Source: a virus
Virus record (IMG/VR): IMGVR_UViG_3300029215_000002
Coordinates: 1-64,000 of that record
Strand: one strand, 5' to 3'
DNA length: 64,000 bases
The notes below the pieces were generated by a model. That model saw only the letters and a list, made by a program, of their open reading frames with translations. It searched no databases and had not been told where the DNA came from. This document shows positions 1-64,000 of this stretch, one piece after another. Positions within the stretch are counted from its first letter, which is position 1; every line of letters begins with the position of its first letter. The translations under genes were made by a program, and so were the position numbers.

Positions 1-573
1 CATACCTCTCATACCGAAATCTGCACAAGCCATATTGCTAGATAATCCATCTGTTGTTTTGTCATACCAATAATCAGCAATCTTACGGTACATATAACCG
101 ACTGTCGCATGGCAACAAGGCTTCCACAACTCAACTTGAAGAAGGCATTCAATCCACTGAACAAGCCATGCAAATTTGTCATCTGTATTTGTAATTTCAA
201 TACAAGGAACACCCATTGGAACAAGCGTTCCTTCTGGTAATGCTCTAATTTTAAGTGGCAAATATCTTAATCTGTGAAGTTCTATAATCTTTGTTAAATC
301 ATAGTTACCCCAACCAATCTGTACATCCATTGATTCTGTGTAAATAGATATCATCTCATCTTCTGGTAAATCAAAGAATTCTTTCTGAAAATATTCTATT
401 AAATATTCTTTTATAAACGCTTGTAATCCAAAGAAAACCATTTTATTTTGATTTTCTAACATAGATTTTCGAGGCACCCAATATGAGACCAATTTAGTCA
501 ATCCCGTTGGATACATACGAGAATGACAAGCTTTATATGTATCTGATAATAATAAAGGCATTGTATTATTCAT
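1..573 (-). CDS. nadV: Nicotinamide phosphoribosyltransferase (NAMPT/NadV family), N-terminal part; the gene runs off the window start
   Basis: Translation from the ATG at 573 (minus strand) reads MNNTMPLLLSDTYKACHSRMYP...IRALPEGTLVPMGVPCIEITNTDDKFAWLVQWIECLLQVELWKPCCHATV...ADFGMRGM. It aligns along its length with human/bacterial NAMPT (DSYKVTHYKQYP; IKAVPEG; NWIETILVQSWYPITVATN; DFGYRG). GGAGG RBS upstream. No stop within the window. Confidence 0.8.
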   Translation of the reverse strand, partial: MNNTMPLLLSDTYKACHSRMYPTGLTKLVSYWVPRKSMLENQNKMVFFGLQAFIKEYLIEYFQKEFFDLPEDEMISIYTESMDVQIGWGNYDLTKIIELHRLRYLPLKIRALPEGTLVPMGVPCIEITNTDDKFAWLVQWIECLLQVELWKPCCHATVGYMYRKIADYWYDKTTDGLSSNMACADFGMRGM

Positions 574-579
574 AATTCT

Positions 580-1410
580 TTAAACCTCCATAACTGTAAT
601 TTTTTCATGACTGCCATTGAACAAACTATTTGTAGTGAACAACCTGTTCACTGTATTATTCTCTAAAGATTTGATTAATGTTCCCTTTTCTTTATCAAGA
701 ATTGAATTCTCTGTATGTGTAGCATATGCATAAATCTCAGTTACTCCATGTTTTTTCAATTCTTCTGCGCTATAGTATAGTGAACCACCATAGGCTATAA
801 TGTCATCGATCATTAATACAGCTTTATTACTCAAATCAATACCATTTGTTCTAATATCTAATCCAAGAATTTTACCAGTCTTCCAATCTCTTTTCTTTTC
901 ACCATAACACCATGGAAGTTCAGGAAATAAATCAGAATATTTTTTAGAAGCGCCACTATCTGGGAAATAAAGTACAAGATTTCTCATACCGATTTTAGAA
1001 ATTACCTTATCAACATACTTCTTTGGGTCTTCTTTAGCGCAATTATTAAGTAATGCTGTAGAAACATCGCTATGAGCATCTAAAACATAAACTTGCTGAA
1101 AATGAAGGTTATTAATTACTTCACAAAAATATTTTAATGTAAATACTTCACTAAAATCTTTTGTTCTATCCATTCTAGCATTTGGAATATATGGTAATTT
1201 CAAATATCCTTCTCTACCATGTTCATCCATCCATCTTTTAATCATTATTAGATACATTAATTCATCGTTACTTTCATATAACCAAGTTACGGTGTTATAT
1301 TTATTTTTTGAAAGTTTAGAAAAATCAATATTTATTCTTGGTGTTCCATCTGGAAATTTATTAATTTTAATTATATAATTATCAATTTTAATCATATTTT
1401 TATTCTCCAA
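580..1410 (-). CDS. Ribose-phosphate pyrophosphokinase (Prs)-like protein, 276 aa; possibly an ADP-ribose pyrophosphokinase (Adps-type)
   Basis: Prs family motifs: FPDGTPRINI (compare FSDGEVQINI), YIPNARMDRT (compare YYGYARQDRK), PRTase loop VLMIDDIIAYGGSL, IYAYATHTENS. About 40 aa shorter than canonical Prs. The ribose-5-phosphate loop DTAGT is replaced by AYGGS. Confidence 0.7.
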   Translation of the reverse strand: MENKNMIKIDNYIIKINKFPDGTPRINIDFSKLSKNKYNTVTWLYESNDELMYLIMIKRWMDEHGREGYLKLPYIPNARMDRTKDFSEVFTLKYFCEVINNLHFQQVYVLDAHSDVSTALLNNCAKEDPKKYVDKVISKIGMRNLVLYFPDSGASKKYSDLFPELPWCYGEKKRDWKTGKILGLDIRTNGIDLSNKAVLMIDDIIAYGGSLYYSAEELKKHGVTEIYAYATHTENSILDKEKGTLIKSLENNTVNRLFTTNSLFNGSHEKITVMEV

Positions 1411-1933
1411 TCACATTAATCTGACAACTCTTCATAATTTCCATAGCAGCTTTATGTTTTTCAGGTGTTGAACCAGCACAACAATTTGCATCTACTATGA
1501 TTTCTGCATCTGGATATAGTGTTTTAATAATAAGAGCATTTGTAATTACACAGATGTCAGAATCTAATCCACAAAGTTCTATTTCAATATTCGGGTCACA
1601 AGTATACAAACAACACGCTAATTCATTTTTCCAATCGAAGTATCCAAATGTTGCCTTATCAATAACTTTATAATCACTTGGAACTACTTCAAGTCCAATA
1701 TTCCATCCATGTGTTCCTTTGATACAATGAGGAATAGGAAGTTTTTTACCTTCAGATGTATCTAAATAATTTTTTTGATGAGTATCTCTTGTAAAAATAA
1801 TCTTATATCCATTCTTCTGATACTCTGAAATTTTCTTTTTTACTCTAGGGACAATAGCTTTTGCCTCTTCATTCCCTAAGACACCATCAATAAAATCATT
1901 TTGTAAATCTACTATAATTAATAATTTATTCAT
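1400..1933 (-). CDS. Nicotinamidase/pyrazinamidase PncA-like cysteine hydrolase (isochorismatase family)
   Basis: LIIVDLQNDF, RDTH and PHCIKGTHG (metal-binding Asp/His set), the Lys in VIDKATFGYF, and the catalytic Cys in CGLDSDICV all align with M. tuberculosis PncA. Its 5' end overlaps the end of the Prs-like gene by 11 nt. Confidence 0.75.
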   Translation of the reverse strand: MNKLLIIVDLQNDFIDGVLGNEEAKAIVPRVKKKISEYQKNGYKIIFTRDTHQKNYLDTSEGKKLPIPHCIKGTHGWNIGLEVVPSDYKVIDKATFGYFDWKNELACCLYTCDPNIEIELCGLDSDICVITNALIIKTLYPDAEIIVDANCCAGSTPEKHKAAMEIMKSCQINVIGE

Positions 1934-2001
1934 ATTGTTACCTCTTTCTTTGTCTGTGTTTATCTTAATTTTTTGTCAACGAAACTGTCGTTTAGTATAG
2001 T

Positions 2002-2316
2002 CTATAATAGTTCTTCAATGCTCTTACTAACGGCTTCTCTAACAGCTTTTGTTCTTGCAAGTTTTTCTGCTAATTTATCACTTGTAATTTCAATAATTTT
2101 ATCTTTGTTATCCTCGAAAAAATCTTGAATATTATCATTAATCATATCTTTAATTTTTTGTGTATAATCGTAATTGGTTATATTTTTTCTGCCGACTAGT
2201 GCTTTTATACAATCATTTTTGATTGCGCCAGCTACTTGTTTCATAACATTATTTTCAATAGTTTGCTTGATTTTATCATCATCAATACTAATACCGAATT
2301 GTACGATATGTTCCAT
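2002..2316 (-). CDS. hypothetical protein (104 aa)
   Basis: ORF in the dominant minus-strand tiling; no recognisable motif. Confidence 0.45.
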   Translation of the reverse strand: MEHIVQFGISIDDDKIKQTIENNVMKQVAGAIKNDCIKALVGRKNITNYDYTQKIKDMINDNIQDFFEDNKDKIIEITSDKLAEKLARTKAVREAVSKSIEELL

Positions 2317-2353
2317 AAATTACCTCCTTTAAAAATTATGAATTCAACTACAC

Positions 2354-2914
2354 CTACAAAACTTCATCAACAATTCCATACTTGACTGCTTTATCAGAAT
2401 GAATATAAAAATTTTTCTTCTTTTCACGAATTTCCTTAATATCGTCTTTTGTGAGATTGGTTCTGTCGATCACATATTCTTCAATCTTTTTATTCAGCCA
2501 GTCTATTTCTTTTCTATCTTCAACCAAATCCTGATATTTACCACTTCTCCAACAACTCATCTGATGATACATAAATATTGAATGCTTATAACAATATCTC
2601 TTATGACCTGCTAAGAAAATTTTAAAAGCTGCACTCATTGCATATCCTGTGCAATATGTATAGATTGGAGTTTTACTATTGAGAATGACATCAATCAATC
2701 CCCACATATCATAAACAGATCCACCATACGAGTTGATATACAATTTAATTGGTTCACGCCTATAATCTTTCTCTTTTTTATCCTTTTCATCATCAGATTT
2801 AATCAATCGTAAAATATTCCATGTTATACTTCCAACCGATTCATTATCTATGTCGTCAGATAAAAATAATATCCTCTCATCTGTGTTTGCATATATATTA
2901 TCTTTTGAATTCAT
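2354..2914 (-). CDS. clpP: ClpP-like serine protease
   Basis: ClpP catalytic context: INSYGGSVYDMWGLID, the Ser in TGYAMSAAFKIF, the His in MYHQMS, and the Asp in the YGIVDEV tail. Resembles the ClpP Ser-His-Asp triad regions. Confidence 0.7.
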   Translation of the reverse strand: MNSKDNIYANTDERILFLSDDIDNESVGSITWNILRLIKSDDEKDKKEKDYRREPIKLYINSYGGSVYDMWGLIDVILNSKTPIYTYCTGYAMSAAFKIFLAGHKRYCYKHSIFMYHQMSCWRSGKYQDLVEDRKEIDWLNKKIEEYVIDRTNLTKDDIKEIREKKKNFYIHSDKAVKYGIVDEVL

Positions 2915-2929
2915 AAAACCTCCTAATTT

Positions 2930-3181
2930 TTATAAGCATTTATCAATTTCTTTACGCAACTGACATAATACCTCGTATGCTCTATTGCCTATCTTAGATA
3001 CACTATCTTTTGGGTTATTTCTGTATTTAGAATTATTTATTAAATCTTCAATACCATTTGTAAGTATCAGAATAATTTTCTCTTGATTTTTATATCTTAT
3101 ATCATCAATTTGTGGGGCTCCATATGGTTCGCTATATCCTACAAACATTTGTATAACTTCCAACAATGATTCATTCACCAT
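2930..3181 (-). CDS. hypothetical protein (83 aa)
   Basis: minus-strand tiling ORF. Confidence 0.4.
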   Translation of the reverse strand: MVNESLLEVIQMFVGYSEPYGAPQIDDIRYKNQEKIILILTNGIEDLINNSKYRNNPKDSVSKIGNRAYEVLCQLRKEIDKCL

Positions 3182-3534
3182 TAAAATTCTCCTTCTGTAT
3201 ATGGCTTATCCCAACACTTTTTACAATCATTTTCGCACGAAACTTTCTTACTCAAATTCCCAACGCAAAGAAAAGGGTGTCTTTTCCACATTGAAGCGTT
3301 CGGGAACATTTTTAGAAAATGCTCTTTTCTAGTTTCTACCTGATGTTCGTCGCTCCATTTCTGAACAATTTCTATCGCTTCATCGGGATATGTTCTTTCA
3401 AACACTTCACATGGCAAGTCGGTCTTGTTATTGTCATTACTAATCGGACAATCTTCACAAGCTATTTCGCAATTCTTAATCATTCTATTCTTTTCTTTAA
3501 AATAATTTTCTGTGTATCCGCAATCAACTTTCAT
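3181..3534 (-). CDS. hypothetical Cys-rich protein (117 aa)
   Basis: Multiple CxxC-like pairs (CEIACEDCP; CENDCKKC); no family assignment. Confidence 0.45.
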   Translation of the reverse strand: MKVDCGYTENYFKEKNRMIKNCEIACEDCPISNDNNKTDLPCEVFERTYPDEAIEIVQKWSDEHQVETRKEHFLKMFPNASMWKRHPFLCVGNLSKKVSCENDCKKCWDKPYTEGEF

Positions 3535-3708
3535 TTTTCTATTCTCCTTTATTTAATATAATATTTTCTAAATGATTATGTGGGTAGGGATTTTCACCCT
3601 ACATGATTCTGCTCACACTACTTACTTTCCTATACCAGATTAGCTAATTAATCAGCTAACACAGAATCCTACCCTGTGTGTCTACATATTCCACCACCAC
3701 ATATTTTT

Positions 3709-4095
3709 TTAAAATACTGCTTCAAATCCAATACAAATGTATTTTTGTAATGCTTTTTTATCGTTATTACTGAATAACTGTCTCTCATCGACCAAAATAA
3801 GAGAACCATGTTTTACTCTTTTTTCCAACTGTATTGGAGTTATAACTATAGGTTGAAACTTTCTATAACACTCGCAAGCCCATTTAGCTGACATAATGTT
3901 TGATTCAATAAGAGGAATTTTGTATTTTCCACTAATCTTCATTAGATTATATGTTTTTCCAATTCCCCTACTGTTAAAATGATATAGCCTTTTTATATGT
4001 GTTTGCTTCTTCTTTACATAATACTTCAGCTCATGATATAATGCTTTTGATCTTAATAAATATGACCATGATTCTAATCGTTCATAAAATTTCAT
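3709..4095 (-). CDS. hypothetical protein (128 aa)
   Basis: minus-strand ORF. Confidence 0.4.
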   Translation of the reverse strand: MKFYERLESWSYLLRSKALYHELKYYVKKKQTHIKRLYHFNSRGIGKTYNLMKISGKYKIPLIESNIMSAKWACECYRKFQPIVITPIQLEKRVKHGSLILVDERQLFSNNDKKALQKYICIGFEAVF

Positions 4096-4193
4096 ATATA
4101 TGGTATCATCTCCTTTTCTGTATACTATATATAGTAGTTATATATTTATCTAACCACTACATATTGTGTCGATAACGGAATGAAATCCGTCAT

Positions 4194-5117
4194 TCAACCG
4201 AAAATTTTCTCAATTGTTGCTAATTTAATCTCATCTGTAAATCGTGAACCAGCAGCTTTTGGATGACCACCACCGCCAAATAATTTAGCAATATCATATC
4301 CTAAATCTATATTCTCTTTTACAGTTCTATAAGAAACAGTTTTTCCATCCATATTAATCATTGCTACGAAATCAATCTCAGGATGCATCAAGCATAACTT
4401 ATTGCCAAGTTCGCTAAAATAGTTTTCTGCAAATACAAAACCACACTTCATACCACAAAATTCTGTGATATACATCGTCTTATCTTTTGATTCAATATAT
4501 TTATCAATTTGTTTCTGTTTGAGATTTAACACAAGTTCGTCTTCTGCATACAGTTTTGGAAATACTCCATCCTGAATTTCAGAAATACACCACTGAATAA
4601 ATCTGTCTCTATCATATAAATACAATAAATCATTTACTTGTTTACAGATAACACCATCTTCACCAAGTGTCTCCCAACGCCAAGTGTCATAATTTCTCAC
4701 TAATTCAGCAAATTCTTCTAATGATTTATTCGCCTTTAATTCATCGTCAAGATAACCATTTAACACTAACCAACGATAAAATAACATTGTCCCAGACGTC
4801 TTAATACCATCTTGTCCATCAATCGAAACAGTACACCAATTATATCTATTAAGTCCAAGTGCGGTTGGATGATGGTCAAACAACTTAACATTTCCTCTCT
4901 GATTCAATAAATCTGCCACTACATCATTAACGCTAATATCAGTAATATAAATAGGAATGCTATCATCCCAATTGTTCAATATATAATCTTGTACAGTCTT
5001 ATTAATATCATCATAATTACAATACGATACATCCATATTCTCTTTTCCGAATGCAAGCTGTGCTAAAATAGCACAACCTACACCATCCATATCTGTATGT
5101 GTGAATAACTTTATCAT
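4194..5117 (-). CDS. DHH/DHHA1 family phosphoesterase (NrnA/RecJ-like nanoRNase or pAp-phosphatase fold)
   Basis: N-terminal HTDMDGVGCA, a DHH motif (LFDHHP), and the C-terminal DHHA1 glycine-rich motif FGGGGHPKAAG. Confidence 0.75.
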   Translation of the reverse strand: MIKLFTHTDMDGVGCAILAQLAFGKENMDVSYCNYDDINKTVQDYILNNWDDSIPIYITDISVNDVVADLLNQRGNVKLFDHHPTALGLNRYNWCTVSIDGQDGIKTSGTMLFYRWLVLNGYLDDELKANKSLEEFAELVRNYDTWRWETLGEDGVICKQVNDLLYLYDRDRFIQWCISEIQDGVFPKLYAEDELVLNLKQKQIDKYIESKDKTMYITEFCGMKCGFVFAENYFSELGNKLCLMHPEIDFVAMINMDGKTVSYRTVKENIDLGYDIAKLFGGGGHPKAAGSRFTDEIKLATIEKIFG

Positions 5118-5182
5118 ACCTTACGTATCTCCCTTCTCTTGAATATATTGAGTCATATCAATATATCTGTCATATTTCAGCT

Positions 5183-8100
5183 CTAACAAATTTTGTATTC
5201 AGAAATCCACCATTCCTGTTCATTAGTCTCTCGCCATTCACCATCAATTTTTTTCATCTTTGGTTTTTTATACTGGTTTGTGACTTTTACAATATCTCCA
5301 CGTCTAATAGGATTCTGTTTAAATATTTTCTTGCTAATTTTTACTGGAATCGTGTTGCCATTTGCCAGCGCATATAATTTCAATCGTGGCGAATAGTCAA
5401 CATTAATATCTTCCACAAAACAATAACCTGCATATTTTTTATCAATTATATCCATGTACCCAAGTACAGAATACCTAGCCAATAATCTTTCTTTAAAGGT
5501 TATTTTTTTATTAAAATTTTTAGTAACTTCTGATATGATTGCTTTTGCATCTATCTTCATAAACGTTTGAACTGTCTCTGATACGCAGTGTTTTCTAACT
5601 ACATCAAAATCTATCTCAAGTTTAAATGCCTTGTCCTTTTTTAATTGAGATAAAAACTTTTTATTCTTATAGAGTTGAAGGAATATATGAAGATAGTTGA
5701 GAAGATATTTTATATCACCAAAATCTGAAAAATACTCAATACCAATAAGGTCTTTTATTCTACTTTCTGCTATGCCTTTTTCTCTAAGAGCGACCAATAA
5801 AGAGCCAAAATCCTCAAACTTTTTTTGTCCTAATTCATACAATGTATTTGCTATAGTCATCGAAAAATTTTTTATAGATGAAAGAGACGGATTTATACAA
5901 CCTGCTTCTTTATCTACAGAAAATTTTCTATTATCCAAACCGAATTTATATGTACCAATTCGAATTCCTGCATATTTAAGCATTTCTATTTTGTATGCAG
6001 ATACCTTATCCTTATCTCCTTTGTCAGAATAATGTTGCATCATAATCGAATAAAACTCATAAGGATAATGTGCTTTACAATACGCTCCATAGACAGAATC
6101 AAAACCGTAACTTAGGGCATGTGAAGCATTAAAAGAATACTTCGATGCAGCTTCTATAATCTCCCATGTTTTTTCAAAGCCTTCATCAGTACCCACATTT
6201 TTTATCCAGCCGTTTAACAGTTTGGCTTTTAATTCGATTAATTCTTTTTCTTTAAACTTCTTTTTACTGATTTTCTTAATAATGGCATATGTTTCAGTCT
6301 GTTCAATACCTAACCATCCAAGATAAGTCATAATTGATTCCTGATACATCATATAATGAAAAGAATCTTTTAATAAATTATCTAATTCTGTTACACCAGT
6401 TGTATATGGAAGTCTATTTAAAAAATTATCCAACTGGGTTTTAAAACCAGGTCGTAGAGCTGCCACTAAAGAAGTGAGCTCCACCATGTTTTGTGGTTTA
6501 TATTGTTTACAACATTGCACACCAAAATTTGATTCGCATTGGTTTATGCCTAATGTACAACCACTAGAATACACGTCCCAAGTTTTTTTATCGTTTTCAA
6601 TTAGCTTTGTCATTTCAGGAACAGTTGGAGTCTTAACTCCTGCTGCTTTAAAAATGTTGTTAATAGTAAGCCAAATATCTACCTTTAGTAGATCATTTTT
6701 TACAAATTTATAATTTTCAGCAACCATTCCATCGATAACAGTCGTAATAACTTCTTTTTTAGTGGCTTCAGATTTACATCTAATTAAGCCAACTTCACGT
6801 CTTATGTCTCCGTCATATATTAAATACCCACAAGGTGCTTGTGATTTTGAATTAATAATTCCTCTATATTTTTTACTTTCATCAATATATTGCTTATATT
6901 TTTTATCCACAAAATCATATAAATCGATAGAATCTGTTGAATCATCATCTGTATGTTTTAAAGCTTTTTCATATTCTTTAATCTGACTCGTAATATCATT
7001 TGATATTTCGAAATCTAATCCTTGGGATTTTGCATACAATTTAAACGCAGATGATACTTGCAGAGGCTTGTATGAAATCATTGGATAAGCGTGTCCTTCC
7101 CCCATTACCTGCTTTTGTGCTTTTGCAAATATTTCTGGAGTACCCAGATTTAAATCCAAGTCTGGCAAACTCTTTGTCTTTAATATTCTCGTCTTTGAAA
7201 TAAACCTATCTGGATATAATTTAACAGGAGAAATAAAACGGTCAATATTACTAAACCCTAATAATGAATTAATATAATATGAAACGCCACTTCCTCTTCC
7301 TGTCTTTGTAATAATACCTCCATGAGATACTCCAATTTTTACAAGTTCATAGTCAATTAAAAAATAGTCAGACATTTTTGTTTCAATAATTGCATTTAAT
7401 TCATATTCAATGCCTTTTTCATATTCTTCATATCTTTCTTTTGGTATTGTATTTTTTATTTCATCCCACTTAGAATATACAAGATTTCGTAAGGTTGCAT
7501 CTCTCCATTCTTGTGATTTGCTTCCTACCCATTCACCATTAAAGAGATAATTCTTGGGTAATTTAATATTTTTATTCAAAACAATATCATCAAAATCCAA
7601 TAAAATATCTGTGTTATTAATACATTCATCTATTTGTTCATCATTCAAAATGCCTTGTACTTTTAATCTCCTTCTGGCTTCAGATTCATCAGGGTAATCC
7701 ATATACCACCCTTCTTCATCTTCATCATAGGAAATTCCTCTTCCTTCTAAATAATTATCTCGTTCTTCATGTTGGTCTGGATATATATAATGGCTATCAC
7801 AACCAAGTATAAGTTTGATTCCCAATTTATTATGTAGCTCAATAATTCTTTTGTTAATTTTTTTCTGGATGTCAGTGTCATGGTATTGAATTTCGAGGAA
7901 AAAGTTGTCACCAAAATGCTGAAACAACTTTTCTGTAATTTCTTCTATATCATCGTAAATCCAATATTTTAAACATGCCGTAGTCACCATTACATTTTGT
8001 GGTTTTACTTTTAATAAAAGTTCAATGTCTATTCTTGGTTGTCCATAAAATCCGTCTATGCTAGCAATTGAAAGGATTTCATTTATATCTCCACGACCTT

Positions 8101-8491
8101 CTTCATTTTTTGCTAACAAAACAATGTGACAGTTAGTTCTATCTTTGACAAATTCATTAGGAATTATATTTCCTGTTTTTTTATCAAATTTAGGGTATTC
8201 AGCTAACCTATCTTTTACCCAATAGGCTTCTGCTCCAAAAATAAATTTCAGTTTCTTTTTTCTATATTCATCTTCAGATAGCTCTCCACTATCTACTTTT
8301 TTATGAAGTGCATCATTATGTTTCTGCACTAATTCATATGGAACATAGTAATTGCTTTGATAGCCATGTTCTACACTGGAAATTACATTTTGTCCAAGTT
8401 CTATAGCTCTGTGGACATATTCATCATAAGAAGTTGCACAATCCCCAACTAACACATTGCTATATGAAGTATGTTTATGATAATTTTGCAT
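5183..8491 (-). CDS. dnaE: DNA polymerase III alpha subunit (DnaE-type, PHP domain + polymerase core), 1102 aa
   Basis: N-terminal PHP motif YHKHTSYS. GRGSGVSYYINSLLGFSNIDRFISPVKLYPDRFIS matches the DnaE GRGSAAGSLVAYxLGIT...ERFLNPER region. Size is consistent. Confidence 0.8.
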   Translation of the reverse strand: MQNYHKHTSYSNVLVGDCATSYDEYVHRAIELGQNVISSVEHGYQSNYYVPYELVQKHNDALHKKVDSGELSEDEYRKKKLKFIFGAEAYWVKDRLAEYPKFDKKTGNIIPNEFVKDRTNCHIVLLAKNEEGRGDINEILSIASIDGFYGQPRIDIELLLKVKPQNVMVTTACLKYWIYDDIEEITEKLFQHFGDNFFLEIQYHDTDIQKKINKRIIELHNKLGIKLILGCDSHYIYPDQHEERDNYLEGRGISYDEDEEGWYMDYPDESEARRRLKVQGILNDEQIDECINNTDILLDFDDIVLNKNIKLPKNYLFNGEWVGSKSQEWRDATLRNLVYSKWDEIKNTIPKERYEEYEKGIEYELNAIIETKMSDYFLIDYELVKIGVSHGGIITKTGRGSGVSYYINSLLGFSNIDRFISPVKLYPDRFISKTRILKTKSLPDLDLNLGTPEIFAKAQKQVMGEGHAYPMISYKPLQVSSAFKLYAKSQGLDFEISNDITSQIKEYEKALKHTDDDSTDSIDLYDFVDKKYKQYIDESKKYRGIINSKSQAPCGYLIYDGDIRREVGLIRCKSEATKKEVITTVIDGMVAENYKFVKNDLLKVDIWLTINNIFKAAGVKTPTVPEMTKLIENDKKTWDVYSSGCTLGINQCESNFGVQCCKQYKPQNMVELTSLVAALRPGFKTQLDNFLNRLPYTTGVTELDNLLKDSFHYMMYQESIMTYLGWLGIEQTETYAIIKKISKKKFKEKELIELKAKLLNGWIKNVGTDEGFEKTWEIIEAASKYSFNASHALSYGFDSVYGAYCKAHYPYEFYSIMMQHYSDKGDKDKVSAYKIEMLKYAGIRIGTYKFGLDNRKFSVDKEAGCINPSLSSIKNFSMTIANTLYELGQKKFEDFGSLLVALREKGIAESRIKDLIGIEYFSDFGDIKYLLNYLHIFLQLYKNKKFLSQLKKDKAFKLEIDFDVVRKHCVSETVQTFMKIDAKAIISEVTKNFNKKITFKERLLARYSVLGYMDIIDKKYAGYCFVEDINVDYSPRLKLYALANGNTIPVKISKKIFKQNPIRRGDIVKVTNQYKKPKMKKIDGEWRETNEQEWWISEYKIC

Positions 8492-8499
8492 AATACCTC

Positions 8500-9357
8500 C
8501 TATTCATAGGAATCAGTTTCAGGGTTATATCTCCTATTGTTCTCTTTGTTTTTCTTGCTGGTTAATTGTGGCTTATACTGGCAAGCATTGTTTCTCTGTG
8601 AACACAAATTCCAACAATAATATGCATCTGGATTGCAAAGGAATTCTGTTTCATTCTCAATCAACTTTATAGTGTCTTCTGCCCATTTTATTGCTTCATC
8701 ATAATCCTCTTTATTAAATGGGAGTTTCAACCAATTTTTATCCTTAAATAAATTCCACCATAACCCATCAACATGCCCATATTCTTCTAGTACAGGTTTT
8801 GCATATAAGCAAAGCTGCCTAATAAATTCTCTGACATGTGGCTTGTCCGATTTACTTATATTGCCATTTTTTAAAAATTTTATAGATGCACTTTTATGAT
8901 CTAAAATAATGATTTTACCTGTACTTTTTTCTTTCAAGAGTAAATCAATATAGCCAATAAAATCCTTATTAGCAATCTGAAATTTAACCTCTTTTTCAAC
9001 TCCTAATATTTCATAATTTTCAAGGTCTAAATCTATATTGTCAAAATAATCTAATCCTTTATCAAAATACGATTGTTTTATGTCAGTATACTTATTAGGT
9101 GGTGCGTCATGCACCACCATTTCAGAAAACAGCTTCTCATATTCTTGACTAATTTCAAAAAGTGAAATCTCGCCCTTTTCGTATTTCTCAAGAACTTTGT
9201 GACAACAGCCACCAAACTCTCCGAAAAAACCATTTTCGCCTTTTTGACACATTACATATCTCTCGTACCATTCATGTGGGCAATTATAGAACGAATTCAA
9301 CCTTGAAAAACTCCAAGTCATTGTATCTAGTAAAAAATCTAATTCTTCATCCATCAT
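8500..9357 (-). CDS. PD-(D/E)XK nuclease, Cas4/RecB-like exonuclease with a C-terminal Fe-S cysteine cluster
   Basis: N-terminal SFSRLNSFYNCPHEWY, GYIDLL...ILDHKS (D/E-x-K), and a C-terminal four-Cys cluster CNPDAYYCWNLCSQRNNAC. Confidence 0.65.
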   Translation of the reverse strand: MMDEELDFLLDTMTWSFSRLNSFYNCPHEWYERYVMCQKGENGFFGEFGGCCHKVLEKYEKGEISLFEISQEYEKLFSEMVVHDAPPNKYTDIKQSYFDKGLDYFDNIDLDLENYEILGVEKEVKFQIANKDFIGYIDLLLKEKSTGKIIILDHKSASIKFLKNGNISKSDKPHVREFIRQLCLYAKPVLEEYGHVDGLWWNLFKDKNWLKLPFNKEDYDEAIKWAEDTIKLIENETEFLCNPDAYYCWNLCSQRNNACQYKPQLTSKKNKENNRRYNPETDSYE

Positions 9358-9371
9358 AATAATTATTCTCC

Positions 9372-11288
9372 TTATTTATCTGGGAATTCATTGTCTATAG
9401 ACCTATCCATATATGGAAGTTTATCAGTATATACGTTGTTGTCCCACGCAAACTGCTTATCGTATTCTAAGTAATTTGTGTAAAATCTTCTTGAAACCAA
9501 ATCGTACCAAAGCCCGACTTGAACATCTGATTTACCAAACATTCTGTCTTTCATAACAGTTAGTACAACATCATAGTTTTTCCATTTACATTTAGTATCA
9601 GCTTTTTCTTTTTTAGATACCCTTCTTAGTCCAATAGACCTCATAGCAAGATTAATAATATTGGAACTGCCTGCAATATCGTACATTTCAATATCAGAAT
9701 TACTATCTTGGGTTTTTCTTGGATGTGCAATAAGAACAACTGCAACATTAAATTTAACTGCAAATTTTATTAGAAGATTAATAAAATTTGTCTGAGCTGT
9801 ATTTTTATCGCTTTCATCACACTTCAAATCTATCATCATTAGATTGTCAAGTACAATTAGTTTGCAACCAAATTTTCTAACACACTCTTCTGCTGATTTT
9901 AAAACAGATTCAAAATCATTTGATTCATCGTCTTTATAAATAAATAATTTTTTATTATAAAAACTCTGCATTTTCTTTTGTATTGCAAATGGTACAACAT
10001 AATATTTCTTCCCATTATTACTTTGTTTTTCTACCATATTTCTACGTCCAGCTATAATTGTATTGAACCAATTAGCAGATAAACGTTCTGGGAGTTCTTT
10101 GGAGTACAGAAATACAGGGTTTCCACCGTCAATAGTTTCTGCAATAGCTTGGTCAATTAAAGATGTTTTTCCCGAACCTGGTCGTCCAGATAAAATTGTA
10201 AGTGTTCCATAAAACAGTTTTACAAGCTCATCATCTAACGGCTTAATGCCAGTTTTTACTCCATCCATTTGAGAAACATCAAGTTCTTCAATTTCTGAAT
10301 AATCAACAACACTTTTTACAGGCACATCCTTTGCTTCGGAGATAAGATTCATAACAAAATCTTTACCGCCGACTTGTAGACAGTCATTAATATCTTTTAA
10401 CGGAACTTCCTTACCATTATCTTTTTTAAAAAATTCAGGTGTTGATATGTATTTTGTTCTCCAAGTTCCAAGACGATATATACATTCTTTTCTCATCTTA
10501 ATGCCAGGTTCATCATTGTCAGACCAAATAACAATTGAGTCAAAATTATTTAACCATTCCCAATTTTCTTCAATCCAATGAAGATTACCAGCTCCTAGGG
10601 GAACACTTACAGTATTAATATATCCTGCTTCAACAGCGCTTGCACAATCTGTTTCTCCTTCTGTAATAAGCAAAGGTTTTGAGGTATTGACTCTATTCAT
10701 ATTAAATAGAAGAGATGATGTATCAGAATCTTTTTGACACCACGTTTTAGATTGTCCTGAATGTTTTTCTATCGTTTTCGCTGGTCTATATTTAACCATT
10801 GTCAAAACATCATTTGTGTCATAAAAATTAAACACACCATTACCATGAGCATCTTCACGAATGTCAAGATAATCAATAACATTTTTTGATATACCACGCT
10901 TGCCCCAATAATCAATTACATGTTCTTTTCCGTTTATTGGTTCTTCGTGCGGGTATCTATAGTTACGACGAGTCTTTACATCTTTTTCACCAAAACTGTA
11001 TTCAATATTTGCTTCTTCGAATAGATGCTTGACAGCTTCTAAAAATGTATTTCCTTTTTCCATTAAAACATCGATAATATCCACTGTTTTATTGCAGCCA
11101 AAACAATGGAAGGTCTTGTTTTTCTTGTTATATATAAAGCTTGCTGTATCTTCACTATGATATGGGCAACAAGATTTTAAATTTTTTTCGTCAAAATTCT
11201 CTAATTCAAGTAGCTCTGCCATTAAAAATGCATTATTGTCACCAAGTTTATCTTTAGCTTTTTCAATGTCAGTTTTTTCAATTAACAC
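9372..11288 (-). CDS. Bifunctional primase-helicase (DnaG-type zinc finger + TOPRIM, fused to a DnaB-like helicase)
   Basis: CHC2 zinc finger CPYHSEDTASF...HCFGCN, TOPRIM ITEGETDCASAVEAGY, Walker A LSGRPGSGKTSLIDQ, and Walker B-like LIVLDNLMM. Confidence 0.8.
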   Translation of the reverse strand: MLIEKTDIEKAKDKLGDNNAFLMAELLELENFDEKNLKSCCPYHSEDTASFIYNKKNKTFHCFGCNKTVDIIDVLMEKGNTFLEAVKHLFEEANIEYSFGEKDVKTRRNYRYPHEEPINGKEHVIDYWGKRGISKNVIDYLDIREDAHGNGVFNFYDTNDVLTMVKYRPAKTIEKHSGQSKTWCQKDSDTSSLLFNMNRVNTSKPLLITEGETDCASAVEAGYINTVSVPLGAGNLHWIEENWEWLNNFDSIVIWSDNDEPGIKMRKECIYRLGTWRTKYISTPEFFKKDNGKEVPLKDINDCLQVGGKDFVMNLISEAKDVPVKSVVDYSEIEELDVSQMDGVKTGIKPLDDELVKLFYGTLTILSGRPGSGKTSLIDQAIAETIDGGNPVFLYSKELPERLSANWFNTIIAGRRNMVEKQSNNGKKYYVVPFAIQKKMQSFYNKKLFIYKDDESNDFESVLKSAEECVRKFGCKLIVLDNLMMIDLKCDESDKNTAQTNFINLLIKFAVKFNVAVVLIAHPRKTQDSNSDIEMYDIAGSSNIINLAMRSIGLRRVSKKEKADTKCKWKNYDVVLTVMKDRMFGKSDVQVGLWYDLVSRRFYTNYLEYDKQFAWDNNVYTDKLPYMDRSIDNEFPDK

Positions 11289-11299
11289 CTACTCACCAC

Positions 11300-11665
11300 C
11301 TATGCTCTAAATTCTTTTTCGTAGAACAATTTTCTAAGTCCATACAGAATTTGAACAGGTTTTGTTGAATAATATGACTTTGATAATTCAATATTTCTTC
11401 TGATAAATTCTATAGGCACTTTGTTTTTAAATACCATTGTATTTATTGCTCTATATGCAATTGGAAATTGTGTCTTATCTTCTATACATTCCATATAGGA
11501 ATCAACACAATCTCTAATTTCTTGTTTCATACCTGCACAATCCCAGTGATAATGTTTCTTGTTTATAACCACGGATTCAGGTGCTTTGACCTTTTCTCCG
11601 TGGTGTAAACAATATTTTCCGTATGCGCAGACATATTCTTTTTCTTTTTTATCTGCCATGTCCAC
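11300..11665 (-). CDS. hypothetical protein (121 aa), Cys/His-rich
   Basis: minus-strand ORF; CAYGKYCLHH...HWDC. Confidence 0.45.
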   Translation of the reverse strand: MDMADKKEKEYVCAYGKYCLHHGEKVKAPESVVINKKHYHWDCAGMKQEIRDCVDSYMECIEDKTQFPIAYRAINTMVFKNKVPIEFIRRNIELSKSYYSTKPVQILYGLRKLFYEKEFRA

Positions 11666-11670
11666 CTCTT

Positions 11671-12078
11671 TTAATTAAAAGGGAGGTCTTCATCCATATC
11701 TATAAAACCTGTATCTGCTGAAGTATTAGAATTAGATGTATCACCAGGTGCGTTTTCGTTCGCAGAACTCTTGCTTTCTGCGAATTCTACCTGTTCTACA
11801 ATAACATCTGTTGTATAAACTTTCTGCCCATCTTTATTTGTAAAAGAACCAGTCTGAATATGTCCCTCCACAACAAACTTTGTACCTTTATGTCCATACT
11901 TCCCAATAAATTCACCAGTCTTACCAAAAGCTACACAACTAATAAAATCGGCAGCCTGTTCTCCGTCCTTCTTAAATCTGCGGTCAACAGCAAGAGAAAA
12001 TCTTGCTACTGATGTATCTCCGCTATATCTTACCTCTGGATCTCTTGTTAATCTTCCCATTAAAATCGTCTTGTTCAT
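11671..12078 (-). CDS. ssb: Single-stranded DNA-binding protein
   Basis: OB-fold SSB signature MNKTILMGRLTRDPEVRYSGDTSVARFSLAVDRR, plus an acidic C-terminal tail ending DEDLPFN (compare DDDIPF). Confidence 0.85.
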   Translation of the reverse strand: MNKTILMGRLTRDPEVRYSGDTSVARFSLAVDRRFKKDGEQAADFISCVAFGKTGEFIGKYGHKGTKFVVEGHIQTGSFTNKDGQKVYTTDVIVEQVEFAESKSSANENAPGDTSNSNTSADTGFIDMDEDLPFN

Positions 12079-12098
12079 GTATTTTATCCTCCTTAAAA

Positions 12099-13049
12099 TT
12101 ATGCCTGTACTGACTGGATTTCCTTAATTTTTGTCAAACAAGCTTTTGCTTTCTGTACATCCTTAATAGCATTTGGATTTCCGCTAACTGTGAACTCCTT
12201 TAATGTTGTCATAAGTGTTTCATTCTTAGTTCCACCAAGTTTAGTACAGAGTGAAATAATCTCTTTTTTAATGTCTGCAATATCTTCTACTGATTCTGTT
12301 GTTGCGGTAGATGCTGTAAACTTAGGCTTCGTAGGTTCTATATCAGAAGCATTTGCCCACTTAATAATCTTCTGACCATGTGCTTCTGTAAGAAGTGTTG
12401 CATTATCGTTCTCAAAGATATGAGTGTTATCCTTCTGTGGTTCTGCCATATGTGTCTTCTGGTCTACTGTAAATGTACATGTGAACTCATATTCGAAGCC
12501 ATCTCTCTGCTTTGCACCAACACCAAGTTTCTTAACACTTGTCTTACCTCTGTCATCTTTCTCAATTTCGTATTGATCCTTGCCTCTCATAGTAGCAATT
12601 AAATGAATAGGGCTTGTTGCTAACTTGTTAATAAATGCGTCATGTCTAGGAGTTACCTTACCCCATGCCTGATATGTACCGCCAGCTTTCTGCTGTAATT
12701 CAAGACAACCACCTTTTCCATCCCACTCAGGAGAAGTGCTGTCCATAAGAAGAATGTCGTACCCTTCATTTACAGCAAAATCAATTGCATCCGAAAACTG
12801 TTCAGGATTAAAAGGTTCTACAAGGTCAATAATGTCATAATCAAACTCATTAGCATAATATCTGCCTCTTGCCCCCTCAGTATTAGCCATTAAAATTTTA
12901 CAAGCTTTTCCTGTAATTTTTTCAAGCTCTGCTTTCATTCCTGTAGCAAGTCTTAATGCTGAGTAAGTCTTGCCACCACCTGAAGGAGCCATAAGTGCTA
13001 CCTTTGTATAAATTTTTTCTCTTACTGCCTTTTGTACTTTAAATGCCAT
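12099..13049 (-). CDS. Sak4-like RecA-fold ATPase (phage recombination/annealing helper)
   Basis: Walker A ALMAPSGGGKTYSALRLA and Walker B ILLMDS. Typical Sak4 placement next to ssb. Confidence 0.6.
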   Translation of the reverse strand: MAFKVQKAVREKIYTKVALMAPSGGGKTYSALRLATGMKAELEKITGKACKILMANTEGARGRYYANEFDYDIIDLVEPFNPEQFSDAIDFAVNEGYDILLMDSTSPEWDGKGGCLELQQKAGGTYQAWGKVTPRHDAFINKLATSPIHLIATMRGKDQYEIEKDDRGKTSVKKLGVGAKQRDGFEYEFTCTFTVDQKTHMAEPQKDNTHIFENDNATLLTEAHGQKIIKWANASDIEPTKPKFTASTATTESVEDIADIKKEIISLCTKLGGTKNETLMTTLKEFTVSGNPNAIKDVQKAKACLTKIKEIQSVQA

Positions 13050-13249
13050 TTAAAATGTCCTCCTTATATGTAAATAAAATTTTTAACAACCTTTATCTAA
13101 ACGTCCAAACGGACGGAACATAGGGATAAAATCTATGTAAACAGTGGTTTTTGGGCGTAGAAACCCAAGGGTATGCTATTGCCCACCCATACTTATATTC
13201 TCTATTCAGTTTTGATTTCATTGGAATTTTCGACTCGAACAAGTCAAGA

Positions 13250-13588
13250 TTAATTGTTTAAGAAATTTCTAATATCATTCATCATCTGTTCTGATTCATT
13301 GATTAGATATCTATAAGTATCTTCACCATCATAATATTCAAAATATGGTATTGGTTGTTCATTCTTATCATACATCCAACCTAATTCTGAATATGCATCA
13401 AAATATACAGATACATATTTTCCATTATAGCTAATTACAAAACGGATAATTGCGCCCGCAAATGGTGGAACAATCAGTACATCCCATTCTTTATCAAAGT
13501 GAAAAGCAGGAAGTTTTCTCGCCCAACCTCTGTAATCACATATCTGCTCTATTTGAGCCAACATTAGCGACTTATTTACTTGTTTCAT
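13250..13588 (-). CDS. hypothetical protein (112 aa)
   Basis: minus-strand ORF. Confidence 0.45.
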   Translation of the reverse strand: MKQVNKSLMLAQIEQICDYRGWARKLPAFHFDKEWDVLIVPPFAGAIIRFVISYNGKYVSVYFDAYSELGWMYDKNEQPIPYFEYYDGEDTYRYLINESEQMMNDIRNFLNN

Positions 13589-13610
13589 AATGTCATTTTC
13601 CCCTCCAGTT

Positions 13611-14030
13611 TTATATTCTCTTTACTTTAACAAACCTGTATGGTTGATGAGTATTTGGATACGTCTTTTTATTTACTTTACTAGCAAACATATCATATGG
13701 TCTAATCCACACTTCTCGATCTTTTAAACTCTTATATACAACCATGTCCTCTTCTGTTTCTGTATTAGTTCCAATAGCAACAATCGTATACAAACCACCT
13801 TTAAAATGCTTAACTACATCTCCTGGCTGAAAATTTCTATCATATGCGAAGAAATCATTAACTCCGTTTAATTCTACATGTCCTAAAAGTTCAACTTTCA
13901 TGTTTTCATCGGACTTACAATTTGGATTTCCAGTTATACTCTCTATGCATTCCTCATTGTCGTAAATATCGCTTAATCTAATACTCTCTTTGTTTCGCAA
14001 CCTACTTATTAACCCTTTATCTTTTGACAT
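13611..14030 (-). CDS. hypothetical protein (139 aa)
   Basis: minus-strand ORF. Confidence 0.45.
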   Translation of the reverse strand: MSKDKGLISRLRNKESIRLSDIYDNEECIESITGNPNCKSDENMKVELLGHVELNGVNDFFAYDRNFQPGDVVKHFKGGLYTIVAIGTNTETEEDMVVYKSLKDREVWIRPYDMFASKVNKKTYPNTHQPYRFVKVKRI

Positions 14031-14079
14031 TATTATTTTTTCCTCCTGTGTTTATTTATGTTAAATAAACTTTTATAAA

Positions 14080-14508
14080 TTATTTGTCAAAGTCTTTAAT
14101 ATCATTACTTTTAATTTCTACTATATGTATTCTCTGTTTAATATTGTCGTTATTATCAACTCCCAGTCCATCACAATTAAGTATAGGTTGAACATATCGT
14201 AATATAGATTCATTAATTATTTTTCTATCAATTTCACTTTCAATTATTACACCGTTAAACCTAAGTCCTCTTATAGGAATAAAATCATTCGCACACCAAA
14301 CCTGAATCATACTTCCATTGTTCCAGCAAATATCTACATAATGTTGATATTTGCTAACTTGTATATCATTTAGAACATATGATAAATTTGCAATACACTG
14401 CATGACGATACGTCCTTGTTCTGGACTTTTTACAAATATACCACACCTATATCTATTTAATTCTTTGCACAAATGTATTTGTTCTTTAAGAGCTTGTACT
14501 AAATTCAT
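14080..14508 (-). CDS. hypothetical protein (142 aa)
   Basis: minus-strand ORF. Confidence 0.45.
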   Translation of the reverse strand: MNLVQALKEQIHLCKELNRYRCGIFVKSPEQGRIVMQCIANLSYVLNDIQVSKYQHYVDICWNNGSMIQVWCANDFIPIRGLRFNGVIIESEIDRKIINESILRYVQPILNCDGLGVDNNDNIKQRIHIVEIKSNDIKDFDK

Positions 14509-14523
14509 ATATAACTTACTCCT

Positions 14524-14670
14524 ATTTTTTTATATAATAAGACATTGTAAACAACATTGTTCCCAAGGATGCTCCAAATCCTAATAACCCTGCTATATCA
14601 TTCATCATAGTAAGCTTAAAAAGGCAAACAGCACAAAGTACTAATCCAATAATAAATTTTAATATTTTCA
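14524..14670 (-). CDS. small hydrophobic membrane protein (49 aa), not in the ORF track
   Basis: MKILKFIIGLVLCAVCLFKLTMMNDIAGLLGFGASLGTMLFTMSYYIKK. GGAGG RBS 7 nt upstream. The AGAGAATAT promoter motif lies about 75 nt upstream. Confidence 0.4.
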
Positions 14671-14756
14671 TCTTTTATCCTCCAGTATGATAATTCATCA
14701 GTTTTTAATTTCCTGTAAGTTTATTTATTTCTTGCCTCCAACTATATATTCTCTAT

Positions 14757-15116
14757 TTAATTTTTGCTTTTAATGAATAATTGATTACACTGAAACTTGT
14801 TTAGTTGTTTTTTCTTTGAAATAATCAGAAATTTCCCAATGGTCGCAAGGTTCTGAAAAATGTTTATTATTCCCTTGACTAAATTTTGTTCCCATATATT
14901 TTTTATCAAGACCGCACCAATTATGCCATGCCTGTTTACACCCCAATCCTGTGTTATATATGTTTCTGAGCATCTATGTTTGCATGTAGAACAAATATGA
15001 TGAACCTCTATGATTTCATTGTTCTTATTATTAAGCCTTTCCAATATTTTTCTAAACGCATTTCCTATATCCTCAGTAGAATACATAATATTTGTAGTTA
15101 AATTTTCTTTATACAT
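14757..15116 (-). CDS. hypothetical Cys/His-rich protein, probably frameshifted near 14973 (the N-terminus in this frame continues into the overlapping 14785..14973 frame)
   Basis: The first ~48 aa look protein-like (EVHHICSTCKHRC). The rest of this frame is low-complexity I/K/N-rich. The overlapping frame encodes a protein-like CKQAWHNWCGLDKKY...EPCDHWE but has no RBS of its own. Confidence 0.35.
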   Translation of the reverse strand: MYKENLTTNIMYSTEDIGNAFRKILERLNNKNNEIIEVHHICSTCKHRCSETYITQDWGVNRHGIIGAVLIKNIWEQNLVKGIINIFQNLATIGKFLIISKKKQLNKFQCNQLFIKSKN

Positions 15117-15140
15117 CTATATATCCTCTCTTTCACATTT

Positions 15141-15572
15141 CTAATCCCACAACAAAACATTATTTATTGCAGATTCTCTTTCAAATTCATCCATATCCCA
15201 AGGTTTATGGGTTCTTATTTTGAAACTATCATCAACGACTTTTTCTAATAGTGTTTTATCTTCTTTTGACTGCATTTGTTTCTCTAAAAATTTCTCACAA
15301 TCAGGACACAATGTTTTATCATCTTCAAAACTCCAAGGTTTTATTTTTATTGGAGCACCACAGCAATCACACATATTTTTTGTATCACTTTTATAATCAA
15401 GAATATATCTCTTGTTTTCTCTGTCAAAACCACTACCTGTTAATACAACTTCGTTATAAGGCGGGGTTAAATTGTCATCAAGATTTGTTCTATCGAATAT
15501 ATCTCTCCATCTTCCTAGAAGACTAAAACCATCATTATGAAAATCACCATTGGCTGTCAAATCATGTATCAT
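15141..15572 (-). CDS. hypothetical protein (143 aa)
   Basis: minus-strand ORF; CDCCGAP...CPDCEKF zinc-ribbon-like. Confidence 0.45.
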   Translation of the reverse strand: MIHDLTANGDFHNDGFSLLGRWRDIFDRTNLDDNLTPPYNEVVLTGSGFDRENKRYILDYKSDTKNMCDCCGAPIKIKPWSFEDDKTLCPDCEKFLEKQMQSKEDKTLLEKVVDDSFKIRTHKPWDMDEFERESAINNVLLWD

Positions 15573-15574
15573 TG

Positions 15575-16375
15575 TTATTTACCTCTAGTAAATATTGTCT
15601 TAACTTTTGTAAAAATATTGCTCTTAGGCTTAGAACTCAAATCAGCATCAGCTTTTCTAACAATTTTAGAAATACTATCTTTCTCAACTTCATAATGTGC
15701 ATCTATATATTCTCTTAATTCTTTCACATCTTTTGGCGTATTGATTGTTCTAACAATATTTCTACCTATTTTCTCAGTCTCGTTAATCATCTTGTCGAGC
15801 GTCAAATCACAAAAATCATCTACCCAATCACCAAGATAATAGAATCTATCGATGCAAACCTTTTTATTTCTATCCTGGAATGTTCCAAATAGAATCGGAT
15901 CTTTTTCTTTCTTCTCTGCTTCGATTTTTCTCTCTTCTTTGCCAGAATAGTCAGTATAAACAACGTACATCTGATCAAATAATTCCTTGGTTTTATCAAT
16001 CACAGCTACAATTTCATCAGGAATTTCTCGTTCGTATCTTTCCAATTCAATAATCTTGATTGGTTGCTCTCTACGATTACGTGTATTAGCAACTGTATCA
16101 ATATAGAAATCGATATCATCCTTATAAATGAATGTTGTAATTCCCATATCTACAAGTTTCTGTTCTTTTTCAATTGATTCCATACAGAAAAGAATTTTTC
16201 TCAATCCTCGAATTTGACCTGTAATTCTATACTTATTTGCCAATTCTAAGCAGTTTTCATAAATTTTCTTTAAGTCATCTGAAGATACTTCGTATTTCTT
16301 ATCCTTGATTTTTTCAAAATATTGCTGTGGAGTTAATTGAGACTCCACACTACCTGTTGTTTTTAATTCGTCCAT
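15575..16375 (-). CDS. hypothetical protein (266 aa)
   Basis: minus-strand ORF. Confidence 0.5.
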   Translation of the reverse strand: MDELKTTGSVESQLTPQQYFEKIKDKKYEVSSDDLKKIYENCLELANKYRITGQIRGLRKILFCMESIEKEQKLVDMGITTFIYKDDIDFYIDTVANTRNRREQPIKIIELERYEREIPDEIVAVIDKTKELFDQMYVVYTDYSGKEERKIEAEKKEKDPILFGTFQDRNKKVCIDRFYYLGDWVDDFCDLTLDKMINETEKIGRNIVRTINTPKDVKELREYIDAHYEVEKDSISKIVRKADADLSSKPKSNIFTKVKTIFTRGK

Positions 16376-16427
16376 TTATAATTACCTCCACTTTAATATT
16401 CTCCAAAAGAAATCGAAAATTCTTGTG

Positions 16428-17030
16428 CTATTCTTCGTTATAATACTGAGCCAGTGATTCGTCATACCACTCCCAGTTATCAACTCCACCTGCTTCTAAT
16501 GCACTTAATTTTCTATCTCTATCAAGTAAATCCTCATACTCTTCTTTACTAATAGTCTTATTAGAGTTTTTGATCTTGACAGAATTGTTACCAATTAAAT
16601 TACATAACTGTGTTGTTGCATCCTTAACCTGTCCAATTACTTCATTTCTTATAGAACTATACAAATCTTTATATAGATTCTCACTCACTTCGCTTTTAAT
16701 AATATTCTGTAATGAACCGAGACGTTCTGGATTTTTAGATAACTGATTTTTTACATAATCATTAAATTTATCAGCGTATTTGTCACCGACTTCTTTGATA
16801 ATCGAATCATAAACTCTTTCCTTGATTTCATTTTTTATCTCGTCTTTTAATTCTCTTTCGTCACTGTATGTAAGTTCTATCTTTGATTTAATCTCACTCT
16901 TTATCTGATTGATAACATTATCTTTTGCAGCATCGAAATTCATTTCTTCCAATTCTCTAACAACGCCTTGTTTAATTCCTTCAAACACTTCATCAAAATC
17001 GAATTCAAATTTTAGTGGTGTACTCATCAA
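16428..17030 (-). CDS. hypothetical coiled-coil protein (200 aa)
   Basis: minus-strand ORF; K/E-rich repeats. Confidence 0.45.
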   Translation of the reverse strand: MMSTPLKFEFDFDEVFEGIKQGVVRELEEMNFDAAKDNVINQIKSEIKSKIELTYSDERELKDEIKNEIKERVYDSIIKEVGDKYADKFNDYVKNQLSKNPERLGSLQNIIKSEVSENLYKDLYSSIRNEVIGQVKDATTQLCNLIGNNSVKIKNSNKTISKEEYEDLLDRDRKLSALEAGGVDNWEWYDESLAQYYNEE

Positions 17031-17259
17031 TATCCTCCTTATTCGTAAGTATTACTTTACTTGCATATTTCACAACATTTTCACTTGTTTCGTTATCATC
17101 TAAATATTCTCTGTAAGCATCTTTACAATATGCACCTTCACACCAATAATATCCATTTGGTGTAACGCATGATTTATGCTCTCCATAACCGGTTGCTGAA
17201 CAATATTCACACAAACTTTCTTCTTCAGATAATTCATCAAAAGTCTTTAACATATACAC
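17005..17259 (-). CDS. hypothetical Cys-rich protein (84 aa)
   Basis: minus-strand ORF; CEYCSATGYGEHKSCVTPNGYYWCEGAYC. Confidence 0.4.
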   Translation of the reverse strand: MYMLKTFDELSEEESLCEYCSATGYGEHKSCVTPNGYYWCEGAYCKDAYREYLDDNETSENVVKYASKVILTNKEDIDEYTTKI

Positions 17260-17431
17260 CCCCTGATAGATTATTCTCTACTCGTTCATAAACATCTGCT
17301 ACAACAGATTGTCCATTTTTGGTGTCTATGATTTTTAATGCACAATCAAAAACATGAAGATACTTTGCAAGAATTTCCTCTATCTCAATTGCGTCTATTG
17401 TTTTAATAAGTTTTGTTGCCATAATTCGCAC
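17237..17431 (-). CDS. hypothetical protein (64 aa)
   Basis: minus-strand ORF. Confidence 0.35.
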   Translation of the reverse strand: MRIMATKLIKTIDAIEIEEILAKYLHVFDCALKIIDTKNGQSVVADVYERVENNLSGGVYVKDF

Positions 17432-17433
17432 TC

Positions 17434-17670
17434 CTACATTCCAACATATTCAGGAAATTGTTCATAGATTTTATTCCACTTTTCAATAATTCTTCTGCTC
17501 ATAATTTCCTGATCAATCAATTCTTCTACGATCTTTGCAGTATCATACTGCGTCTGGCTTTTAAGAATTTTACAAGCATTTTTCTTATACTCTTCTAAAT
17601 CTTCTATAGAAACACTTGTCAACATTGTATTTTCGTTTGTTAATCCTTGCATTACTGATGGTGTTGTCAA
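17434..17670 (-). CDS. hypothetical protein (78 aa)
   Basis: minus-strand ORF. Confidence 0.4.
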   Translation of the reverse strand: MTTPSVMQGLTNENTMLTSVSIEDLEEYKKNACKILKSQTQYDTAKIVEELIDQEIMSRRIIEKWNKIYEQFPEYVGM

Positions 17671-17704
17671 TCGTTCACCTCCATATGAAACCGATAATTC
17701 CTAC

Positions 17705-18034
17705 TTATTTATTCTCTTCACTCGGAACGCAGATTTCAAAATCTCCATTCTCATTCATATAATAAGGAAACACATTAGCTGGAATTGTAACTTTATATGC
17801 TTCCGTAACATACTCGTACATAATAAGAAACTTTCCTTTTGAAATGCATGGTCTAACACGAAATCCATTTTCACATGCTACTTGAATATCAAATGGTATC
17901 ATTTTTTTAAGATGTTGATCATCATCTAATGTTGCTACCATGATTGAATCTAAGATAATGTTTTTCTGTTCAAAATCATAGTAATCTTCAAAGGTTTTTA
18001 TAAACTGTATTTTACATAATTCTTTACCAGCCAT
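17705..18034 (-). CDS. hypothetical protein (109 aa)
   Basis: minus-strand ORF. Confidence 0.45.
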   Translation of the reverse strand: MAGKELCKIQFIKTFEDYYDFEQKNIILDSIMVATLDDDQHLKKMIPFDIQVACENGFRVRPCISKGKFLIMYEYVTEAYKVTIPANVFPYYMNENGDFEICVPSEENK

Positions 18035-18049
18035 ATATTTATTCTCCTC

Positions 18050-18487
18050 TTACATTGCCTTTGCAATCGACTTAACCTGATTATCAAGGTATTTTACAAC
18101 CAGACGTTTCTTAGCAAGATTCAAACCTTTTTCAATTTCAAATTCATCATCTTTACAACAGGTAGCTTCTGCTTTAAATGCTCCACATCTAATCTGAACT
18201 TTTTTTCCGTTAGTTCGATAAAGATAGTTACATCTTACATCTTTGCCATTAATATCTGTAAACCTAATTTCATTTAAGTACCACTTACTCCAAGTCCTCT
18301 TTACAGGTTCTTCAACATTTTCAAAATACTTTTCATACTCGTCATATGACATACAGCCAAGATGACAACCACCAAACTTAAAGCAGATTACTCCACCTTC
18401 CTGAATATCAGTTACTTCACAAATCTCACCAATGTTATCAAAAACACCCATTTTATGAATGAGTTTAATTTTATCGCCTTTTATCAT
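18050..18487 (-). CDS. hypothetical protein (145 aa)
   Basis: minus-strand ORF. Confidence 0.45.
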   Translation of the reverse strand: MIKGDKIKLIHKMGVFDNIGEICEVTDIQEGGVICFKFGGCHLGCMSYDEYEKYFENVEEPVKRTWSKWYLNEIRFTDINGKDVRCNYLYRTNGKKVQIRCGAFKAEATCCKDDEFEIEKGLNLAKKRLVVKYLDNQVKSIAKAM

Positions 18488-19614
18488 GCTGCTTTGTCCT
18501 CCTTATTCGCAAATTTTTTGTTAAATGCATCAATAGCTTTCTGATCCTCTGCTGTTACATCATCATTAAATCTTCGTCTAGCTTGTACAATATGATTATT
18601 TCTTACTTCAATCGTTACCAAACTCTCATCTGGTTTACTCTTTTTTCTCAAAAAAAGAATGTGGCACTCACCGTCAATAACCTTATCTATGTATGAAGCA
18701 ACGCAATTTGACATCTGAGCAGCCTCATCCTTTATATCCTGTGTAGAATCTGGATAAATGAATATGTAATCACCAAAAGAGCATTCATACTGTTTATTTA
18801 TTCTCTTTTTAAATAACTCTTCTGAGAACTCTTTCTTCATTCGATTGTAATTTCTACAAGCAATCTTATGTGTAGTAAGGAAATGCCGTGGATATTTATC
18901 AAATTTAGGACTAATAGTTTTCATCATATTTGCATAATCGCACAATTCATGAATTAGGAAACCCATATCTTCAACTGCCTCAAACGTCTTGATTCTATCC
19001 AGATACAACCATAAATCCTTTGCATTATATCCAAAGTCGTTCACTAATTTATTGAAAAATGAATAATAAATTAAATCTCCATTAACTCTATCCCATGTTT
19101 CTGCATTCCAAACAATATAAATATCATCAAAATCTAAACTTAAATAATCCAAGTTATAAGCTATGTAATGTGCATCTTGATTTTCTTTATAATACTCAAC
19201 AGTATTGTTGGATAATTTAATAGGATATTTACGACATAATTTGATTAGAGATTTTGGGATTTCATTTATAGAATACTTGAACCGACAACCATCTTTAATA
19301 ATGTCATCAAAACCTGCTGAAAATATCTGTTCAAATCTATTATATCTTGGGACTCTATCAAGAATTGTTCCTATGTTACTTATCGGATACGAATACATTT
19401 CTGAGTTTCTAACAAATCGTAAAAACTTTGCATACTTCTCATCATCGCAACAATCAAATAATTTATTTAATGTAAGTCCACTTAACTGACTACATAGATT
19501 TTTTACTGGTTTACCCTTAATTCCAATAGCGGTCTTTGTTGCAAAATCATATTTTACGGTACGACCATCTTCATAATCAAAAATGAGATACTGCCTATCT
19601 TTATATACTCTCAT
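18484..19614 (-). CDS. PcfJ-like protein (376 aa)
   Basis: C-terminal MSNCVASYIDKVIDGECHILFLRKK...SLVTIEV resembles the conserved PcfJ-domain core. Moderate call from memory of the family. Confidence 0.45.
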   Translation of the reverse strand: MRVYKDRQYLIFDYEDGRTVKYDFATKTAIGIKGKPVKNLCSQLSGLTLNKLFDCCDDEKYAKFLRFVRNSEMYSYPISNIGTILDRVPRYNRFEQIFSAGFDDIIKDGCRFKYSINEIPKSLIKLCRKYPIKLSNNTVEYYKENQDAHYIAYNLDYLSLDFDDIYIVWNAETWDRVNGDLIYYSFFNKLVNDFGYNAKDLWLYLDRIKTFEAVEDMGFLIHELCDYANMMKTISPKFDKYPRHFLTTHKIACRNYNRMKKEFSEELFKKRINKQYECSFGDYIFIYPDSTQDIKDEAAQMSNCVASYIDKVIDGECHILFLRKKSKPDESLVTIEVRNNHIVQARRRFNDDVTAEDQKAIDAFNKKFANKEDKAA

Positions 19615-19668
19615 TTATATCACTCCTATCTGTTATAATTTTCAAAAGAAACGAATCTTGTTCTCAAT

Positions 19669-20256
19669 TCACATCATTATGTGTTTCGCCATCTGAGTAA
19701 TACAAAACTCCTTAATTCCAAGGTCAATTCCAATTTCATTATTACTAACTGGTAATTTCTCTTTATCATTCTGATTTACCAAAACAGAAACATAATATTT
19801 ACCAGAAGGGTTTTGTGAAACTGTAACAGATTTAATTAGCCCTTCAAAATCTCTATGTTTCTTGACCCTAATTAAACCTATTTTAGGTAATTTAATATAT
19901 CTATCAGATACATATATATTTCCACCTTGATTGTTAGTCGTGTAAGAGTAGTTGTGATTTTTCTTACTTTTGAATTTAGGGAAACCTACTTCTGGTCTTT
20001 TGAAGAAATTATTATAAGCCGTTTGTAAATTCATCTGTGCATTTGCTAACGCAAGAGAATCAACTTCTTTTAACCACTCAAACTCTTTCTTGTATTGAGC
20101 AGGTGTATTGTTAAGTTTCTTTTTTGTTTCCTTATAATACTCAATCTTATCTGAAAGCATACGATTATAGATGAATCGTACACATCCAAAACACTTTGCA
20201 AAATATTCTTTTTGTTCTTCGTTAGGATACAATCTGTATTTATATGCAATTAACAC
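19669..20256 (-). pseudogene. tnpB: Truncated TnpB (IS200/IS605/IS607 OrfB) N-terminal fragment, 195 aa, ending just after the RuvC-I motif
   Basis: N-terminal YRLYPNEEQKEYFAKCFGCVRFIYNRML and RuvC-I GIDLGIKEF are present. RuvC-II, the zinc finger and RuvC-III are missing. Paralogous to the intact TnpB at 36091..37281. Confidence 0.7.
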
Positions 20257-20303
20257 CTATAATCACTTCCTTTCATTTATATATTCTCTGTTTCATCGTC
20301 TTG

Positions 20304-20696
20304 CTACATACTTCTATATCTCTTTAACATTTCAGCATAAACTTCATCATTAGAAGCATAATATTCATCATCTAATATCTTCTGAATTTCCTGCTTACGC
20401 TTATTCATTTCTTTCTTTAACTTCTCTTTTTCTTTACGCTGTTCAACTCGTTTTTCAAATGCTGAAATATCAATTTTACCTATAACTTCTGCTGTAATAT
20501 TCTTTTTGCATCTTTCGGTTGCTTCTTCTACACTAATAATTTCAGAAATCTTTGATGGAGCAGAATAACCACTCAATATAACATAATCTCCAACATTATA
20601 AACATTACCATCTTCATAAATTGCAAAATGATATGAATTGCAACCATAGTTAATAACAGCTACTTTAGTGAAACCTTCTAATTTTAATTTTGTCAT
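20304..20696 (-). CDS. hypothetical protein (130 aa)
   Basis: minus-strand ORF. Confidence 0.45.
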   Translation of the reverse strand: MTKLKLEGFTKVAVINYGCNSYHFAIYEDGNVYNVGDYVILSGYSAPSKISEIISVEEATERCKKNITAEVIGKIDISAFEKRVEQRKEKEKLKKEMNKRKQEIQKILDDEYYASNDEVYAEMLKRYRSM

Positions 20697-20707
20697 AATA
20701 ATCCTCC

Positions 20708-21157
20708 TTATTCTGCATCAATAACTAAATTTCCATTACCGTCTACATAAATATTTGCTTTTGACAACTTCGTAGACACTGAACCTTTATTTGTTTCAAT
20801 AATAATTTCTCTGTTTGGATATGCCTTTCCAAGTTTTGTTAACATATCTTCTACCATATCTACCGAAGATATTTTACCTTTACTAACAACCCAATTTGTA
20901 AACTGTTCAAAATCTTTTTCAGTCATAACAACATCAGAGTAATAAAAATCCTTATTTGCAATAATTGCCCAAATTTTCTGAAGCTTTTTAATAAACGAAC
21001 TACTTTGTTCTCTATAGAAGTTGCCATTAGTAAAAGCAACAAAGGCACGGTCTGTTTCGTCTTCTTCTTTATTAATTTTTATATGTATACCGTCATTACA
21101 GCCACATTTACAACTTACAATTAGTTCATCGTTTTCGAAATTTTTTAATACTGCCAT
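20708..21157 (-). CDS. hypothetical protein (149 aa)
   Basis: minus-strand ORF. Confidence 0.45.
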   Translation of the reverse strand: MAVLKNFENDELIVSCKCGCNDGIHIKINKEEDETDRAFVAFTNGNFYREQSSSFIKKLQKIWAIIANKDFYYSDVVMTEKDFEQFTNWVVSKGKISSVDMVEDMLTKLGKAYPNREIIIETNKGSVSTKLSKANIYVDGNGNLVIDAE

Positions 21158-21182
21158 TTTAATTTCTCCTTTTGTAAATTAT

Positions 21183-21416
21183 TTATTGTATTAATTTAGA
21201 TAACACTTTGACGCTTTCAATAATTATTCCAACAAACATAACACCTAAACCAGTAAACATTCCAGATATAATAGAACTGCCGATAATATGTTTTATGTCA
21301 AATAATTTTAAGCACATATCTCGTAGTTCTTTAAAACCAAAAAGAACTAACAAATATCCTACTGCGCCAACTACAAAACCAATCAAACCAGCTTTGCATG
21401 TCATAACTCCAAACAT
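21183..21416 (-). CDS. small two-TM membrane protein (77 aa)
   Basis: Hydrophobic segments GLIGFVVGAVGYLLVLFGF and GMFTGLGVMFVGIII. Confidence 0.45.
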   Translation of the reverse strand: MFGVMTCKAGLIGFVVGAVGYLLVLFGFKELRDMCLKLFDIKHIIGSSIISGMFTGLGVMFVGIIIESVKVLSKLIQ

Positions 21417-22087
21417 CAGTTTTCACCACCTAATAATTCCAAAGCTACTTTATAATATTTAGTTCTCCCTTTATATTCAGAAGAACTAACTTTGCTCAAT
21501 TCAAGTTTTATCTTACCAATGGTATATTGATGAGTGATAGCATCTTCCATGACCTGAATGAATCTTATACACTGCTTTAATTTCTTATGCTTGTCTCTAA
21601 TATCATCTAGCAAATAACCAACCTTTGCCATTCTATGAGCTTGTGGTTTCTTACCACCTCTATTTTCTCTATAAGTCTGTAATGCGTGTTCAATATCAGA
21701 TTCAGCACTATCACATCTACTTAATTCTGCTATAAGTAGATTTTTATATGTATTAAGCTGTTCCATGTCCCAGCCTGCTAATCCTAGAAGATTATTTGTT
21801 TCATTTATTATCTTGTCTAGCATTGAATAATCAAAATTACTTTCATCCATATAAACTCCATCATTACCTTTGTAGTAAAGAGATAATCCTGATTCTTCAT
21901 TTTTATCTACATCAACAAGCTGATAATTTCTTAGCCATGATAACCTTTTGCCGCCTCTCTGAACTAATGACCTTGCTTGTTTGTAGGTAAATTCTTTTGC
22001 TTTTAATGGCGAAGTTGTTGCTAGATACTCACCTATCTTCATAGGATTTTCCATTACATAATTCTTACCATTGGTTAAAATAAACAC
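21416..22087 (-). CDS. hypothetical protein (223 aa)
   Basis: minus-strand ORF. Confidence 0.5.
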   Translation of the reverse strand: MFILTNGKNYVMENPMKIGEYLATTSPLKAKEFTYKQARSLVQRGGKRLSWLRNYQLVDVDKNEESGLSLYYKGNDGVYMDESNFDYSMLDKIINETNNLLGLAGWDMEQLNTYKNLLIAELSRCDSAESDIEHALQTYRENRGGKKPQAHRMAKVGYLLDDIRDKHKKLKQCIRFIQVMEDAITHQYTIGKIKLELSKVSSSEYKGRTKYYKVALELLGGEN

Positions 22088-22117
22088 TTTCTTATTCTCC
22101 TTTCTTATTGTAAATAA

Positions 22118-22189
22118 CGGGGCTAATCGGATTCGAACCGATGAATGCAGAGATCAAAACCCTGTGCCTTACCACTTGGCGATAGCCCT
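22118..22189 (-). tRNA. tRNA-Gln: tRNA-Gln (anticodon UUG), 72 nt, no encoded CCA
   Basis: Hand-folded cloverleaf: acceptor AGGGCUA/UAGCCCC, D-arm GCCA-AGUGGUA-AGGC, anticodon stem CAGGG/CUCUG with loop UUUUGAU, T-arm AUCGG-UUCGAAU-CCGAU, discriminator G. Very similar to E. coli tRNA-Gln. Position 1:72 is an A·C mismatch. Confidence 0.8.
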
Positions 22190-22224
22190 ATATTTTGTGA
22201 TGAATTAACTCATCACAATTATTT

Positions 22225-22542
22225 TCACTTTTTGTTACCTAATTTAATAAATCTTTCGATTAAATTAAAGAATATTATTACTAGAGCTGCTATGATAATA
22301 CTTAGAATAGAACTGAAAAAATGAACTAACTTTAGACAAATTCCAAATATATTCTTTCCAGTAAAATCAAAATATCTCTCAAAGATATTTCCAAAAATAA
22401 CATATAAACAAAATTCGATTATTGTTGATTCGCTATATTCATTACATGATTCACTCATCATCATCTCTAAAACTAAGAATTCTATCAAATTTACAAACAT
22501 TAAATATATAACTAAAATAATTCCTAAAAAACCTATCAACAT
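22225..22542 (-). CDS. polytopic membrane protein (105 aa)
   Basis: Strongly hydrophobic throughout. Confidence 0.45.
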   Translation of the reverse strand: MLIGFLGIILVIYLMFVNLIEFLVLEMMMSESCNEYSESTIIEFCLYVIFGNIFERYFDFTGKNIFGICLKLVHFFSSILSIIIAALVIIFFNLIERFIKLGNKK

Positions 22543-22560
22543 TCATATCACATCCAATCT

Positions 22561-22869
22561 TCAAAACATCAAATCTTCAAAGTCAACTATCTTTTTGAAA
22601 CTTCGATTATTATATAGTTCACTCTTTTTTCTTCGTACTATTCTGTTTGCATGCTTCTTAGCATATTTAAATAAACTCCAATTAGATCTAACATAAGATT
22701 TAGAGATTATATTAACTGGAGGTGGATAATGACCAAAGCTATGTATTGTTTGTAAATGCTTCTTATATTTATATTCGCTTTTTCTTCTTTTACGATGTCG
22801 TTTCTTTTTATAATCTGTCGCTGTGAGAGTAACGTCATATTCTTTCACATTATCCACTTCCTTTAACAT
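22561..22869 (-). CDS. highly basic protein (102 aa; KKKRHRKRRK)
   Basis: minus-strand ORF; lysine/arginine-rich. Confidence 0.4.
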   Translation of the reverse strand: MLKEVDNVKEYDVTLTATDYKKKRHRKRRKSEYKYKKHLQTIHSFGHYPPPVNIISKSYVRSNWSLFKYAKKHANRIVRRKKSELYNNRSFKKIVDFEDLMF

Positions 22870-22872
22870 TAT

Positions 22873-23382
22873 TTATACAGTTTCATCATATACTCTAATA
22901 GACTTTACTGCACCTTTTAGTCCGCCAGACGAAACATAAGACATATCTCCCATTTTCTTACAAGTCTTGTCCAATGATTTAGTGTCAACAATAAATTCTA
23001 CAACACAACCATTTTTACCAAGTCTGTTACTTGAATCAGTATGTTTATTATCTTTACCGTCTGCAAGAACACATTTAACTACTGTACCATTCTCCATAAC
23101 AATATCTAACTTTGTACCAATTGTTGTACAATAATAACTTCCTACGGCAATACAGTATCTACCATCAATAGTTCTTATACCATACTTACCAGTAGTTGCT
23201 CTTTTCTGTAACTTATATTGGTAAGAAGTTCTATCTGTTATAGCTTTATAACTCATATAGGTCTTCTTACTTGCTCCTACAGGAACTGCTTTTGTTGTAT
23301 AACTAGCTCCATACGCATTTAAACAACTAACGACTACTGCCGTTATAGCTACCACACTTTTAATAATTTTCTTTACACTCAT
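22873..23382 (-). CDS. secreted protein with a possible 3D-domain-like (cell-wall hydrolase) region
   Basis: N-terminal signal peptide MSVKKIIKSVVAITAVVVSCLNAYG. GTKLDIVMENGTVVKCVLADGKD weakly resembles the 3D/YuiC motif GTKIYIEG...DTGGAIKG. Confidence 0.35.
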   Translation of the reverse strand: MSVKKIIKSVVAITAVVVSCLNAYGASYTTKAVPVGASKKTYMSYKAITDRTSYQYKLQKRATTGKYGIRTIDGRYCIAVGSYYCTTIGTKLDIVMENGTVVKCVLADGKDNKHTDSSNRLGKNGCVVEFIVDTKSLDKTCKKMGDMSYVSSGGLKGAVKSIRVYDETV

Positions 23383-23570
23383 ATATTCACTCTTTCGTAC
23401 TTGCTATCCAACCACGTTATGCAGGCATTGATAGCATCTTCTTTTCTGATGAATGTTTCGCCATTAGGAATTGAAAATTTGAACCCATCTAAATCAACTC
23501 TTGCCATACTAACTAATAATGGTGCAATCTCTTCCAATGACATATTTCGTAACCTATCAATCTGTCTCAT
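23379..23570 (-). CDS. hypothetical protein (63 aa)
   Basis: minus-strand ORF. Confidence 0.35.
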   Translation of the reverse strand: MRQIDRLRNMSLEEIAPLLVSMARVDLDGFKFSIPNGETFIRKEDAINACITWLDSKYERVNI

Positions 23571-23591
23571 ATGTATATTCCCTTTTTAACA

Positions 23592-24461
23592 TCACTTCTT
23601 ATCTGTTACTACAGTTGATGTACCGTTAATTGTTACCCAGCCATGCTTAACTCTTGCTTCAGCTTCTTTCATTCTAATAAGTTCGTCAGTAATAGAAGAA
23701 CTTAGCTGCTTATTGGCTTCTGCCTGAGCTTTTGCTTCTATTAACTGAGCGTCTGCTTTAGCCTGTGCTTCTGTTCTTGTCTTTTCAGCATCGGCTTTTG
23801 CCTTCTTGATAGCAGTCTGATTATTAATTTCCTGTGTTTCTGCTGCCTGCTGTGCCGTAATCTTTGCGTTAATAGCTTCCTGAGTCTTCTCATCGACTGT
23901 AATATTAATAAGAGAAACATTGCTTATTGTTATGCCATAAGGGTCAAACTTCTTATTGAGATAATTTGTAAGCGCAGTATTAACATTTGCTCTTTCTGAA
24001 CCAAGAATATCTGATACCTTATAATTCGCTACTACTTCTTTAGTCCAAGAGATAATATTTGGCTTAATGAAGCTTTCTCTTACTTCTTTACCAGACTGAC
24101 CACGGAATCTTGTGAATAAACCAGAAACCTTGTCAGCATTATATTGATATGTAAATGTAAGGTCTATCTGAATAGCCTTGCCTTCTGATGAGCTAGCTGA
24201 GAAACTATCATTCTCACTAGAATCACCATTCTTACCAGCTGTCAAATAAGACTGTTCAAGGCTAGTTGAATATAAAGTTGTCTTCACCATAGGTGATTTA
24301 AAATGCCAACCTTGAGTTAAAACCTTGTCTTTAACGCCACCATTCATGCTGTACTGTATTGCTACATAACCAGCAGGTACTCTGACCGTTGATTTCGCAA
24401 ACAAAATTACTACTATAAGCAATACTATACCTGATATAATTCCACCAATTGTCTTTTTCAT
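23592..24461 (-). CDS. SPFH/band-7 (prohibitin/HflKC-like) membrane protein
   Basis: N-terminal TM segment, then VRVPAGYVAIQYSM..., then a long A/Q/E/K-rich coiled-coil tail typical of SPFH proteins. Confidence 0.65.
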   Translation of the reverse strand: MKKTIGGIISGIVLLIVVILFAKSTVRVPAGYVAIQYSMNGGVKDKVLTQGWHFKSPMVKTTLYSTSLEQSYLTAGKNGDSSENDSFSASSSEGKAIQIDLTFTYQYNADKVSGLFTRFRGQSGKEVRESFIKPNIISWTKEVVANYKVSDILGSERANVNTALTNYLNKKFDPYGITISNVSLINITVDEKTQEAINAKITAQQAAETQEINNQTAIKKAKADAEKTRTEAQAKADAQLIEAKAQAEANKQLSSSITDELIRMKEAEARVKHGWVTINGTSTVVTDKK

Positions 24462-24464
24462 TTT

Positions 24465-24605
24465 TTAATTCTCCTTTTCTTCATCTTCATTTATAAAACT
24501 ATTTACCATATCCATTATCCACGAACCAATCTTTGTGAATAATGGCGACATCAAAAGCCATAAGACTATTAATGCAATACATAATAAGATTAAAAATACC
24601 GACAT
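24465..24605 (-). CDS. small membrane protein (46 aa) directly upstream of the SPFH gene; not in the ORF track
   Basis: MSVFLILLCIALIVLWLLMSPLFTKIGSWIMDMVNSFINEDEEKGE; RBS AGAGGTGA. Confidence 0.35.
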   Translation of the reverse strand: MSVFLILLCIALIVLWLLMSPLFTKIGSWIMDMVNSFINEDEEKEN

Positions 24606-24623
24606 ATATAACTTCACCTCTTT

Positions 24624-25127
24624 CTAGCAAAATTCTCCTTCTATAAACACATAACCATTTTCATCCCTATAATAATTAGAAACATCATCAAAGGGATTTA
24701 ATTTTGCATATTCAATATGGTCATATGGAATGGTAATATCATAATCATCCTTTGTTCCTTCGATAAAATACTTAGTTCCACCAAACAATTTATCAGGAAC
24801 ACCTTTTGGAACATATTTCATATACTTAACTTCTTGATGTTCTTTCCAATCAATAAGTTCCTCTTGTAATTCCTTAATTGAAATCTCAGTACCATATTCA
24901 TCATAAATATCTATAACATCGTGATGTCTGGATAAAAATTCTATCATTTCTTTCACCGACTTATATGCTTTGTTATGTCTTTCAAATATAGGACACCAAC
25001 CATAGCTTCTTTTACCTACATGTATTTCATATCCCCAATATGGCTCGTCCACAATTCGATACTCATCTGAAAAATACTTCTCTGCAAGATTCTTATTTGA
25101 TGTTATTATGTAATAGTTTGTACTCAT
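24624..25127 (-). CDS. hypothetical protein (167 aa)
   Basis: minus-strand ORF. Confidence 0.45.
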   Translation of the reverse strand: MSTNYYIITSNKNLAEKYFSDEYRIVDEPYWGYEIHVGKRSYGWCPIFERHNKAYKSVKEMIEFLSRHHDVIDIYDEYGTEISIKELQEELIDWKEHQEVKYMKYVPKGVPDKLFGGTKYFIEGTKDDYDITIPYDHIEYAKLNPFDDVSNYYRDENGYVFIEGEFC

Positions 25128-25131
25128 TAAT

Positions 25132-25422
25132 TTATTCTCCTACTAGAATCCATAATTTCCTCTTCTTACTAACTTTTAATTCGTTAATGAAGTCTACTTT
25201 ATCCAGATTAACAACAAGGTTTGGTTTATTTCTTCTGATTTCACTTATTGACGGGTAAATACCTAACTCAACAAGAATTTTTGGCAAGTATCTTTCTTTT
25301 GTATAATAGGTTTTCTCCTGCTCAAAGTTTTTCCAGTCAGTCTCATTTAAAGCAAAAACATCTTGAGGAGAAATTAAAGGTTTTCCTATTACTACATTCT
25401 CTATGTATTTCAGTTTAATCAC
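25132..25422 (-). CDS. hypothetical protein (96 aa)
   Basis: minus-strand ORF. Confidence 0.4.
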   Translation of the reverse strand: MIKLKYIENVVIGKPLISPQDVFALNETDWKNFEQEKTYYTKERYLPKILVELGIYPSISEIRRNKPNLVVNLDKVDFINELKVSKKRKLWILVGE

Positions 25423-25443
25423 CTCCTTTAAATACCGATTTTA

Positions 25444-25686
25444 TTAATTATCAGATTGCTCATCTTCATCGTTTACAAAGAGTCCATGTCCTCTACGCCA
25501 ATAAGTACAACAACCTAAAACACAACTATTTGCCACTTGTCGTGCTATTCTTGATGCCATTTTTAACGACTCTCTAATAACTGTTCCACTCCTGCCGTTC
25601 CCTTTACCATTCTCAACCTTTTGTATTTCAGCTTTTGCTATTTCAAGAGATTTAATAGCATAATCTATCTTCTCTAATTGTGTCAT
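25444..25686 (-). CDS. hypothetical protein (80 aa)
   Basis: minus-strand ORF. Confidence 0.4.
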   Translation of the reverse strand: MTQLEKIDYAIKSLEIAKAEIQKVENGKGNGRSGTVIRESLKMASRIARQVANSCVLGCCTYWRRGHGLFVNDEDEQSDN

Positions 25687-26231
25687 TATATTTCCTCCAA
25701 GTCTCTGAGTTCACAAGAGATATAATTATAACTATTCAATATATCTCTAAGCCTTTTAATCTGGCTATTTATATATTCTCTATTTGCCTTTTTGTTTTTC
25801 CACGCATTCTGTTTCTGACGCTCTAATTTTCTAAGCTTGTCTAAAAGTCTTTCATATTTAAAAGTAATATCTACTTCTTTAATAATCTCTACTTCTATTT
25901 TTTCTCCACAATAAGGGCAATAATGAATAGTAGAGTTATAATTTACTTTCTGCAAACTATCCCAATTCTGTAACAACTCTTGTTTGCATAACTTAAACTT
26001 AGGAAAACTATTGCTGTAATCAATCTTATCTAAACACCTACATTTCTTACATTCGTCATCTGGGTAAGTATCTCTATTGTCACAGCCAGAGCAAAATAAT
26101 TCAGGAGTTTCAATATTGTTCGTCAACTGAATCATAGGGTTGCGTTCTAATTTCTGACAGCAATAGTGAAACTGTCTATATTTATATGTAGTTTTATCAC
26201 CAATAATATATTTAATTAACTCTACTTTCAC
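25686..26231 (-). CDS. hypothetical Cys-rich (zinc-finger-like) protein (181 aa)
   Basis: CSGCDNRD...CKKCRC...YCPYCGEKI. Confidence 0.45.
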   Translation of the reverse strand: MKVELIKYIIGDKTTYKYRQFHYCCQKLERNPMIQLTNNIETPELFCSGCDNRDTYPDDECKKCRCLDKIDYSNSFPKFKLCKQELLQNWDSLQKVNYNSTIHYCPYCGEKIEVEIIKEVDITFKYERLLDKLRKLERQKQNAWKNKKANREYINSQIKRLRDILNSYNYISCELRDLEEI

Positions 26232-26545
26232 GCTGACACCCCATTAAGTTGATTTTTAATTCTAATAACTTCATCTAAAGCACTTGTTAGAGAAGCTTCG
26301 TGCTTTTCTCTATACAACTCAACTGCTTTAACATAATTGCCAACTCTAATACATTCTTCTACTGTTGGTTCAAGAATTTCTCTCTTTATACCTTTACAAG
26401 AAGCTGCGTATTGTCTTATCGCAGCTAAATCATCACATGGAATACTCTTTTTATGATTTACATTTGCAATTAAACTTAATTCATAATTGGTAATAATGCC
26501 TCCATTTACCAATTCGAAGTATAAAATTTTACTCATAATACTCAT
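26228..26545 (-). CDS. hypothetical protein (105 aa)
   Basis: minus-strand ORF. Confidence 0.4.
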   Translation of the reverse strand: MSIMSKILYFELVNGGIITNYELSLIANVNHKKSIPCDDLAAIRQYAASCKGIKREILEPTVEECIRVGNYVKAVELYREKHEASLTSALDEVIRIKNQLNGVSA

Positions 26546-26559
26546 TCCTTTCTATATAT

Positions 26560-27939
26560 TTACATTGTAATGAAGTTGTCTACATCATTCTTCATCACTA
26601 AGTAATTCTCTTTTTGGTCTCTGATATATGTATTGTTTTTATCGAAGTAATCGATGAACCAATCTTTTAATTCAATTTCCTTTTCAAAGCTATAAGCTAC
26701 AATCGATAATAAAGACAACCTATTTTCTTTTTCTAATAGCCTTGAGCTGTTGTCTACTTCGACAGTATAATCATCTAGCATTGAACTAAACAATTCCATT
26801 CTATCTTCATCTACTTCGACAGAAGTAACATCTGTTACAAACTGTTCTACCTCTTCCTTTGTATATTCTCTACTTGGTTCTGGAATTTCTTCTTGAAAGT
26901 ATTCTTTCATTAACTTTTCGAGCATATCTAATTTTGCAAAGACAACCTTTTTATCTTTGCTATTTTTATCCTTATCATATGTATCAAAAGTTTTATCCTC
27001 ATACTCTGAGAATGTTTTGTTATGTAAGTTATTCTTAAACTCTAAAAGGAAGTCATTAAATCTCGCAGGTTCTATTTTATAGTCCAAGAATTTATGGAAC
27101 AAACTAAAGAATAAGAAGCTATTCTTTACATTGAACAATTTACCTGTTTCTTCATCAACAATATTAGCCAACATATCTAGTTCGTTGTTTAATGTATCAA
27201 ATTCTTCTTTGTTTGCGTTTTCATTTAAGTGTTTAAGTAAAGCTTGTCCTCTTGTATACTTATCAGAATGGAACATTATTGTTATTGTTTCATACACAGT
27301 TCTATTAAGCTTTCCGTTTTTAATTTCTGACTCTGTATAATTTCCATAATCCTTGAAGAAATTATTGTTAATTGTATCTTTTATATATGTAGCAATATTA
27401 GACATAGGAAGAATATTTTTCTCTTCTGCATTCATACTTGTCTGTCTGTTATATCTGGCAATATGATAAGCAATTTCTTCGTCTGTGCAATCCAAATGTT
27501 TAACTACCTCTATTGGGTAACTGTCGAAAGCATCTTGTAATTCTTCAGGCAAATCTTTAAAGCGCTTACCTCTTAAATCATATTTAACTACTTTCATTTC
27601 TTCGTTTATGCACTGTTGATAATATACAAAAGGCATTTCTAAATTCTTACTTATCCTAAAAGCACCGTTTTTATACTCTTCAAGAGTAGTTAATCTCTGT
27701 AAACCGTCTATCAACCATAAAATAAAATCTGTTTCGTTTAAAATTTGTTCGCAAATTTTAAGAGAATCTAAGTCTTCACCTTTTATTATAGTAGAGACTA
27801 GACCACTCTTCGCAATGAGTTTCCAACGGTCAGCATGTCTCTGTAGAGGATGATTTTTATTCAACTGTCCTCTCTTGAACATATTCAAAAGAACTTTAAC
27901 CATATATACATCTTTTTTCGTCTTGTCTCTACCAAGCAT
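26560..27939 (-). CDS. DUF262 (ParB/Srx-like nuclease N-terminal domain, DGLQR motif) protein with a long acidic C-terminal region, 459 aa
   Basis: LIDGLQRLTTL matches the DGQQR signature of DUF262/GmrS-like domains. No HNH/DUF1524-like His motif is visible in the C-terminal half. Confidence 0.6.
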   Translation of the reverse strand: MLGRDKTKKDVYMVKVLLNMFKRGQLNKNHPLQRHADRWKLIAKSGLVSTIIKGEDLDSLKICEQILNETDFILWLIDGLQRLTTLEEYKNGAFRISKNLEMPFVYYQQCINEEMKVVKYDLRGKRFKDLPEELQDAFDSYPIEVVKHLDCTDEEIAYHIARYNRQTSMNAEEKNILPMSNIATYIKDTINNNFFKDYGNYTESEIKNGKLNRTVYETITIMFHSDKYTRGQALLKHLNENANKEEFDTLNNELDMLANIVDEETGKLFNVKNSFLFFSLFHKFLDYKIEPARFNDFLLEFKNNLHNKTFSEYEDKTFDTYDKDKNSKDKKVVFAKLDMLEKLMKEYFQEEIPEPSREYTKEEVEQFVTDVTSVEVDEDRMELFSSMLDDYTVEVDNSSRLLEKENRLSLLSIVAYSFEKEIELKDWFIDYFDKNNTYIRDQKENYLVMKNDVDNFITM

Positions 27940-27990
27940 TTTTCATTTCTCCTTTTATCTTTAATTTAATATCTTTAACAACTTTTTTGT

Positions 27991-28605
27991 TTATGTAAAC
28001 AAGATAGAGATATTTCTATAAGCTTTTAATCCTTCAATGGCATCTAAAAGCTCTTTTCTATCTATCTTTAATATTCTCTCAATTTCACTGTATGTATAAC
28101 CTCGTGACAGCAATACTGCCACCTTCTTCTGTTTGTCGGATAAATGTTCTAAATATTCATCCAGCTTTTCACTTGCTTTACCAAAGCATTGTTTGTGAAC
28201 ATCGGAGTCAGATTTAAGCCCGCTAAGATAATTCTGAACCTTCTTAGTAGGATTCTCCAACGATATATTCTTAACAAAAACATCATTGCCTTCATCATCC
28301 TTCATAACTACACTTCTCTTTTTTCTATTCCTATCTCTTATGTATGTAGAATACAATCTCTTCTTTAATGAAGAAACTAAGAACGGATGGAATCTACATA
28401 TCTTTTCGTTGTAATTTAAAAGACTGTCTAAAAACACAACCTGTGCCAAGCTATACAAGTCATCATAATCCTTTTGACTTATTCCACCAATTTTAATGAT
28501 GATTGGATAACAAGTTTGTTTTAGCTTCTGCATATTGTTATCACAATATTGGTGAACAATTTCCATTTGTTTTCCCGTTAAGTTGGAATATTTTTTATTT
28601 TCCAT
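27991..28605 (-). CDS. Sigma-70 family RNA polymerase sigma factor (small, ECF/SigH-like)
   Basis: C-terminal region-4 HTH LSDKQKKVAVLLSRGYTYSEIERILKI; the N-terminal half is region-2-like. Confidence 0.6.
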   Translation of the reverse strand: MENKKYSNLTGKQMEIVHQYCDNNMQKLKQTCYPIIIKIGGISQKDYDDLYSLAQVVFLDSLLNYNEKICRFHPFLVSSLKKRLYSTYIRDRNRKKRSVVMKDDEGNDVFVKNISLENPTKKVQNYLSGLKSDSDVHKQCFGKASEKLDEYLEHLSDKQKKVAVLLSRGYTYSEIERILKIDRKELLDAIEGLKAYRNISILFT

Positions 28606-28846
28606 TAAACTAGACCTCCTTTACTTATCACTATTCGCTTTTTGTTCGCTCAACATTGTTGTGTTTTATTCATTTCCAAAGAATTTGAGTGGCTAAAGCG
28701 TTTTATGTATTTTTCGTCTAACAACTTAACTATATTTTAATAAAATATCCTCTTTTCTGAATAATATATTTGTAATTCTCTATACAATATATCATTTTCT
28801 ATATCTTATGTCAATATGCTTTATATAGGTTTCTATATATTTTGTA

Positions 28847-28879
28847 TTGACTAATATATTTTATATGTTACAATATAAA
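28847..28879 (+). promoter_or_regulatory. sigma-70-like promoter for the XRE regulator gene (TTGACT, 16 nt spacer, TACAAT)
   Basis: ttgact aatatattttatatgt tacaat, 20 nt upstream of RBS GGAGGTGA and the ATG at 28895. Confidence 0.5.
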
Positions 28880-28894
28880 TATGGAGGTGACATT

Positions 28895-29092
28895 ATGTTT
28901 TCATACAAACCATTATTAAAATTACTCATAGAGAGAGATATGACAAAAACTCAACTTCGTGAAGCCACTGGAATGAGTATGAATACTCTTGCTAAAATAA
29001 GCAAAAACGAATATATTTCAATGGCTACTCTTGACAACATCTGTTCTTATTTACATTGTAATATCGAAGATGTAATTGAATTTATTGAATAA
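28895..29092 (+). CDS. XRE-family helix-turn-helix transcriptional regulator (Cro/CI-type), 65 aa
   Basis: MTKTQLREATGMSMNTLAKISKNEYISMATLDNICSYL is a classic HTH_XRE. I prefer the ATG at 28895 with RBS GGAGGTGA over the longer track ORF from 28847. Confidence 0.7.
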   Translation: MFSYKPLLKLLIERDMTKTQLREATGMSMNTLAKISKNEYISMATLDNICSYLHCNIEDVIEFIE

Positions 29093-29101
29093 TTTATATA
29101 T

Positions 29102-29117
29102 TGTCACATAAGTGACA
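29102..29117. promoter_or_regulatory. Perfect palindromic operator TGTCACATAAGTGACA between the XRE and RHH genes
   Basis: 6-bp inverted arms TGTCAC/GTGACA with a 4-bp spacer, 24 nt upstream of the RHH start. Confidence 0.5.
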
Positions 29118-29140
29118 TTCTCTTAAACGGAGGTGATAAT

Positions 29141-29287
29141 ATGGATATCGGAAAAGACAAGACTGGTGTACTCATTAATATGAACAAAGAATTGAAATCC
29201 AAACTAGAAGAACTTGCTAAAAAAGATGGTCGTTCACTAACTAACCTTATTAATAAAATACTTACTGAATATATAAAAGGTAAGTAA
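29141..29287 (+). CDS. Ribbon-helix-helix (CopG/Arc/MetJ-like) DNA-binding protein, 48 aa; not in the ORF track
   Basis: MDIGKDKTGVLINMNKELKSKLEELAKKDGRSLTNLINKILTEYIKGK; RBS GGAGGTGA. Confidence 0.55.
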   Translation: MDIGKDKTGVLINMNKELKSKLEELAKKDGRSLTNLINKILTEYIKGK

Positions 29288-29361
29288 TTATAAAACCCTC
29301 TTGTCAACTAAACCAATAGATTACGAGCCTATTCAATTTATTAAATAGACTCGTTTTCTAA

Positions 29362-29547
29362 TCACATCCTTGTCCAATCTTGTTTATCATTCACGTTCTG
29401 GAAATGTGCAGCAGAGATACATCTCTGTTTCCAATCCAAATAACCAGCACATCCATCATGACAACCAACATATCTGATAAGACATTTATAACATGGCGAA
29501 ATTTCTTTCAAAGGATTAATTTTGATACTCTTTCCTTTATTGTTCAT
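29362..29547 (-). CDS. small Cys-rich protein (61 aa)
   Basis: CYKC...GCHDGCAGY...RC; RBS GGAGA. Confidence 0.4.
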   Translation of the reverse strand: MNNKGKSIKINPLKEISPCYKCLIRYVGCHDGCAGYLDWKQRCISAAHFQNVNDKQDWTRM

Positions 29548-29656
29548 AGTATATTCTCCTTTTTACCTAACAAAATGATATTCCTTTTTATACATTCTCC
29601 AAAATTTGTGTATTATATAAGGAATACCCAAATACAGGCATTCCTTATACAGTGAA

Positions 29657-29974
29657 CTATTCTATTTTCTCTTCTTCGTTATTCCGTGGTACAAGCAGAA
29701 AAGTGCTAACTTTCCCTTTTCTTTCTATCTTTTTAATATTTTGCTTTGAAGAGTAAGCATCGATTGTTTGAACTAATTCATCATATCGTTTTGCTATTGT
29801 CTCTGCCTGTTTAATCATATCTATACAAGTCTCTTTGAGTATAGGTAAGAAACTCTCTACACAATTTTCTTCTAAGTTACAAATAGAAACTGGAACTTTA
29901 TTTCCCTTAGATTCCTTTATTAACTTTGTGGCTTCTTCTTCTGTTATTTCGATTATTGCAGCTTTGAAACACAT
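29657..29974 (-). CDS. hypothetical protein (105 aa), translationally coupled immediately downstream of the MazF-like gene
   Basis: Its ATG at 29974 abuts the MazF stop (TAA at 29975..29977). Confidence 0.45.
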   Translation of the reverse strand: MCFKAAIIEITEEEATKLIKESKGNKVPVSICNLEENCVESFLPILKETCIDMIKQAETIAKRYDELVQTIDAYSSKQNIKKIERKGKVSTFLLVPRNNEEEKIE

Positions 29975-30370
29975 TTATTCACTCACCCTTTCTATGTTAC
30001 ATACATAAGCATTATAAATTTGTTGCTTATATTGTTTGTCGGTTATTTTTCCTCTATAATCTAAAATTCTACTCTTGTCTACTTGGCGAACAGCTTCACC
30101 TAAAACAATACTATCTTCTGTTAAAGCAGATATAAATTCGCTTTTAAGGAGGACGTGTGTTGGTTGCTTTAAACTTCTCTTTTGAGAAGTTAATGGCATT
30201 ACGATTGTTGTTGGACTATAATAATTTCCAATATTGTTTTGAATAACCACAGCAGGTCGAACGCCTCCTTGTTCACTTCCAATTGGTACATCGCCAAAAT
30301 CAACAGTAACAATATCATATGCCTTAATTTTTATTTCTCTTTTATGTTGCTCCTTTTTATTCTCAACCAT
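29975..30370 (-). CDS. MazF/PemK/Kid-family endoribonuclease toxin
   Basis: VDFGDVPIGSEQGGVRPAVVIQNNIGN...TTIVMPLTS matches the MazF core (DLDPTKGSEQAGHRPAVVLS...). Confidence 0.7.
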   Translation of the reverse strand: MVENKKEQHKREIKIKAYDIVTVDFGDVPIGSEQGGVRPAVVIQNNIGNYYSPTTIVMPLTSQKRSLKQPTHVLLKSEFISALTEDSIVLGEAVRQVDKSRILDYRGKITDKQYKQQIYNAYVCNIERVSE

Positions 30371-30671
30371 TTATTATTCGTCCTCCTTTCTTTAGTTTTT
30401 ATGTACTATTTTGTATCTTTCTTACTCTCTAACAATATATCAATAACATTGCCAACAACTTCTCTTTGAGAATAAGATAATCTGTATAACTTATGAGTAA
30501 TTTCTTCTTCCGTCATAGCATCACCTTCTTCTATGTTATTTCGGTAACACATTTTTGTTATCTTGATAACATTATAATTTACATTTTATTATCTGTCAAG
30601 TGTTTTTTGTTATTTTAATAACATTTTTTAACAAATCTAACCTTTTTAAGTTATTTTTAAAACATAATTTG

Positions 30672-30700
30672 TTGACACATTTTTTAAAATTTGATATTAT
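30672..30700 (+). promoter_or_regulatory. sigma-70-like promoter (TTGACA, 17 nt spacer, TATTAT) for the CI-like repressor
   Basis: ttgaca cattttttaaaatttga tattat, followed by RBS GAGGTGA and the ATG at 30721. Confidence 0.55.
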
Positions 30701-30720
30701 TTATGCAGAGGTGATATATT

Positions 30721-31497
30721 ATGACAATAGGCGAAAAAATGGGTCAAATTTTATACTTGAATAAAATTGATAACTTTGAAACAGCAGGCGAAAAATTAGG
30801 ATGTACTCGCCAACATATTAGCAACATCGTAAAAGGAGAAAAGACTCCTTCTGTTCAATTTATCAATAGTTTCTGTTATGTTTTTGACGTAAATAAAGAT
30901 TGGTTGGTCAATGAAAACAATGTAGATTTGACTCCTTTTATATCGAATAACAATTTAATAAAAAAAATTACAAGTAATTATATGTTGCTGTCAGAAGCAA
31001 GTAAAAATATTGTTGATAATCTTATTGATGGTTTATTGGAATTAAATAATAATCAACCGTCAACTACTCAACAACCAGTAATCAGATTAGCTGTATATGA
31101 CCAGCCAGTATGTGCTGGTAATGGTAACTTCATTACTGATGCAACAAAAACATTTAAGGATTTCCCTAATGTCCCATCTGATGCTGATTTCGCTGTTAGA
31201 GTTCAAGGTGATTCCATGACTCCTGTTTATAATGATGGTGATTTAGTGTTTATTAAATCTACTGACACATTGAATAACGGAGATGACGGGATTTTTATCG
31301 TAGACGGCGAAATAACGCTGAAAAGATTTATGGGTAATGAATTAATCCCGTTAAACACAAAATACCCTAAAATAAGCCAAAAAGCCATAATTCAAGGCAA
31401 AGTAGTTGGTATCGCAGAACACCACTCTGATTTAGAGGCTGAAGTCTTAGATATTGTAAATCAAGACAAGCCACAAAAACTTAAAAAATCTATTTAA
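30721..31497 (+). CDS. CI/LexA-like repressor: N-terminal XRE HTH + C-terminal S24 peptidase (autocleavable)
   Basis: HTH AGEKLGCTRQHISNIVKGEK; candidate Ala-Gly cleavage site VCAG|NG; Ser in GDSMTPV and Lys in ITLKRF, matching the LexA/CI Ser-Lys dyad. Confidence 0.8.
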   Translation: MTIGEKMGQILYLNKIDNFETAGEKLGCTRQHISNIVKGEKTPSVQFINSFCYVFDVNKDWLVNENNVDLTPFISNNNLIKKITSNYMLLSEASKNIVDNLIDGLLELNNNQPSTTQQPVIRLAVYDQPVCAGNGNFITDATKTFKDFPNVPSDADFAVRVQGDSMTPVYNDGDLVFIKSTDTLNNGDDGIFIVDGEITLKRFMGNELIPLNTKYPKISQKAIIQGKVVGIAEHHSDLEAEVLDIVNQDKPQKLKKSI

Positions 31498-31502
31498 CAA
31501 AA

Positions 31503-31545
31503 AAGGCAAGAAAAGAACTTTAAGCTCTCTCTTGCCTTTTTCTCT
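31503..31545. terminator. rho-independent terminator after the CI-like gene (possibly bidirectional)
   Basis: AAGGCAAGA...TCTCTTGCCTT stem followed by TTTTTCTCT. Confidence 0.55.
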
Positions 31546-31868
31546 TACTTAACCGAAGTATAAGTAATAAATATTGCTTGATCTATCAGCTTGCAAGTTT
31601 ATCAATAACAATTGTTCTTTGCATTTATAAACTCCCTTAATATGCCTTCCAATCAAGCTTTTAACATAATGTACCTGCATACCGCTTGCCTCCCTTTCCA
31701 TCATATTCCCTAAGACAATGGACTGTTTAGCACCAGAAAAGAGGTACAGAGAAATATTAACATAAAATGACATAATTCGACAAGAAGTAACATTTTCCAT
31801 TTTTTATCCTATACACACTATAGGACTTGTGTTATAATACAACCAAAATAATAAATTAGGAGTGATAA

Positions 31869-31967
31869 AATGACACAAGTGCAAAAAGATATTATTAAAT
31901 TATATTTACAACTCAATACCGAAGACGAGAAAGAGTTTCTCATATGGTTATTTAGTTTAATCGATTA
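31869..31967 (+). CDS. small ORF (32 aa) with a strong RBS; not in the ORF track
   Basis: MTQVQKDIIKLYLQLNTEDEKEFLIWLFSLID; RBS TAGGAGTGA; an extended -10 tgtTATAAT upstream; terminator downstream. Confidence 0.35.
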
Positions 31968-31988
31968 AAAATTAATATCTTGTATATA

Positions 31989-32026
31989 ATAGCCTTATGT
32001 AGTTTACAAAGGCTATTTTTATTTTA
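31989..32026. terminator. rho-independent terminator (AATAGCCTT...AAGGCTATT + T-run)
   Basis: 9-bp stem followed by TTTTATTTT. Confidence 0.5.
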
Positions 32027-32282
32027 TTGATTCTCTTAGCTCATTCGCTTTCTCTTCGTCAATAATGCCGTAGTTTAGCAAATTGTTTATATCTATATGT
32101 GCTTCTCTATTAATTTTTCTTTTAATATCATACTTAGCTCCAAGCAACAAAGCTATTCGAATGATTTCTTCATTTGTTGGATTTTTAACTTTGCATATAT
32201 CTGTATATACTTGTCTCATAATCTCTAATTCTTTTTCAAGTTCTTTTTCCTCAATCAAATATTCAACTGTAACTTTAATCAT
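32019..32282 (-). CDS. hypothetical protein (87 aa)
   Basis: minus-strand ORF. Confidence 0.4.
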   Translation of the reverse strand: MIKVTVEYLIEEKELEKELEIMRQVYTDICKVKNPTNEEIIRIALLLGAKYDIKRKINREAHIDINNLLNYGIIDEEKANELRESIK

Positions 32283-32306
32283 ATAGTCATCCTTTCTTTG
32301 TCTCCA

Positions 32307-33410
32307 TTACTTTCGCCCATACATATCTGCGTTTACTTCAGCTTGCCAGTAGTTATGGCTCGTAGTATAAGAGTTAAACAACATAGCAATTAAATAGGCT
32401 TTAATATTTTGAATCCTAGTTGGATTTTCTTTTAATGCCACTATCACATACTCTATATGGTCATATTTTAATTTCCAGAATCTTTGTTGGACAATTGTAC
32501 TTGGATATTCCACTCCAGAAATCATATAGCTTATGTTATCAACAGTTACAACTTCTGTCATAAGTTCAACTATCTCATCAATTATTTCTCTGTCATTAGA
32601 GTAAGAGATTATTAAATCGCTATAACCTATGTTTTGTTTTATAATTTGGTTCAAACGAATATAATCTTGCATCGTATACTTTGGTTGTCTTTCTCTATCT
32701 ATCAATCCATCTCTTGTGTTATTAATATTATTATAGTTAGGTTGATAGATTGATTGTTTAATACTTAATTGTTTAGTATTTAATTGTTTAGTATTTAATT
32801 GTATGCGGTTTTCCATATCAGGAAATCCCATATCTGGGTTATCCATATCTGGGAAATCAGGATATGGATGAGATACCAGTAAATCTGCCCTTTTCAAAGG
32901 ACACCTTTCTTTTTCGCTTATGTAATCTTCAATCGAGATATTATCGGCAACATTTAAATTTTTAGTATTATTGTAATGTGTATCATTTGTATTAAAATCA
33001 GTATCTTTCCCTTCGATTTGTTTAATATTAGTATTATTATTTTTAACACTATTATTAATATTACCTTCAGTAGTGTTTTCAGAATTAACCTTATTATTAT
33101 TACATTTAGTAAACTTTTGAGGTTCATCATAAAGTGTATAATCCACATCTAAGATTTTACCTTTATCATCTCTAATTGTAGTTCTAATTAAATAACCTAA
33201 TTCTTCTAATTTTTTTAATCCACTTGTAATAGTTGTTCTGCCATCTGGTAAAATTTGATTTAATCCATTAATAGAAAATTCCCACTCAGATGGTAGACTT
33301 AACATTGTTATAAGCAGACCTCTTGATTTAATATCTAAATTCATATCTCTTAATATTGCATTGTTAACAATTGTGAAATTATTTTTTAGTTCTTTCTTTA
33401 GTATGCCCAT
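32307..33410 (-). CDS. Putative replication initiator (N-terminal winged-helix/DnaD-RepA-like domain) carrying internal iterons
   Basis: The N-terminus ILRDMNLDIKSRGLLITMLSLPSEWEFSINGLNQILPDGRTTITSGLKKLEELGYLIR resembles replication-initiator/replisome-organiser HTH domains. The central region is encoded by tandem DNA repeats. Confidence 0.5.
   Translation of the reverse strand: MGILKKELKNNFTIVNNAILRDMNLDIKSRGLLITMLSLPSEWEFSINGLNQILPDGRTTITSGLKKLEELGYLIRTTIRDDKGKILDVDYTLYDEPQKFTKCNNNKVNSENTTEGNINNSVKNNNTNIKQIEGKDTDFNTNDTHYNNTKNLNVADNISIEDYISEKERCPLKRADLLVSHPYPDFPDMDNPDMGFPDMENRIQLNTKQLNTKQLSIKQSIYQPNYNNINNTRDGLIDRERQPKYTMQDYIRLNQIIKQNIGYSDLIISYSNDREIIDEIVELMTEVVTVDNISYMISGVEYPSTIVQQRFWKLKYDHIEYVIVALKENPTRIQNIKAYLIAMLFNSYTTSHNYWQAEVNADMYGRK
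32751..32880. repeat. Iteron-like tandem repeats inside the rep gene (about 3.5 copies of TAATTGTTTAGTATT; then CCATATCTGGG x2 plus an inverted copy)
   Basis: Directly visible: ...gattgtttaatact taattgtttagtatt taattgtttagtatt taattgtatgcgg..., then cccatatctgggttatccatatctgggaaatcaggatatgg. Confidence 0.6.
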
Positions 33411-33438
33411 AACATTTTCCTTTCATACCTTATAATTT

Positions 33439-34386
33439 TTATACTATCCTGAGTTTATTCGCCATATTTATAGCTGTTTGATACTTGTCTACATCATCAG
33501 TAAGACACCTAATAATTTTTCCTAAATCATCAGATTTTAGGGAGATAACAGGCATATTTTTGACTATCTCATCACCTTTGCCAGCCAATACATTATGGAT
33601 AAACTCCCCATGGTCATTAATCAACTGTCTATTTTTCTCGTCTGTTAAACCAATATAATCCATAGTATCGTTTAAATTTGTATGATTAAACAATTTCTGC
33701 AATGATAATAAACAATCGGGATCAAATGGATGTGTCTTATGAATCCAATAGCCAAAACTCTTACGAAGAGAGTGCGTACTGACAGCATATTTTATATTCG
33801 CTGCTTCAACTGCTTTGTTTAACAGTTTTCTATAAACATTCGTTTGTTGCTTTACGACATCGTTATATTCCACCACATAATAAAGATAATCTCCAAGAGA
33901 TGAATATCTTTGTTGTTTACTAAACTCTTTGATTATTTTCTCTTTTCTATCTTCTGATATAGTTTTATTTAGTGCTTTACACCAAAACTCTATATCATTT
34001 TTACTGTAAATATCTAAGTTCTTTCTTTTTATCCAGTTACTTTTAGGAATATATTTGAAGATGTATTCGTTGTAATGTTTCTTTATATCAACATCTACAT
34101 TCTCCAAATACTTATCTACAACTTCAAACACAGTATCACTTATGGGGATATTAGTAACTTTCTCTGTTTTTTGTTCCTCAATAGTGTTAATTTCTCTTTT
34201 TCGATTTCCGTTTTCGTAATACAAATCAGACCATTTTATCATGACTGTATCACCAATTCTTCTACCGAGCAGGAGTTCCAACATTGTAATGAGATATCCA
34301 TCCCATTCATTATTATTTTCAAACCATTCAACTACATTTCTAATGTCTTCCATTTTCCAAAACGGATATACTGCCATATTTATCAA
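33439..34386 (-). CDS. int: Tyrosine site-specific recombinase/integrase (small, XerC/D-like), 315 aa
   Basis: C-terminal catalytic boxes: STHSLRKSFGYWIHKTH (H-x-x-R ... H) and LLSLQKLFNHTNLNDTMDYIGL (catalytic Tyr). Confidence 0.7.
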   Translation of the reverse strand: MINMAVYPFWKMEDIRNVVEWFENNNEWDGYLITMLELLLGRRIGDTVMIKWSDLYYENGNRKREINTIEEQKTEKVTNIPISDTVFEVVDKYLENVDVDIKKHYNEYIFKYIPKSNWIKRKNLDIYSKNDIEFWCKALNKTISEDRKEKIIKEFSKQQRYSSLGDYLYYVVEYNDVVKQQTNVYRKLLNKAVEAANIKYAVSTHSLRKSFGYWIHKTHPFDPDCLLSLQKLFNHTNLNDTMDYIGLTDEKNRQLINDHGEFIHNVLAGKGDEIVKNMPVISLKSDDLGKIIRCLTDDVDKYQTAINMANKLRIV

Positions 34387-34408
34387 CCTTCTTTCAAAAT
34401 TTTCGTAA

Positions 34409-34440
34409 TAAAAAAGAAGTAGATTAATTTCTACTTCTTT
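34409..34440 (-). terminator. rho-independent terminator for the 34459..35088 transcript
   Basis: AAGAAGTAGA-ttaat-TCTACTTCTT hairpin with an A-run on the plus strand (a U-run on the minus transcript). Confidence 0.5.
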
Positions 34441-34458
34441 TACAATTCTCTTTTTTAT

Positions 34459-35088
34459 TTATTTAAAAATATCCGTATTCCACAATTTATTCAATACTTG
34501 TGGATCGCTAGGTAAATTAGAATAAGTTGCACCCACAATATCCAATTTTTTATATTCTTCTTCAGTTATAATAATTCCTTCATCTCCTATTGCAGTTTTA
34601 TCATAATCATATCCATTTGAATTTGGATTATCAAAATAAAATTTTCTATATTCAGTTTTCCCATCTTTTTTATGATCATATAAGCAAGCAATTACTTTAC
34701 CTGTACTCATTTCTGTTGTTACTAATCGGTTAAATCTTGGGTCATATTTGTTATAAGCCAAATCTCCAAATCTCAATGCTATCTCTTTATTTCCTTCATC
34801 AATTCTACGCATTTCTGCAATTCTTCTATCAAATGAATCTGCATAAATCTTATTACTCTTTGCACCTACAGTATAAGTATGTCTATTTCCATACCTATCA
34901 TATCTTGTATGCTGATAAGTTTTTTCACCATTATAAAGCTCGTGTCCTACTCTATCATAGCAAACTCTATTTCCATTTTCGTCTATTCTTAGAGTTCCGT
35001 TCTTTGACTGTTCATTCTCAATCGCACACTTTGTACCACTAATACCTAAAGCTCCTAAAAAACCTAAAACACCTAATAATCCTAACAT
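34459..35088 (-). CDS. secreted/lipoprotein-like protein (209 aa)
   Basis: N-terminal signal-like MLGLLGVLGFLGALGISGTKC; tyrosine/aspartate-rich YD-like repeats. Confidence 0.45.
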   Translation of the reverse strand: MLGLLGVLGFLGALGISGTKCAIENEQSKNGTLRIDENGNRVCYDRVGHELYNGEKTYQHTRYDRYGNRHTYTVGAKSNKIYADSFDRRIAEMRRIDEGNKEIALRFGDLAYNKYDPRFNRLVTTEMSTGKVIACLYDHKKDGKTEYRKFYFDNPNSNGYDYDKTAIGDEGIIITEEEYKKLDIVGATYSNLPSDPQVLNKLWNTDIFK

Positions 35089-35150
35089 AATATTACATCC
35101 TTTCTTAAATATATTCTCTAATCATATTTTATTTTATTTCTACTACTTTT

Positions 35151-35525
35151 TCAATATAAATTTTCTATTTTTACATTATCATTATACAATTCATTATGTT
35201 TCTCTACTGCCATTTCCATAATATCTGGAAAATAATCATTTTCTCTGACCTCTATTGTCTTTACATCACCACACTTTACACAAACGGAATCTTTAATATG
35301 ACCATATTCTCTTTGAGAAGATCCTCTTTGAATTCCATTTATTGCTACTGTATCCGTATGTAAGCAACTTAAACAGATAAATCTACTTAATTGCATATAG
35401 TTATTCTTTCTATTTCTATGTCTACACATTTTACCACCTCGTTTTTGTATTAAAAAAGAAGCAGGAATTCCCGCCTCTCTCATTAGTTTATTTCCGTTGA
35501 AAATGATTATTTCAATGTTCGTCAA
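35151..35525 (-). CDS. hypothetical Cys-rich protein (124 aa)
   Basis: CLSCLH...CVKCGD. Confidence 0.4.
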   Translation of the reverse strand: MTNIEIIIFNGNKLMREAGIPASFLIQKRGGKMCRHRNRKNNYMQLSRFICLSCLHTDTVAINGIQRGSSQREYGHIKDSVCVKCGDVKTIEVRENDYFPDIMEMAVEKHNELYNDNVKIENLY

Positions 35526-35673
35526 TCAAATCCAATACTTCACATAAAGCTTTGTATCTGCCCTTTTCAAAGTCGTTCATATTACGATTTGCTGTTTTAT
35601 TTTCTAAATCCTCAATAAGCTGTTCAATTTTGATTCTAAATAAAACATTCTCTCCCTTTGAAGTGAACTTCAT
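35512..35673 (-). CDS. small protein (53 aa); not in the ORF track
   Basis: MKFTSKGENVLFRIKIEQLIEDLENKTANRNMNDFEKGRYKALCEVLDLIDEH; GGAGG RBS. Confidence 0.35.
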   Translation of the reverse strand: MKFTSKGENVLFRIKIEQLIEDLENKTANRNMNDFEKGRYKALCEVLDLIDEH

Positions 35674-35910
35674 TCACATTACCTCCTTTAAAGTGTCGAA
35701 TAAATCATTTCTACTTTCTGTAATATCTACAACTTTGCTTAATTCTTCCCAATCTTCTTGATTTCCTGTTCTACTTAAATGGTAATGCCCACCGTCAATT
35801 GCTACAGCTCCACATTTACAAGATACAAATTGATGTTGAGCTTTACTTTCTATAATATCTCCACATCTCTTACATTTAATTTTATTTACTAAAATCTTTT
35901 CCAATATCAA
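35674..35910 (-). CDS. zinc-ribbon protein (78 aa)
   Basis: CKRCGD...CKCGAV. Confidence 0.45.
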   Translation of the reverse strand: MILEKILVNKIKCKRCGDIIESKAQHQFVSCKCGAVAIDGGHYHLSRTGNQEDWEELSKVVDITESRNDLFDTLKEVM

Positions 35911-35929
35911 TCACCGTTACTGAAAACTT

Positions 35930-36110
35930 ATAAAAAGTTATAATTATCTTATCTTTTATGTTTCATTCCTACTTCTATGAGTATGCTTTTGAGGGTTGCT
36001 TGCAACCCTCTACTTACAAGTTCTTGTACTCTCCATAGGCGTAAATTCCTGACTAACGAATCAGTACATATCTGTGATAACTTGATTGTGTTATACTACA
36101 GATTGTTTTA
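35930..36110 (-). ncRNA. Candidate omega-RNA (TnpB guide RNA scaffold) overlapping the 3' end of tnpB and the element's right end
   Basis: Position expected for omega-RNA. It contains a perfect hairpin GAGGGTTGC-tt-GCAACCCTC and further short hairpins (TACAAG-tt-CTTGTA; CTGAC..TCAG) immediately 3' of the tnpB stop. Confidence 0.35.
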
Positions 36111-37281
36111 AAATATTTTCTCCGTATTTTTTTAGATTTAAAGAAGCTTGATAATCTCTGTCAATTACATTTCCACATTCACATCTGTAAATACGGTCTG
36201 ATAAACTTAAATCTTTCTTGATTGTTCCACAACAACTACATAATTTAGAACTTGGAAAGAATCTGTCTACAATGATTACTGAAATATTATTCCAAACAGA
36301 CTTATATTCAATTTGTCGTCTAATTTCATAAAATCCTTGTTGTTGTACTGCTTTGGATAAATGCCTATTCTTCATCATTCCACTTACATTCAAATCTTCT
36401 AACACAATAAAACTTGGTTCTCGTTTTATAATCTCTGAAGTTATATGATGTATGTAGTTCTGACGAATGTTTGTTAGTCTATGATTTAATTTTAATAAAA
36501 GTTTTTCCTTTTTGATTACATTCTTTGTTTTACAGTAACTTTCTCCTTTCTTATTTTTTCCATATTTTCTTGATATAGAACGCTGTAATCTGCGTTTTTG
36601 TTTTTCTAACTTCTTAACTCTTTGTGTCTTGTTAATGTTTTGATATTTATTACCATCAGAACATATTGCTAAATCTTTAATTCCTAAATCAATTCCAATT
36701 CCTTCATTAGACGGATTTATAGTGGAATCTTCATACTCAATACCAACCGTAAAATACCAATTTATTCCATCATATTTGATACGAGGATTCGTGTACTTAC
36801 AATCTGTAGGTATTCTATTATGTTCTGCAAGTCTAATCCAATTTAACTTTTGTTTGCTTTTCTTCTTAGAATTAGCAAACCCCTCAACTTTTACATGAGT
36901 ATCAGAAAATTGAATCCTTACATTATCCTGATAGAAAGATGGCATTGAAAATTTACGGCTTTTAAACTTAGGGAATTTTGAATATCCTTTGAAAAATCTC
37001 TTATATGCGTTGCAAGCATCTTTAATTGCTTGTTTTGTTACATTATTAGAGATTTTATTTAACCAAGAATATTTATCAGTTTTCTTCAACTGTGTAAATT
37101 CTTTTCTCAAATCTCCATCAAATATGAACTTGCCACCATTTTTATGGTTTTCTTTTTCTCTACTTAAAGCCCAATTATAAGCAAATCTGGCAGTATTAGC
37201 ATATTGGAAAAGTTTAGTCTTTTGCTTGTTATTTGGAAGTAACATTACTCGAATTGTTTTTATCATCTTTTTCACCTCCAT
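36091..37281 (-). CDS. tnpB: TnpB (IS200/IS605/IS607-family OrfB RNA-guided endonuclease), intact, 396 aa
   Basis: RuvC-I GIDLGIKDLA, RuvC-II IVLEDLNVSGM, zinc finger CSCCG...CECG, RuvC-III DRDYQASLNL. Confidence 0.85.
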   Translation of the reverse strand: MEVKKMIKTIRVMLLPNNKQKTKLFQYANTARFAYNWALSREKENHKNGGKFIFDGDLRKEFTQLKKTDKYSWLNKISNNVTKQAIKDACNAYKRFFKGYSKFPKFKSRKFSMPSFYQDNVRIQFSDTHVKVEGFANSKKKSKQKLNWIRLAEHNRIPTDCKYTNPRIKYDGINWYFTVGIEYEDSTINPSNEGIGIDLGIKDLAICSDGNKYQNINKTQRVKKLEKQKRRLQRSISRKYGKNKKGESYCKTKNVIKKEKLLLKLNHRLTNIRQNYIHHITSEIIKREPSFIVLEDLNVSGMMKNRHLSKAVQQQGFYEIRRQIEYKSVWNNISVIIVDRFFPSSKLCSCCGTIKKDLSLSDRIYRCECGNVIDRDYQASLNLKKYGENILKQSVV

Positions 37282-37296
37282 CCTCTATAAGTTCTC

Positions 37297-37459
37297 TTAC
37301 AAGTTTTCTTGATTTAATTGCCCGTGTGAATAATACCTATACCCATTACTAGATGTATGGCGAGGACGTAGTTTTCCATTCTTATCCCAATTTCGTAATG
37401 TTTTGTGCTGATACACCTAATATCTTTGAAAACTCATTGATAGAATAATATTTACTCAT
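37297..37459 (-). pseudogene. tnpA: Remnant of IS607-family TnpA (serine recombinase): only the N-terminal MerR-like HTH, with a frameshift; the catalytic domain is deleted
   Basis: Frame 1 reads MSKYYSINEFSKILGVSAQNITKLG*. The adjacent frame reads KTLRNWDKNGKLRPRHTSSNGYRYYSHGQLNQENL*. Joined, they match the IS607 TnpA N-terminus (MKYYSIGEFAKLCGVSVQTLRNWDKNGKLKPHH..GYRYYSEEQL). GGAGG RBS. The stop abuts the tnpB start, as in IS607. Confidence 0.6.
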
Positions 37460-37589
37460 AAAGTAAATCCTCCTTATAATGTTTATACTTTATTCTATCA
37501 ATATATAAGTTATAAAAATCAACACTTTTTATATGTTTTTATAAGTTATATTTAACTGCTAAATACCTCTTTCTTAACAATCTTAAAAG

Positions 37590-38051
37590 TTAAAATTCAT
37601 CCCATAATTTATCATCTTCATTTCCAAAAGGTGTGCTACAATTTTCTTCGGCAGCCTTAATAAGATATTTTCTTTCTAGCATAGTCATATCAGATACAAT
37701 TTCTTCAGCTTGTTCTTTAGCTTTTAATATTTTATTAATCAAAAAATCACATTTTTCTTTTACTTGATTTTTAACACCATTAGGAATATTATCCCATTTA
37801 AGATAACAATTCAATCTTTCTTCTATATCTTTATCATCTCTTAAATCATTTCCACTGAAACAAATTTCTCTTATGTCTCCATTTATATCTTTCCCAAAAT
37901 TATTTTTATGTCTTGAAAAATTCTCATAATGATCTATATATCCACCAGTATAATATTTACTATAAAATACTTTTCCACAATGTTCGCATATCATTTTATT
38001 TATTTCCATTCTCATCATTCCTTTCCATTCCCGAAGAAAACTTGGTTTCAT
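37590..38051 (-). CDS. hypothetical protein (153 aa)
   Basis: minus-strand ORF; CEHCGK zinc-ribbon-like N-terminus. Confidence 0.45.
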   Translation of the reverse strand: MKPSFLREWKGMMRMEINKMICEHCGKVFYSKYYTGGYIDHYENFSRHKNNFGKDINGDIREICFSGNDLRDDKDIEERLNCYLKWDNIPNGVKNQVKEKCDFLINKILKAKEQAEEIVSDMTMLERKYLIKAAEENCSTPFGNEDDKLWDEF

Positions 38052-38270
38052 TTATTTATATTTAGTCTCTTTTGTTCTTGCATCTATTCCTATGACTTCT
38101 TTCTCTCTCTTGTTAAATATAAATTCTAAAACAGGTGTGTTGAATTCCGGATCAATAGTAGCCCATCCTCTAGCTCTTTCATCATCAACTAATTCTACAG
38201 ACTTGTATCCCTCTTTCTTTTTCTCTTTAAGAAAGGTTATTACACTATCAATATCTGAACTAATTCGCAA
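38052..38270 (-). CDS. hypothetical protein (72 aa)
   Basis: minus-strand ORF. Confidence 0.4.
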   Translation of the reverse strand: MRISSDIDSVITFLKEKKKEGYKSVELVDDERARGWATIDPEFNTPVLEFIFNKREKEVIGIDARTKETKYK

Positions 38271-38272
38271 TA

Positions 38273-38803
38273 TTATACACCTCTTTCAATAAATTCTTTG
38301 TCAAATTCTCTATCAGTATCAACAAATTCACCTACTGAACCAATAATAGCCGATTCAATATCATCATCTTCTTCAATGTATTCGTCTTCTTCATCATCCC
38401 AATTTTCTTCAAATTTAAAAAAACCATCGCATTCATAAATACTACCAACCTTTTTAATTTCGTTCTGCTGTAATAAATATTCTTCATCAAGAAGGGTATC
38501 TGCAAGTTCTTTTAATAAATCTTCATAATCACTACCACATTCACAATTTGAAATTCTATGTAAAATTTCACTTCCTTTATCTGTATTTTGATCTAACCAA
38601 TTTGCATAACTTGATATATCATTACGCCAACCGTCAACATAATGTTTGTTGTCAAATACATCACCATCATTGTACCATTTATATATTAACTTACAAACTG
38701 CTGTTACAATCTGTGTTGCTTTTGTATCCCCTTCTCCCCAAACGGTTAAATATAAATCGCTTACATTTTTAAATTTTTTAAAATAAATTCCTTTTACTGA
38801 CAT
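38273..38803 (-). CDS. hypothetical acidic protein (176 aa)
   Basis: minus-strand ORF; D/E-rich. Confidence 0.45.
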   Translation of the reverse strand: MSVKGIYFKKFKNVSDLYLTVWGEGDTKATQIVTAVCKLIYKWYNDGDVFDNKHYVDGWRNDISSYANWLDQNTDKGSEILHRISNCECGSDYEDLLKELADTLLDEEYLLQQNEIKKVGSIYECDGFFKFEENWDDEEDEYIEEDDDIESAIIGSVGEFVDTDREFDKEFIERGV

Positions 38804-38987
38804 AAAAATTACCTCGCTTTTTTCATATTTTATATTATCTTATTATAACACAACATCATTTTTTGATACAGTATGCCAATCATCAAAATAGTATACATAT
38901 ACCAACAGTATATCTGGATGTATAACATATTCAACATACTTATTTACTTTTAGCATACCAAATCTTTTAAGCAAGTATTTGGTCATA

Positions 38988-39578
38988 TCAACTCTTTTCT
39001 TCAATACCTAAAACTCGATTGATTTGAGTAATTCTAGCAAGTAGCTTTTCTTTTTCTGCTATTAATTCTGATATTTCTTCCATATCTTCTCTAATTTCTA
39101 AAATCTCAATTTTATATGGAAGATCATCTTTCTCTTTTTCAAATATATTTTTATTAACTTTTGATAAATAAAAAACAGACCCAGCAGATACTTCTGAACG
39201 CCAATATTTTGCACTGCCTCCACTTTTAATCTTACCAGAAATAAGGACTACGTCCCTACCGACTCTTGCACCACTATCTCTATTATAAGCACTAGAAATA
39301 TCTTTTCCAAACACTCTTACAGGCTCTTTGCAAGCAAAAGAATCTTCTAAAAATTTTATTTTAACATCAATTGTTTCATTTCTATCTATGTCAGAATAAC
39401 CAAAAACATCTACCATAATATTTCTTACATTATCAATATATTCTTTTGGAACTGTCCAACATCTATTTGATGAATTCCATCTTGCAGAACCTATGTTTTT
39501 AATTTTAATAACAAATTCCTTATTGTACGGTGTATAAATATTTATTGAACTACTTCCTAGTACGATCTTAATGTCCAT
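38988..39578 (-). CDS. hypothetical protein (196 aa)
   Basis: minus-strand ORF. Confidence 0.45.
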   Translation of the reverse strand: MDIKIVLGSSSINIYTPYNKEFVIKIKNIGSARWNSSNRCWTVPKEYIDNVRNIMVDVFGYSDIDRNETIDVKIKFLEDSFACKEPVRVFGKDISSAYNRDSGARVGRDVVLISGKIKSGGSAKYWRSEVSAGSVFYLSKVNKNIFEKEKDDLPYKIEILEIREDMEEISELIAEKEKLLARITQINRVLGIEEKS

Positions 39579-39657
39579 ATCTTTATCCTCCCTGTATAAT
39601 TTCTCTAATTTGTTTATATAAATATAACCTCAAAAATTATTTTTGAGGTTATATTTC

Positions 39658-40128
39658 TTACATTAATGCCATTGTAAATGTTTGTAGAACACAGTAAAAA
39701 GTCCCATTTTTAGGATAATCTTTATCTTTTTCATCCCAATCAAGACGTAAAATATCAAGGAACCCTGAACTAATATCTGTCAATAAGTTTAATTGAAGAA
39801 TGGTATTAAAACAGCCATCTCTATCATGATATTCCATGTAATATACTAATTGTGTCCTTAGTCCTCTTAGTTTATCACCAGCCACTTTTTTCATTTCTTT
39901 TCCAGAATTATATGCTTTTTGTACATAGTTATCTCTAACTATATGATTAAGTTTTTCAGTTATTAACTGTTCTGCATAATCAGCTGGTTTCTTATCTGCA
40001 CTTATCCAATTTTCTAATGTTTCAATTTTAACTTTTAATGCTTCTGCTAATTCAGGAACTGTCTTAACTCCTAAATAATCCTTATATTCTTCCCAATTTT
40101 TAATAGTTATTTCTAACATAACATTCAC
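39658..40128 (-). CDS. hypothetical protein (156 aa)
   Basis: minus-strand ORF. Confidence 0.45.
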   Translation of the reverse strand: MNVMLEITIKNWEEYKDYLGVKTVPELAEALKVKIETLENWISADKKPADYAEQLITEKLNHIVRDNYVQKAYNSGKEMKKVAGDKLRGLRTQLVYYMEYHDRDGCFNTILQLNLLTDISSGFLDILRLDWDEKDKDYPKNGTFYCVLQTFTMALM

Positions 40129-40375
40129 TCCTTTTTTAATTATGTTTTATTTTTTAATTTAGCTCTTGACATATAATTAGTTTATTACACAATGTGTAGT
40201 ATGTCAAGTGCTTAGTATGCTCTATCTAATTCTCCTAAGATTTCCAATATTTTCCTTTCGTCAACCTTCATATGTTTATTTTCTATTTCCATCTAAGGAA
40301 ATTATTTTTTCTTTATACTCTCTCATTTTTACACTCCCTTTTATTAGAGCGTGAGCTAACTCACGCTCGATTAGA

Positions 40376-40663
40376 CTATTTGTATTGTTTTGCGACTTCG
40401 TACCAGTCGCTGTCAACATTCCCTTGTTCGTCTTCTGCCCAATGCTCGCCGCCAAATTGGCTTTCGTTGACATTACAAAGAACTACAGCGAAACTGTCAC
40501 AACTCTTTTTTTCTTGTTCTGTTAAATGCTCCCAACGGTATTTTGCTTCTTTTAGAGCATCCTCCTTGCTGTCGCATACTATTAATGCTTCAGTCATTTT
40601 TGTTGTCGAAAAATCTTCAACGACACACCATTTTAAATTTATAGCTCCTTTATAGCAATACAT
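40376..40663 (-). CDS. hypothetical protein (95 aa) in a locally GC-richer segment
   Basis: Protein-like composition; GGAGG RBS upstream; followed by the perfect hairpin GAGCGTGAG-ctaa-CTCACGCTC at 40346..40367. Confidence 0.45.
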   Translation of the reverse strand: MYCYKGAINLKWCVVEDFSTTKMTEALIVCDSKEDALKEAKYRWEHLTEQEKKSCDSFAVVLCNVNESQFGGEHWAEDEQGNVDSDWYEVAKQYK

Positions 40664-40825
40664 TATATATTCCTCCTTATTCGTCTAAAACAAACAATTT
40701 TATTAATTTTTTAAAAATGCCCTTAACAAAATGAAAAGTGATTTCTACTATTGTAGATAAAAAACATATTACAACAGGTTAGAGAGGCGGGGTTTATATC
40801 CGTCTCTCTTTTATTTGCTCTAATT

Positions 40826-41128
40826 TTAAGCCCAAACATCAGTTACTTTATACCCAATTAAAAATCCATTGGTGTTATATAATTTTTCGACCTGTACAGA
40901 TATTACTGTAGCATCCTTACTATTTACACAACATTGCCACACCTGTCCATCTCCACCAACCACGACCTCATCATTAGGATCAAGATTAGATTCAAAATCT
41001 TCAAAAGCACAGATAATATCATTTGCTAATTCTTGTGCTTGATTTTGTTCAATTTCATTTTCTTCATTTTTATATTCTTTTCCTATTAATATTTTTAAGT
41101 TTCCAATAACTTGTTCTAAAGTAATCAT
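40826..41128 (-). CDS. hypothetical protein (100 aa)
   Basis: minus-strand ORF. Confidence 0.4.
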   Translation of the reverse strand: MITLEQVIGNLKILIGKEYKNEENEIEQNQAQELANDIICAFEDFESNLDPNDEVVVGGDGQVWQCCVNSKDATVISVQVEKLYNTNGFLIGYKVTDVWA

Positions 41129-41147
41129 ATTGCTTACCTCCTCAAAT

Positions 41148-41354
41148 CTAATAATTTTCTCTCTTTCTAAATTCTTCTTCTAAATCCCTACTTCTTTGTT
41201 CAGATGACTTTTTATCTAATAATGAAGGAATACCAAAAACTACAAATAACGCAATGGCACAGCTAATTAAATCTACTAACATAAATAATCTCTCCTTTTT
41301 ATTTTTTATAATAACATAATTAACGATTAAAAACAATACTCTTAGTAAAAACAT
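41148..41354 (-). CDS. small membrane protein (68 aa)
   Basis: Hydrophobic N-terminus, then an N-terminal TM and a charged tail. Confidence 0.4.
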   Translation of the reverse strand: MFLLRVLFLIVNYVIIKNKKERLFMLVDLISCAIALFVVFGIPSLLDKKSSEQRSRDLEEEFRKRENY

Positions 41355-41599
41355 TTTTTAAACAATTCATCTTCTAATAATTTCTTTACGTAATCATTAG
41401 TCGATAAATGTTCACATTTATCTTTTTCTTTATACCTCAATAATCTATCTGCGTCCACAGAAGACAAAGTGAAATTTAAGTTTATCACCATATAATCCCT
41501 TCCTTTCTTGTATAATATCATTTGTGTAGTACCATAATTGGTACTAAAAAAGAGATTAGAAAATTTTCTAATCTCTTTATGAAATATGAGTTTCATCAA
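41342..41599 (-). CDS. hypothetical protein (85 aa)
   Basis: minus-strand ORF. Confidence 0.4.
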   Translation of the reverse strand: MMKLIFHKEIRKFSNLFFSTNYGTTQMILYKKGRDYMVINLNFTLSSVDADRLLRYKEKDKCEHLSTNDYVKKLLEDELFKKCFY

Positions 41600-41604
41600 A
41601 CATA

Positions 41605-41907
41605 TTATTCCTCTAAATATTTATCAATTTTCTCATACAGCTGGTCGCATAAGTTCAAAATACCACCAGTTCCATTTACTTTGTCATCATCATAAATTTC
41701 TTCGGATGCCTGATAACATAAATCTGAAATTCTTTTTAATAAATACTTTTCCTGTTTCTTATTATCCGTAAACTTCACATTTCTCTTTTTTGGATACCAC
41801 ACATACCATAATTGCTTGCCTTTGTGGGCACTCCACTGAACTTGCCCACCAACCTTATCTCTAAACTCACACGCCTTATCGTAGTTAGAAAATTCTTTTA
41901 CATCCAT
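41605..41907 (-). CDS. hypothetical protein (100 aa)
   Basis: minus-strand ORF. Confidence 0.4.
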   Translation of the reverse strand: MDVKEFSNYDKACEFRDKVGGQVQWSAHKGKQLWYVWYPKKRNVKFTDNKKQEKYLLKRISDLCYQASEEIYDDDKVNGTGGILNLCDQLYEKIDKYLEE

Positions 41908-41947
41908 GTTTTACCTCCAATTTTCATTTTGAAAATTCCATTTCTTT

Positions 41948-42184
41948 TTATTCAAACTCCTTATTAACCCAATGAGCAAATCCCGAAGAATCAATTGTAT
42001 ATTCTTCAACCAAATTTACCTTTTCTAACCATGCACAGTCACCATTTTCACACCTAATTGGTAACCATGCAAATACAGTAGAACGCCTTAACTCTCCATA
42101 AACAGGCTCAATTTTTATTTGCTTTTTCCATCTCATAATTTCCACCTTCTTTTTCAAAATAAAATTACTCAAGTTTTCTTGCAA
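41948..42184 (-). CDS. hypothetical protein (78 aa)
   Basis: minus-strand ORF. Confidence 0.4.
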   Translation of the reverse strand: MQENLSNFILKKKVEIMRWKKQIKIEPVYGELRRSTVFAWLPIRCENGDCAWLEKVNLVEEYTIDSSGFAHWVNKEFE

Positions 42185-42686
42185 TCGCTTCTATTCCTTT
42201 GATTATTACTTCATATTTTCCTTCCTCATTAAATGACACTATATAAGGAAACGGAAATGTTTCACAATAACCACGTACAGATTTACGTTTTGTATGTCCA
42301 TTTCCTAATTCACAATCAATCCTAATATTTTTATTAGTATCTTCAACAGAAGTATCTTTTTCTCTTTTAATATAGGCTAATATCCCTGATTGTCCAGGAA
42401 ATTCTTCTATACACCATATTACTTTATCAACTATATAACTCTTTCCTCTAACATGAATTGTATCTCCAATTGTAGGCTTAACACCTACTTCTAAATTAAC
42501 AACCAAATTATCTTCTTCACATTTGAGCTGTACTAACAACATATTTATACCTCCTTTGTATACATTATTTCTTATTACATTTATGACCCAAATGTGGTTT
42601 ATAAAATAATCCACATTTATCACATTTACATACTGTGGTCTGAGAATTAATATTATTTCTAAACCACTTTTTTGTATTTTTATCAT
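42165..42686 (-). CDS. hypothetical protein (173 aa)
   Basis: minus-strand ORF. Confidence 0.45.
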   Translation of the reverse strand: MIKIQKSGLEIILILRPQYVNVINVDYFINHIWVINVIRNNVYKGGINMLLVQLKCEEDNLVVNLEVGVKPTIGDTIHVRGKSYIVDKVIWCIEEFPGQSGILAYIKREKDTSVEDTNKNIRIDCELGNGHTKRKSVRGYCETFPFPYIVSFNEEGKYEVIIKGIEAIARKLE

Positions 42687-42731
42687 ATATGTTTGACACG
42701 ACTACTCCTCTTTTCTAAAACAGATAAAATT

Positions 42732-43145
42732 TTAATTGTTTTTAAATTTAATTTCTCTATCTTCCAACCAATTAATTAATGGAGCAAAATATGCTTGTGG
42801 CATTTTTATATTTGGTATGTTTTCTTTTGCCCATTCAAATCGACTTAATGAAAGTTTCCCACCATTCATTAGAAAATCTAACTCCAAATTATGAAGATGT
42901 TCTGCTATATCTAAGTCATAATGTTCATATAAATATTTTGATGGTAAAAGACAAACCCAAGTTTCTGCCATTTTGTATTTCTTTTTTATTTTGTTTATTT
43001 TTGATTTTGTTAATTGGCTTATTAAATCTATTGCATCTTCTTCTAAATTGTTTAATTCAAAAAATGCTTGTATAATTTGAATGTCCGTTGACTCATATTC
43101 TCCTTTCAATTTCTGTATCTCCATCAATTCTTTTAATGTTATCAT
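42732..43145 (-). CDS. hypothetical protein (137 aa)
   Basis: minus-strand ORF. Confidence 0.45.
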   Translation of the reverse strand: MITLKELMEIQKLKGEYESTDIQIIQAFFELNNLEEDAIDLISQLTKSKINKIKKKYKMAETWVCLLPSKYLYEHYDLDIAEHLHNLELDFLMNGGKLSLSRFEWAKENIPNIKMPQAYFAPLINWLEDREIKFKNN

Positions 43146-43173
43146 ATTTATACCTCCTAACTAAATGCGGTTT

Positions 43174-43452
43174 TCATCTGTTGTTTACCAATTCAAATAT
43201 TTCGTTCCAATCATCGTATTCATCTAATTTTTCTTGTGGAACTAATAACTCATACTCTTTTTCAATTTCTTCTTTTGTTCCATATCCATTAAAGCTAGGA
43301 CAACTACCTATCTCAAATTCGTTATGTTTTTCTATCTGTTTAAAGATAATAATTATATCCTTCTCAAATTTTGCCATATGAGCTGCAAAACTATCAATCT
43401 GAATAATAGATTTATTATCTTCTTTATTTACATAAATATCTCCAAGTTTCAT
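43174..43452 (-). CDS. hypothetical protein (92 aa)
   Basis: minus-strand ORF. Confidence 0.4.
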   Translation of the reverse strand: MKLGDIYVNKEDNKSIIQIDSFAAHMAKFEKDIIIIFKQIEKHNEFEIGSCPSFNGYGTKEEIEKEYELLVPQEKLDEYDDWNEIFELVNNR

Positions 43453-43478
43453 ATTTTACCTCCTAACAAATGTGCTTT

Positions 43479-43613
43479 TCATCGTCTTAAAATAAATCCT
43501 AACCAACCAGTTCTAATTAAATGCTGTCCATTACTAAATGTAATATCTATATCTATTGCACCCAAAGTTACAAATGATAATAAAACAAATCCAATATAAT
43601 ACAATATCTTCAT
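43479..43613 (-). CDS. small membrane protein (44 aa); not in the ORF track
   Basis: MKILYYIGFVLLSFVTLGAIDIDITFSNGQHLIRTGWLGFILRR. Confidence 0.3.
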   Translation of the reverse strand: MKILYYIGFVLLSFVTLGAIDIDITFSNGQHLIRTGWLGFILRR

Positions 43614-43673
43614 ATAATCACCATCCTTTTGAAATTTCCGTTTCCTTTTTATTTTTAATTAATAAAAAATTTC

Positions 43674-43916
43674 TCAAATATCTTCAATTAAATTTCCTGT
43701 ATCTTTTGCCAACTTGTATAAATATTGACCATCTTCTTCGGGAACATATGTCTCTAAAAAATCTTCAATGTTTTCCTCATAATCATAATTGGGACATTCT
43801 TCCCAATGCAATAATAAGAAATCCTCCGAAATAACAAAGTTTGTTTCTCCAATAGTTTCTCCAACATCATCTACAATCCACTTTCTGTTAAGTTCATATT
43901 CTTTTTGTATAGTCAT
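43674..43916 (-). CDS. hypothetical acidic protein (80 aa)
   Basis: minus-strand ORF. Confidence 0.4.
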   Translation of the reverse strand: MTIQKEYELNRKWIVDDVGETIGETNFVISEDFLLLHWEECPNYDYEENIEDFLETYVPEEDGQYLYKLAKDTGNLIEDI

Positions 43917-43946
43917 ATAATCAACCTTTCTATTTAAATCATCAAT

Positions 43947-44369
43947 TTATTCTGTTATTTCAACCTTAATTTCTGTATTTCTCCAATTTCCTTGTAAATA
44001 TTCTTTAGATACAGATGTTCCAGATTTGTAATTATCAATAAATTCTGTTAACGACTCCATAACTTTATAAAACATTTCAAGCAACCAATAATGAGTATAT
44101 GATATATGTATACCATCGCATAAAAACTCCCACAGAAAATCTTTTGCATCATCTTTACAAATCCAGTCTTCTTTGTCTATAAATTCTACTGAACCGATAT
44201 AATCATAATAACTACGGCTAGGTATTGCTATTCCCTTATCAAAATCAATAAAATCATAATATTCATCATCATCTATTATTACTTCTTTATCCGTACAGCC
44301 AAATTTATCAGCATTTCGCAACCAGTAATCGCCATCAGTATATAATTTATAAGTAATAGTTATTTTCAT
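43947..44369 (-). CDS. hypothetical protein (140 aa)
   Basis: minus-strand ORF. Confidence 0.45.
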   Translation of the reverse strand: MKITITYKLYTDGDYWLRNADKFGCTDKEVIIDDDEYYDFIDFDKGIAIPSRSYYDYIGSVEFIDKEDWICKDDAKDFLWEFLCDGIHISYTHYWLLEMFYKVMESLTEFIDNYKSGTSVSKEYLQGNWRNTEIKVEITE

Positions 44370-44403
44370 TTACTTCACCTCTTTAAATAAAAAGTTATCT
44401 AAA

Positions 44404-44580
44404 TCATCGTTTCCTTGGATTTTTCCAACCCATTCGTCTCTTTTCATTCAAATCTTTATTATATGGACATTCTGGAATTTTGCATTTACCACACCATCCA
44501 ATATCACTTGCAGATTCACGATCATATGCTTCATCATAATCACAAAGTTCGTGATCTATATTTTTTGTTTTTCTGCTCAT
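44404..44580 (-). CDS. small Cys-containing protein (58 aa); not in the ORF track
   Basis: MSRKTKNIDHELCDYDEAYDRESASDIGWCGKCKIPECPYNKDLNEKRRMGWKNPRKR; RBS GAGAGG. Confidence 0.35.
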   Translation of the reverse strand: MSRKTKNIDHELCDYDEAYDRESASDIGWCGKCKIPECPYNKDLNEKRRMGWKNPRKR

Positions 44581-44616
44581 AACAACAACCTCTCTTTTTT
44601 AAGAAATCCTCATTTC

Positions 44617-44892
44617 TTATGATTTTTTATTTCCCAATTTTCTTCCACATTCAGGACAATATTTTATTGGAATATAAATAGAACCAACACCCTCTCCTTT
44701 AAAATAACCAGGACAAGTGAGAATTAATTCTGGTGTAGCTGTTTGATAATCATGAATAACACCATCTCATTTATCATTTTCCAATACATTTCCATTCAGT
44801 CTGCCTTCGGTTAGATTATTACTATGGTATGGAAGTTTCGGTTGTTCCCATCCAAATTTTACGTCTGTTCTTCTTTCACAATACATGCACAT
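44617..44892 (-). CDS. zinc-ribbon protein interrupted by a single in-frame TGA (at 44767..44769): a readthrough/recoding candidate or a pseudogene
   Basis: GGAGGA RBS, then MCMYCERRTDVKFGWEQPKLPYHSNNLTEGRLNGNVLENDK-TGA-DGVIHDYQTATPELILTCPGYFKGEGVGSIYIPIKYCPECGRKLGNKKS. CxxC pairs lie on both sides of the stop. Confidence 0.35.
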
Positions 44893-44926
44893 ATTTATTC
44901 CTCCAATCTTCACAGTAATTTCTTAT

Positions 44927-45172
44927 TCAAAGTAATTTATTTAACTTTTCCATAATTTCATTTTTAAATCCTATCACATTAAGAGTCTGGATAATACCCT
45001 CTGCGTATCCTCTGTAATTCCATGCCTTTGTTTCCAAAATATGTCGTTCTGTTGTATCATAACATCGTGCAGCTTCTTCAAATTCTTTTTTAGAATTATT
45101 TGCATTCTGTATTGCTTCTTCCGCTAATTTTTCACACTTAATAATTTCTAATCGTGTCATAAAATCCTCCAT
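44927..45172 (-). CDS. hypothetical protein (81 aa)
   Basis: minus-strand ORF. Confidence 0.4.
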   Translation of the reverse strand: MEDFMTRLEIIKCEKLAEEAIQNANNSKKEFEEAARCYDTTERHILETKAWNYRGYAEGIIQTLNVIGFKNEIMEKLNKLL

Positions 45173-45198
45173 TCTTCCAAAGAAACTCTTGATTCAAT

Positions 45199-45426
45199 CT
45201 AATAATCCAATACTTCCAACACATCTGGATGATCTTCAAACCATGAATTTTCATCCAATTTCCATATTTCAATCCAATCTGTTTTAGCATTAAATTCATT
45301 AGAATGTGCATTGTATGCAGTTTTTACTTTTTCTCTTGCTTCTTCCACACTATCAGCAATAACAATTCCTGTTGCTAAATCCTTTACGGAATAACCATAT
45401 AATCTTTTAACATTCATAATTACCAC
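45199..45426 (-). CDS. hypothetical protein (75 aa)
   Basis: minus-strand ORF. Confidence 0.4.
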   Translation of the reverse strand: MVIMNVKRLYGYSVKDLATGIVIADSVEEAREKVKTAYNAHSNEFNAKTDWIEIWKLDENSWFEDHPDVLEVLDY

Positions 45427-45824
45427 TCCCTTAACTCTTCATTTGCCTTATCAATCAAACTAACTGGAATTGCTTTAAAGTCTGTCACATAACCTTCCAT
45501 TGCATTGATATGTTCTTCAATATATTCTTCCAGTTCCTTTTTGAAATCATCATCAGATACATTTGTTAAGTCGTCATTCCCTGAAAAACTTGCGACATCA
45601 CAATAATCATACGGATATTTATCAGCCCCATATCCATATCCTGTATCAACACCACCAACGTACAAGTCAAACCATAAGTGATTTCCCCAATCAATAATAT
45701 CAAAGCAAAGATTCCCAACTCTTACGTTCCCAATATACTCTCCACTTCCTTCTTCATTTATATATACATGTTGTTCTGCCTTATATCTCTGAAACTCTGG
45801 CTGCAAATTCCATTTAAACTTCAT
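45420..45824 (-). CDS. hypothetical acidic protein (134 aa)
   Basis: minus-strand ORF. Confidence 0.45.
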   Translation of the reverse strand: MKFKWNLQPEFQRYKAEQHVYINEEGSGEYIGNVRVGNLCFDIIDWGNHLWFDLYVGGVDTGYGYGADKYPYDYCDVASFSGNDDLTNVSDDDFKKELEEYIEEHINAMEGYVTDFKAIPVSLIDKANEELREW

Positions 45825-45830
45825 ATCTCA

Positions 45831-46664
45831 TCACTCCTTCCACAATTCTCTATATGCTTTTTTAGCAGCTTCTTTTAGTTTGACTGTCCAATATTCATCC
45901 GAAAAGTCTATCTCATATGGGTAACAATCTTTCAATTTATCGTGTTCCCAAAGACCTTTTTCGTTTTTAAATATTCGATAGAAAGCACTATTGTACTCTG
46001 TGTTTTCTGCACTATTGTCAATGCAGAGATTGTAGTCAACAGCTTTCTCTTCATTTCCATACTCAGCGTCTCCCCAACTATCATAGTTTTCGTGTTTTTC
46101 AATACAGTTTAAAATTTCAAACTTACATATGCGAAGAGAAAATATATTCGGCGAAGCTATTTCTTCTATTTTATCGAAGAATAAAAGAATTTCGTCTGCC
46201 CTATCCTCACCAAAACGATTCTCAGCATCTTCAGAAGGTACTTTATAGTATTTTTTATCAGATTTATCAGATGTAACTATAATTACAAAATTATCCTCAT
46301 AGTCAGCAATTTCTGCATCAAATAATTCAAGAAATTCATACAAATCTTCGTCATCATAAACAATGTTATCCTCGCATTCTACAGGGATTTCAAATTGATA
46401 TAAGTCATTGTATTTATTTACAACATCTTGAAATGTCATTGTTTTAAGGTCGTTTAAAATTTGTTCAAAATTTCCCTTTTCTAACTCAAACCCCTCATGA
46501 CAAAATCCAACTTTATCAGACAACCAATCTGAAATTTCTTCTTGATATGGGTCATCTGGGTTGTAATTAACTTCTAAATCGTAAGGGATTACCATTTCCT
46601 TTGGTAAATCCTGTAATGTTTCCTTATTATCTGTGTCCCATTTAATATTTATTGCTTTTAACAT
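45831..46664 (-). CDS. hypothetical acidic protein (277 aa); its central domain is paralogous to 49060..49398
   Basis: IPVECEDNIVYDDEDLYEFLELFDAEIADY...YYKVPSEDAENRF vs IPVECIDNVVFEDDDLYEFLKEIGAEIYDY...YYELPYAERENRF (about 50% identity by eye). Confidence 0.5.
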   Translation of the reverse strand: MLKAINIKWDTDNKETLQDLPKEMVIPYDLEVNYNPDDPYQEEISDWLSDKVGFCHEGFELEKGNFEQILNDLKTMTFQDVVNKYNDLYQFEIPVECEDNIVYDDEDLYEFLELFDAEIADYEDNFVIIVTSDKSDKKYYKVPSEDAENRFGEDRADEILLFFDKIEEIASPNIFSLRICKFEILNCIEKHENYDSWGDAEYGNEEKAVDYNLCIDNSAENTEYNSAFYRIFKNEKGLWEHDKLKDCYPYEIDFSDEYWTVKLKEAAKKAYRELWKE

Positions 46665-46670
46665 AATTCA

Positions 46671-46892
46671 TCACTCCATTTCTGTAAATCCATTTCTCTT
46701 TAAATACTCTATGTAATCTTCAATATCCGATTTCTTTTTAACCTCAATATCTTCTGGATGATAATATCCATAAAAAGCATTCGTATATACCTTATATGTT
46801 TTATTTTCCATATCAACAATGAGATGATAATTATTTGCACAATCACCACGTTTCTTCCAATTCTTATCAAGCCAAAATAGATGCAATCTCAT
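46671..46892 (-). CDS. hypothetical protein (73 aa)
   Basis: minus-strand ORF. Confidence 0.4.
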   Translation of the reverse strand: MRLHLFWLDKNWKKRGDCANNYHLIVDMENKTYKVYTNAFYGYYHPEDIEVKKKSDIEDYIEYLKRNGFTEME

Positions 46893-46909
46893 ATAATCAA
46901 CTATCCTTT

Positions 46910-47203
46910 CTATAATTCAAATTCCACGATTCTTCCAGAACTTAACACTACATATTCATCATCATTTTCTGCAATATAATTTCCAAGTTCTGTATAATCA
47001 ATAACTGCTATAATATGATAATCTGATAATCTAATCACATTATCAATATAATTATCTGCCAAATCAAACGCTGAATCAAATATTGCGACAATATGTAAAT
47101 CAGTTTCTGTTACATTGTCATGAAAATTTCCAAGAAGTTCATCAACTTCCCTCTCCCATACTCCTTGTTTTAATAAGTATTCCTTTAATTTTTCTTTTTT
47201 CAT
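46910..47203 (-). CDS. hypothetical acidic protein (97 aa)
   Basis: minus-strand ORF. Confidence 0.4.
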   Translation of the reverse strand: MKKEKLKEYLLKQGVWEREVDELLGNFHDNVTETDLHIVAIFDSAFDLADNYIDNVIRLSDYHIIAVIDYTELGNYIAENDDEYVVLSSGRIVEFEL

Positions 47204-47229
47204 ATATCATCACTCCTAATCTTACCGCC

Positions 47230-47739
47230 TTATTTGATAAAGCCAAATTCTTTTAGCACATCTTTAATACCCAAAGCACGATTTTCTTTTTCGATGGCTT
47301 CTTCCCAACAACTTTCCCACTCTAATTCATTTCCGTTGTCCAAATATTTATCTGCCTTTTTATAAAGTTTTTTGGATTCGTTTTCTAATTTATTGCATTT
47401 TTTAAGGAGATTTCTTATAGTCTGAATAACTTTATTGTTTGATTTGTAGTTTACATTTAACCAATCCATGTATAACTTAGTTATATCGTATTCTTTTTCT
47501 GTTAAATAACTATATGACTGTAAAAATTCTTCTTTCGTAAGAATTTTAAAATCTGCCATTTTAGGAATATCAGTAATAAACAAATTTGACATATCAAAAT
47601 CAATATCAAATTCTGTTTTGCATTTATCACACTTTGTATAAAAATTTTCTAAAGTCTCTTTATTCTGACTTAATTCTTTTAAATTAATTTCTTCTCCACA
47701 ATTAGGACATATGGTTCTTATCATAAAATCACTCTCCAA
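47230..47739 (-). CDS. hypothetical protein with an N-terminal zinc ribbon (169 aa)
   Basis: CPNCGEEIN...CDKCKTEF. Confidence 0.45.
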   Translation of the reverse strand: MESDFMIRTICPNCGEEINLKELSQNKETLENFYTKCDKCKTEFDIDFDMSNLFITDIPKMADFKILTKEEFLQSYSYLTEKEYDITKLYMDWLNVNYKSNNKVIQTIRNLLKKCNKLENESKKLYKKADKYLDNGNELEWESCWEEAIEKENRALGIKDVLKEFGFIK

Positions 47740-47842
47740 TCTTAAAATGAAATTGCTATTTCTTCATTCAATCTAAAATTACTTCTTTTGACTTGAGAAG
47801 TATAGAACAAGTCCTACACATATACAGTGTAGAATTATGTAA

Positions 47843-48805
47843 TTAGTTTCTTTTTGGCGTAACCTGTTGGAACATTTCTGTTGGTGACTGACCGTACGCT
47901 TCACATATTGCACAGAAAGTTTTGATAACATTTTTCCATTCACTTTCATCTATCCACTGGATATATGGCTTTTCACCTCTCTGTTTCAAACAAATTCCAT
48001 ATTTATACTGGAGATTCTTGTAAAGTTCGTTCCAAAGATTTCCAAATGGAACACCTGTCACAGCGGACAACTGTCTTACACCTGCATTTAATTTATTTCT
48101 GTCAGACCATGCAAGAATTTCACCAGCTAATGCTTTGTTGTCATTTTCTAACTTTTTAATATGTCTATTTTTGAACGCTATAAGATTTGCTGATGCTACT
48201 GCAACTGCATTTGCATCTCCACTTGCTACAGCTCTTCCGACACTAAGCATTAATTTCTGTTCTTCTTCAATATCTTCTGTCTTAGCTTCTGTTGAAGTCT
48301 TTTCTTCTATATTAAGAAGTTGAGTTCTGACTTCTCTAGCAATTTCTGATTCTCTAAGTAACATTCCGACTCGAAGAATTGCTCTGCGAGGAAACACCTG
48401 CTGTCCTCTTGTTGAGAAGTTGAGAATGTTTCCATTTTTGAATATAAACGTTACTTTTCCTTTTGAAGTTTTCAAACTTTCATATTGCAAGTTTGAAAGA
48501 TCTTTGTATTTTACAACCTTCATTCCATCAGATTTTAATTCATCAGAATGTCTGCTATATATTGCTACTATTGCATCTTCTCCAACTTCATAAAAATCAG
48601 CAACTTGTTTTACTGTTGCAAATTCTTCACCTGGTAAAAGAAGTAACTTCTTTACTTTGTCTAATACTTCGTATCTTTCTACACACTTATCTCTAAGTTG
48701 TCTGTTGTCAAGTAATGGATTTTCTTGTTTTTTCTGTTCTTTTGTTAATTGCATATCGTATCTTCCTTTCTTAACGCTTTCTAATTTATGTTTTACTTTC
48801 TCCAA
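47843..48805 (-). CDS. putative phage antirepressor-like protein (ORF6N/ORF6C-like), 320 aa
   Basis: The N-terminal LLLLPGEEFATVKQVADFYEVGEDAIVAIYSRHSDELKSDGMKV and the C-terminal AWSDRNKLNAGVRQLSAVTGVPFGNLWNELYKNL resemble antirepressor KilAC-type domains. Weak call from memory. Confidence 0.4.
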   Translation of the reverse strand: MEKVKHKLESVKKGRYDMQLTKEQKKQENPLLDNRQLRDKCVERYEVLDKVKKLLLLPGEEFATVKQVADFYEVGEDAIVAIYSRHSDELKSDGMKVVKYKDLSNLQYESLKTSKGKVTFIFKNGNILNFSTRGQQVFPRRAILRVGMLLRESEIAREVRTQLLNIEEKTSTEAKTEDIEEEQKLMLSVGRAVASGDANAVAVASANLIAFKNRHIKKLENDNKALAGEILAWSDRNKLNAGVRQLSAVTGVPFGNLWNELYKNLQYKYGICLKQRGEKPYIQWIDESEWKNVIKTFCAICEAYGQSPTEMFQQVTPKRN

Positions 48806-49047
48806 TAATCTTCATCGGTTTCTATATCATCCTTTTCATACACTGGAAATCTATGGAGTTTCTCACCGTCACTAAATTCCACATATTCATCTTCAAGAAT
48901 TTCACAATCCATTCCATAATCAGCAGGTTCAACTGTTTCAATATCAAATACTTCGTGGGTTTCTGTATTTATTTTACAACTTGTTTCAATTTCTCCTTCA
49001 TCTGCCCATACAGATGTATAGGTACCATTTACAACCATCTTTATCAC
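48793..49047 (-). CDS. hypothetical acidic protein (84 aa)
   Basis: minus-strand ORF. Confidence 0.4.
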   Translation of the reverse strand: MIKMVVNGTYTSVWADEGEIETSCKINTETHEVFDIETVEPADYGMDCEILEDEYVEFSDGEKLHRFPVYEKDDIETDEDYWRK

Positions 49048-49059
49048 TCCAATTCAATT

Positions 49060-49398
49060 TCAATCCACATAACTTTCAGTTACATCGTAAATTTTATTTA
49101 CATCAAAAAATAAAACTGTTTCATTTGGCAACTCATCATCAAAACGATTTTCTCTTTCTGCATATGGCAATTCATAATACTTGCCTTCATTTGTTGTGAT
49201 TATTACGTAGCCCACTCCATAATCATATATTTCTGCTCCAATTTCTTTCAGGAATTCATATAGATCATCATCTTCAAAAACTACATTATCTATACATTCT
49301 ACTGGAATATCTTCTTTACGAGATTCTTTATTATATTTTTCCATAATTTTTTCAAATGTTGTCTTCTTTAACTGATCTAATAAATTTTCAAAATTCAT
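49060..49398 (-). CDS. hypothetical acidic protein (112 aa), paralog of the central domain of 45831..46664
   Basis: See the paralogy note above. Confidence 0.5.
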   Translation of the reverse strand: MNFENLLDQLKKTTFEKIMEKYNKESRKEDIPVECIDNVVFEDDDLYEFLKEIGAEIYDYGVGYVIITTNEGKYYELPYAERENRFDDELPNETVLFFDVNKIYDVTESYVD

Positions 49399-49410
49399 AT
49401 TTATTCCTCC

Positions 49411-49683
49411 TTAATACTTTCCGTTTACCTTGTTGTCCCACATATTATTAAAACGTAGCAATGATGCTTTGATTCTGTCTTTACAACTATCACGGCACTT
49501 ACTGTCATCATCACATAGTGAACAAGGCAATATTTCTGTATGGCAATGAGAACATACTATAGATTCATCTCTCATTGGATTGAATTTAAAGTCGGTTTCC
49601 ATCTCACATTCTGGACACCATTCTGTCCCATTAAAGCTCCGATTTAAAAATTTTTCTTGCTGTTCAGATATAGTTAAACTCAT
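49411..49683 (-). CDS. Cys-rich zinc-finger protein (90 aa)
   Basis: CPECEMET...CSHCHTEILPCSLCDDDSKCRDSC. Confidence 0.45.
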   Translation of the reverse strand: MSLTISEQQEKFLNRSFNGTEWCPECEMETDFKFNPMRDESIVCSHCHTEILPCSLCDDDSKCRDSCKDRIKASLLRFNNMWDNKVNGKY

Positions 49684-49700
49684 AATTATGCCTCCTTTTT

Positions 49701-50033
49701 TCAGTTAAAACTAACCATAACAATTTTGTTTTCTAATAACGCAAGGTCATACCATTCTTTACTATCTTCACTGGTATATTCCTCCTGTAAAAATCTTCTT
49801 GCTTCTTTATTAGACTTAAAGCCGTTTTCTTTTTTAATAAGATTGAATAACCAATCTCTTTCAACAATTACAATGATTTCACAGAAATCGCTTTCTTCTT
49901 CTTTATCCGTATCTGGATTGTAACAAAAACATTCATCACTTACACAAAATGCGATTAAATCTTTATGTTTTTCAAAACCTTTATATCCAAAATACGCAAC
50001 TTCTCTTAATATTCTTTCTCTTACTGCGTTCAT
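49701..50033 (-). CDS. hypothetical protein (110 aa)
   Basis: minus-strand ORF. Confidence 0.45.
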   Translation of the reverse strand: MNAVRERILREVAYFGYKGFEKHKDLIAFCVSDECFCYNPDTDKEEESDFCEIIVIVERDWLFNLIKKENGFKSNKEARRFLQEEYTSEDSKEWYDLALLENKIVMVSFN

Positions 50034-50035
50034 AC

Positions 50036-50272
50036 TTACACCTCCACAATTTCAAATGTAACATTGTGAATATGCTTTGAATTATATCCACCACCAGCAA
50101 CTAGCTTTAAATCTCGCTTGATATAATTAATACAATCCTCTTCTGTGTAATCATCATTAAATGTATATGTATCATCAAAGCTCAATACCTTATTCTCTGT
50201 CCAATCTTTAACATATTTAACATCTGGATGATTTTTGTCTATCGTACAATTTATTTTTCCGTAATATTTCAT
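50036..50272 (-). CDS. hypothetical protein (78 aa)
   Basis: minus-strand ORF. Confidence 0.4.
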   Translation of the reverse strand: MKYYGKINCTIDKNHPDVKYVKDWTENKVLSFDDTYTFNDDYTEEDCINYIKRDLKLVAGGGYNSKHIHNVTFEIVEV

Positions 50273-50278
50273 TTAAAT

Positions 50279-50451
50279 CACTCTCCCTTCAGATTAGGAC
50301 ACAAACCAAGTCCTCCGTCAATTTCTGGTAATCTTCTATAGGTATTTCTATGAATACAATCTTCCTTCATACATCTGTGGCAATAACATTTCTTATATTC
50401 CTCGTAAGACATTTTATAATTTGTCTCTTTAAATCTCTCTTCTGTCATCAT
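50279..50451 (-). CDS. small Cys-rich protein (57 aa); not in the ORF track
   Basis: MMTEERFKETNYKMSYEEYKKCYCHRCMKEDCIHRNTYRRLPEIDGGLGLCPNLKGE; RBS GTGAGGT. Confidence 0.35.
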
Positions 50452-50501
50452 AATTCGTTACCTCACTTTCTAAATAAACAGTTCTTTCAACTGGTTTTAT
50501 T

Positions 50502-50882
50502 TTATAAAAAGATACATTCAATCACTTCTGTTCCATTTTCTTTAGCCTGATTGTATAATCTTTCTTGTTCTTCTGCCTTTTGCTTTTCAAAATCTGTAAT
50601 GTATCCATATTTTTCATGGAACAGCTTACTTTTTATATTTCTGAAAATATACATTGTGCCATCTGAAATAATACAATCTCTTATACTAATTTTTCCATGT
50701 AATCCCATATCACGGATTTTTCTATAATAATCCATCTGCTTATTTGCCTGTAAATCATAAAGGCTCACAATGTTTCGTACTACTCCGCAAGTTTTTCCTT
50801 CATCGTTTTTGATTGTAATACTTCCTTTACTTATTTTTACCTTTTTATTTATACAATCTTTAATTTCTGCCATATTAACCAA
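50502..50882 (-). CDS. hypothetical protein (126 aa)
   Basis: minus-strand ORF. Confidence 0.45.
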   Translation of the reverse strand: MVNMAEIKDCINKKVKISKGSITIKNDEGKTCGVVRNIVSLYDLQANKQMDYYRKIRDMGLHGKISIRDCIISDGTMYIFRNIKSKLFHEKYGYITDFEKQKAEEQERLYNQAKENGTEVIECIFL

Positions 50883-50890
50883 CCTCTCTT

Positions 50891-51340
50891 TTATAAGCCA
50901 TAAGCACTAATGTCAATTCTATTCAACTTAAAATTCAAATTCCTACTCCAATTTAACTCTCCTGATTTTACTGGCAAATCATTATCGTTATAATATCCAT
51001 AGATATTTGCCTTATAAATACGCCATCTTGCACCATCTACATGTAATACTGAATAAACTAACTTGTCATTTTTGTAGAAGTCATAGCAGCTACAATCAAT
51101 ATCAAGATAATATTTATATCCGTTTTCATCCTCTGCATTGATTATAAAATCTTCTCTGTTCATTCTTGATATTCTTGATTTACCTATTAGTTCTGCCTTG
51201 ATTGCATCTGGAATATCTTCAATCTTGTCTAATAAGCTTGAATTAACGAACACAGGCTTCTTTTCTTTTCGTTCATATAAATTTGGAAATTTCTTTCTAA
51301 ATCGTGCTGCTGTTCCACAAATATATTCATATTTGTTCAT
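50891..51340 (-). CDS. hypothetical protein (149 aa)
   Basis: minus-strand ORF. Confidence 0.45.
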   Translation of the reverse strand: MNKYEYICGTAARFRKKFPNLYERKEKKPVFVNSSLLDKIEDIPDAIKAELIGKSRISRMNREDFIINAEDENGYKYYLDIDCSCYDFYKNDKLVYSVLHVDGARWRIYKANIYGYYNDNDLPVKSGELNWSRNLNFKLNRIDISAYGL

Positions 51341-51407
51341 TTCGCATTCTCCTTCCTAATAAATAAGACAGACACATATATTTGCGTCTGCCTTATTATT
51401 CTCTGTA

Positions 51408-51563
51408 TTAAACTTCCTTAACTTCTAACATTTCATACTCAACATCACCATTATCAAGTCCGTAAATTCGCTTACATTCTTCAATAGATGATACTGTACA
51501 GCTTTGTATTCTCCACTCCCAATTACTCATTGCATCTCTATATCTGAATGTAATATTAAGCAT
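51408..51563 (-). CDS. small protein (51 aa); not in the ORF track
   Basis: MLNITFRYRDAMSNWEWRIQSCTVSSIEECKRIYGLDNGDVEYEMLEVKEV; GGAGG RBS; 8-nt overlap with the upstream gene. Confidence 0.3.
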   Translation of the reverse strand: MLNITFRYRDAMSNWEWRIQSCTVSSIEECKRIYGLDNGDVEYEMLEVKEV

Positions 51564-52077
51564 CTACATTATCCTCCTTTGGTGTAATAAGCTTTGTAAT
51601 CTTATCTCTGAAAAATTCACAATATCCGTGAATACTTCCGTCATTATAAACCCAAAACCAATCGTTATCATCATTCCAAAAAATCATTACCTCATGTCCA
51701 ATTGTCACACCCTCAAATACAAAACTTTTACGGTCTCCATTTTCAGATTTAAAACAATCATCTACTGTAGCATCACTTACTCCATTTTTCTTTAAGACAA
51801 GATATAAATATCTTCTAAGATTTTCTAAATCTCTTTCTGTTTGAATATCAAATATTTCAACTCTTTCATCTTCACTACAGTTATCGTTTATATTAGCATG
51901 TAAAATATAGTTTTTATTTCCCATTCTTTTTAACTCTTTGCTTACTGCAAACAGTGCTGATTCTTCATATTTTTTACATTCTTCTTCGTTACTAAATACA
52001 GTTCCATCCTCTGCAATGTACTCTGTTCTTACAAGTTTCTCAATTGTTTCTATTTTTCTAATTTCGTTTACCTTCAT
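51556..52077 (-). CDS. hypothetical protein (173 aa)
   Basis: minus-strand ORF. Confidence 0.45.
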   Translation of the reverse strand: MKVNEIRKIETIEKLVRTEYIAEDGTVFSNEEECKKYEESALFAVSKELKRMGNKNYILHANINDNCSEDERVEIFDIQTERDLENLRRYLYLVLKKNGVSDATVDDCFKSENGDRKSFVFEGVTIGHEVMIFWNDDNDWFWVYNDGSIHGYCEFFRDKITKLITPKEDNVDA

Positions 52078-52189
52078 AATTTTAGTCTCCTTTTCTTATA
52101 CTATATATTGTATTTACTTGTTTTATGTACCACTATATCTTGTAATTATTTTGCCAAGAAATTACAATTTCCTTTGTAATTGTCATATC

Positions 52190-52720
52190 TTATTCCTCCG
52201 TTTCTGTTTCGTGCCACTGCAATCCTCTTGCCTTATATAATGGAATCCAATGACTTTCATAAAAATCATAACCAGCTCCATCAATTCCGAAGAAGTAACC
52301 AAAATCTTCGCTTTCATAGACTCTAAATCCGCACTGTGACATCAGTTCAATTCCGTTATCTTCTTCTAACCACCAATCATCACAACTATCTCCAAAGCTC
52401 CACATTGTTCCCCACATTGGAAGATAATCATCATGATCAACTTCAAAATCGCCATTTTCACATTTGATTTCTTCTCCATTGTCAAGTGAGATAATATATT
52501 CTTCCGTTTCTTCGTCAATGTCTGTGATTTCTCCATAGTCTCTATTATCGAATACATATACTCTGTCTCCTTTGCTTGGCTTTGTAACTTCTGTCCAATC
52601 ATCAGGATAATCTTGGAATAACCTTGAAATCATTTCCTGTGGAATTGCATTCATTTCATGCACCCATGCTTCAGTTGCTTCTTTAATTGTTTTAAATCTA
52701 CTCATAATCGTTTTCCTCAC
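52190..52720 (-). CDS. hypothetical acidic protein (176 aa)
   Basis: minus-strand ORF. Confidence 0.45.
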   Translation of the reverse strand: MRKTIMSRFKTIKEATEAWVHEMNAIPQEMISRLFQDYPDDWTEVTKPSKGDRVYVFDNRDYGEITDIDEETEEYIISLDNGEEIKCENGDFEVDHDDYLPMWGTMWSFGDSCDDWWLEEDNGIELMSQCGFRVYESEDFGYFFGIDGAGYDFYESHWIPLYKARGLQWHETETEE

Positions 52721-52855
52721 TTTCTTGTAATAAAATAGGCAGCTAGGTATTTATTCTCCTAACTGCCTTTGCGTTTGCGTTATTCTGTTTAGTTGCTAAA
52801 TTAAGTTATAATTAGTTCATACTGAAATGTAAATAAGAAATCTTAGTTTCCTTTG

Positions 52856-53614
52856 TTAAAATAAATCATTCTTTTTTATTTCTTTAAGAACAACATCTCT
52901 GTTCTTCAAAGTAATTGTATATGGTATGCCTCCTCTATATCCAAATATTTTACCAGATTCACGCATTTTTCTGTTGTCTTCTGCTGTAAACCTCCTTCCA
53001 CTACTAACAACAGATCCAATTTCAAATAATTCAGAGTCAAGTTTCTCCTTTGCATTTGCCTCACTATCAGCCTCTATATTCCTTGTACATGTTTTAATCT
53101 CTTCTTCCTTAGTTGAACTATCAACATAAGTTTCTGAAATCTCAAATACATATACGTTATCATAAGCAGGAATACCTAATTCCCAACATACAATTTCTTT
53201 TGCTTCCGATTCTAAAATTCCTTGCAGGGCTACCCGAAAAGAAATTCTTTCATCCTTTGAAAGCTGTTCATACTTTTCCATTCTTTCTATTTCAAATGGA
53301 AATTCATAATCAACCACTCTGCCGCTATCATAAAGAGCATCAACAGTTGCATCATCACAAGTAAAAAATGAACCATCAGAACAAACAAACCAATTTGTCT
53401 TTCCCTTTCCCTCTACATCTTTTACAGTTGCGAAATCTTGATACATTTCTGTTGGACAATCAATCTCTCCAATGTATCTATACTGCAAATCTTCTTTCAG
53501 ACTTGCAACCCTTCTCCGTGAATCTTCCTCTATAGCAGAAAATAAATTCTGCCAATCTTTATTACTTAACGCCTCTAACTGTTCCATAATATTTGCCATA
53601 ATATCATCCTCCAT
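52856..53614 (-). CDS. hypothetical protein (252 aa)
   Basis: minus-strand ORF; GGAGGATG RBS; a conserved structured leader upstream. Confidence 0.5.
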   Translation of the reverse strand: MEDDIMANIMEQLEALSNKDWQNLFSAIEEDSRRRVASLKEDLQYRYIGEIDCPTEMYQDFATVKDVEGKGKTNWFVCSDGSFFTCDDATVDALYDSGRVVDYEFPFEIERMEKYEQLSKDERISFRVALQGILESEAKEIVCWELGIPAYDNVYVFEISETYVDSSTKEEEIKTCTRNIEADSEANAKEKLDSELFEIGSVVSSGRRFTAEDNRKMRESGKIFGYRGGIPYTITLKNRDVVLKEIKKNDLF

Positions 53615-53722
53615 TCAGATTTAGTTTGTCATCATCAGTCTACAAGTTACTATCTTGCATAGACCGCCTGTAATAAGGCGGTTTCGACTTAATTCTTTGT
53701 AATGAAATGCGAATTTAGTCTG

Positions 53723-53998
53723 CTATAAATGTTCAACCAAATCTCTTGCAAGTTCCATATCATTTTTACCTTGTGCGATTCCGACACATGCAGCTTTAAG
53801 CATATTTATACTTGCCTGTTCACTTTCTCTACATCTGTCTATAATAGATTGATGGTACTCTTTTTCAACTTCCCTCAATCTGGTATTCTCCTGCCTTAAA
53901 TATCTATTTTCTCTCACAATATCAGCAAGTCCTAACACCAATTCTTCTATATCATATCTTTCCATATTTGCTTTCCTTTCTTCCAATGAAACACGCAT
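53723..53998 (-). CDS. hypothetical coiled-coil protein (91 aa)
   Basis: minus-strand ORF. Confidence 0.4.
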   Translation of the reverse strand: MRVSLEERKANMERYDIEELVLGLADIVRENRYLRQENTRLREVEKEYHQSIIDRCRESEQASINMLKAACVGIAQGKNDMELARDLVEHL

Positions 53999-54013
53999 TT
54001 AATCAGTTACTTT

Positions 54014-54304
54014 TTAATCTGCATAATACAACCCCCATTTTACTTCGACAACTTCCCAAGTCCATTCATATTCTCCATCGTAGGATGAAAGATATGCTGT
54101 ACCGTCATCACTAATTGTTAAATCAATTAAATCTTTATCTCCGTCATCTGCATTATTCACTTCTTCTTCATAAGTGTTTTGTGCATCCTTTTTGAGAAAT
54201 GTATAAGCATCATCCTCATTATCGAATATATCATGGCTTGCAATTTCCTTTTCGTGAACCGCATAACAAATTACTACATATTTTTTCATATTATCACCTC
54301 TCAC
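54014..54304 (-). CDS. hypothetical acidic protein (96 aa)
   Basis: minus-strand ORF. Confidence 0.4.
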   Translation of the reverse strand: MRGDNMKKYVVICYAVHEKEIASHDIFDNEDDAYTFLKKDAQNTYEEEVNNADDGDKDLIDLTISDDGTAYLSSYDGEYEWTWEVVEVKWGLYYAD

Positions 54305-54322
54305 TTTAAAATGTTGTTTTCC

Positions 54323-54595
54323 TTAGGCTGTCGCAGTTTCAAACATATGAAAACTATAACTAGACCCAATTCCAACTTCACCATTTTGTTCACCGATGAT
54401 TTCGCTTAATAAGTCAATCATTTCATTTTGACTTTTAGTTCCGTATAAAATATTTCTTGTACCTACCCATACAATGAAGTATTTATAACCCCAATAACAA
54501 TCATCACCATTGTCAAATACAGGTGGATCTGTAGTGAAATATACTTCACCGTTTAGTTTGTTAGCTAACTGTTTTAACTCCCTTTTTATTTTCAT
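54323..54595 (-). CDS. hypothetical protein (90 aa)
   Basis: minus-strand ORF. Confidence 0.4.
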   Translation of the reverse strand: MKIKRELKQLANKLNGEVYFTTDPPVFDNGDDCYWGYKYFIVWVGTRNILYGTKSQNEMIDLLSEIIGEQNGEVGIGSSYSFHMFETATA

Positions 54596-54617
54596 ATTAT
54601 TACCTCCAGTTTTATTT

Positions 54618-54884
54618 TTATAAGTTATTGTATATGTAATTACAAGTTTCGATTATCTTTTCTCTGTTCGCAGCTTCTCTTTTGCGTTGCATTGTTTCAA
54701 AATGCTTTTGAGAATGTATAATAGATTTGTATACATCTATTGCAATCTTTGTGACACTTAATGCTAATAATGTTATTGTTGCAAATAAAAGTCTTGTACC
54801 AACACCATAAGGCAAGAAAAAAGCAACTGCAAAAACAGTTGCTAAAATTAATTTCGCTTTTTTAGTTATGTATAAATGTTTCAT
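54618..54884 (-). CDS. two-TM membrane protein (88 aa)
   Basis: LILATVFAVAFFLPYGVGTRLLFATITLLALSV. Confidence 0.4.
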   Translation of the reverse strand: MKHLYITKKAKLILATVFAVAFFLPYGVGTRLLFATITLLALSVTKIAIDVYKSIIHSQKHFETMQRKREAANREKIIETCNYIYNNL

Positions 54885-54915
54885 AATATTCCCTCCTTAA
54901 TTTTAATTTCGTTTT

Positions 54916-55269
54916 TTAGTTCCAATAGTACCAATCAATAATATTATTGTTATTGTCTAATACAAGTTCTACAATTACTTCATCCCAGTTATCAGCTGTA
55001 AGGTAGAATGAGTCGTTGTAAATATACTCATTTCCCTTGCTATCTACAAAATGAATAGCTGGTTTATTGTTTATACACGCAATTGATTTAATTTTTGCGT
55101 GTTCGTAATGAATAGCTGTTTCCGTTGTAATTGTAGGCGTTGCGTCTGTAGGTGTTAATGATACACCTAGTACAGTTGTTAATGTTAAAATTGCAGTTGT
55201 TAAAAGTTTCTTAAACTTCATAATTAAAACCTCCGTTTCGTTTTTTTTAGGTATAAAAATAACAGCCAC
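54916..55269 (-). CDS. secreted protein with a signal peptide (117 aa)
   Basis: MKFKKLLTTAILTLTTVLGVSLTPTDA. Confidence 0.4.
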   Translation of the reverse strand: MAVIFIPKKNETEVLIMKFKKLLTTAILTLTTVLGVSLTPTDATPTITTETAIHYEHAKIKSIACINNKPAIHFVDSKGNEYIYNDSFYLTADNWDEVIVELVLDNNNNIIDWYYWN

Positions 55270-55307
55270 CGTTTTTGATGACTGTTGTTAGTTACTGTTT
55301 CGCTTAT

Positions 55308-55706
55308 TTATTTTTGTAAATATTTTTGAACAAACTTTGGAAGTTCATAATAATAGTAATCATATTCATCCTCAATTTGTTCATTCTGGATTTCTCTATA
55401 GCTAGACCATTCATCTATGGTAATTCCATATTCTTCGTATAACCATTCAGAAAATGATAACTTGCCTTCCGTATTAGGAGTTGGAATGGTTTCAAGCTCA
55501 AAGTCGGTTTCTTCGATACTAAACCAGTCCATTTCCCATTCTCCGTTTACCTTTTCGTAGATACTTAGGCATCCATTGCTTTCCCACGTACTTGTGGCGA
55601 TAGGATTACCGGTTTCGGTATTTACACCGTACCAAAAGCCATTTTTAAGTGTAAATCCGTGGTAATTAGCACTTTCAAAGTCTGCCATTTTCTTTAATTT
55701 AAGCAT
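55308..55706 (-). CDS. hypothetical protein (132 aa)
   Basis: minus-strand ORF; a conserved hairpin motif in the leader. Confidence 0.45.
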   Translation of the reverse strand: MLKLKKMADFESANYHGFTLKNGFWYGVNTETGNPIATSTWESNGCLSIYEKVNGEWEMDWFSIEETDFELETIPTPNTEGKLSFSEWLYEEYGITIDEWSSYREIQNEQIEDEYDYYYYELPKFVQKYLQK

Positions 55707-55864
55707 AATTGCCTCCTTATGTGAGAGTCCTCACCCCAAATATTTTTATACGCATTTGGGTTGCGTTAGTTATTATGTATGAATATTGGTTTCCCATTTA
55801 TATAAATGGTACTTACGGTGAGAACCACGAGAAGGTTTCCAACACTCCCACCATAAGGCAAAAA

Positions 55865-56074
55865 TTAATTTGCCTTTTCGTCATCATCATCTTTGTGACG
55901 GCGTAATGATACACCTTTTTTATTTATTATTACATCGTATTCACCGTCACAGAAATCTTTCATTAGCCCTTCTGTAATAATAGATAACGGTAAACCGTAA
56001 CTATTTTTACAACACTCTTTAAATTCTTCAAAGAGTGTTTCTTCTAGGCTTATATTTACATTTTTTGTTGCCAA
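55865..56074 (-). CDS. hypothetical protein (69 aa)
   Basis: minus-strand ORF. Confidence 0.35.
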   Translation of the reverse strand: MATKNVNISLEETLFEEFKECCKNSYGLPLSIITEGLMKDFCDGEYDVIINKKGVSLRRHKDDDDEKAN

Positions 56075-56252
56075 TTAGACCACATCCTTTCAATATGTTT
56101 TTCTATTATTTTAACACAGTTTTAAAATAGTGTCAAAATGTAAATTAAAAGTCTGTAATCCGACTCAGTATTTAAGCCGTTTTAAAAGTATTTTATTCAT
56201 TGGGATTCCTCCTAGCTAGTATTCGTTTTTTATTTTTATGACGCAAAATCTC

Positions 56253-56453
56253 TTATATTGTTACACCCTTTTCTTTTAAGCATAATAATAAAAAATTGAG
56301 TGTATCCAAGTTATGGTTTTTCATAGTTGTGTACACTTCATAGATGGCATCATAATCATCCTTAAAAGCTTTTCTGATACCGTTTAAAAGCATTTCATCT
56401 ATATTGTTGTTATCAATGTCACAATAAATTATGACAAATTTTTTAATTGACAT
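56253..56453 (-). CDS. hypothetical protein (66 aa)
   Basis: minus-strand ORF; AGGAGG RBS; both conserved leader motifs upstream. Confidence 0.4.
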   Translation of the reverse strand: MSIKKFVIIYCDIDNNNIDEMLLNGIRKAFKDDYDAIYEVYTTMKNHNLDTLNFLLLCLKEKGVTI

Positions 56454-56587
56454 AATAGCCTCCTTATAGGTAATTCTACCCCTTGCATATTTTTATACGC
56501 TTGCAAGTAGCGTTAATTTTTTTGGCTTGTCATCATCAGTACACAAGTAGCCAACTTGTATAGACTAGGCATAAAGCCTAGTTTCGA

Positions 56588-56806
56588 CTATTCGTCATCT
56601 TCTAACGGTGTTTCTTTATCAGGCACAATCATACCGTCAGAATTGATTGTTGCTGTACCTACTTCTAGCACAAGATTATTTCTTGCGTATTCAAGTGCAA
56701 GTTCGTGCGTTTCAAAAATGATGATGTGTTTTTCAGCTGGCATCATATCTAATACGCACTTTTCATATTTTATATATCCGTACACTTCTAGCCCACCTCC
56801 TTTCAT
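56588..56806 (-). CDS. hypothetical protein (72 aa)
   Basis: minus-strand ORF. Confidence 0.35.
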   Translation of the reverse strand: MKGGGLEVYGYIKYEKCVLDMMPAEKHIIIFETHELALEYARNNLVLEVGTATINSDGMIVPDKETPLEDDE

Positions 56807-56879
56807 TGGACTTTATATAAAAATACGCACTATAGTTATATTAATAAATAATACATATGGTGCGTAAATTATAGCAAAA

Positions 56880-57125
56880 TTAATTTAATTCAACCATTTT
56901 TACATCGTAACCAGCCTTAAATACGCAACCAATTTTTCCATTGTAAATACGCCCAATCCATTCTAGGCGTATTAACGGTTTGTCGTTGACTTCGAAGAAA
57001 ATATCTTCAGGTAATAACTTATGCAATCCATATTTTATAGCGTGTTTTGCACACGCTAACAACAAGCTGTCTGGTGTAGTGTCTGATGTTATGACGGTTA
57101 CTGGTAATCCTAAGCAAGTTACCAT
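56880..57125 (-). CDS. hypothetical protein (81 aa)
   Basis: minus-strand ORF. Confidence 0.4.
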   Translation of the reverse strand: MVTCLGLPVTVITSDTTPDSLLLACAKHAIKYGLHKLLPEDIFFEVNDKPLIRLEWIGRIYNGKIGCVFKAGYDVKMVELN

Positions 57126-57180
57126 TTAAAGCACCTCCAATTTTTTAAATAATATTTTTAAATAATTAACTAATAGGTAA

Positions 57181-57208
57181 TAAAAAAGGACTACTAAAAA
57201 GTAGTCCA
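57181..57208 (-). terminator. rho-independent terminator (GGACTACT-aaaaa-AGTAGTCC + U-run on the minus transcript)
   Basis: 8-bp stem with an A-run on the plus strand immediately 5' (U-run 3' on the minus strand). Confidence 0.5.
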
Positions 57209-57222
57209 TAGGTTTTATAATT

Positions 57223-57621
57223 TTAAATTATAAAACCTTCATCCGTCGGCTTGTGGTTAGGTGTAATGCTTTTAACCTTTTTGCGCCTGGTAATCGTGTC
57301 GTTGGAGTGCAAGGCATTGTATTCAGTTTGTGAATATTTTACCACGCAACTACCTTGTAATTTGTTTTTATCAATCAAAGGCTTGATGAAATAGTTGTAG
57401 TAACCAGCCACGCACTTATTATGTAGGTTGAGTGTTACCCATTTATTACCAATAAGCACTTTGATATTATTGTTTGTATAATCATCAATAAGCCAAACGG
57501 ACGCTTGATTGATATTGTTGTGCATAAGGTTAAATGCACCATAGCAAGCATTTTTTGAGAATGTATAGCCGTAAAGGTTAAATTGTTTCTTTACAATATT
57601 AAATTTTTTCATATTAAACAC
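57223..57621 (-). CDS. hypothetical protein (132 aa)
   Basis: minus-strand ORF. Confidence 0.45.
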   Translation of the reverse strand: MFNMKKFNIVKKQFNLYGYTFSKNACYGAFNLMHNNINQASVWLIDDYTNNNIKVLIGNKWVTLNLHNKCVAGYYNYFIKPLIDKNKLQGSCVVKYSQTEYNALHSNDTITRRKKVKSITPNHKPTDEGFII

Positions 57622-57669
57622 TCCTTTAGTCAGATTTTTATTAATACTATTAGTTAAAATTTATTGCAC

Positions 57670-57695
57670 TAAAAAAGGGACTATAAATAGTCCCT
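57670..57695 (-). terminator. rho-independent terminator (AGGGACTAT-aa-ATAGTCCCT + U-run on the minus transcript)
   Basis: 9-bp perfect stem preceded by AAAAAA on the plus strand. Confidence 0.5.
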
Positions 57696-57702
57696 TAATA
57701 GA

Positions 57703-58449
57703 TTAGATTTCATAAAGGTTGCTATCAACCTTAGTTTGTCTATCTTTTTTAGAGTACCCTACTCTTTCACCAACGGTTGAAAGAATGACCTGTTTTATTA
57801 ACTTATTTTTACTATTCAACACTTGCTTAATGCTAAGTGTTTCGTAGTTACGAACACCTTTAGCATTAAAAGTGCCGCTTTTTGTGAACGCAACTCTCAA
57901 GATATAATCAAGAGTATTTGTTCCTAAGTTTGTTAATTTAAAATTAGAGTTATCCCCTAATCTTTCGTTAACAAATGCCATTATGTCAGTCTTGATACTT
58001 TTAGTGTCTTCGGCTGTTTTGCTATTATTAACATAATAGCTATAACAATTTTGGACTAACTCAGTAGCCCCCTTGAAAGTGACAGCCTTTAAAGGCTTGT
58101 AGCTCCAAGCTAACATCTTAGTTACGCTGTCGGCATTTTGGAAGTTTTTATAACTTCCTTTGTATTTATTTTTTATTTCTTCAAGAACTTGAAGTTCTTC
58201 TTCAAGAACTTCAAGTTTTTCCTTGTCTGTACCGGTTTTATTTTTTTCATTAGTGATATTATTTTTTGTTTCACTAATTTTTAAAGCAAGCTCAAGAGCA
58301 AATAAGCCTTCCGCGGCTTGCTTAAATTCGACTTCGTATTGATTTTTAAGATTGTTTAAACCGACTTTTTTTTCGCCGATTGTAAACAACTTAAAGTCAA
58401 TAGTTGTGATTGTAGTTGTTTTTTCAGTTGTAGTTATTGTGTTTGCCAT
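57703..58449 (-). CDS. hypothetical protein (248 aa); first gene of the minus-strand block
   Basis: minus-strand ORF with an RBS AAAGGTGG; a T-rich N-terminus (TITTTEKTTTITT). Confidence 0.5.
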   Translation of the reverse strand: MANTITTTEKTTTITTIDFKLFTIGEKKVGLNNLKNQYEVEFKQAAEGLFALELALKISETKNNITNEKNKTGTDKEKLEVLEEELQVLEEIKNKYKGSYKNFQNADSVTKMLAWSYKPLKAVTFKGATELVQNCYSYYVNNSKTAEDTKSIKTDIMAFVNERLGDNSNFKLTNLGTNTLDYILRVAFTKSGTFNAKGVRNYETLSIKQVLNSKNKLIKQVILSTVGERVGYSKKDRQTKVDSNLYEI

Positions 58450-58534
58450 AGTTATACCACCTTTTTAATTTTTAAAATTTTTTTAACAACTAGATACAAT
58501 TCGACCTTGAAAACGCAAAATGCAAAACATTATG

Positions 58535-58559
58535 CAACACAAGTATTGTACTTGTGTTG
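58535..58559. promoter_or_regulatory. Operator-like palindrome CAACACAAGTA-ttg-TACTTGTGTTG in the early promoter region
   Basis: Perfect 11-bp inverted arms about 85 nt upstream of the first minus-strand gene. A second near-palindrome TACAATATTGTA lies at 58573..58590. Confidence 0.5.
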
Positions 58560-58813
58560 TCTTTTTAAAGTTATACAATATTGTACATCATTCTTTTTTC
58601 GTTAGTTCTCCTGTACAGAAGAACCCTTTTTTGTTTCTTTTATTTTATTTTTTCTATACAGAAGAAATAAAATAGAAAAAATTATGATATAACCTATTTT
58701 CAAAGTACACTAGTTTTTCAAAAAAAAACTAGAAAAAACAAAATATGTAATTTGTAAAAAAGAATTTAAAATTTGAATTGTAAAAAATCGACATTTTAAG
58801 ATAAACAACGCAC

Positions 58814-58842
58814 TTGACAAAATAAAAACAAAGTGATATACT
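58814..58842 (+). promoter_or_regulatory. near-consensus sigma-70 promoter (TTGACA, 17 nt spacer, TATACT)
   Basis: cacTTGACAaaataaaaacaaagtgaTATACTactaac. Confidence 0.55.
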
Positions 58843-58854
58843 ACTAACTGTAGT

Positions 58855-58882
58855 GAGCTAGTGCGTCAGTACTAGTTTTTTT
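58855..58882 (+). terminator. intrinsic terminator hairpin (CTAGTGC-gtca-GTACTAG + TTTTTTT) about 10 nt downstream of the predicted TSS
   Basis: 7-bp stem (one G·U pair) followed by a 7-T run. Confidence 0.45.
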
Positions 58883-58903
58883 ACAATATTTAATTTTTTT
58901 TGA

Positions 58904-58945
58904 GAGTACAGCCTGTTTTCAAAGAGTAGCTGTACTCTTTTTTAT
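58904..58945 (+). terminator. second intrinsic terminator (GAGTACAGC...GCTGTACTC + TTTTTT)
   Basis: 9-bp perfect stem with a long loop followed by a T-run. Confidence 0.45.
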
Positions 58946-59932
58946 TCCTTATTTACAATATCTATTATAACAGATGTAAAAACATCTGTCAACTACTTTT
59001 TAATATTTTTTCTTAAAAATTCGATAAAAATATTTTTACCTTATTTACCAGTAATAACCATATAAAAATTACTGGCTATCTTTTTAATTCCTTTATATCC
59101 TACCAAAATACTATAGTATAGTGTAAAATATTGTTTTACAGTCGTTTTGGGGATAACTGGGGGTGGCAAAAACCAGAATTTAAGCATCAAAATCACCTCT
59201 AGGTATAAGCTATTTCATCCACACACCAACTCAAAAATTTACCAATTTTCCTCCACAAAAATAATCTCTCAAATCCCCTATTTTACTAACAAAAATCACG
59301 CTTTTTACTTTCAAACCACTTATCGTACACCTTATCGTTCAAACCCTTGAAAAACAGTCTTTTCAATACTAAAAATTCATAAAAATAAATAATTACCAAT
59401 TCAGAAATAATACACTAAATCATCAAATAATAAAATAAAACAGTAATCAGAACGATAACACTTTTATGTCAAAATTATCCCAAAGTTTTTAGAAGAAATT
59501 ATCAAGCAATTTTATCTTTGATATATCAAGTTAAATCCAATTATTTCCATATACAATGCTGTTAATCACACAAAATTTAATACATTTACTACATATCACT
59601 ATACTAAAACCTATATATTTTTAAGTTATTTTAAAGAAATTTTCTTAATATTTTTAAAGAAAAATAAATTAATCCCAATTAACAACTATAGATTTTTTCT
59701 TAGATTTTAATATTACATTTCTATAACTCCCCTATTTCATGTTAAACAAATTTTAAATAAAACCTCTACAAAAAATAGACCCTTTGATAAGGGTTGGTCT
59801 TTCTGAAATTATGAGCAAAGCGAATAATAGAAGAAAGAATTTTGGGATAGATATAACTTCTTATATAAACCAATTATAAATAGAGAATATATAAGTGTAA
59901 TAAAATTATTTTATCTTAAAGGAGAGAGCATA

Positions 59933-60958
59933 ATGAATGTTTATTTAGTACCTATATCAACCAATAAATCTAAAAATTTTAATTATCTTAGACTTTGTTT
60001 TGCATTTAGTGAGAAAGAAGCTTACATTCAGACAAGTAAAGAATTTCCCCTTAATGAAGTTCAATCATACAAAGAAATTCCTTATGACATTTTTGATATT
60101 AATTTTTTTAGTATAAAAGAATCTATCATCTTTAATAAATCAAAAAAATATGATATAATAAAGAAAATATATACTAAGGAGAGGATTAATATGGATATTT
60201 ATGATTATATGGATTGGGGAGACTATAATGCAAAAATCAAAGAACTTGCTGGGAAAGCCCTACCCGAAAAATGGAGTTTTGATAACAATGAAGATAATTA
60301 TATTTTAAAGAATTATTTAAAATACACTTTCAATAAACTTCAAGACGAAGGTAAAGTCATAGAGACAGAAAATTATTGTGTTTTTGATACTGGATTATTT
60401 TCTTGCTATTATGAACCAATTTATGTATATGGAGAATTAAATAAAAATAATGATGGAAATGCTGAGAAATGGTTTTTTAAAGGGTTTAAGGATAAATATG
60501 AATTAGGAGCATTAGATGTAATTAAAGATTTTCCACAAAGAGCAGATTTCTTTTCTGACCCTTCAAGATTAGTGTTCAATTGGCATTTAGAAGTAAATAA
60601 AAATTATAAACATATTCTTGATGACTTAGATACATCCCAAAGATTACCTGATTCTATTAAAAACAGTGAAAGACCTTTAGATGTATTAAAAGGAGTTATA
60701 GATACTGCTATCCAAAAAGTAATAGCAAATTATAAATTAGCAGTTCCTCATTATTATCAAAATAAAATACAATTATTAGTTCCTTTATGTTTTGGGAGAG
60801 ATGATAAACCTGATGTAGCATTAGTATTGGATTTAAAGAAAAATGGATATTATCAAGCTACCACATGTTTATCTATGGAAATGGCTTATATGGATGCAAG
60901 ATTAATAACAAAGCCAGAATCTAATTGGTTAATAGCTGAAAATATAAAAGAAGATTAA
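59933..60958 (+). CDS. hypothetical protein (341 aa); first gene of the plus-strand block
   Basis: Plus-strand ORF with an RBS AAAGGAGAGAG. The promoter-like motif AATAGAGAATATATAAGT lies about 40 nt upstream. No confident family assignment. Confidence 0.55.
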   Translation: MNVYLVPISTNKSKNFNYLRLCFAFSEKEAYIQTSKEFPLNEVQSYKEIPYDIFDINFFSIKESIIFNKSKKYDIIKKIYTKERINMDIYDYMDWGDYNAKIKELAGKALPEKWSFDNNEDNYILKNYLKYTFNKLQDEGKVIETENYCVFDTGLFSCYYEPIYVYGELNKNNDGNAEKWFFKGFKDKYELGALDVIKDFPQRADFFSDPSRLVFNWHLEVNKNYKHILDDLDTSQRLPDSIKNSERPLDVLKGVIDTAIQKVIANYKLAVPHYYQNKIQLLVPLCFGRDDKPDVALVLDLKKNGYYQATTCLSMEMAYMDARLITKPESNWLIAENIKED

Positions 60959-60985
60959 AATATAAAACAAAATAAGATTAAGTAA

Positions 60986-61017
60986 AAGACAGTTGATTTT
61001 TCACTGTCTTTTTTTAT
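60986..61017 (+). terminator. rho-independent terminator (AAGACAGT-tgattttc-ACTGTCTT + TTTTTTTA)
   Basis: 8-bp perfect stem plus a T-run, 28 nt after the stop of 59933..60958. Confidence 0.6.
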
Positions 61018-61856
61018 TGCCTATATTACAAGTTTTGGTATAAAAGAAGAAATATTTATCAAGTATAGATTAACAATAGTAAAAGTAAATAGAGAATATA
61101 CATTATAGAGACAATAATCTACTATAAAACACCAATATAAATACAGAGCACCAAATATAGCCAATATAAAAAGAGAATGTATATATGATTTACTCTAAGA
61201 AAATAAAAACAAAATTATATATAACATCTTTCTCAAAGAGAGAAATAAAGATTATAGACATAGAATCATTGATATTTAACCACTACAAAATCAAATGTAT
61301 AAATAAATTCAATGTATAAAAAGAGAAATATATTTTATCAAGATAGCTGTAATTTATTAGTTGTACTGTCAAACATGAGATTAATGATTAATAAAGAAGT
61401 TAAATATAGTTGTAATAGAAATGAAGATATAAATAGAGAATAAAGTATAGAGAATACAATAATTTTATTGCCAGTGGCACTATTGGTCATTCATTGCATG
61501 CAATGAACGCCCTTGTGTCCTGCTAAAGCAGTCCACAAATATATTTATATTATTCTTACAACTTTTTATATAGTTCTCTTTAAGCAAAATCTCTTAAAAC
61601 CCTTTATTTATAAGGCTTTTATTTTAATTTTAACTCTTTTTGATGTATAAATGATTTTACCCTATTTTATAACTAATCATTATTTTTTCCTTATTTTATA
61701 GGTAAAATATGTAAACACTTTTTTTAGAAAAAAGGAGTTAAAATTTTTATTTAAACCAAACATCAATTGATTGAATATTACAACTTTTAATAGAGAATAT
61801 ATAAATAACAGCTAAATTATTAACAAAACTAATGAACGAAAGGAAGAAACGAAAAT

Positions 61857-63095
61857 ATGAAATTTGATTGTAAAGTTAATATTGTTGATGCAATTATGGG
61901 TGCTGGTAAAACAAGTGCCATAATCAATCATATTAATAGTTCAGATGAAGATGAAAAATTCTTAGTAATCACACCATTTCTTGATGAAATAACAAGATAT
62001 AGAAAATATTGTAATAAGAAGAATTTTAAAACTCCAACATTTTTAAAAGACAACGGAAAGGCTAGTAAATTAAACGACTTAAAGAGATTAATAGATAAAG
62101 GTGATAACATTGTATCAACTCATGCTTTGTTTCAAAGATTTGATAATGAATTAATAGATTTATGTAGAGCAAAAAATTACACACTTATTATGGATGAAGT
62201 AGCAAATGTAATTGAAGAATACAATTTAAGTAAACAAGACTTTGAAATTTTAAAAAATACATATGTAGATATAAATCCTGAAACAAAACAACTTATATGG
62301 AAAGAAGACTACTCTGATTATCAAGGTAAATTTGATAATGAGAAAAGATTATGTGAATTAGGAAGTCTAGTTTGTTATGGAGACAACCTAATGGTGTGGT
62401 TATTTCCAGTAGAGACGTTTAACTCATTTAGAAATATTTATATTCTAACATATTGCTTTAATATGCAAATGCAGAAATATTATTATGACTATTATGGAAT
62501 TCAATATACTTATTGGTCTGTACAAGGTCAATCTTTAGAAGCATATCGCCTAATCCCTTATGATAGTGAGATAAAGTATAATTCTTACGATTACAATAAG
62601 TTAATTCACATTTGTGAAGTTGAAAAATTAAATATGATTGGAGATAGAGAAACTGACCTTTCCTATTCTTGGTATAACAGGAATAAAAATAACGCCTCTA
62701 TGAAAGTTCTAAAAAATAATTTGTACAACTATTTCCATAACATAAGAGAGAATAAAGCAGAGGACAATATCTGGACAACGTTTAAAGAGTATAAAGAGAT
62801 ACTTAAAGGAAAAGGATATACAAAAGGATTTCTTTCGTGTAATGCAAGAGCAACGAATGAATATAGAAACAGAACTTCAGTTGCATATACAATTAACAGA
62901 TATTTAAACCCATTCATTAAAAGTTTTTTTAAAGTGAATAATATATCAGTTGACGAAAACGGCTATGCACTCTCAGAAATGCTTCAGTTTATATGGCGTT
63001 CAGCTATTCGTGATGGGAAAGAAATATGGGTTTATATTCCAAGTATAAGAATGAGAGAACTTTTAAAACAATGGATTAAAGATAATTCTAAATAA
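61857..63095 (+). CDS. P-loop NTPase (Walker A/B; helicase-like N-terminal domain), 412 aa
   Basis: Walker A AIMGAGKTSA, motif Ia-like LVITPF, Walker B LIMDEV. No confident family assignment. Confidence 0.5.
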   Translation: MKFDCKVNIVDAIMGAGKTSAIINHINSSDEDEKFLVITPFLDEITRYRKYCNKKNFKTPTFLKDNGKASKLNDLKRLIDKGDNIVSTHALFQRFDNELIDLCRAKNYTLIMDEVANVIEEYNLSKQDFEILKNTYVDINPETKQLIWKEDYSDYQGKFDNEKRLCELGSLVCYGDNLMVWLFPVETFNSFRNIYILTYCFNMQMQKYYYDYYGIQYTYWSVQGQSLEAYRLIPYDSEIKYNSYDYNKLIHICEVEKLNMIGDRETDLSYSWYNRNKNNASMKVLKNNLYNYFHNIRENKAEDNIWTTFKEYKEILKGKGYTKGFLSCNARATNEYRNRTSVAYTINRYLNPFIKSFFKVNNISVDENGYALSEMLQFIWRSAIRDGKEIWVYIPSIRMRELLKQWIKDNSK

Positions 63096-63285
63096 GTTTA
63101 TTACTTAAACATAAAAAGAGAATAACTACATATACAACCAAATAAACTTTGGCAACTTGTCAATACAAAAGCACGCAATTGTTAAAGATTAGATGGAGAA
63201 TATAATAATGAAGCACTTAATATGTGTCTTCATCTTAAATCATAGCAGTAAAATATATTTTTATTAAAGAAAGGAAAGAAATCAA

Positions 63286-64000
63286 ATGAGAGAATTAAAA
63301 ATTGATCCTGAATTAAGAGACTTATTACCACCACTTACTAATGAAGAGTATAAACAACTTGAAAAAAATATTATAGAGAATGGTTTTGACAAAAACTTTC
63401 CAATTATGGAATGGCATGGATTTATTGTAGATGGTCATAATCGTTATTCTATTTGTAAGAAACATGGTATTGATTATGTAGTTGGTACTCTTGCTTATGA
63501 AACAAAAGAAGAAGTTATGGAATGGATGCTTGATATCCAGCTTGGTAGACGCAACTTATCCCCTATTCAAAGAATAGCAGTAGCTGAGAAGTATAGACCG
63601 ATATATGAGAGACTAGCAAGAGAGAATTTAAGATTAGCTGAAGGTGGAGATAGACGTTCAAAGGAATATATTAAAAATCAAGGTGTGGAAAATTTACCAC
63701 AGGTTGATTTTTCTAAAAAAGAACGCAATCCAACCACTTCTGAAAAATTATCAGATATAGCAGGAGTATCTGAAAAAACCTATCGTATGGGAGCAAAGGT
63801 GCTTAATTCAGATAATGAAGATATAAAACAAAGAGTATTATCAGGTGAAACTTCTATTAGTGCTGGATATAAAGAATTACAGAATGAAAGTAAGAAAACA
63901 CAGACTTCTGACAATTTAAACGGAGAATACAATAATGAACTAATCACCACAAGTTCACAAAAGGCAAAAGTTAGTGATGAAGTCAGACAAATATGTGAAG
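63286..64000 (+). CDS. ParB-like nuclease domain protein (ParB/Srx N-terminal domain), 3' end beyond the window
   Basis: LPPLTNEEYKQLEKNIIENGF...IMEWHGFIVDGHNRYSICKKHG contains the DGHHR-like ParB nuclease motif. No stop before the window end. Confidence 0.6.
   Translation, partial: MRELKIDPELRDLLPPLTNEEYKQLEKNIIENGFDKNFPIMEWHGFIVDGHNRYSICKKHGIDYVVGTLAYETKEEVMEWMLDIQLGRRNLSPIQRIAVAEKYRPIYERLARENLRLAEGGDRRSKEYIKNQGVENLPQVDFSKKERNPTTSEKLSDIAGVSEKTYRMGAKVLNSDNEDIKQRVLSGETSISAGYKELQNESKKTQTSDNLNGEYNNELITTSSQKAKVSDEVRQICE

Follow-up and report, generated by a model that had tools for sequence, protein, structure and literature searches.

A phage operon that adds a nicotinamidase and an NH3-dependent NadE to Adps- and Namat-type genes: a candidate nicotinate-routed variant of NARP1

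Known NAD+ rebuilding routes and the layout of the locus

Depletion of NAD+ is among the commonest antiviral strategies of bacteria. To our knowledge, none of the routes by which phages rebuild it (NARP1, NARP1-AP, NARP2 and NARP3) had been described before 2024. Of these, NARP1 consists of Adps and Namat (Osterman et al. 2024, bioRxiv 10.1101/2024.02.11.579819), and NARP1-AP is NARP1 together with the Macro-domain ADPR-1''-phosphatase Adpp (bioRxiv 10.64898/2026.01.28.702374). Related gene pairs have also been reported from bacteria, with a table of Rodionov et al. 2008 (PMC2330246) listing NrtR-regulated prs-nadV, and no pncA, for γ-proteobacteria and a single Cytophaga species.

The window analyzed in this study is a stretch of 64,000 nucleotides from a viral record (IMG/VR IMGVR_UViG_3300029215_000002, positions 1 to 64,000). 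Its first 1,933 positions hold three genes in the same direction, all on the minus strand, as had been predicted from the sequence, and the families assigned to them at that time hold. The features, in the order of transcription, are as follows:

1934..2001, minus strand: spacer of 68 nt 5' of PncA; its Shine-Dalgarno-like GAAAGAGG lies 7 nt 5' of the ATG
1400..1933, minus strand: PncA-type nicotinamidase gene, 177 aa, operon gene 1
580..1395, minus strand: Adps-type Prs homologue (ADP-ribose pyrophosphokinase-like), 271 aa from its ATG
1..573, minus strand: Namat-type NAMPT homologue, N-terminal 191 of 486 aa, the gene being cut by the window edge

These genes had been predicted to overlap. 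This is correct only if the Prs-like gene begins at an alternative TTG at 1410, giving 276 aa and an overlap with PncA; from the ATG, gaps of 4 nt (PncA to Prs-like) and 6 nt (Prs-like stop to NAMPT-like start) separate the three. Public gene calls have the 271-aa ATG form on record, and the 276-aa form was absent from the public protein records searched. Upstream of PncA no convincing promoter was found, as the promoter/terminator scan did not exceed the counts in shuffled sequence and promoter-like sites were fewer than in shuffled sequence.

Metagenome contig L004 matches the window at 100% identity across 11,933 nt and carries the operon past the window edge. In it, PncA, Adps and the Namat-like gene (486 aa) are followed by a small HAD-type phosphatase (135-aa ORF) and an NH3-dependent NadE (252 aa), and the same five genes are found on five further contigs. 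The window therefore covers genes one to three of a five-gene operon in this gut phage, and the three-gene unit first proposed was too short. An NMNAT or NatV, for which the region beyond the window edge had been suggested, was not among the genes called in the 9 kb downstream. Megablast of positions 1-4000 against 50,697 phage records returned no match, after which relatives of the window genes were obtained by protein-level searches.

Elsewhere in the window, long ORFs are scarce beyond 34 kb, an observation that prompted the idea of stop-codon recoding as in phAss-1. This idea was rejected because recoding of TAG or TGA barely lengthens the ORFs of the window, and it is also disfavored by the sole tRNA in the window, an ordinary tRNA-Gln.

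A predicted nicotinate route and its two central enzymes

We read the operon as a deamidated, nicotinate-routed form of NARP1, with a probability of roughly 60%. In such a pathway, PncA would hydrolyze the nicotinamide released by NADase defenses to nicotinate and NH3, and Adps would convert ADP-ribose and ATP to ADPR-PP. The Namat-like transferase would then combine nicotinate and ADPR-PP to nicotinate adenine dinucleotide (NaAD), using a pocket in which Ser replaces the amide-recognizing Asp, with Lys, Ser and a small residue at three adjacent positions. Finally, the single-domain, NH3-dependent NadE would convert NaAD to NAD+, for which the NH3 of the first step could be reused. We infer all of these substrates and products, as well as a counter-defense role of the operon, from its genes. 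We know of no NAMPT-family enzyme that forms NaAD from ADPR-PP, nor of a description of this reaction for any enzyme. The nicotinate route would cost one ATP more than NARP1.

The link to phage NAD+ reconstitution by NARP1 drawn in the original prediction stands because the Prs-like protein appears to be an Adps and the NAMPT homologue groups with Namat. That prediction had also found the nicotinamidase paradoxical, as it would destroy the nicotinamide needed by the transferase, and had offered three explanations. The remodeled pocket and NadE favor one of these, a nicotinate-based variant route, whereas an immune-signal substrate and the removal of a product inhibitor are not favored. With a nicotinate route, the paradox would be resolved.

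For the Prs-like protein, an Adps had been preferred over a PRPP synthetase on the basis of an altered loop (AYGGS) and a length shorter than that of Prs, and both of these features proved correct. The protein matched PHROG 619 with 207 bits, scored 84.9 bits against TIGR01251 (cut-off 113) and fell under the cut-off on all 11 NCBIfam Prs models. An HMM made from the Adps of 80 canonical NARP1 loci gave it 240 bits, compared with 278 for FADO, 212 for ICP1 and 130 for E. coli Prs, the ICP1 and FADO Adps sequences for this comparison having been taken from phage records. The ICP1 Adps residues F18, R87, H121, D161, K185, R187, D212 and D213 are kept. The loop reads DDIIAYGGS, compared with DD(M/I)IDT(A/G)GT in Prs, and is similar to DDLSSYGGT of FADO. 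The protein is shorter at both ends, without the N-terminal and C-terminal extensions of Prs, including the C-terminal regulatory helices. In a search of solved-structure sequences all entries returned were Prs, and none of the chains bore the name Adps. Altogether, these comparisons support the assignment of the Prs-like protein as an Adps and not a PRPP synthetase.

The NAMPT (NadV) homologue was confirmed as such and sides with Namat. The part in the window contains a NAMPT_N domain and matches NF006629 with 163 bits, and the full protein of 486 aa from L004 scored 390 bits against PDB 9w5x/9w5w versus 177 bits against human NAMPT. We take 9w5x/9w5w to be the SpβL1 Namat because the residue numbering agrees with the paper. 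Of the four pocket residues that differ from SpβL1 Namat, A184 is encoded within the window; the other three fall a little past its edge and were read from the identical contig L004. In the pocket, S212 stands at SpβL1 Asp215, S239 at Ala242, K210 at Gly213 and A184 at His187; A184, K210, S212 and S239 align with H191, G217, D219 and A244, respectively, of human and mouse NAMPT. Asp215 and Ala242 of Namat are named nicotinamide contacts (PMC12774641), and in NAMPT it is Asp219 that binds the amide through a hydrogen bond and marks nicotinamide as the substrate (PMC12143786). A switch in substrate affinity is listed for human NAMPT D219S (PMC4919578, citing Khan et al. 2006, which PMC7096376 also cites) and a loss of activity for D219A (PMC4919578). 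Among representatives of the Namat/NAMPT family (50% identity), this position is Asp in 95/150 and Ala or Ser in 53/150. Most members of the Ala/Ser class nevertheless have Ala there, which counts against the nicotinate reading; the transferase of the window has Ser.

Other parts of the active site are kept in register with SpβL1 Namat, namely D13, Y15, F189 and R192, which contact nicotinamide, and R306, which contacts the ribose. None of the catalytic H242, R306 and D308 varies among 16 Ala/Ser-type sequences. Of the adenine clamp, the equivalent of SpβL1 Phe392 is conserved (F380). The clamp position Arg40 (SCL) is Met in this transferase and Arg in 40 of 47 class members, and the region of Tyr396 (SCH) contains an insertion of about nine residues, with a second aromatic residue not clearly conserved. 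Because the clamp is only partly conserved, a preference for ADPR-PP over PRPP is suggested mainly by the adjacent Adps.

An unlikely if credible alternative to the nicotinate-routed NARP1 is a PRPP-using booster of Preiss-Handler salvage, in which the Prs-like protein would make PRPP, the transferase would form NaMN, host NadD would convert this to NaAD and the phage NadE would complete the pathway, with PncA feeding in nicotinate. The classical route begins with PncA and ends with NadE, the remodeled pocket would suit nicotinate equally, and the state of the clamp agrees with a PRPP substrate, which SpβL1 Namat also accepts in vitro (PMC12774641). Additionally, the Ala-type loci L138 and L169 combine PncA and the transferase without Adps. 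However, the Prs-like protein sides with the Adps of validated NARP1 systems and has neither the DT(A/G)GT loop nor the C-terminal helices, and the transferase is far closer to Namat than to Nampt. Furthermore, no NadD/NMNAT was found in the operon or 9 kb downstream, and one NadR-like query gave no match across the window's remaining 62 kb (the genome being about 150 kb).

Pocket type and the accompanying genes

Four pocket positions divide the Asp and Ala/Ser classes almost completely, and sequence clusters are type-pure. Pocket type is also strictly linked to the presence of PncA and NadE. Ala/Ser-pocket loci with complete flanks in species-dereplicated genomes carried PncA in 58/63 and NadE in 47/53 cases, values that describe the contents of such loci and not their frequency, as the genome scan used a peptide pattern from a six-sequence alignment that contains Ser239. 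Among flank-complete loci of the phage's close relatives in IMG/VR, both PncA and Adps were present in 76/76 and NadE in 69/69 cases. Canonical Asp/Glu-pocket loci had neither PncA (0/249) nor NadE (0/249) and nearly all had Adps; the Ala/Ser class is made up of few clades, so the perfect association reflects few evolutionary events and Fisher p-values for it overstate independence. Flank-complete Ala-type loci without PncA numbered four, those without NadE six and those without Adps two. The first transferase homologue search gave only relatives of at least 69% identity, and the diversity of the family was taken from a representative-library search. The P0227 scan found no viral loci, close relatives of P0140 were absent from IMG/VR and JGI metagenomes, and the two P0140 scans of these collections were reused as Asp-type controls.

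These associations bear on a second alternative, that the operon is an ordinary NARP1, with a nicotinamide-using Adps and Namat pair, beside a helper route in which PncA and NadE boost host PncB/NadD salvage or detoxify nicotinamide. Adps and Namat alone suffice in the characterized systems, homologues of PncA and NadE occur on phage contigs (L096-L104) with no NARP1 genes nearby, and the chromosomal version in Clostridium has no adjacent NadE. We nevertheless regard this explanation as quite improbable, as the four pocket residues shift together, with loss of the amide-binding Asp, only alongside PncA/NadE and in none of the 249 canonical loci, and a co-operonic nicotinamidase would vie with a nicotinamide-dependent transferase for its substrate.

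NadE, which lies outside the window on L004, matched TIGR00552 with 170 bits (cut-off 63.65) as a single domain with no glutaminase domain, and the SGGxDS ATP-pyrophosphatase motif is kept in about 127 of 128 homologues. The small phosphatase of this phage is HAD-type (BT0820-like), is an optional accessory found in ordinary NARP1 operons too, and probably trims a phosphorylated ADPR derivative.

The PncA-like protein matched Pfam Isochorismatase PF00857 with 101 bits, and among solved structures it is closest to the pyrazinamidase/nicotinamidase of P. horikoshii (1ilw/1im5, E 7.6e-15). An Asp-His-His metal site marks nicotinamidases within the isochorismatase superfamily. The original prediction had named an Asp/His metal site, a Lys and a catalytic Cys, and all of them are there: the triad D9/K93/C128 aligns with that of the P. 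horikoshii enzyme, and D50/H52/H69 align with the Asp and two His of 1ilw/1im5 that are its metal ligands. None of the six varies across 125 distinct operon-linked homologues, whose identities span 43-100%. Against the NCBIfam PncA equivalog NF008623 the score was 27.7 bits, with a cut-off of 174, and covered residues 1-56 only. On these grounds we assign the protein as a divergent member of the nicotinamidase family. That the cysteine hydrolase acts on another amide, such as an immune signal that contains nicotinamide or derives from ADPR, or is a generic member of the isochorismatase family, would agree with this weak, N-terminal match, with a biuret amidohydrolase model scoring slightly above it (also far under its own cut-off) and with a PHROG family that has no assigned function, but is highly improbable given the residue-for-residue match to the P. 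horikoshii enzyme and the co-occurring NadE and nicotinate-type pocket, which a true nicotinamidase predicts.

The PncA, Adps, Namat-like and NadE set is common, not rare, and is typical of a large clade that occurs in gut Clostridia and their phages; at 90% identity, single protein clusters of the transferase contain 1,200 to 2,400 member sequences. The same genes stand in a different order in MT835544 (Adps, Namat, NadE, PncA) and recur in the distant phage phAss-1 at 31-42% identity, and a further, separate cluster of the Ala type has the set as well (P0140 contig). In the phAss-1 deposit the first three genes are annotated by name and NadE is labeled hypothetical, and the phAss-1 paper tabulates a 'Nicotinamidase' without discussion. 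The three-gene arrangement had been put forward as apparently undescribed, and neither it nor a nicotinate-routed operon was found described in the searchable literature, the phAss-1 genes having been deposited.

Genes resembling NrtR flank 37/80 Ala/Ser-type loci and Macro-domain genes occur in 15/80. In C. beijerinckii, NrtR, Adps, PncA and an Ala-type transferase stand in a row, and this chromosomal version in Clostridium is NrtR-linked and without an adjacent NadE; no NrtR was found near the operon of this phage. The chromosomal version suggests that bacteria may themselves recycle ADP-ribose by a nicotinate-routed pathway, and it bears on the origin of phage counter-defenses. Somewhat better than even, in our judgment, are the chances of a more general proposal: that Ala/Ser-pocket Namat homologues are nicotinate ADP-ribosyltransferases that, with PncA, Adps and NadE, would make up a fourth NAD+ reconstitution pathway, a repair operon native to Clostridia, controlled by NrtR and ADPR, and captured by many gut phages as a counter-defense.

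Implications and comparison with described systems

The operon would represent a new NARP1 variant, implying a new transferase reaction. If the reading is true, nicotinate + ADPR-PP -> NaAD is added to the known enzymatic reactions, the NAMPT fold provides a natural case of a switch between amide and acid substrates, and a very abundant gene set of human-gut phages and Clostridia is explained. For annotation, a pocket of H-G-D-A can be used to mark the nicotinamide type and x-(K/N/G)-(A/S)-S the type found with PncA and NadE.

Several described systems share parts of this arrangement. As in NARP1, a phage genome carries an Adps-clade Prs homologue directly 5' of a NAMPT homologue of the Namat clade, with the catalytic residues of Adps, the catalytic core of Namat, and ADPR and nicotinamide as presumed inputs. 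Unlike NARP1, the operon adds PncA and NadE, and the transferase, with Ser or Ala for Asp215, three more pocket changes and an insertion at the clamp helix, is predicted to yield NaAD instead of NAD+. NARP1-AP provides a precedent for accessory enzymes that extend a NARP1 operon and widen its usable inputs; the accessories here would work on the pyridine half and not on the ADPR half, and the small phosphatase is HAD-type, not a Macro domain. NARP2 (Nampt + Nmnat) and NARP3 (PnuC + NadR-like) likewise restore NAD+ in phages facing NAD-depleting immunity, but Nmnat, NadR and PnuC were not found among the genes of the operon and the 9 kb downstream of it or, in a limited search, elsewhere in the window, and the transferase is Namat-like in contrast to the Nampt of NARP2.

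The NrtR-regulated prs-nadV operons resemble the Ala/Ser loci in that an ADPR-responsive NrtR adjoins genes for a Prs paralogue and a homologue of NadV, whereas the form in Clostridium and phages adds PncA and an altered pocket and, in phages, NadE. Human NAMPT D219S carries the same Asp-to-Ser change at the equivalent position (S212 = D219), but is an engineered single mutant that works on PRPP; here the change is natural, is accompanied by three co-varying changes and occurs in a Namat-type enzyme. Finally, Preiss-Handler salvage (PncA, PncB, NadD, NadE) has in common with the proposed pathway the entry of nicotinate and the amidation of NaAD as the last step, while PncB and NadD would be replaced in the phage by Adps and a NAMPT-family transferase, and the adenylate would come ready-made from ADPR and not from ATP via NadD.

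The operon and its genomic setting

All genes at the left edge of the window lie on the minus strand, and the operon is preceded on that strand by genes for a ClpP-like protease, a polymerase, a nuclease and a primase-helicase, which puts it within a large phage's replication block.

Operon genes, upstream neighbours and tRNA in the window
1933..1400, minus: isochorismatase-family (PncA-like) protein, 177 aa (Pfam, 101 bits)
1395..580, minus: Prs-like protein, 271 aa (276 aa from an alternative TTG start at 1410)
573..1, minus: NAMPT-family protein, first 191 residues only, truncated by the window edge
2354-2914, minus: ClpP-like protease
5183-8491, minus: DNA polymerase III alpha, 1,102 aa
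8500-9357, minus: PD-(D/E)XK nuclease
9372-11288, minus: DnaG-DnaB primase-helicase fusion
22117-22190, minus: tRNA-Gln (TTG), single

The three genes at 1-1933 were co-directional, as originally predicted, but tightly packed rather than overlapping, with spacers of 4 and 6 nt from the ATG start of the Prs-like gene that public gene calls also use. Metagenome contig L004 (ERZ27262643 k119_50224) was identical to the window over all 11,933 bases in common (window 1-11933, 100%) and was therefore taken as its continuation. Its five consecutive genes encode PncA, the Prs-like protein, a 486-aa NAMPT homologue (the transferase), a 135-aa ORF and a 252-aa NAD synthetase, NadE (Pfam NAD_synthase, 176 bits; TIGR00552, 170 bits with a cut-off of 63.65). 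By exact-sequence look-up, many metagenome contigs encode the PncA-like and the Prs-like protein. L004 spans 634 kb and related phage contigs about 145-165 kb; it could be a concatemer, a misassembly or an element within a bacterial replicon. The isolate Lachnospiraceae bacterium A4 has one homologue of 80% identity, on a scaffold of 792 kb (L110).

Beyond the window edge, NadE is directly followed by a NUMOD/I-HmuI-like homing endonuclease (L003:13983-15182), and a BRCT-containing, LigA-type NAD+-dependent DNA ligase is encoded about 6 kb further downstream (L003:19849 onward), so the phage itself uses up NAD+. ORFs of at least 250 aa were scarce at 34-60 kb of the window, where neither TAG nor TGA recoding lengthened the ORFs, and recoding was rejected.

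The encoded enzymes and the altered pocket

Aligned to the P. horikoshii pyrazinamidase/nicotinamidase, the PncA-like protein carries the triad D9/K93/C128 together with the metal ligands D50/H52/H69. The Asp/His metal site, Lys and catalytic Cys first read from the sequence were thus borne out, and all six residues were invariant in 125 distinct operon-linked homologues (43-100% identity). The protein scored below the NCBIfam PncA equivalog cut-off, which makes it a divergent family member. Judged by sequence, PncA and NadE both look functional.

The Prs-like protein is predicted to be an Adps rather than a PRPP synthetase, in agreement with the original prediction. It fell below the cut-off of every curated Prs model, and an HMM made with 80 Adps taken from canonical two-gene NARP1 loci gave it 240 bits, compared with 278 and 212 bits for the experimentally characterised reference enzymes of phages FADO and ICP1 and 130 bits for E. 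coli Prs. In addition, its loop DDIIAYGGS resembles that of FADO (DDLSSYGGT), unlike that of Prs (DDMIDTGGT), and it lacks the C-terminal Prs helices. The alignment with ICP1 Adps showed F18, R87, H121, D161, catalytic K185, R187 and D212/D213 in common, with residue roles as described in the ICP1 structure paper.

The full transferase was closest among solved structures to PDB 9w5x/9w5w (390 bits, vs 177 bits for human NAMPT), taken as SpβL1 Namat because the 9w5x residue numbering agrees with the SpβL1 Namat paper. The protein is Namat-like, with an altered pocket. D13, Y15, F189, R192 and R306 (SpβL1 register) are kept, as is the first clamp aromatic (Phe392 equivalent), and roughly nine extra residues are inserted in the Tyr396 region. 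Ser212 stands at the position of SpβL1 Asp215, which hydrogen-bonds nicotinamide, and Ser239 at that of Ala242, another nicotinamide contact (PMC12774641). Alignment with human and mouse NAMPT equated A184, K210, S212 and S239 with H191, G217, D219 and A244. Asp219 of NAMPT designates nicotinamide as substrate (PMC12143786; PMC7096376), and a table in PMC4919578 gives D219S as switching substrate affinity.

Pocket type and neighbouring genes

Among 1.84 billion representative proteins searched, 3,622 were family members. Among the best 150 of these, in which pocket residues were typed, 95 have Asp at the amide-binding position (motif H-G-D-A over four pocket positions) and Ala or Ser occupies it in 53 (x-(K/N)-(A/S)-S); the four positions split the classes almost completely, and clusters were type-pure. 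Catalytic His242, Arg306 and Asp308 are invariant in the Ala/Ser subclass. Many homologues are 550-1,100 aa long (P0118, P0122, P0123, P0137 and many of P0121-P0270) and their match to the query is split into two or three separate segments, often with a break near residue 315. An HNH_3/AP2 region lies at the N-terminus of P0137, and one 646-aa form represents a cluster of 2,406 sequences; these long forms look as if homing-endonuclease or intein-like elements had been inserted into or fused to them.

Genomic neighbours were tabulated with locally built HMMs.

Neighbours by pocket type; the Ala/Ser class comprises few clades, so loci should not be counted as independent events
80 close IMG/VR relatives of the phage (flank-complete): PncA with Adps 76/76, NadE 69/69
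80 Ala/Ser-type loci in species-dereplicated genomes (flank-complete; search pattern included Ser239): PncA 58/63, NadE 47/53
249 Asp/Glu-type loci in IMG/VR and JGI metagenomes: PncA 0, NadE 0, Adps 222

Pocket type predicts PncA and NadE as neighbours. Gene order in the dereplicated set was always PncA, Adps, transferase, NadE; MT835544 has Adps, transferase, NadE, PncA. The same gene set occurs in the distant phage phAss-1 (31-42% identity, with NadE annotated as hypothetical) and on the contig of P0140, from a separate Ala-type cluster.

Several loci had partial sets. PncA directly precedes an Ala-type transferase without Adps in L138:9298-11479 and L169:446-2469 (Oscillospiraceae-labelled), and L148, L155 and L159 (Saccharibacteria or Nanosyncoccus labels) have Adps, transferase and NadE without PncA. 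The human-gut phage contigs L096-L104 (MT836475, MT835946, MT836279, MT835800, MT835512, MT837495, MT836195, MT835706, MT835572) carry PncA or NadE homologues (42-61% and 34-45% identity to this operon's proteins, respectively), with neither Adps nor transferase in the fetched stretch, so phages may also make use of these two enzymes independently. A Glu subclass of 16 loci (motif H-G-E-A; L236, L241, L246, L250-L257, L259, L262-L266, L272) has neither PncA nor NadE, and its order is reversed: transferase, HAD-type phosphatase (10/16), Adps.

The 135-aa ORF encodes a minimal HAD-type phosphatase (motifs DFDDT and DDR) in PHROG 1238, whose family label is 'phosphoheptose isomerase'. A profile of ten homologues matched PDB 2obb (E 5e-9; labelled hypothetical protein), putatively linked to the BT0820 family because the NCBIfam BT0820 HAD-phosphatase model weakly matches the same proteins. 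Such phosphatases, of 130-165 aa, recur within NARP1 operons of both pocket types (L003:12823-13230; L004, just past window position 1; L190:5582-5983; L236:7536-7949), in roughly one in four close relatives of this phage and in 48 of the 249 canonical Asp/Glu loci, mostly between Adps and Namat. They may stand in for the Macro-domain Adpp.

A proposed nicotinate route and its relation to known systems

The simplest scheme using every conserved part, to which we assign a probability of roughly 0.6, is a four-step nicotinate route. PncA would convert nicotinamide to nicotinate and NH3; Adps would form ADPR-PP from ADPR and ATP; the transferase would join nicotinate and ADPR-PP into NaAD; and NadE would convert NaAD, NH3 and ATP to NAD+. 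The nicotinamidase had been seen as a paradox. Under this scheme it would feed the transferase, not starve it. What the detour gains is speculation: charged nicotinate might be held in the cell better than diffusible nicotinamide, the route might suit hosts running Preiss-Handler salvage, or the pathway might be no more than an inheritance from a host operon.

A PRPP-based booster of Preiss-Handler salvage would be compatible with the pocket change, yet it is unlikely, since the kinase is assigned as Adps and no NadD or NMNAT gene was found in the operon and the 9 kb of downstream genes, or in the window by NadR-like query. Ordinary NARP1 with PncA and NadE as an unrelated helper pair is quite improbable, as it leaves the co-varying pocket unexplained. 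A hydrolase acting on something other than nicotinamide is very improbable given its intact nicotinamidase site.

In the literature with openly accessible full text, no paper linked nicotinamidase/PncA, NadE/deamido-NAD or nicotinic acid to NARP1, Namat or Adps. The gene set goes unmentioned in the available portions of the NARP1-AP, RyDEP, Namat-structure and Adps-structure papers, and the phAss-1 paper has 'Nicotinamidase' as a table entry without discussion. The PncA/NadE-containing form of NARP1 is apparently undescribed in this openly accessible literature.

The closest genome matches were MAGs of Lachnospiraceae, Roseburia and other Clostridia, with the isolates Lachnospiraceae bacterium A4, Ruminococcus sp. 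AM36-2AA, Thomasclavelia cocleata and Pseudoruminococcus massiliensis among them. Many Clostridium species carry a chromosomal Ala-type homologue; in C. beijerinckii (L436:5057-9470), NrtR, Adps (scoring 283 bits with the Adps HMM), PncA and transferase follow in order, with no adjacent NadE.

Near the 80 Ala/Ser-type loci were NADAR (4), PnuC (4) and NadR-like (3) genes. Macro-domain genes flank 15/80, between transferase and NadE (L139:11479-11955 and 14 others), a likeness to NARP1-AP. NrtR-like genes (Nudix plus NrtR winged helix; e.g., L113:12207-13097) flank 37/80. NrtR is described in PMC2330246 as an ADPR-responsive repressor controlling prs-nadV operons, and no PncA-containing form is listed in the table of that 2008 paper. 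With NrtR adjoining Adps, PncA and Ala-type transferase on Clostridium chromosomes and at these 37 loci, an ADPR-induced bacterial NAD repair operon is suggested as the source of the phage version.

Follow-up and report, generated by a model that had tools for sequence, protein, structure and literature searches.

Analysis of a 64,000-nucleotide stretch of viral DNA (IMG/VR record IMGVR_UViG_3300029215_000002, positions 1 to 64,000; hereafter the window) identifies a phage-encoded DUF262-family protein that is probably the dedicated partner of a sigma-70-family factor encoded immediately upstream, with a role in transcription control and not in restriction or defense. As part of the same reading, the protein would be a nuclease-less DNA-binding protein of the ParB/DUF262 nucleotide-switch type. 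We interpret it as a partner subunit or regulator of sigma because the two genes are always adjacent and co-transcribed, are fused in one clade and occur universally across the phage group, and because the protein combines an invariant NTP pocket with a predicted DNA-binding core and has no nuclease. Judged from sequence, universality together with sigma pairing would be the signature of a core transcription-control component and not of a variable defense gene.

The source phage is a large temperate phage of Clostridia/Lachnospiraceae that carries the sigma–DUF262 pair in its early region. The window covers an early and replication region encoding a DNA polymerase, a primase/helicase and an exonuclease, together with an S24 repressor, a PemK-like gene, a tyrosine recombinase and a DUF6017 gene. 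Related IMG/VR contigs span 90–220 kb, related prophages occur in Clostridia/Lachnospiraceae genomes, and near-identical DUF262 genes lie inside contigs of 310–940 kb, which suggests chromosomal integration. Megablast of the 6 kb around the gene against deposited phages returned no match. A DNA-hypermodification context was considered and rejected, as a scan of the 28 larger ORFs of the window turned up no genes of this kind. A T7 gp5.9-like domain, of counter-defense type, is also encoded in the window.

The DUF262 gene opens with an ATG and encodes 459 amino acids followed by a stop codon. That the gene is real is supported by 724 homologs in a large protein database (E ≤ 1e-3), by an alignment of 36 sequences with an invariant motif and by an AlphaFold model with a mean pLDDT of 84.8. 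The gene and its parts are as follows:

26560..27939, minus strand: whole DUF262-family gene (ORF list, homologs and AlphaFold model)
27445..27939, minus strand: ParB-DUF262 NTP-binding domain, mixed alpha/beta, aa ~1–165
27823..27843, minus strand: motif I, QRHADRW (Q33, R34 ... W39), a QRxxxxW variant of the DUF262 QRxxxW motif
27694..27708, minus strand: motif II, DGLQR, aa 78–82, predicted nucleotide-binding center
26899..27417, minus strand: all-helical ParBDB-like domain (ParB-associated DNA-binding domain), aa ~175–347, net charge about −4 (NsnA HMM, phrog_2598, AlphaFold helices 180–347)
26860..26898, minus strand: acidic, low-confidence, indel-prone linker, aa ~348–360 (pLDDT about 60; 16–64 aa in relatives; always net negative)
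26563..26859, minus strand: family-specific acidic five-helix bundle, aa 361–459

DUF262 domains carry three motifs, QRxxxW (I), DGxQR (II) and FxxxN (III) (PMC12065111), and all three are recognizable in the window protein, motif II exactly, motif I as QRxxxxW and motif III as IxxxN. Across the 36 aligned homologs (48–91% identity), residues Q33, R34 and W39 of motif I, residues D78, G79, Q81 and R82 within the sequence IDGLQR (aa 77–82) and residue N164 of motif III are invariant, and I160 is present in at least 90% of sequences; motif II reads DGKQR in relatives at ~35% identity and in the fused clade described below. Fold comparison shows that the protein adopts the ParB/Srx-like fold. Although the window protein scores only 16.2 bits against Pfam PF03235 (GmrSD_N), below the gathering cutoff of 33.2, the DUF262 assignment is secure given precomputed PF03235 matches on several homologs (53–81% identity) and on nearly all fused relatives, a match to the PADLOC NsnA model at 4.3e-12 (aa 8–347 against model positions 47–382 of 385), and matches to two PHROGs of unknown function, of which phrog_2598 spans aa 10–344. 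NCBIfam returned nothing for the protein, and PDB sequence searches with the single protein and with the family profile found no match, leaving fold comparison as the informative structural approach. The ParBDB domain is common to NsnA, DndB, GmrSD and SspE (PMC12065111), and the corresponding residues 171–345 of the window protein are all-helical in the AlphaFold model.

An earlier note, made from the DNA letters, had described a phage-encoded 459-aa protein of DUF262/ParB-Srx type with a DGLQR motif and no His-Me/HNH/DUF1524 domain, and these points are borne out: neither Pfam nor fold comparison detects a DUF1524/HNH nuclease, and no histidine occurs after aa 306. The same note had described about 290 aa of strongly acidic sequence, which is accurate for the last ~114 aa (net charge −18, with the acidity conserved) and not for residues 171–345, which are near neutral (net −4) and form the helical ParBDB domain. 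What it had called a long acidic tail is mostly folded rather than disordered, consisting of the five-helix bundle and the short linker, and the AlphaFold check it had proposed, for a GmrSD-like DUF1524 domain in the C-terminal half, returns this bundle instead of a nuclease fold. Modeled alone, the five-helix bundle is predicted confidently (pTM 0.78) and has no nuclease relatives in fold comparison.

The net charge of linker plus bundle ranges from −11 to −25 across the family, and the core is near neutral throughout; this conservation of negative charge indicates selection for acidity in a folded module of ~100 aa and its linker. A profile of the C-terminal module matched only 306 clusters among 1.84 billion representative proteins, in every case at the C-terminus of the same DUF262 family, with the short matches representing fragments. 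Comparison of the module with the sigma family by hhalign revealed no relationship. A distant homolog from a Bacillus phage, encoded by a 397-aa ORF, consists of the DUF262 and ParBDB core only and has neither the C-terminal bundle nor a sigma neighbor. The acidic module is the obvious candidate for a contact with sigma or RNA polymerase, or for auto-inhibition, and a DNA-mimic role for it is neither supported nor excluded.

Upstream of the DUF262 gene in the direction of transcription, the window contains the following features:

27991..28605, minus strand: conserved partner gene, encoding a sigma-70-family factor of 204 aa with regions 2 and 4 (TIGR02937, PHROG, family profile, adjacency and fusions)
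28786..28814, minus strand: SigmaA-type promoter of the sigma–DUF262 operon (TTGACA-17 nt-TATATT with an extended −10 TG; 11/12 matches in promoter scan)
28781..28845, no strand assigned: tandem 31-nt repeat overlapping the promoter, candidate operator (repeat search, two-copy family; weak evidence alone)
28847..29092, plus strand: divergent small gene, 81 aa, putative Cro/C1-type HTH, candidate operon regulator (ORF list; HTH by reading the sequence)

The sigma protein matches TIGR02937 at 1e-8, with a score of 34.9 against a cutoff of 42.9, and its PHROG is annotated as 'sigma factor'. A profile of its family matches the solved structures of FliA, SigH (3mzy, profile positions 49–206) and SigA across regions 2–4, and 12 of 20 family members match Pfam Sigma70_r2; regions 2 and 4 are both recognizable, placing the protein in the sigma-70 family. 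A word-indexed protein search returned 26 sigma matches only. The sigma and DUF262 genes are co-oriented and separated by 51 bp, with sigma at the 5′ side, and no minus-strand terminator-like site was seen in the window between or after them. The earlier note had placed the DUF262 gene just upstream of sigma; the adjacency is correct, and in transcriptional terms the DUF262 gene lies downstream (3′) in the same operon. The pair thus has the layout of sigma/anti-sigma genes, with a co-transcribed partner directly 3′ of sigma.

Around this operon, the two-copy tandem at the promoter is the sole repeat near the DUF262 gene, and the small HTH gene is common to 3 of the 18 non-redundant related loci compared. 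An HTH_26 gene adjoins PemK at one related locus. The genes downstream of DUF262 (105, 181, 80, 96 and 167 aa) have no ATPase match and are not conserved; a Cys-rich neighbor does exist, as the first reading had pointed out, but is common to only 1 of the 18 loci. No phage-specific two-block promoter or enriched 8-mer performed better than shuffles across 35 upstream regions of the window. The targets of the phage sigma probably lie outside it.

Pairing of the two genes extends well beyond the window. A homolog of the window sigma (33–98% identity) directly precedes the DUF262 homolog in each of four independent genomic contexts. We counted linkage across 80 IMG/VR loci, 77 of them assessable, and found that the sigma homolog ends −25 to +54 bp upstream in 75 (mode 17 bp). 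The other two loci (L084 and L090) encode a single uninterrupted in-frame ORF of about 680 aa in the order sigma, ~20-aa linker, DUF262 (DLDGKQR), ParBDB and C-terminal bundle. A database search with the fusion as query recovered more than 100 fused clusters of 560–730 aa with precomputed Sigma70_r2 and GmrSD_N domains, from Lachnospiraceae such as [Clostridium] symbiosum and Lacrimispora and also from Anaerosporobacter and others, with annotations divided between sigma factors and 'GmrSD restriction endonuclease domain-containing' proteins. Sigma is likewise adjacent or fused in 9 of 9 bacterial-genome loci and in an unannotated fecal phage (L103). In a neighbor-joining tree of the core, the fused forms make up one diverse monophyletic clade that is sister to the split forms, which points to one ancient fusion or fission event stably kept on both sides. 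Within ±5 kb, sigma is present in all 18 non-redundant loci, and the genes immediately downstream are common to 1. When loci with full flanks were anchored on an unrelated conserved 223-aa gene, both members of the pair were present in 52 of 52, with the qualification that the sampled loci come from related phages and part of the synteny could be inherited, not selected.

In a segment-wise co-variation analysis, sigma region 4 travels with DUF262 and ParBDB as a single inherited block (rho 0.81–0.89). Sigma region 2 is best correlated with the distal C-terminal module (0.57–0.58, compared to 0.46–0.48 with its own region 4). This pattern, which backbone recombination could also produce and to which there are counter-examples such as L055 versus L057, is no more than a suggestive hint and carries no weight in the interpretation.

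We compared the window protein to known DUF262 and ParB-superfamily systems. The closest relative in architecture is NsnA, the sensor of the Menshen NsnABC system, which shares the ParB-DUF262 and ParBDB core and likewise has no nuclease domain. The window protein differs in its extra acidic five-helix module and its obligate sigma pairing or fusion, and neither NsnB (ABC ATPase and DUF3696) nor NsnC is found near the window gene or in related loci; NsnA is a bacterial defense-island gene, whereas the window gene is a core gene of its phage lineage. GmrSD, BrxU and SspE are DUF262 plus DUF1524 nucleases that act in type IV restriction or phosphorothioate sensing, and the window protein has no DUF1524 His-Me nuclease. 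DndB is likewise a nuclease-less protein built from DUF262 and a helical DNA-binding domain; it regulates transcription (PMC12065111, PMC12704722) and is described as an ATP-dependent repressor (PMC12704722). Unlike the window protein, DndB works with DNA phosphorothioation genes and has no sigma partner; no dnd or ssp genes are present here and PADLOC gives no DndB match.

The coupling of a phage sigma factor to a switch of ParB fold has a recent precedent in a gut-phage protein, uvig_297896_22, in which a ParB-CTPase fold that binds ATP in isolation is fused to Sigma70; the survey that reported it established no function for the Sigma70 fusion (PNAS 2025, PMC12704722). What it has in common with the window family is the pairing of a ParB-superfamily NTP-binding fold with a Sigma70 domain in a human-gut phage. 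That survey was seeded with PF02195 (ParBc), the pocket reads GEHRVRA in place of DGxQR, and DUF262/PF03235 is unmentioned (PMC12704722), which identifies uvig_297896_22 as an analogous architecture from a different ParB lineage. A full-text search found no published description of an association between DUF262/PF03235 or GmrSD and sigma. What appears to be undescribed is the DUF262-ParBDB lineage with sigma, along with its organization as a split operon, the acidic module specific to the family, and its standing as a core component of a phage group. Further templates for the proposed role are KorB, VirB and BisD, ParB-fold proteins that act as CTP-dependent clamps or switches, loading onto DNA to control promoters; they differ in having canonical ParBc and HTH domains, in using CTP and specific loading sites, and in not being associated with sigma, and no loading site was found here.

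The evidence for function is comparative throughout, and these comparisons suggest a mechanism for the pair. The sigma and DUF262 proteins would form a complex, for which the natural fusions provide indirect support. By analogy with DndB, KorB, VirB and BisD, the DUF262 and ParBDB core may, like its relatives, bind both DNA (here that of the phage) and an NTP, probably ATP, and in its NTP- and DNA-bound state may gate or tether sigma. Transcription of the next temporal class of phage genes would then be confined to the right DNA or the right time, and the acidic linker and the five-helix bundle, which occur only in sigma-linked members, would serve as a putative interaction or auto-inhibitory module. 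A more specific version is tentative: DUF262-ParBDB could act as a DNA clamp or tether under NTP control, loading onto phage DNA and delivering or licensing the cognate sigma, as a ParB-superfamily counterpart of the phage T4 clamp-dependent late switch, with sigma region 4, DUF262 and ParBDB forming an exchangeable DNA-specificity cassette. T4 late transcription uses gp55 (sigma), gp33 and gp45 (sliding clamp), such that sigma activity depends on a DNA-loaded accessory protein; any analogy to the sigma–DUF262 pair is functional and speculative, as there is no homology. If a clamp of this kind operates, middle and late transcription of large temperate gut phages would depend on the nucleotide or DNA state of the cell.

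The main rival retains the same partnership with a negative sign. In an anti-sigma-type brake, the DUF262 protein would hold the phage sigma inactive and release it on an NTP or DNA signal, a model consistent with the classic gene order of sigma followed by a co-transcribed partner and with an acidic module that could mask the DNA-binding surfaces of sigma. However, the DUF262 protein contains no anti-sigma domain (ASD) detectable by Pfam and no zinc-binding HxxxCxxC motif, with only three cysteines at positions 63, 110 and 151, and a large DNA-binding NTPase core would be unnecessary merely to sequester sigma. The stable covalent fusion in a large clade is also more in keeping with a constitutive partner than with an inhibitor that must be released, although ECF sigmas that carry regulatory extensions at the C-terminus are known. 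We consider a brake unlikely and lean toward a positive, DNA-tethering role. Some observations weigh against the favored reading: the closest defense-library match is the Menshen sensor NsnA (PADLOC), the fusion is a single evolutionary event, and no sigma-dependent promoter motif was found in the window and no parS-like palindrome near the pair. The first of these would fit prophage defense or superinfection exclusion, where a Menshen-like DUF262 sensor would recruit the sigma-like protein for additional sensing of DNA and act through an effector. The NsnA match (4e-12), the added N-terminal DNA-binding domains of some NsnA proteins (PMC12065111), and the location of the gene near a lysogeny module with a PemK/MazF-like RNase gene conserved 2–2.6 kb upstream are all consistent with such a role. 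We nevertheless rate it as rather improbable: the adjacent genes turn over and include no NsnB ABC ATPase, no NsnC and no other effector, the pair is universal and fixed in position in the phage group unlike variable defense genes, and the protein partnered with DUF262 is a complete sigma that has both region 2 and region 4, whereas the cataloged N-terminal domains of NsnA include only a sigma-70 region-1.1-like domain and always occur in NsnABC loci (PMC12065111).

The earlier note had proposed exclusion of modified phages, nicking or an anti-defense decoy, and such stand-alone conflict-gene roles are unsupported in light of obligate sigma pairing (75 of 77 loci), fusion, universality (52 of 52 loci) and the position of the gene in an early regulatory operon. 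A DNA-mimic decoy acting through the acidic C-terminal region is very unlikely; the conserved negative charge of linker and bundle and the presence of other counter-defense-type genes in the window, such as the T7 gp5.9-like domain, are in its favor, but acidic sequence accounts for a small share of the protein, and a decoy leaves the invariant NTP pocket, the conserved 345-aa core and the strict sigma linkage or fusion unexplained. The DUF262 fold with DGxQR and the frequent annotation of relatives as 'GmrSD restriction endonuclease domain-containing protein' would suggest a type IV restriction or nicking enzyme of GmrSD/SspE type that targets modified DNA, but the lack of a nuclease largely refutes this reading and leaves it almost no probability: no DUF1524/HNH domain is found by sequence or fold, the last 150 residues contain no histidine, and no nuclease gene is conserved nearby. 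A role in partition or segregation, as a ParB-type protein of a plasmid-like prophage, is equally implausible. The ParB-superfamily fold and the nearby DUF6017 replication-type gene and tyrosine recombinase would be compatible with partition, but the protein has no PF02195 match and no canonical ParB HTH or dimerization domains, no ParA-like gene occurs in the called neighborhoods, no conserved parS-like palindrome is shared in or around the pair across 19 diverged loci, and near-identical genes in 310–940 kb contigs suggest chromosomal integration.

A role as sigma partner, if correct, would add sigma-mediated control of transcription initiation to the functions of the DUF262 branch, which so far comprise restriction, defense sensors and DndB. 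Considered with the 2025 ParBc-Sigma70 fusion, it points to repeated recruitment of ParB-fold NTP switches by phage sigma factors. With its split and fused forms, the pair offers a simple, testable two-protein system that could show how large temperate gut phages time gene expression and how a ParB-type nucleotide switch couples to RNA polymerase. Hundreds of Lachnospiraceae/Clostridia prophage proteins now named 'GmrSD restriction endonuclease domain-containing protein' are probably misclassified and would match PADLOC NsnA as the window protein does, which matters for defense-system censuses. Among the fused forms, P0148 and P0151 are truncated and lack the C-terminal module; a resolvase gene follows them, and they may represent remnants.

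The window carries a PemK/MazF-like toxin gene, a homologue of which lies 2–2.6 kb upstream of the DUF262 gene in 18/18 non-redundant related viral loci. The P0018-type loci (L010–L012) lack a PemK/MazF-like gene within 6 kb upstream. In the window, the S24 repressor gene is divergent, and the toxin gene is the first one beyond it. A repeat is present in three copies in the divergent region separating this repressor gene from the PemK operon; on each strand the copies overlap consensus sigmaA-type promoters, and they probably serve as operators for the lysis–lysogeny switch.

Features of the window near the sigma–DUF262 pair
21416–22087, minus strand: 223-aa protein without a Pfam or PHROG match
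29975–30370, minus strand: PemK/MazF-like toxin (Pfam, 1.7e-25)
30537–30701: repeat of ~37 nt, three copies, in the S24 repressor–PemK divergent region

The 223-aa protein may also belong to the regulatory block. Its gene is located just upstream of the sigma gene in most relatives, with a 63-aa Zn-ribbon ORF in between; in the window lineage it has relocated to the downstream side of the DUF262 gene, ~4.5 kb away. Related phages also encode one or two more short ORFs of 172–266 aa, composed of GmrSD_N only, a few kb upstream of the sigma–DUF262 pair. Some sigma::DUF262 fusions (P0148/P0151, 572–576 aa) stop exactly at the ParBDB boundary and omit the C-terminal bundle; in locus L104 the next gene after such a fusion encodes a resolvase, and rearrangement may therefore be the source of the bundle loss.

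Variants in related loci
L104, 4001–6588: sigma::DUF262 fusion without the C-terminal bundle, followed by a resolvase gene
L005, 1–891; L006, 91–891; L008, 495–2033: short GmrSD_N-only ORFs

Elsewhere in the window, the DUF6017 gene adjoins the tyrosine-recombinase gene with both positioned mid-element rather than at an end, and the recombinase-family protein may have a regulator or resolution function rather than act as the integrase. The second IS605 OrfB/TnpB-like copy appears to be split, and the same split pair is present in related loci. The domain matched by the C-terminus of the 200-aa protein is a RecBCD-inhibitor domain. Two adjacent genes look like an NAD-salvage-type pair; genes for ribose-phosphate pyrophosphokinase and nicotinamide phosphoribosyltransferase also occur close to the DUF262 homologue of Bacillus phage PJN02 (L102).

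Other genes of the window, all on the minus strand
580–1933: phosphoribosyltransferase/PRPP-synthetase-like and isochorismatase (nicotinamidase-like), adjacent
2354–2914: ClpP-like protease (Pfam, 2.9e-29)
16428–17030: 200-aa protein, C-terminus matching Pfam Phage_T7_Gp5_9 (2.7e-17)
18484–19614: PcfJ-like protein (3.7e-23)
19669–20256: second IS605 OrfB/TnpB-like copy, 195-aa ORF, HTH_OrfB_IS605 part only
32307–33410: DUF6017 protein, 367 aa, long low-complexity Asn-rich centre
33439–34386: tyrosine-recombinase-family protein, 315 aa
36091–37281: IS605 OrfB/TnpB-like protein, full-length, 396 aa

Follow-up and report, generated by a model that had tools for sequence, protein, structure and literature searches.

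A candidate replication origin embedded in a winged helix-DUF6017 initiator-like gene of a large SPbeta-like clostridial phage

Introduction

The design in which a replication origin lies inside the gene for its own initiator is well known. In phage lambda, the iterons and the AT-rich part of ori are located inside the initiator gene O, and the matching peptide links the two domains of the protein. In the plasmid pSK41, the Rep boxes lie centrally in rep, the linker peptide encoded there is dispensable, and this part of the protein is regarded as an ori-encoding central domain (PMC5703833); the same review of staphylococcal plasmids describes modular domain swapping for pSK41 and pPR9 (PMC5703833). 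In phage SPP1, oriL is located in gene 38 and combines direct repeats with an AT-rich unwinding element (PMC6316719).

Here, we analyze a gene, rep, in a 64-kb stretch of viral DNA (the window). An earlier note on this DNA had read the gene as rep-like, with an origin nested inside it in the style of lambda O. As described below, rep has the same three-part plan as pSK41 Rep, pAD1 RepA and the pPR9 hybrid with its HTH_36 N-terminal domain, i.e. the RepA_N plan of an N-terminal winged helix, central repeats in the own gene and a separate contact domain. In this comparison, the linker of the window protein (residues 101-240) would correspond to the dispensable central domain of pSK41 Rep, and as the pSK41 Rep boxes have A+T-rich tracts, the arrays in the window have A/T tracts between the repeat arms. 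However, the five-helix, DnaD-like and DnaG-binding C-terminal domain of the RepA_N initiators is not found in the window protein, which ends in a DUF6017 domain; the repeats are 10-mers with a 15-bp in-frame phase and an orientation switch; and rep sits in what looks like a large prophage, while pSK41-type rep genes are on plasmids.

SPP1 G38P, like the rep product, is encoded by a phage gene that contains direct repeats (binding sites in SPP1 and candidate sites in rep) and an AT-rich element, and both phages encode a helicase. By contrast, rep has no gene for a helicase loader or a helicase next to it, the gene for the primase-helicase being ~21 kb away, its C-terminal domain is a different one, and there is no oriR-like second repeat cluster in the window. 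The origin-like arrangement of candidate binding repeats and AT-rich element in rep is that of SPP1 oriL and also fits the pSK41 origin. As for lambda O, the Pfam lambda O family is absent among the Pfam matches of the rep product, and the PHROG 'O-like' family (phrog_678) matches weakly, at 1.7e-6 and behind eleven other PHROG families, i.e. the likeness is one of analogy and not of family membership. The best reading is an embedded origin of the pSK41/RepA_N or SPP1 G38P type with lambda O as an analogue. Comparative inference supports the nested-origin pattern claimed earlier, while the lambda O relationship is reduced to an analogy.

Results

The element in the window looks like a large SPbeta-like clostridial temperate phage or prophage with its own replisome genes. 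SPbeta-type genes include YonV_C in the window and YonK and YonJ_CC just past its right end. The following genes outside the immediate rep locus are relevant here:

2354..2914, ClpP
5183..8491, Pol III alpha
8500..9357, PD-(D/E)XK nuclease
9372..11288, DnaG-DnaB fusion (primase-helicase)
11671..12078, SSB
30721..31497, plus strand, LexA-like repressor, just downstream of rep

NAD-salvage genes are found at the left end of the window, and an NAD-dependent ligase gene lies outside it. The stretch from 2 to 28 kb was considered as a structural gene region and rejected; it holds the replisome, nuclease, ClpP and NAD-salvage genes instead. A MazF toxin gene is also located just downstream of rep, and no transfer genes are present in the phage context of rep.

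The rep gene encodes a three-part protein:

32307..33410, minus strand, rep gene (367 aa, ATG start)
33111..33410, minus strand, residues 1-100, predicted winged-helix N-terminal DNA-binding domain
32691..33110, minus strand, residues 101-240 (140 residues), Asn-rich linker, predicted to be disordered and with the repeats in its DNA
32307..32690, minus strand, residues 241-367, compact DUF6017 C-terminal domain made up of helices and one beta-hairpin

In Pfam, the rep product matches DUF6017 (PF19481; 2.7e-28, 99.5 bits versus a cut-off of 27, residues 254-363), and HTH_36 reaches 21 bits over residues 30-74, i.e. below the 25-bit cut-off. RepA_N (PF06970) gives no Pfam match at E up to 0.1, DnaB_2 gives none either, and a DnaD-like fold is not detectable in the C-terminal domain. 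Residues 1 to ~160 match PHROG replication-initiation and DnaD-like families (1e-20 to 1e-6), among which phrog_186, annotated 'DnaD-like helicase loader', matches in the N-terminal part only. By sequence profile and fold, the N-terminal domain is a remote homologue of the solved RepA_N N-terminal domains, and its closest solved and annotated relatives are initiators; the homology that can be detected for the rep product is to initiators with a winged helix of the RepA_N and DnaD types (e.g. pSK41 Rep). Because hhalign of the window protein against the set of RepA_N+DUF6017 proteins gave a match to the C-terminal domain only (probability 99.9%), the claim of N-terminal homology rests on the comparisons with solved RepA_N domains. 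The linker has pLDDT values below 50 in the structure prediction. The ORF is real, and these matches point to a replication-initiator-like protein, in keeping with what had been claimed for it. Formally, the protein is outside Pfam RepA_N and outside the DnaD-type organizers and belongs to an uncharacterized winged helix + DUF6017 family.

The linker-coding DNA contains the following features:

32813..32867, array A, three direct 10-mers and one inverted 10-mer with a 15-bp phase, candidate iterons for binding by Rep
32751..32810, array B, AT-rich 15-bp tandem repeat with the gene-sense unit CAATTAAATACTAAA in ~3.3 copies, directly following array A
32694..32705 and 32742..32753, inverted repeat with the arms TCTATCTATCAA and TTGATAGATTGA, 11/12 complementary, 36-nt AT-rich spacer
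32673..32816, codons 199-246, suppressed synonymous divergence (pS in four pairwise comparisons and a sliding-window scan)

In the gene sense, array A consists of CCATATCCTG (inverted, 32858..32867), CCAGATATGG (32843..32852), CCAGATATGG (32828..32837) and CCTGATATGG (32813..32822), with an A/T-rich 5-nt spacer after each 10-mer and a GC content of ~39%. The 64 kb contain two exact copies of CCATATCTGGG and no more; they start at 32828 and 32843 and are thus 15 bp apart, with 0.45 matches (at most one mismatch) expected in the whole window. The inverted copy at 32858..32867 is in the 15-bp phase and agrees with the direct copies at 8/10 positions. These are the two direct repeats and the inverted copy listed earlier; a third direct copy, degenerate and in the same phase (CCATATCAGG at 32813), had been missed. 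Iterons are usually spaced by ~11 or 22 bp, and the 15-bp phasing is unusual.

For array B, Tandem Repeats Finder reports a 15-bp period with 3.3 copies at 32753..32802 (94% matches, score 86), which bears out the ~3.5 tandem copies previously counted at 32751..32810. TAATTGTTTAGTATT is present in exact copies at 32766 and 32781, with three mismatches at 32751 and as a partial fourth copy from 32796. The peptide readings QLNTKQLNTKQLSIKQ and PDFPDMDNPDMGFPDMEN given earlier for the two arrays are also correct. Neither repeat type clusters elsewhere in the 64-kb window. Array B overlaps the inverted repeat at 32694..32753, and both overlap the least stable duplex stretch (32720..32780); in duplex stability, the 60-bp stretch from 32720 ranks in the lowest 0.5% of the window and lowest of all within 31.5-35 kb. 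This stability minimum adjoins the GC-richer array A. At the inverted repeat, single-strand folding is better than in 200/200 shuffles (z = -3.5). Array B is a candidate for an unwinding region or for a second set of binding sites. Matches to the DnaA box are scattered one-mismatch matches with no cluster at the rep locus, an Rfam scan of 31.4-35.2 kb returned nothing relevant, and a scan for promoters and terminators found no excess over the shuffled expectation.

If the repeats act as DNA, synonymous sites in this part of rep should be constrained. We compared pS, in pairs that are not phylogenetically independent, in two clades. The phage clade comprises six close relatives (the window gene and L001-L005, with L003 and L004 being identical) with 81-93% nucleotide identity between lineages. 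Here, pS is 0.00-0.11 in codons 199-246 versus 0.22-0.42 outside (binomial p 0.002-0.02 in each of four pairs), and array B lies within this stretch; its DNA is kept in relatives down to ~50% protein identity. The second, independent clade consists of ~50 genes from chromosomal elements of Clostridia (521 pairs). In these genes, pS is 0.07-0.25 in the central region versus 0.6-0.75 in both domains, while pN in the central region stays at 0.16-0.22. In other words, the rate of change is lowered to the same level at all central sites, which is the expectation for selection on the DNA with a peptide that is simply carried along. There is no alternative-frame ORF of at least 40 aa over the constrained stretch, and the low pS is, therefore, not due to an overlapping gene. 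The comparative evidence thus says that the linker DNA, and not the linker peptide, is under selection, and the mid-gene repeats appear to function in cis as DNA. Recombination that spreads a mobile cassette in the central region could mimic such conservation.

The arrays of relatives change in a manner consistent with DNA sites. In L003-L005, the direct and inverted 10-mers have been replaced together (CCGGTTGTCG GTTTT CGACAACCGG CGACAACCGG) with unchanged geometry, and the 10-mers of L006 and L007, which differ again, keep this phase. L073, L075 and L080, with ~35% protein identity to the window protein, contain CCGTTGTCGG GTTTT CCGACAACGG, which is nearly the L005 palindrome in another frame; accordingly, L005 and L073 use different frames for the near-identical palindrome GTTGTCGG-TTTT-CGACAAC. 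Pairs of inverted 10-mers that are 5 nt apart and agree at 9/10 positions or more occur 32 times in the central regions versus once in the coding sequence flanking them. Of the array 10-mers, 39% are strictly palindromic (at least 2/3 inner complementary pairs) versus 16% of controls; because this enrichment is only moderate, we argue from the inverted copies as pairs. The type of 10-mer goes with the subfamily of the N-terminal winged helix.

The layout is family-wide. A 15- or 30-bp array directly follows the winged helix in ~44 of 50 family genes, and arrays reach nine tandem copies in members that are without an adjacent recombinase. In the RepA_N+DUF6017 gene in L095, a 23-bp palindromic A-tract unit (GAATTGTGAAAATCACAATTCAA) is repeated 5.8 times at the same place, and a 15-bp array comes after it; the 23-bp period is not a multiple of three and, therefore, no peptide repeat can be encoded. 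The region of L095 that matches array B is not AT-rich and, with the AT-richness missing in this relative, the unwinding role of array B is uncertain.

DUF6017 is combined with different partners. In other proteins, its fusion partner is a true RepA_N domain (Pfam 1e-27 to 3e-31), and one such gene (in L095) directly follows parA-parB. Conversely, the rep-type N-terminal domain is fused to DnaB_2 or Phg_2220_C C-terminal domains elsewhere. This domain swapping among relatives matches the pattern described for pSK41 and pPR9 (PMC5703833). A genome scan identified at least 570 related loci in Clostridia, and most relatives are in chromosomally integrated elements. The DUF6017 proteins of these integrative elements, including that of the Enterococcus plasmid pMG2200, have the same pair of winged helix and DUF6017 as the window protein, and their genes share the central 15- or 30-bp arrays and the suppressed synonymous change. 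However, the proteins are only 26-37% identical to the window protein, and the genes are in conjugative or mobilizable elements rather than in phages and are without the adjacent small tyrosine recombinase. For instance, the homologue L008 is beside relaxase or NikA-like genes, and the DUF6017 gene of pMG2200 is beside the conjugation genes PcfB and VirD4. Plasmids rarely contain DUF6017 (it is present in 21 of 72,556 records, most of them from Enterococcus), and these Enterococcus records probably carry Tn1549-type elements, as checked in pMG2200.

A full-text literature search for 'DUF6017' found no paper, and no autonomous replicon that depends on DUF6017 is documented. In a megablast search of the rep locus against phage records, there was no match. 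Small 'Bacteriophage sp.' records with homologues were considered as minimal replicons and rejected; they are unverified linear scaffolds and useless as evidence. One database source labels a homologue 'transposase'.

Three further genes on the minus strand flank rep:

33439..34386, minus strand, tyrosine recombinase (315 aa), immediately upstream of rep
34459..35088, minus strand, 209-aa ORF upstream of the recombinase gene
32019..32282, minus strand, 87-aa ORF directly downstream of rep

The 315-aa protein had been claimed as a tyrosine recombinase, and the claim holds: It matches Pfam Phage_integrase (8.8e-15, residues 25-249), and the catalytic residues R43, K73, H205, R208, H235 and Y244 are invariant in five homologues. 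It is, thus, probably an active recombinase. No family match was obtained for an N-terminal core-binding (SAM-like) domain, the catalytic match beginning at residue 25, and a tail of ~65 residues follows the catalytic Tyr. The scores against the Xer equivalogs are far from the cut-offs (TIGR02225, 26.8 bits versus 329.6; TIGR02224, 22.5 bits versus 335). The nearest annotated phage relatives are weak matches from Streptococcus phage records (~26-41% identity, E 1e-5 to 1e-3), which are annotated 'integrase' and located 12-16 kb into the records. The protein was also considered as a counterpart of MrpR (YopR), the integrase-fold repressor of SPbeta, and this was rejected based on the lack of a sequence match to the MrpR structures and the intact catalytic residues. 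A role in dimer resolution, as proposed earlier, is possible; more generally, the protein may act in integration or resolution or have a task linked to the origin. The order recombinase-then-rep is kept in L003-L007, down to ~40% recombinase identity. Because the arrays are present family-wide without an adjacent recombinase, the repeats probably belong to Rep rather than to the recombinase. The 209-aa ORF has a 203-211-aa counterpart at the same position in L003-L007, and the 87-aa ORF, for which no match was found in PHROG and NCBIfam, is present as the same gene in L003 and L004.

Discussion

Because it is the linker DNA rather than the linker peptide that is under selection, an initiator with an embedded origin is the best reading of this locus. 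We are moderately confident that the product of ORF 32307..33410 binds the origin and acts as the initiator in a large SPbeta-like temperate phage and that this origin is located in the linker-coding DNA of the ORF itself. The mechanism that we suggest is modelled on pSK41 Rep and SPP1 G38P. In this model, array A (32813..32867) with its four phased 10-mers would be occupied by dimers or tetramers of the N-terminal winged helix. Once bound, array A would impose bending and stress on the adjacent AT-rich region with array B and the inverted repeat (32694..32810), resulting in melting. The DUF6017 domain, presumed to be a replisome-recruiting module, would then recruit a helicase, a primase or a loader, which could be a host factor or the DnaG-DnaB fusion of the phage (9372..11288). 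Thus, by analogy with the two characterized proteins, we infer binding of Rep to array A, melting of array B, recruitment of the replisome and the start of replication at this site.

Among the rival explanations, the one that survives best holds that the Rep-bound repeats are regulatory, functioning as an operator or roadblock, in copy control by handcuffing or in incompatibility, and that the true origin is elsewhere in a phage genome of at least 118 kb. Such a regulatory site would be compatible with the constraint and with the match between 10-mer type and N-terminal domain, which demonstrate a cis element with a cognate binder and nothing beyond that; moreover, the phage's own polymerase, primase-helicase and SSB could serve another origin, and SPP1 has a second G38P-bound site (PMC6316719). 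However, in the characterized systems with the same layout, i.e. pSK41 and SPP1 oriL, the intragenic repeats are the origin, an operator needs no adjacent minimum in duplex stability, and there is no second cluster of the 10-mer in 64 kb. We, therefore, consider this explanation unlikely.

It is also conceivable, if improbable, that the rep product is not an initiator and instead is an accessory or regulatory DNA-binding factor involved in excision, transfer or transcription control, with the repeats as its operator. The setting of the relatives would suit such a factor, as these are mostly in integrated elements and beside relaxase or NikA-like genes (L008) or PcfB and VirD4 (pMG2200), and so would the name 'transposase' given to one homologue. 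By contrast, the solved and annotated proteins closest to the N-terminal domain are initiators, DUF6017 occurs in fusion with true RepA_N domains and, in one case, is encoded directly after parA-parB, and the window gene is in a phage context without transfer genes; these observations argue for an initiator.

The conserved order of recombinase and rep and the intact catalytic residues raise the question of whether the inverted 10-mers could be the core site of the recombinase, used in multimer resolution or attachment, rather than initiator sites. The perfect 10-nt inverted arms of L005 can be re-read as 9-nt arms with a 7-nt spacer, which is core-site-like. However, the same arrays, with up to nine copies, are present in members without an adjacent recombinase, phased tandem arrays are typical of iterons and not of recombinase core sites, and the 10-mer type follows the subfamily of the Rep N-terminal domain. 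We regard a core site as very unlikely. A related idea is that the recombinase acts on the intragenic element, either with the inverted pair of array A as crossover site or with the Rep-bound array targeting the recombinase to this place. We give this idea an equally slim chance; if true, the origin would also be a site of resolution or recombination, and initiation would be coupled to resolution within ~200 bp.

Finally, it is highly improbable that the repeats simply encode a flexible peptide linker (pentapeptides such as PDMxN and QLNTK) and are without a role at the DNA level, since synonymous sites are as constrained as non-synonymous sites, direct and inverted DNA copies are replaced jointly, and the same palindrome is found in another frame and a 23-bp period in one relative, even though the 15-bp period keeps the frame and xENP and QLNTK recur in peptides family-wide.

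An initiator with an embedded origin would be of interest in several respects. It provides a first functional hypothesis for DUF6017, namely that these proteins are RepA_N-like initiators that carry their own origin, and, for a large clostridial phage of the SPbeta-like kind, a testable candidate origin of ~200 bp. Should the family members in chromosomal elements work alike, these elements would have a theta-type replicon upon excision, which bears on their stability and spread. Moreover, the combination of a collapse of synonymous divergence with repeats that ignore the reading frame is a test that may find embedded origins elsewhere.

A dimer-resolution or partition-type role of the recombinase had also been said to fit a phage-plasmid, and the idea of a phage-plasmid is not borne out. 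ParA, ParB, ParM and TubZ are absent among the Pfam-annotated genes in ~80 kb (20-100 kb of the contig described next) and among the window ORFs that were scanned. A 634,359-bp metagenome contig matches the window at 100% identity over its positions ~27.3-91.3 kb, and window proteins are found in three to four collection blocks, in each of which the longest contig is > 200 kb. This placement on long contigs favors an integrated prophage. No host junction or housekeeping gene is seen on the part of the contig examined and, therefore, a very large phage genome may be present instead. Relatives in IMG/VR are on contigs of 118 and 124 kb.

Relatives of the proposed DUF6017 initiator in other elements

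In L095, a relative locus, a gene combining RepA_N and DUF6017 lies immediately downstream of parA-parB. In its central region (6423..6645 of L095), this gene has a 23-bp palindromic A-tract unit repeated 5.8 times, followed by an array of 3.9 copies of a 15-bp unit. These repeats look like a textbook iteron origin within an integrated element beside tRNA-synthetase genes. A further DUF6017 gene is present in the Enterococcus faecalis pMG2200 locus (5767..6966 of L009), where its neighbours are DUF5348, PcfB and VirD4-like conjugation genes. By our inference, it appears to reside in a Tn1549-type element (the record itself names no element). This gene and the rep gene of the window belong to one family and, therefore, Tn1549-type elements may possess a theta-type initiator whose gene carries the origin within it.

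Surroundings of the rep gene

A lysogeny and addiction module that includes small HTH genes adjoins rep (29657..31497):

28847..29287, small HTH genes
29657..29974, 105-aa partner ORF of the toxin
29975..30370 (-), MazF/PemK toxin
30721..31497 (+), LexA-like S24-peptidase repressor

The repressor gene and an 87-aa ORF downstream of rep converge on a gap of ~520 bp without a convincing gene (31498..32018). A terminator, an attachment site or a small RNA could lie in this gap; an Rfam scan gave no relevant match in it.

On the other side of rep, ~2 kb (35.9 to 38.0 kb) holding an IS200/IS605-type TnpB (OrfB) gene (36091..37281, -) is missing from L001, a close IMG/VR relative of the window, and for this reason appears to have been inserted recently. 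Elsewhere, at 19669..20256, a 195-aa ORF has the HTH_OrfB_IS605 domain alone.

Left part of the window

The phage itself encodes a replication module on the minus strand (2354..12078), next to which lies an AAA_24 gene:

2354..2914 (-), ClpP
5183..8491 (-), Pol III alpha
8500..9357 (-), PD-(D/E)XK nuclease
9372..11288 (-), DnaG-primase/DnaB-helicase fusion
11671..12078 (-), SSB
12099..13049, AAA_24 (RecA/Sak4-like) protein

The replication-gene block (5174..13049) has 79% DNA identity by megablast to MT835469.1 ("Bacteriophage sp.", 176 kb), the sole match to positions 1..25000 among the 50,697 phage records searched.

An NAD-salvage cluster spans 580..1933 and continues past the left end, as seen in L097, a locus reaching beyond it. 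It opens with isochorismatase/nicotinamidase-like and PRPP-transferase-like genes; next come NAMPT and NAD synthase, and homing-endonuclease-like, radical SAM and NAD-dependent DNA ligase genes just outside the window.

Three other genes were annotated:

16428..17030 (-), 200-aa protein, C-terminus matching the phage T7 gp5.9 RecBCD inhibitor family (2.7e-17)
18484..19614, PcfJ-like protein
22117..22190 (-), tRNA-Gln (anticodon TTG), within the phage region

Right end

At ~59000..64000, the coding strand switches to plus and GC content falls from 30% to 25%. A DUF3825 gene (59933..60958, +) and a YonV_C gene (61857..63095, +) lie in this stretch. Beyond the window, the series continues with DUF6551, a 953-aa protein, YonK and YonJ_CC, which are SPbeta-like phage genes.
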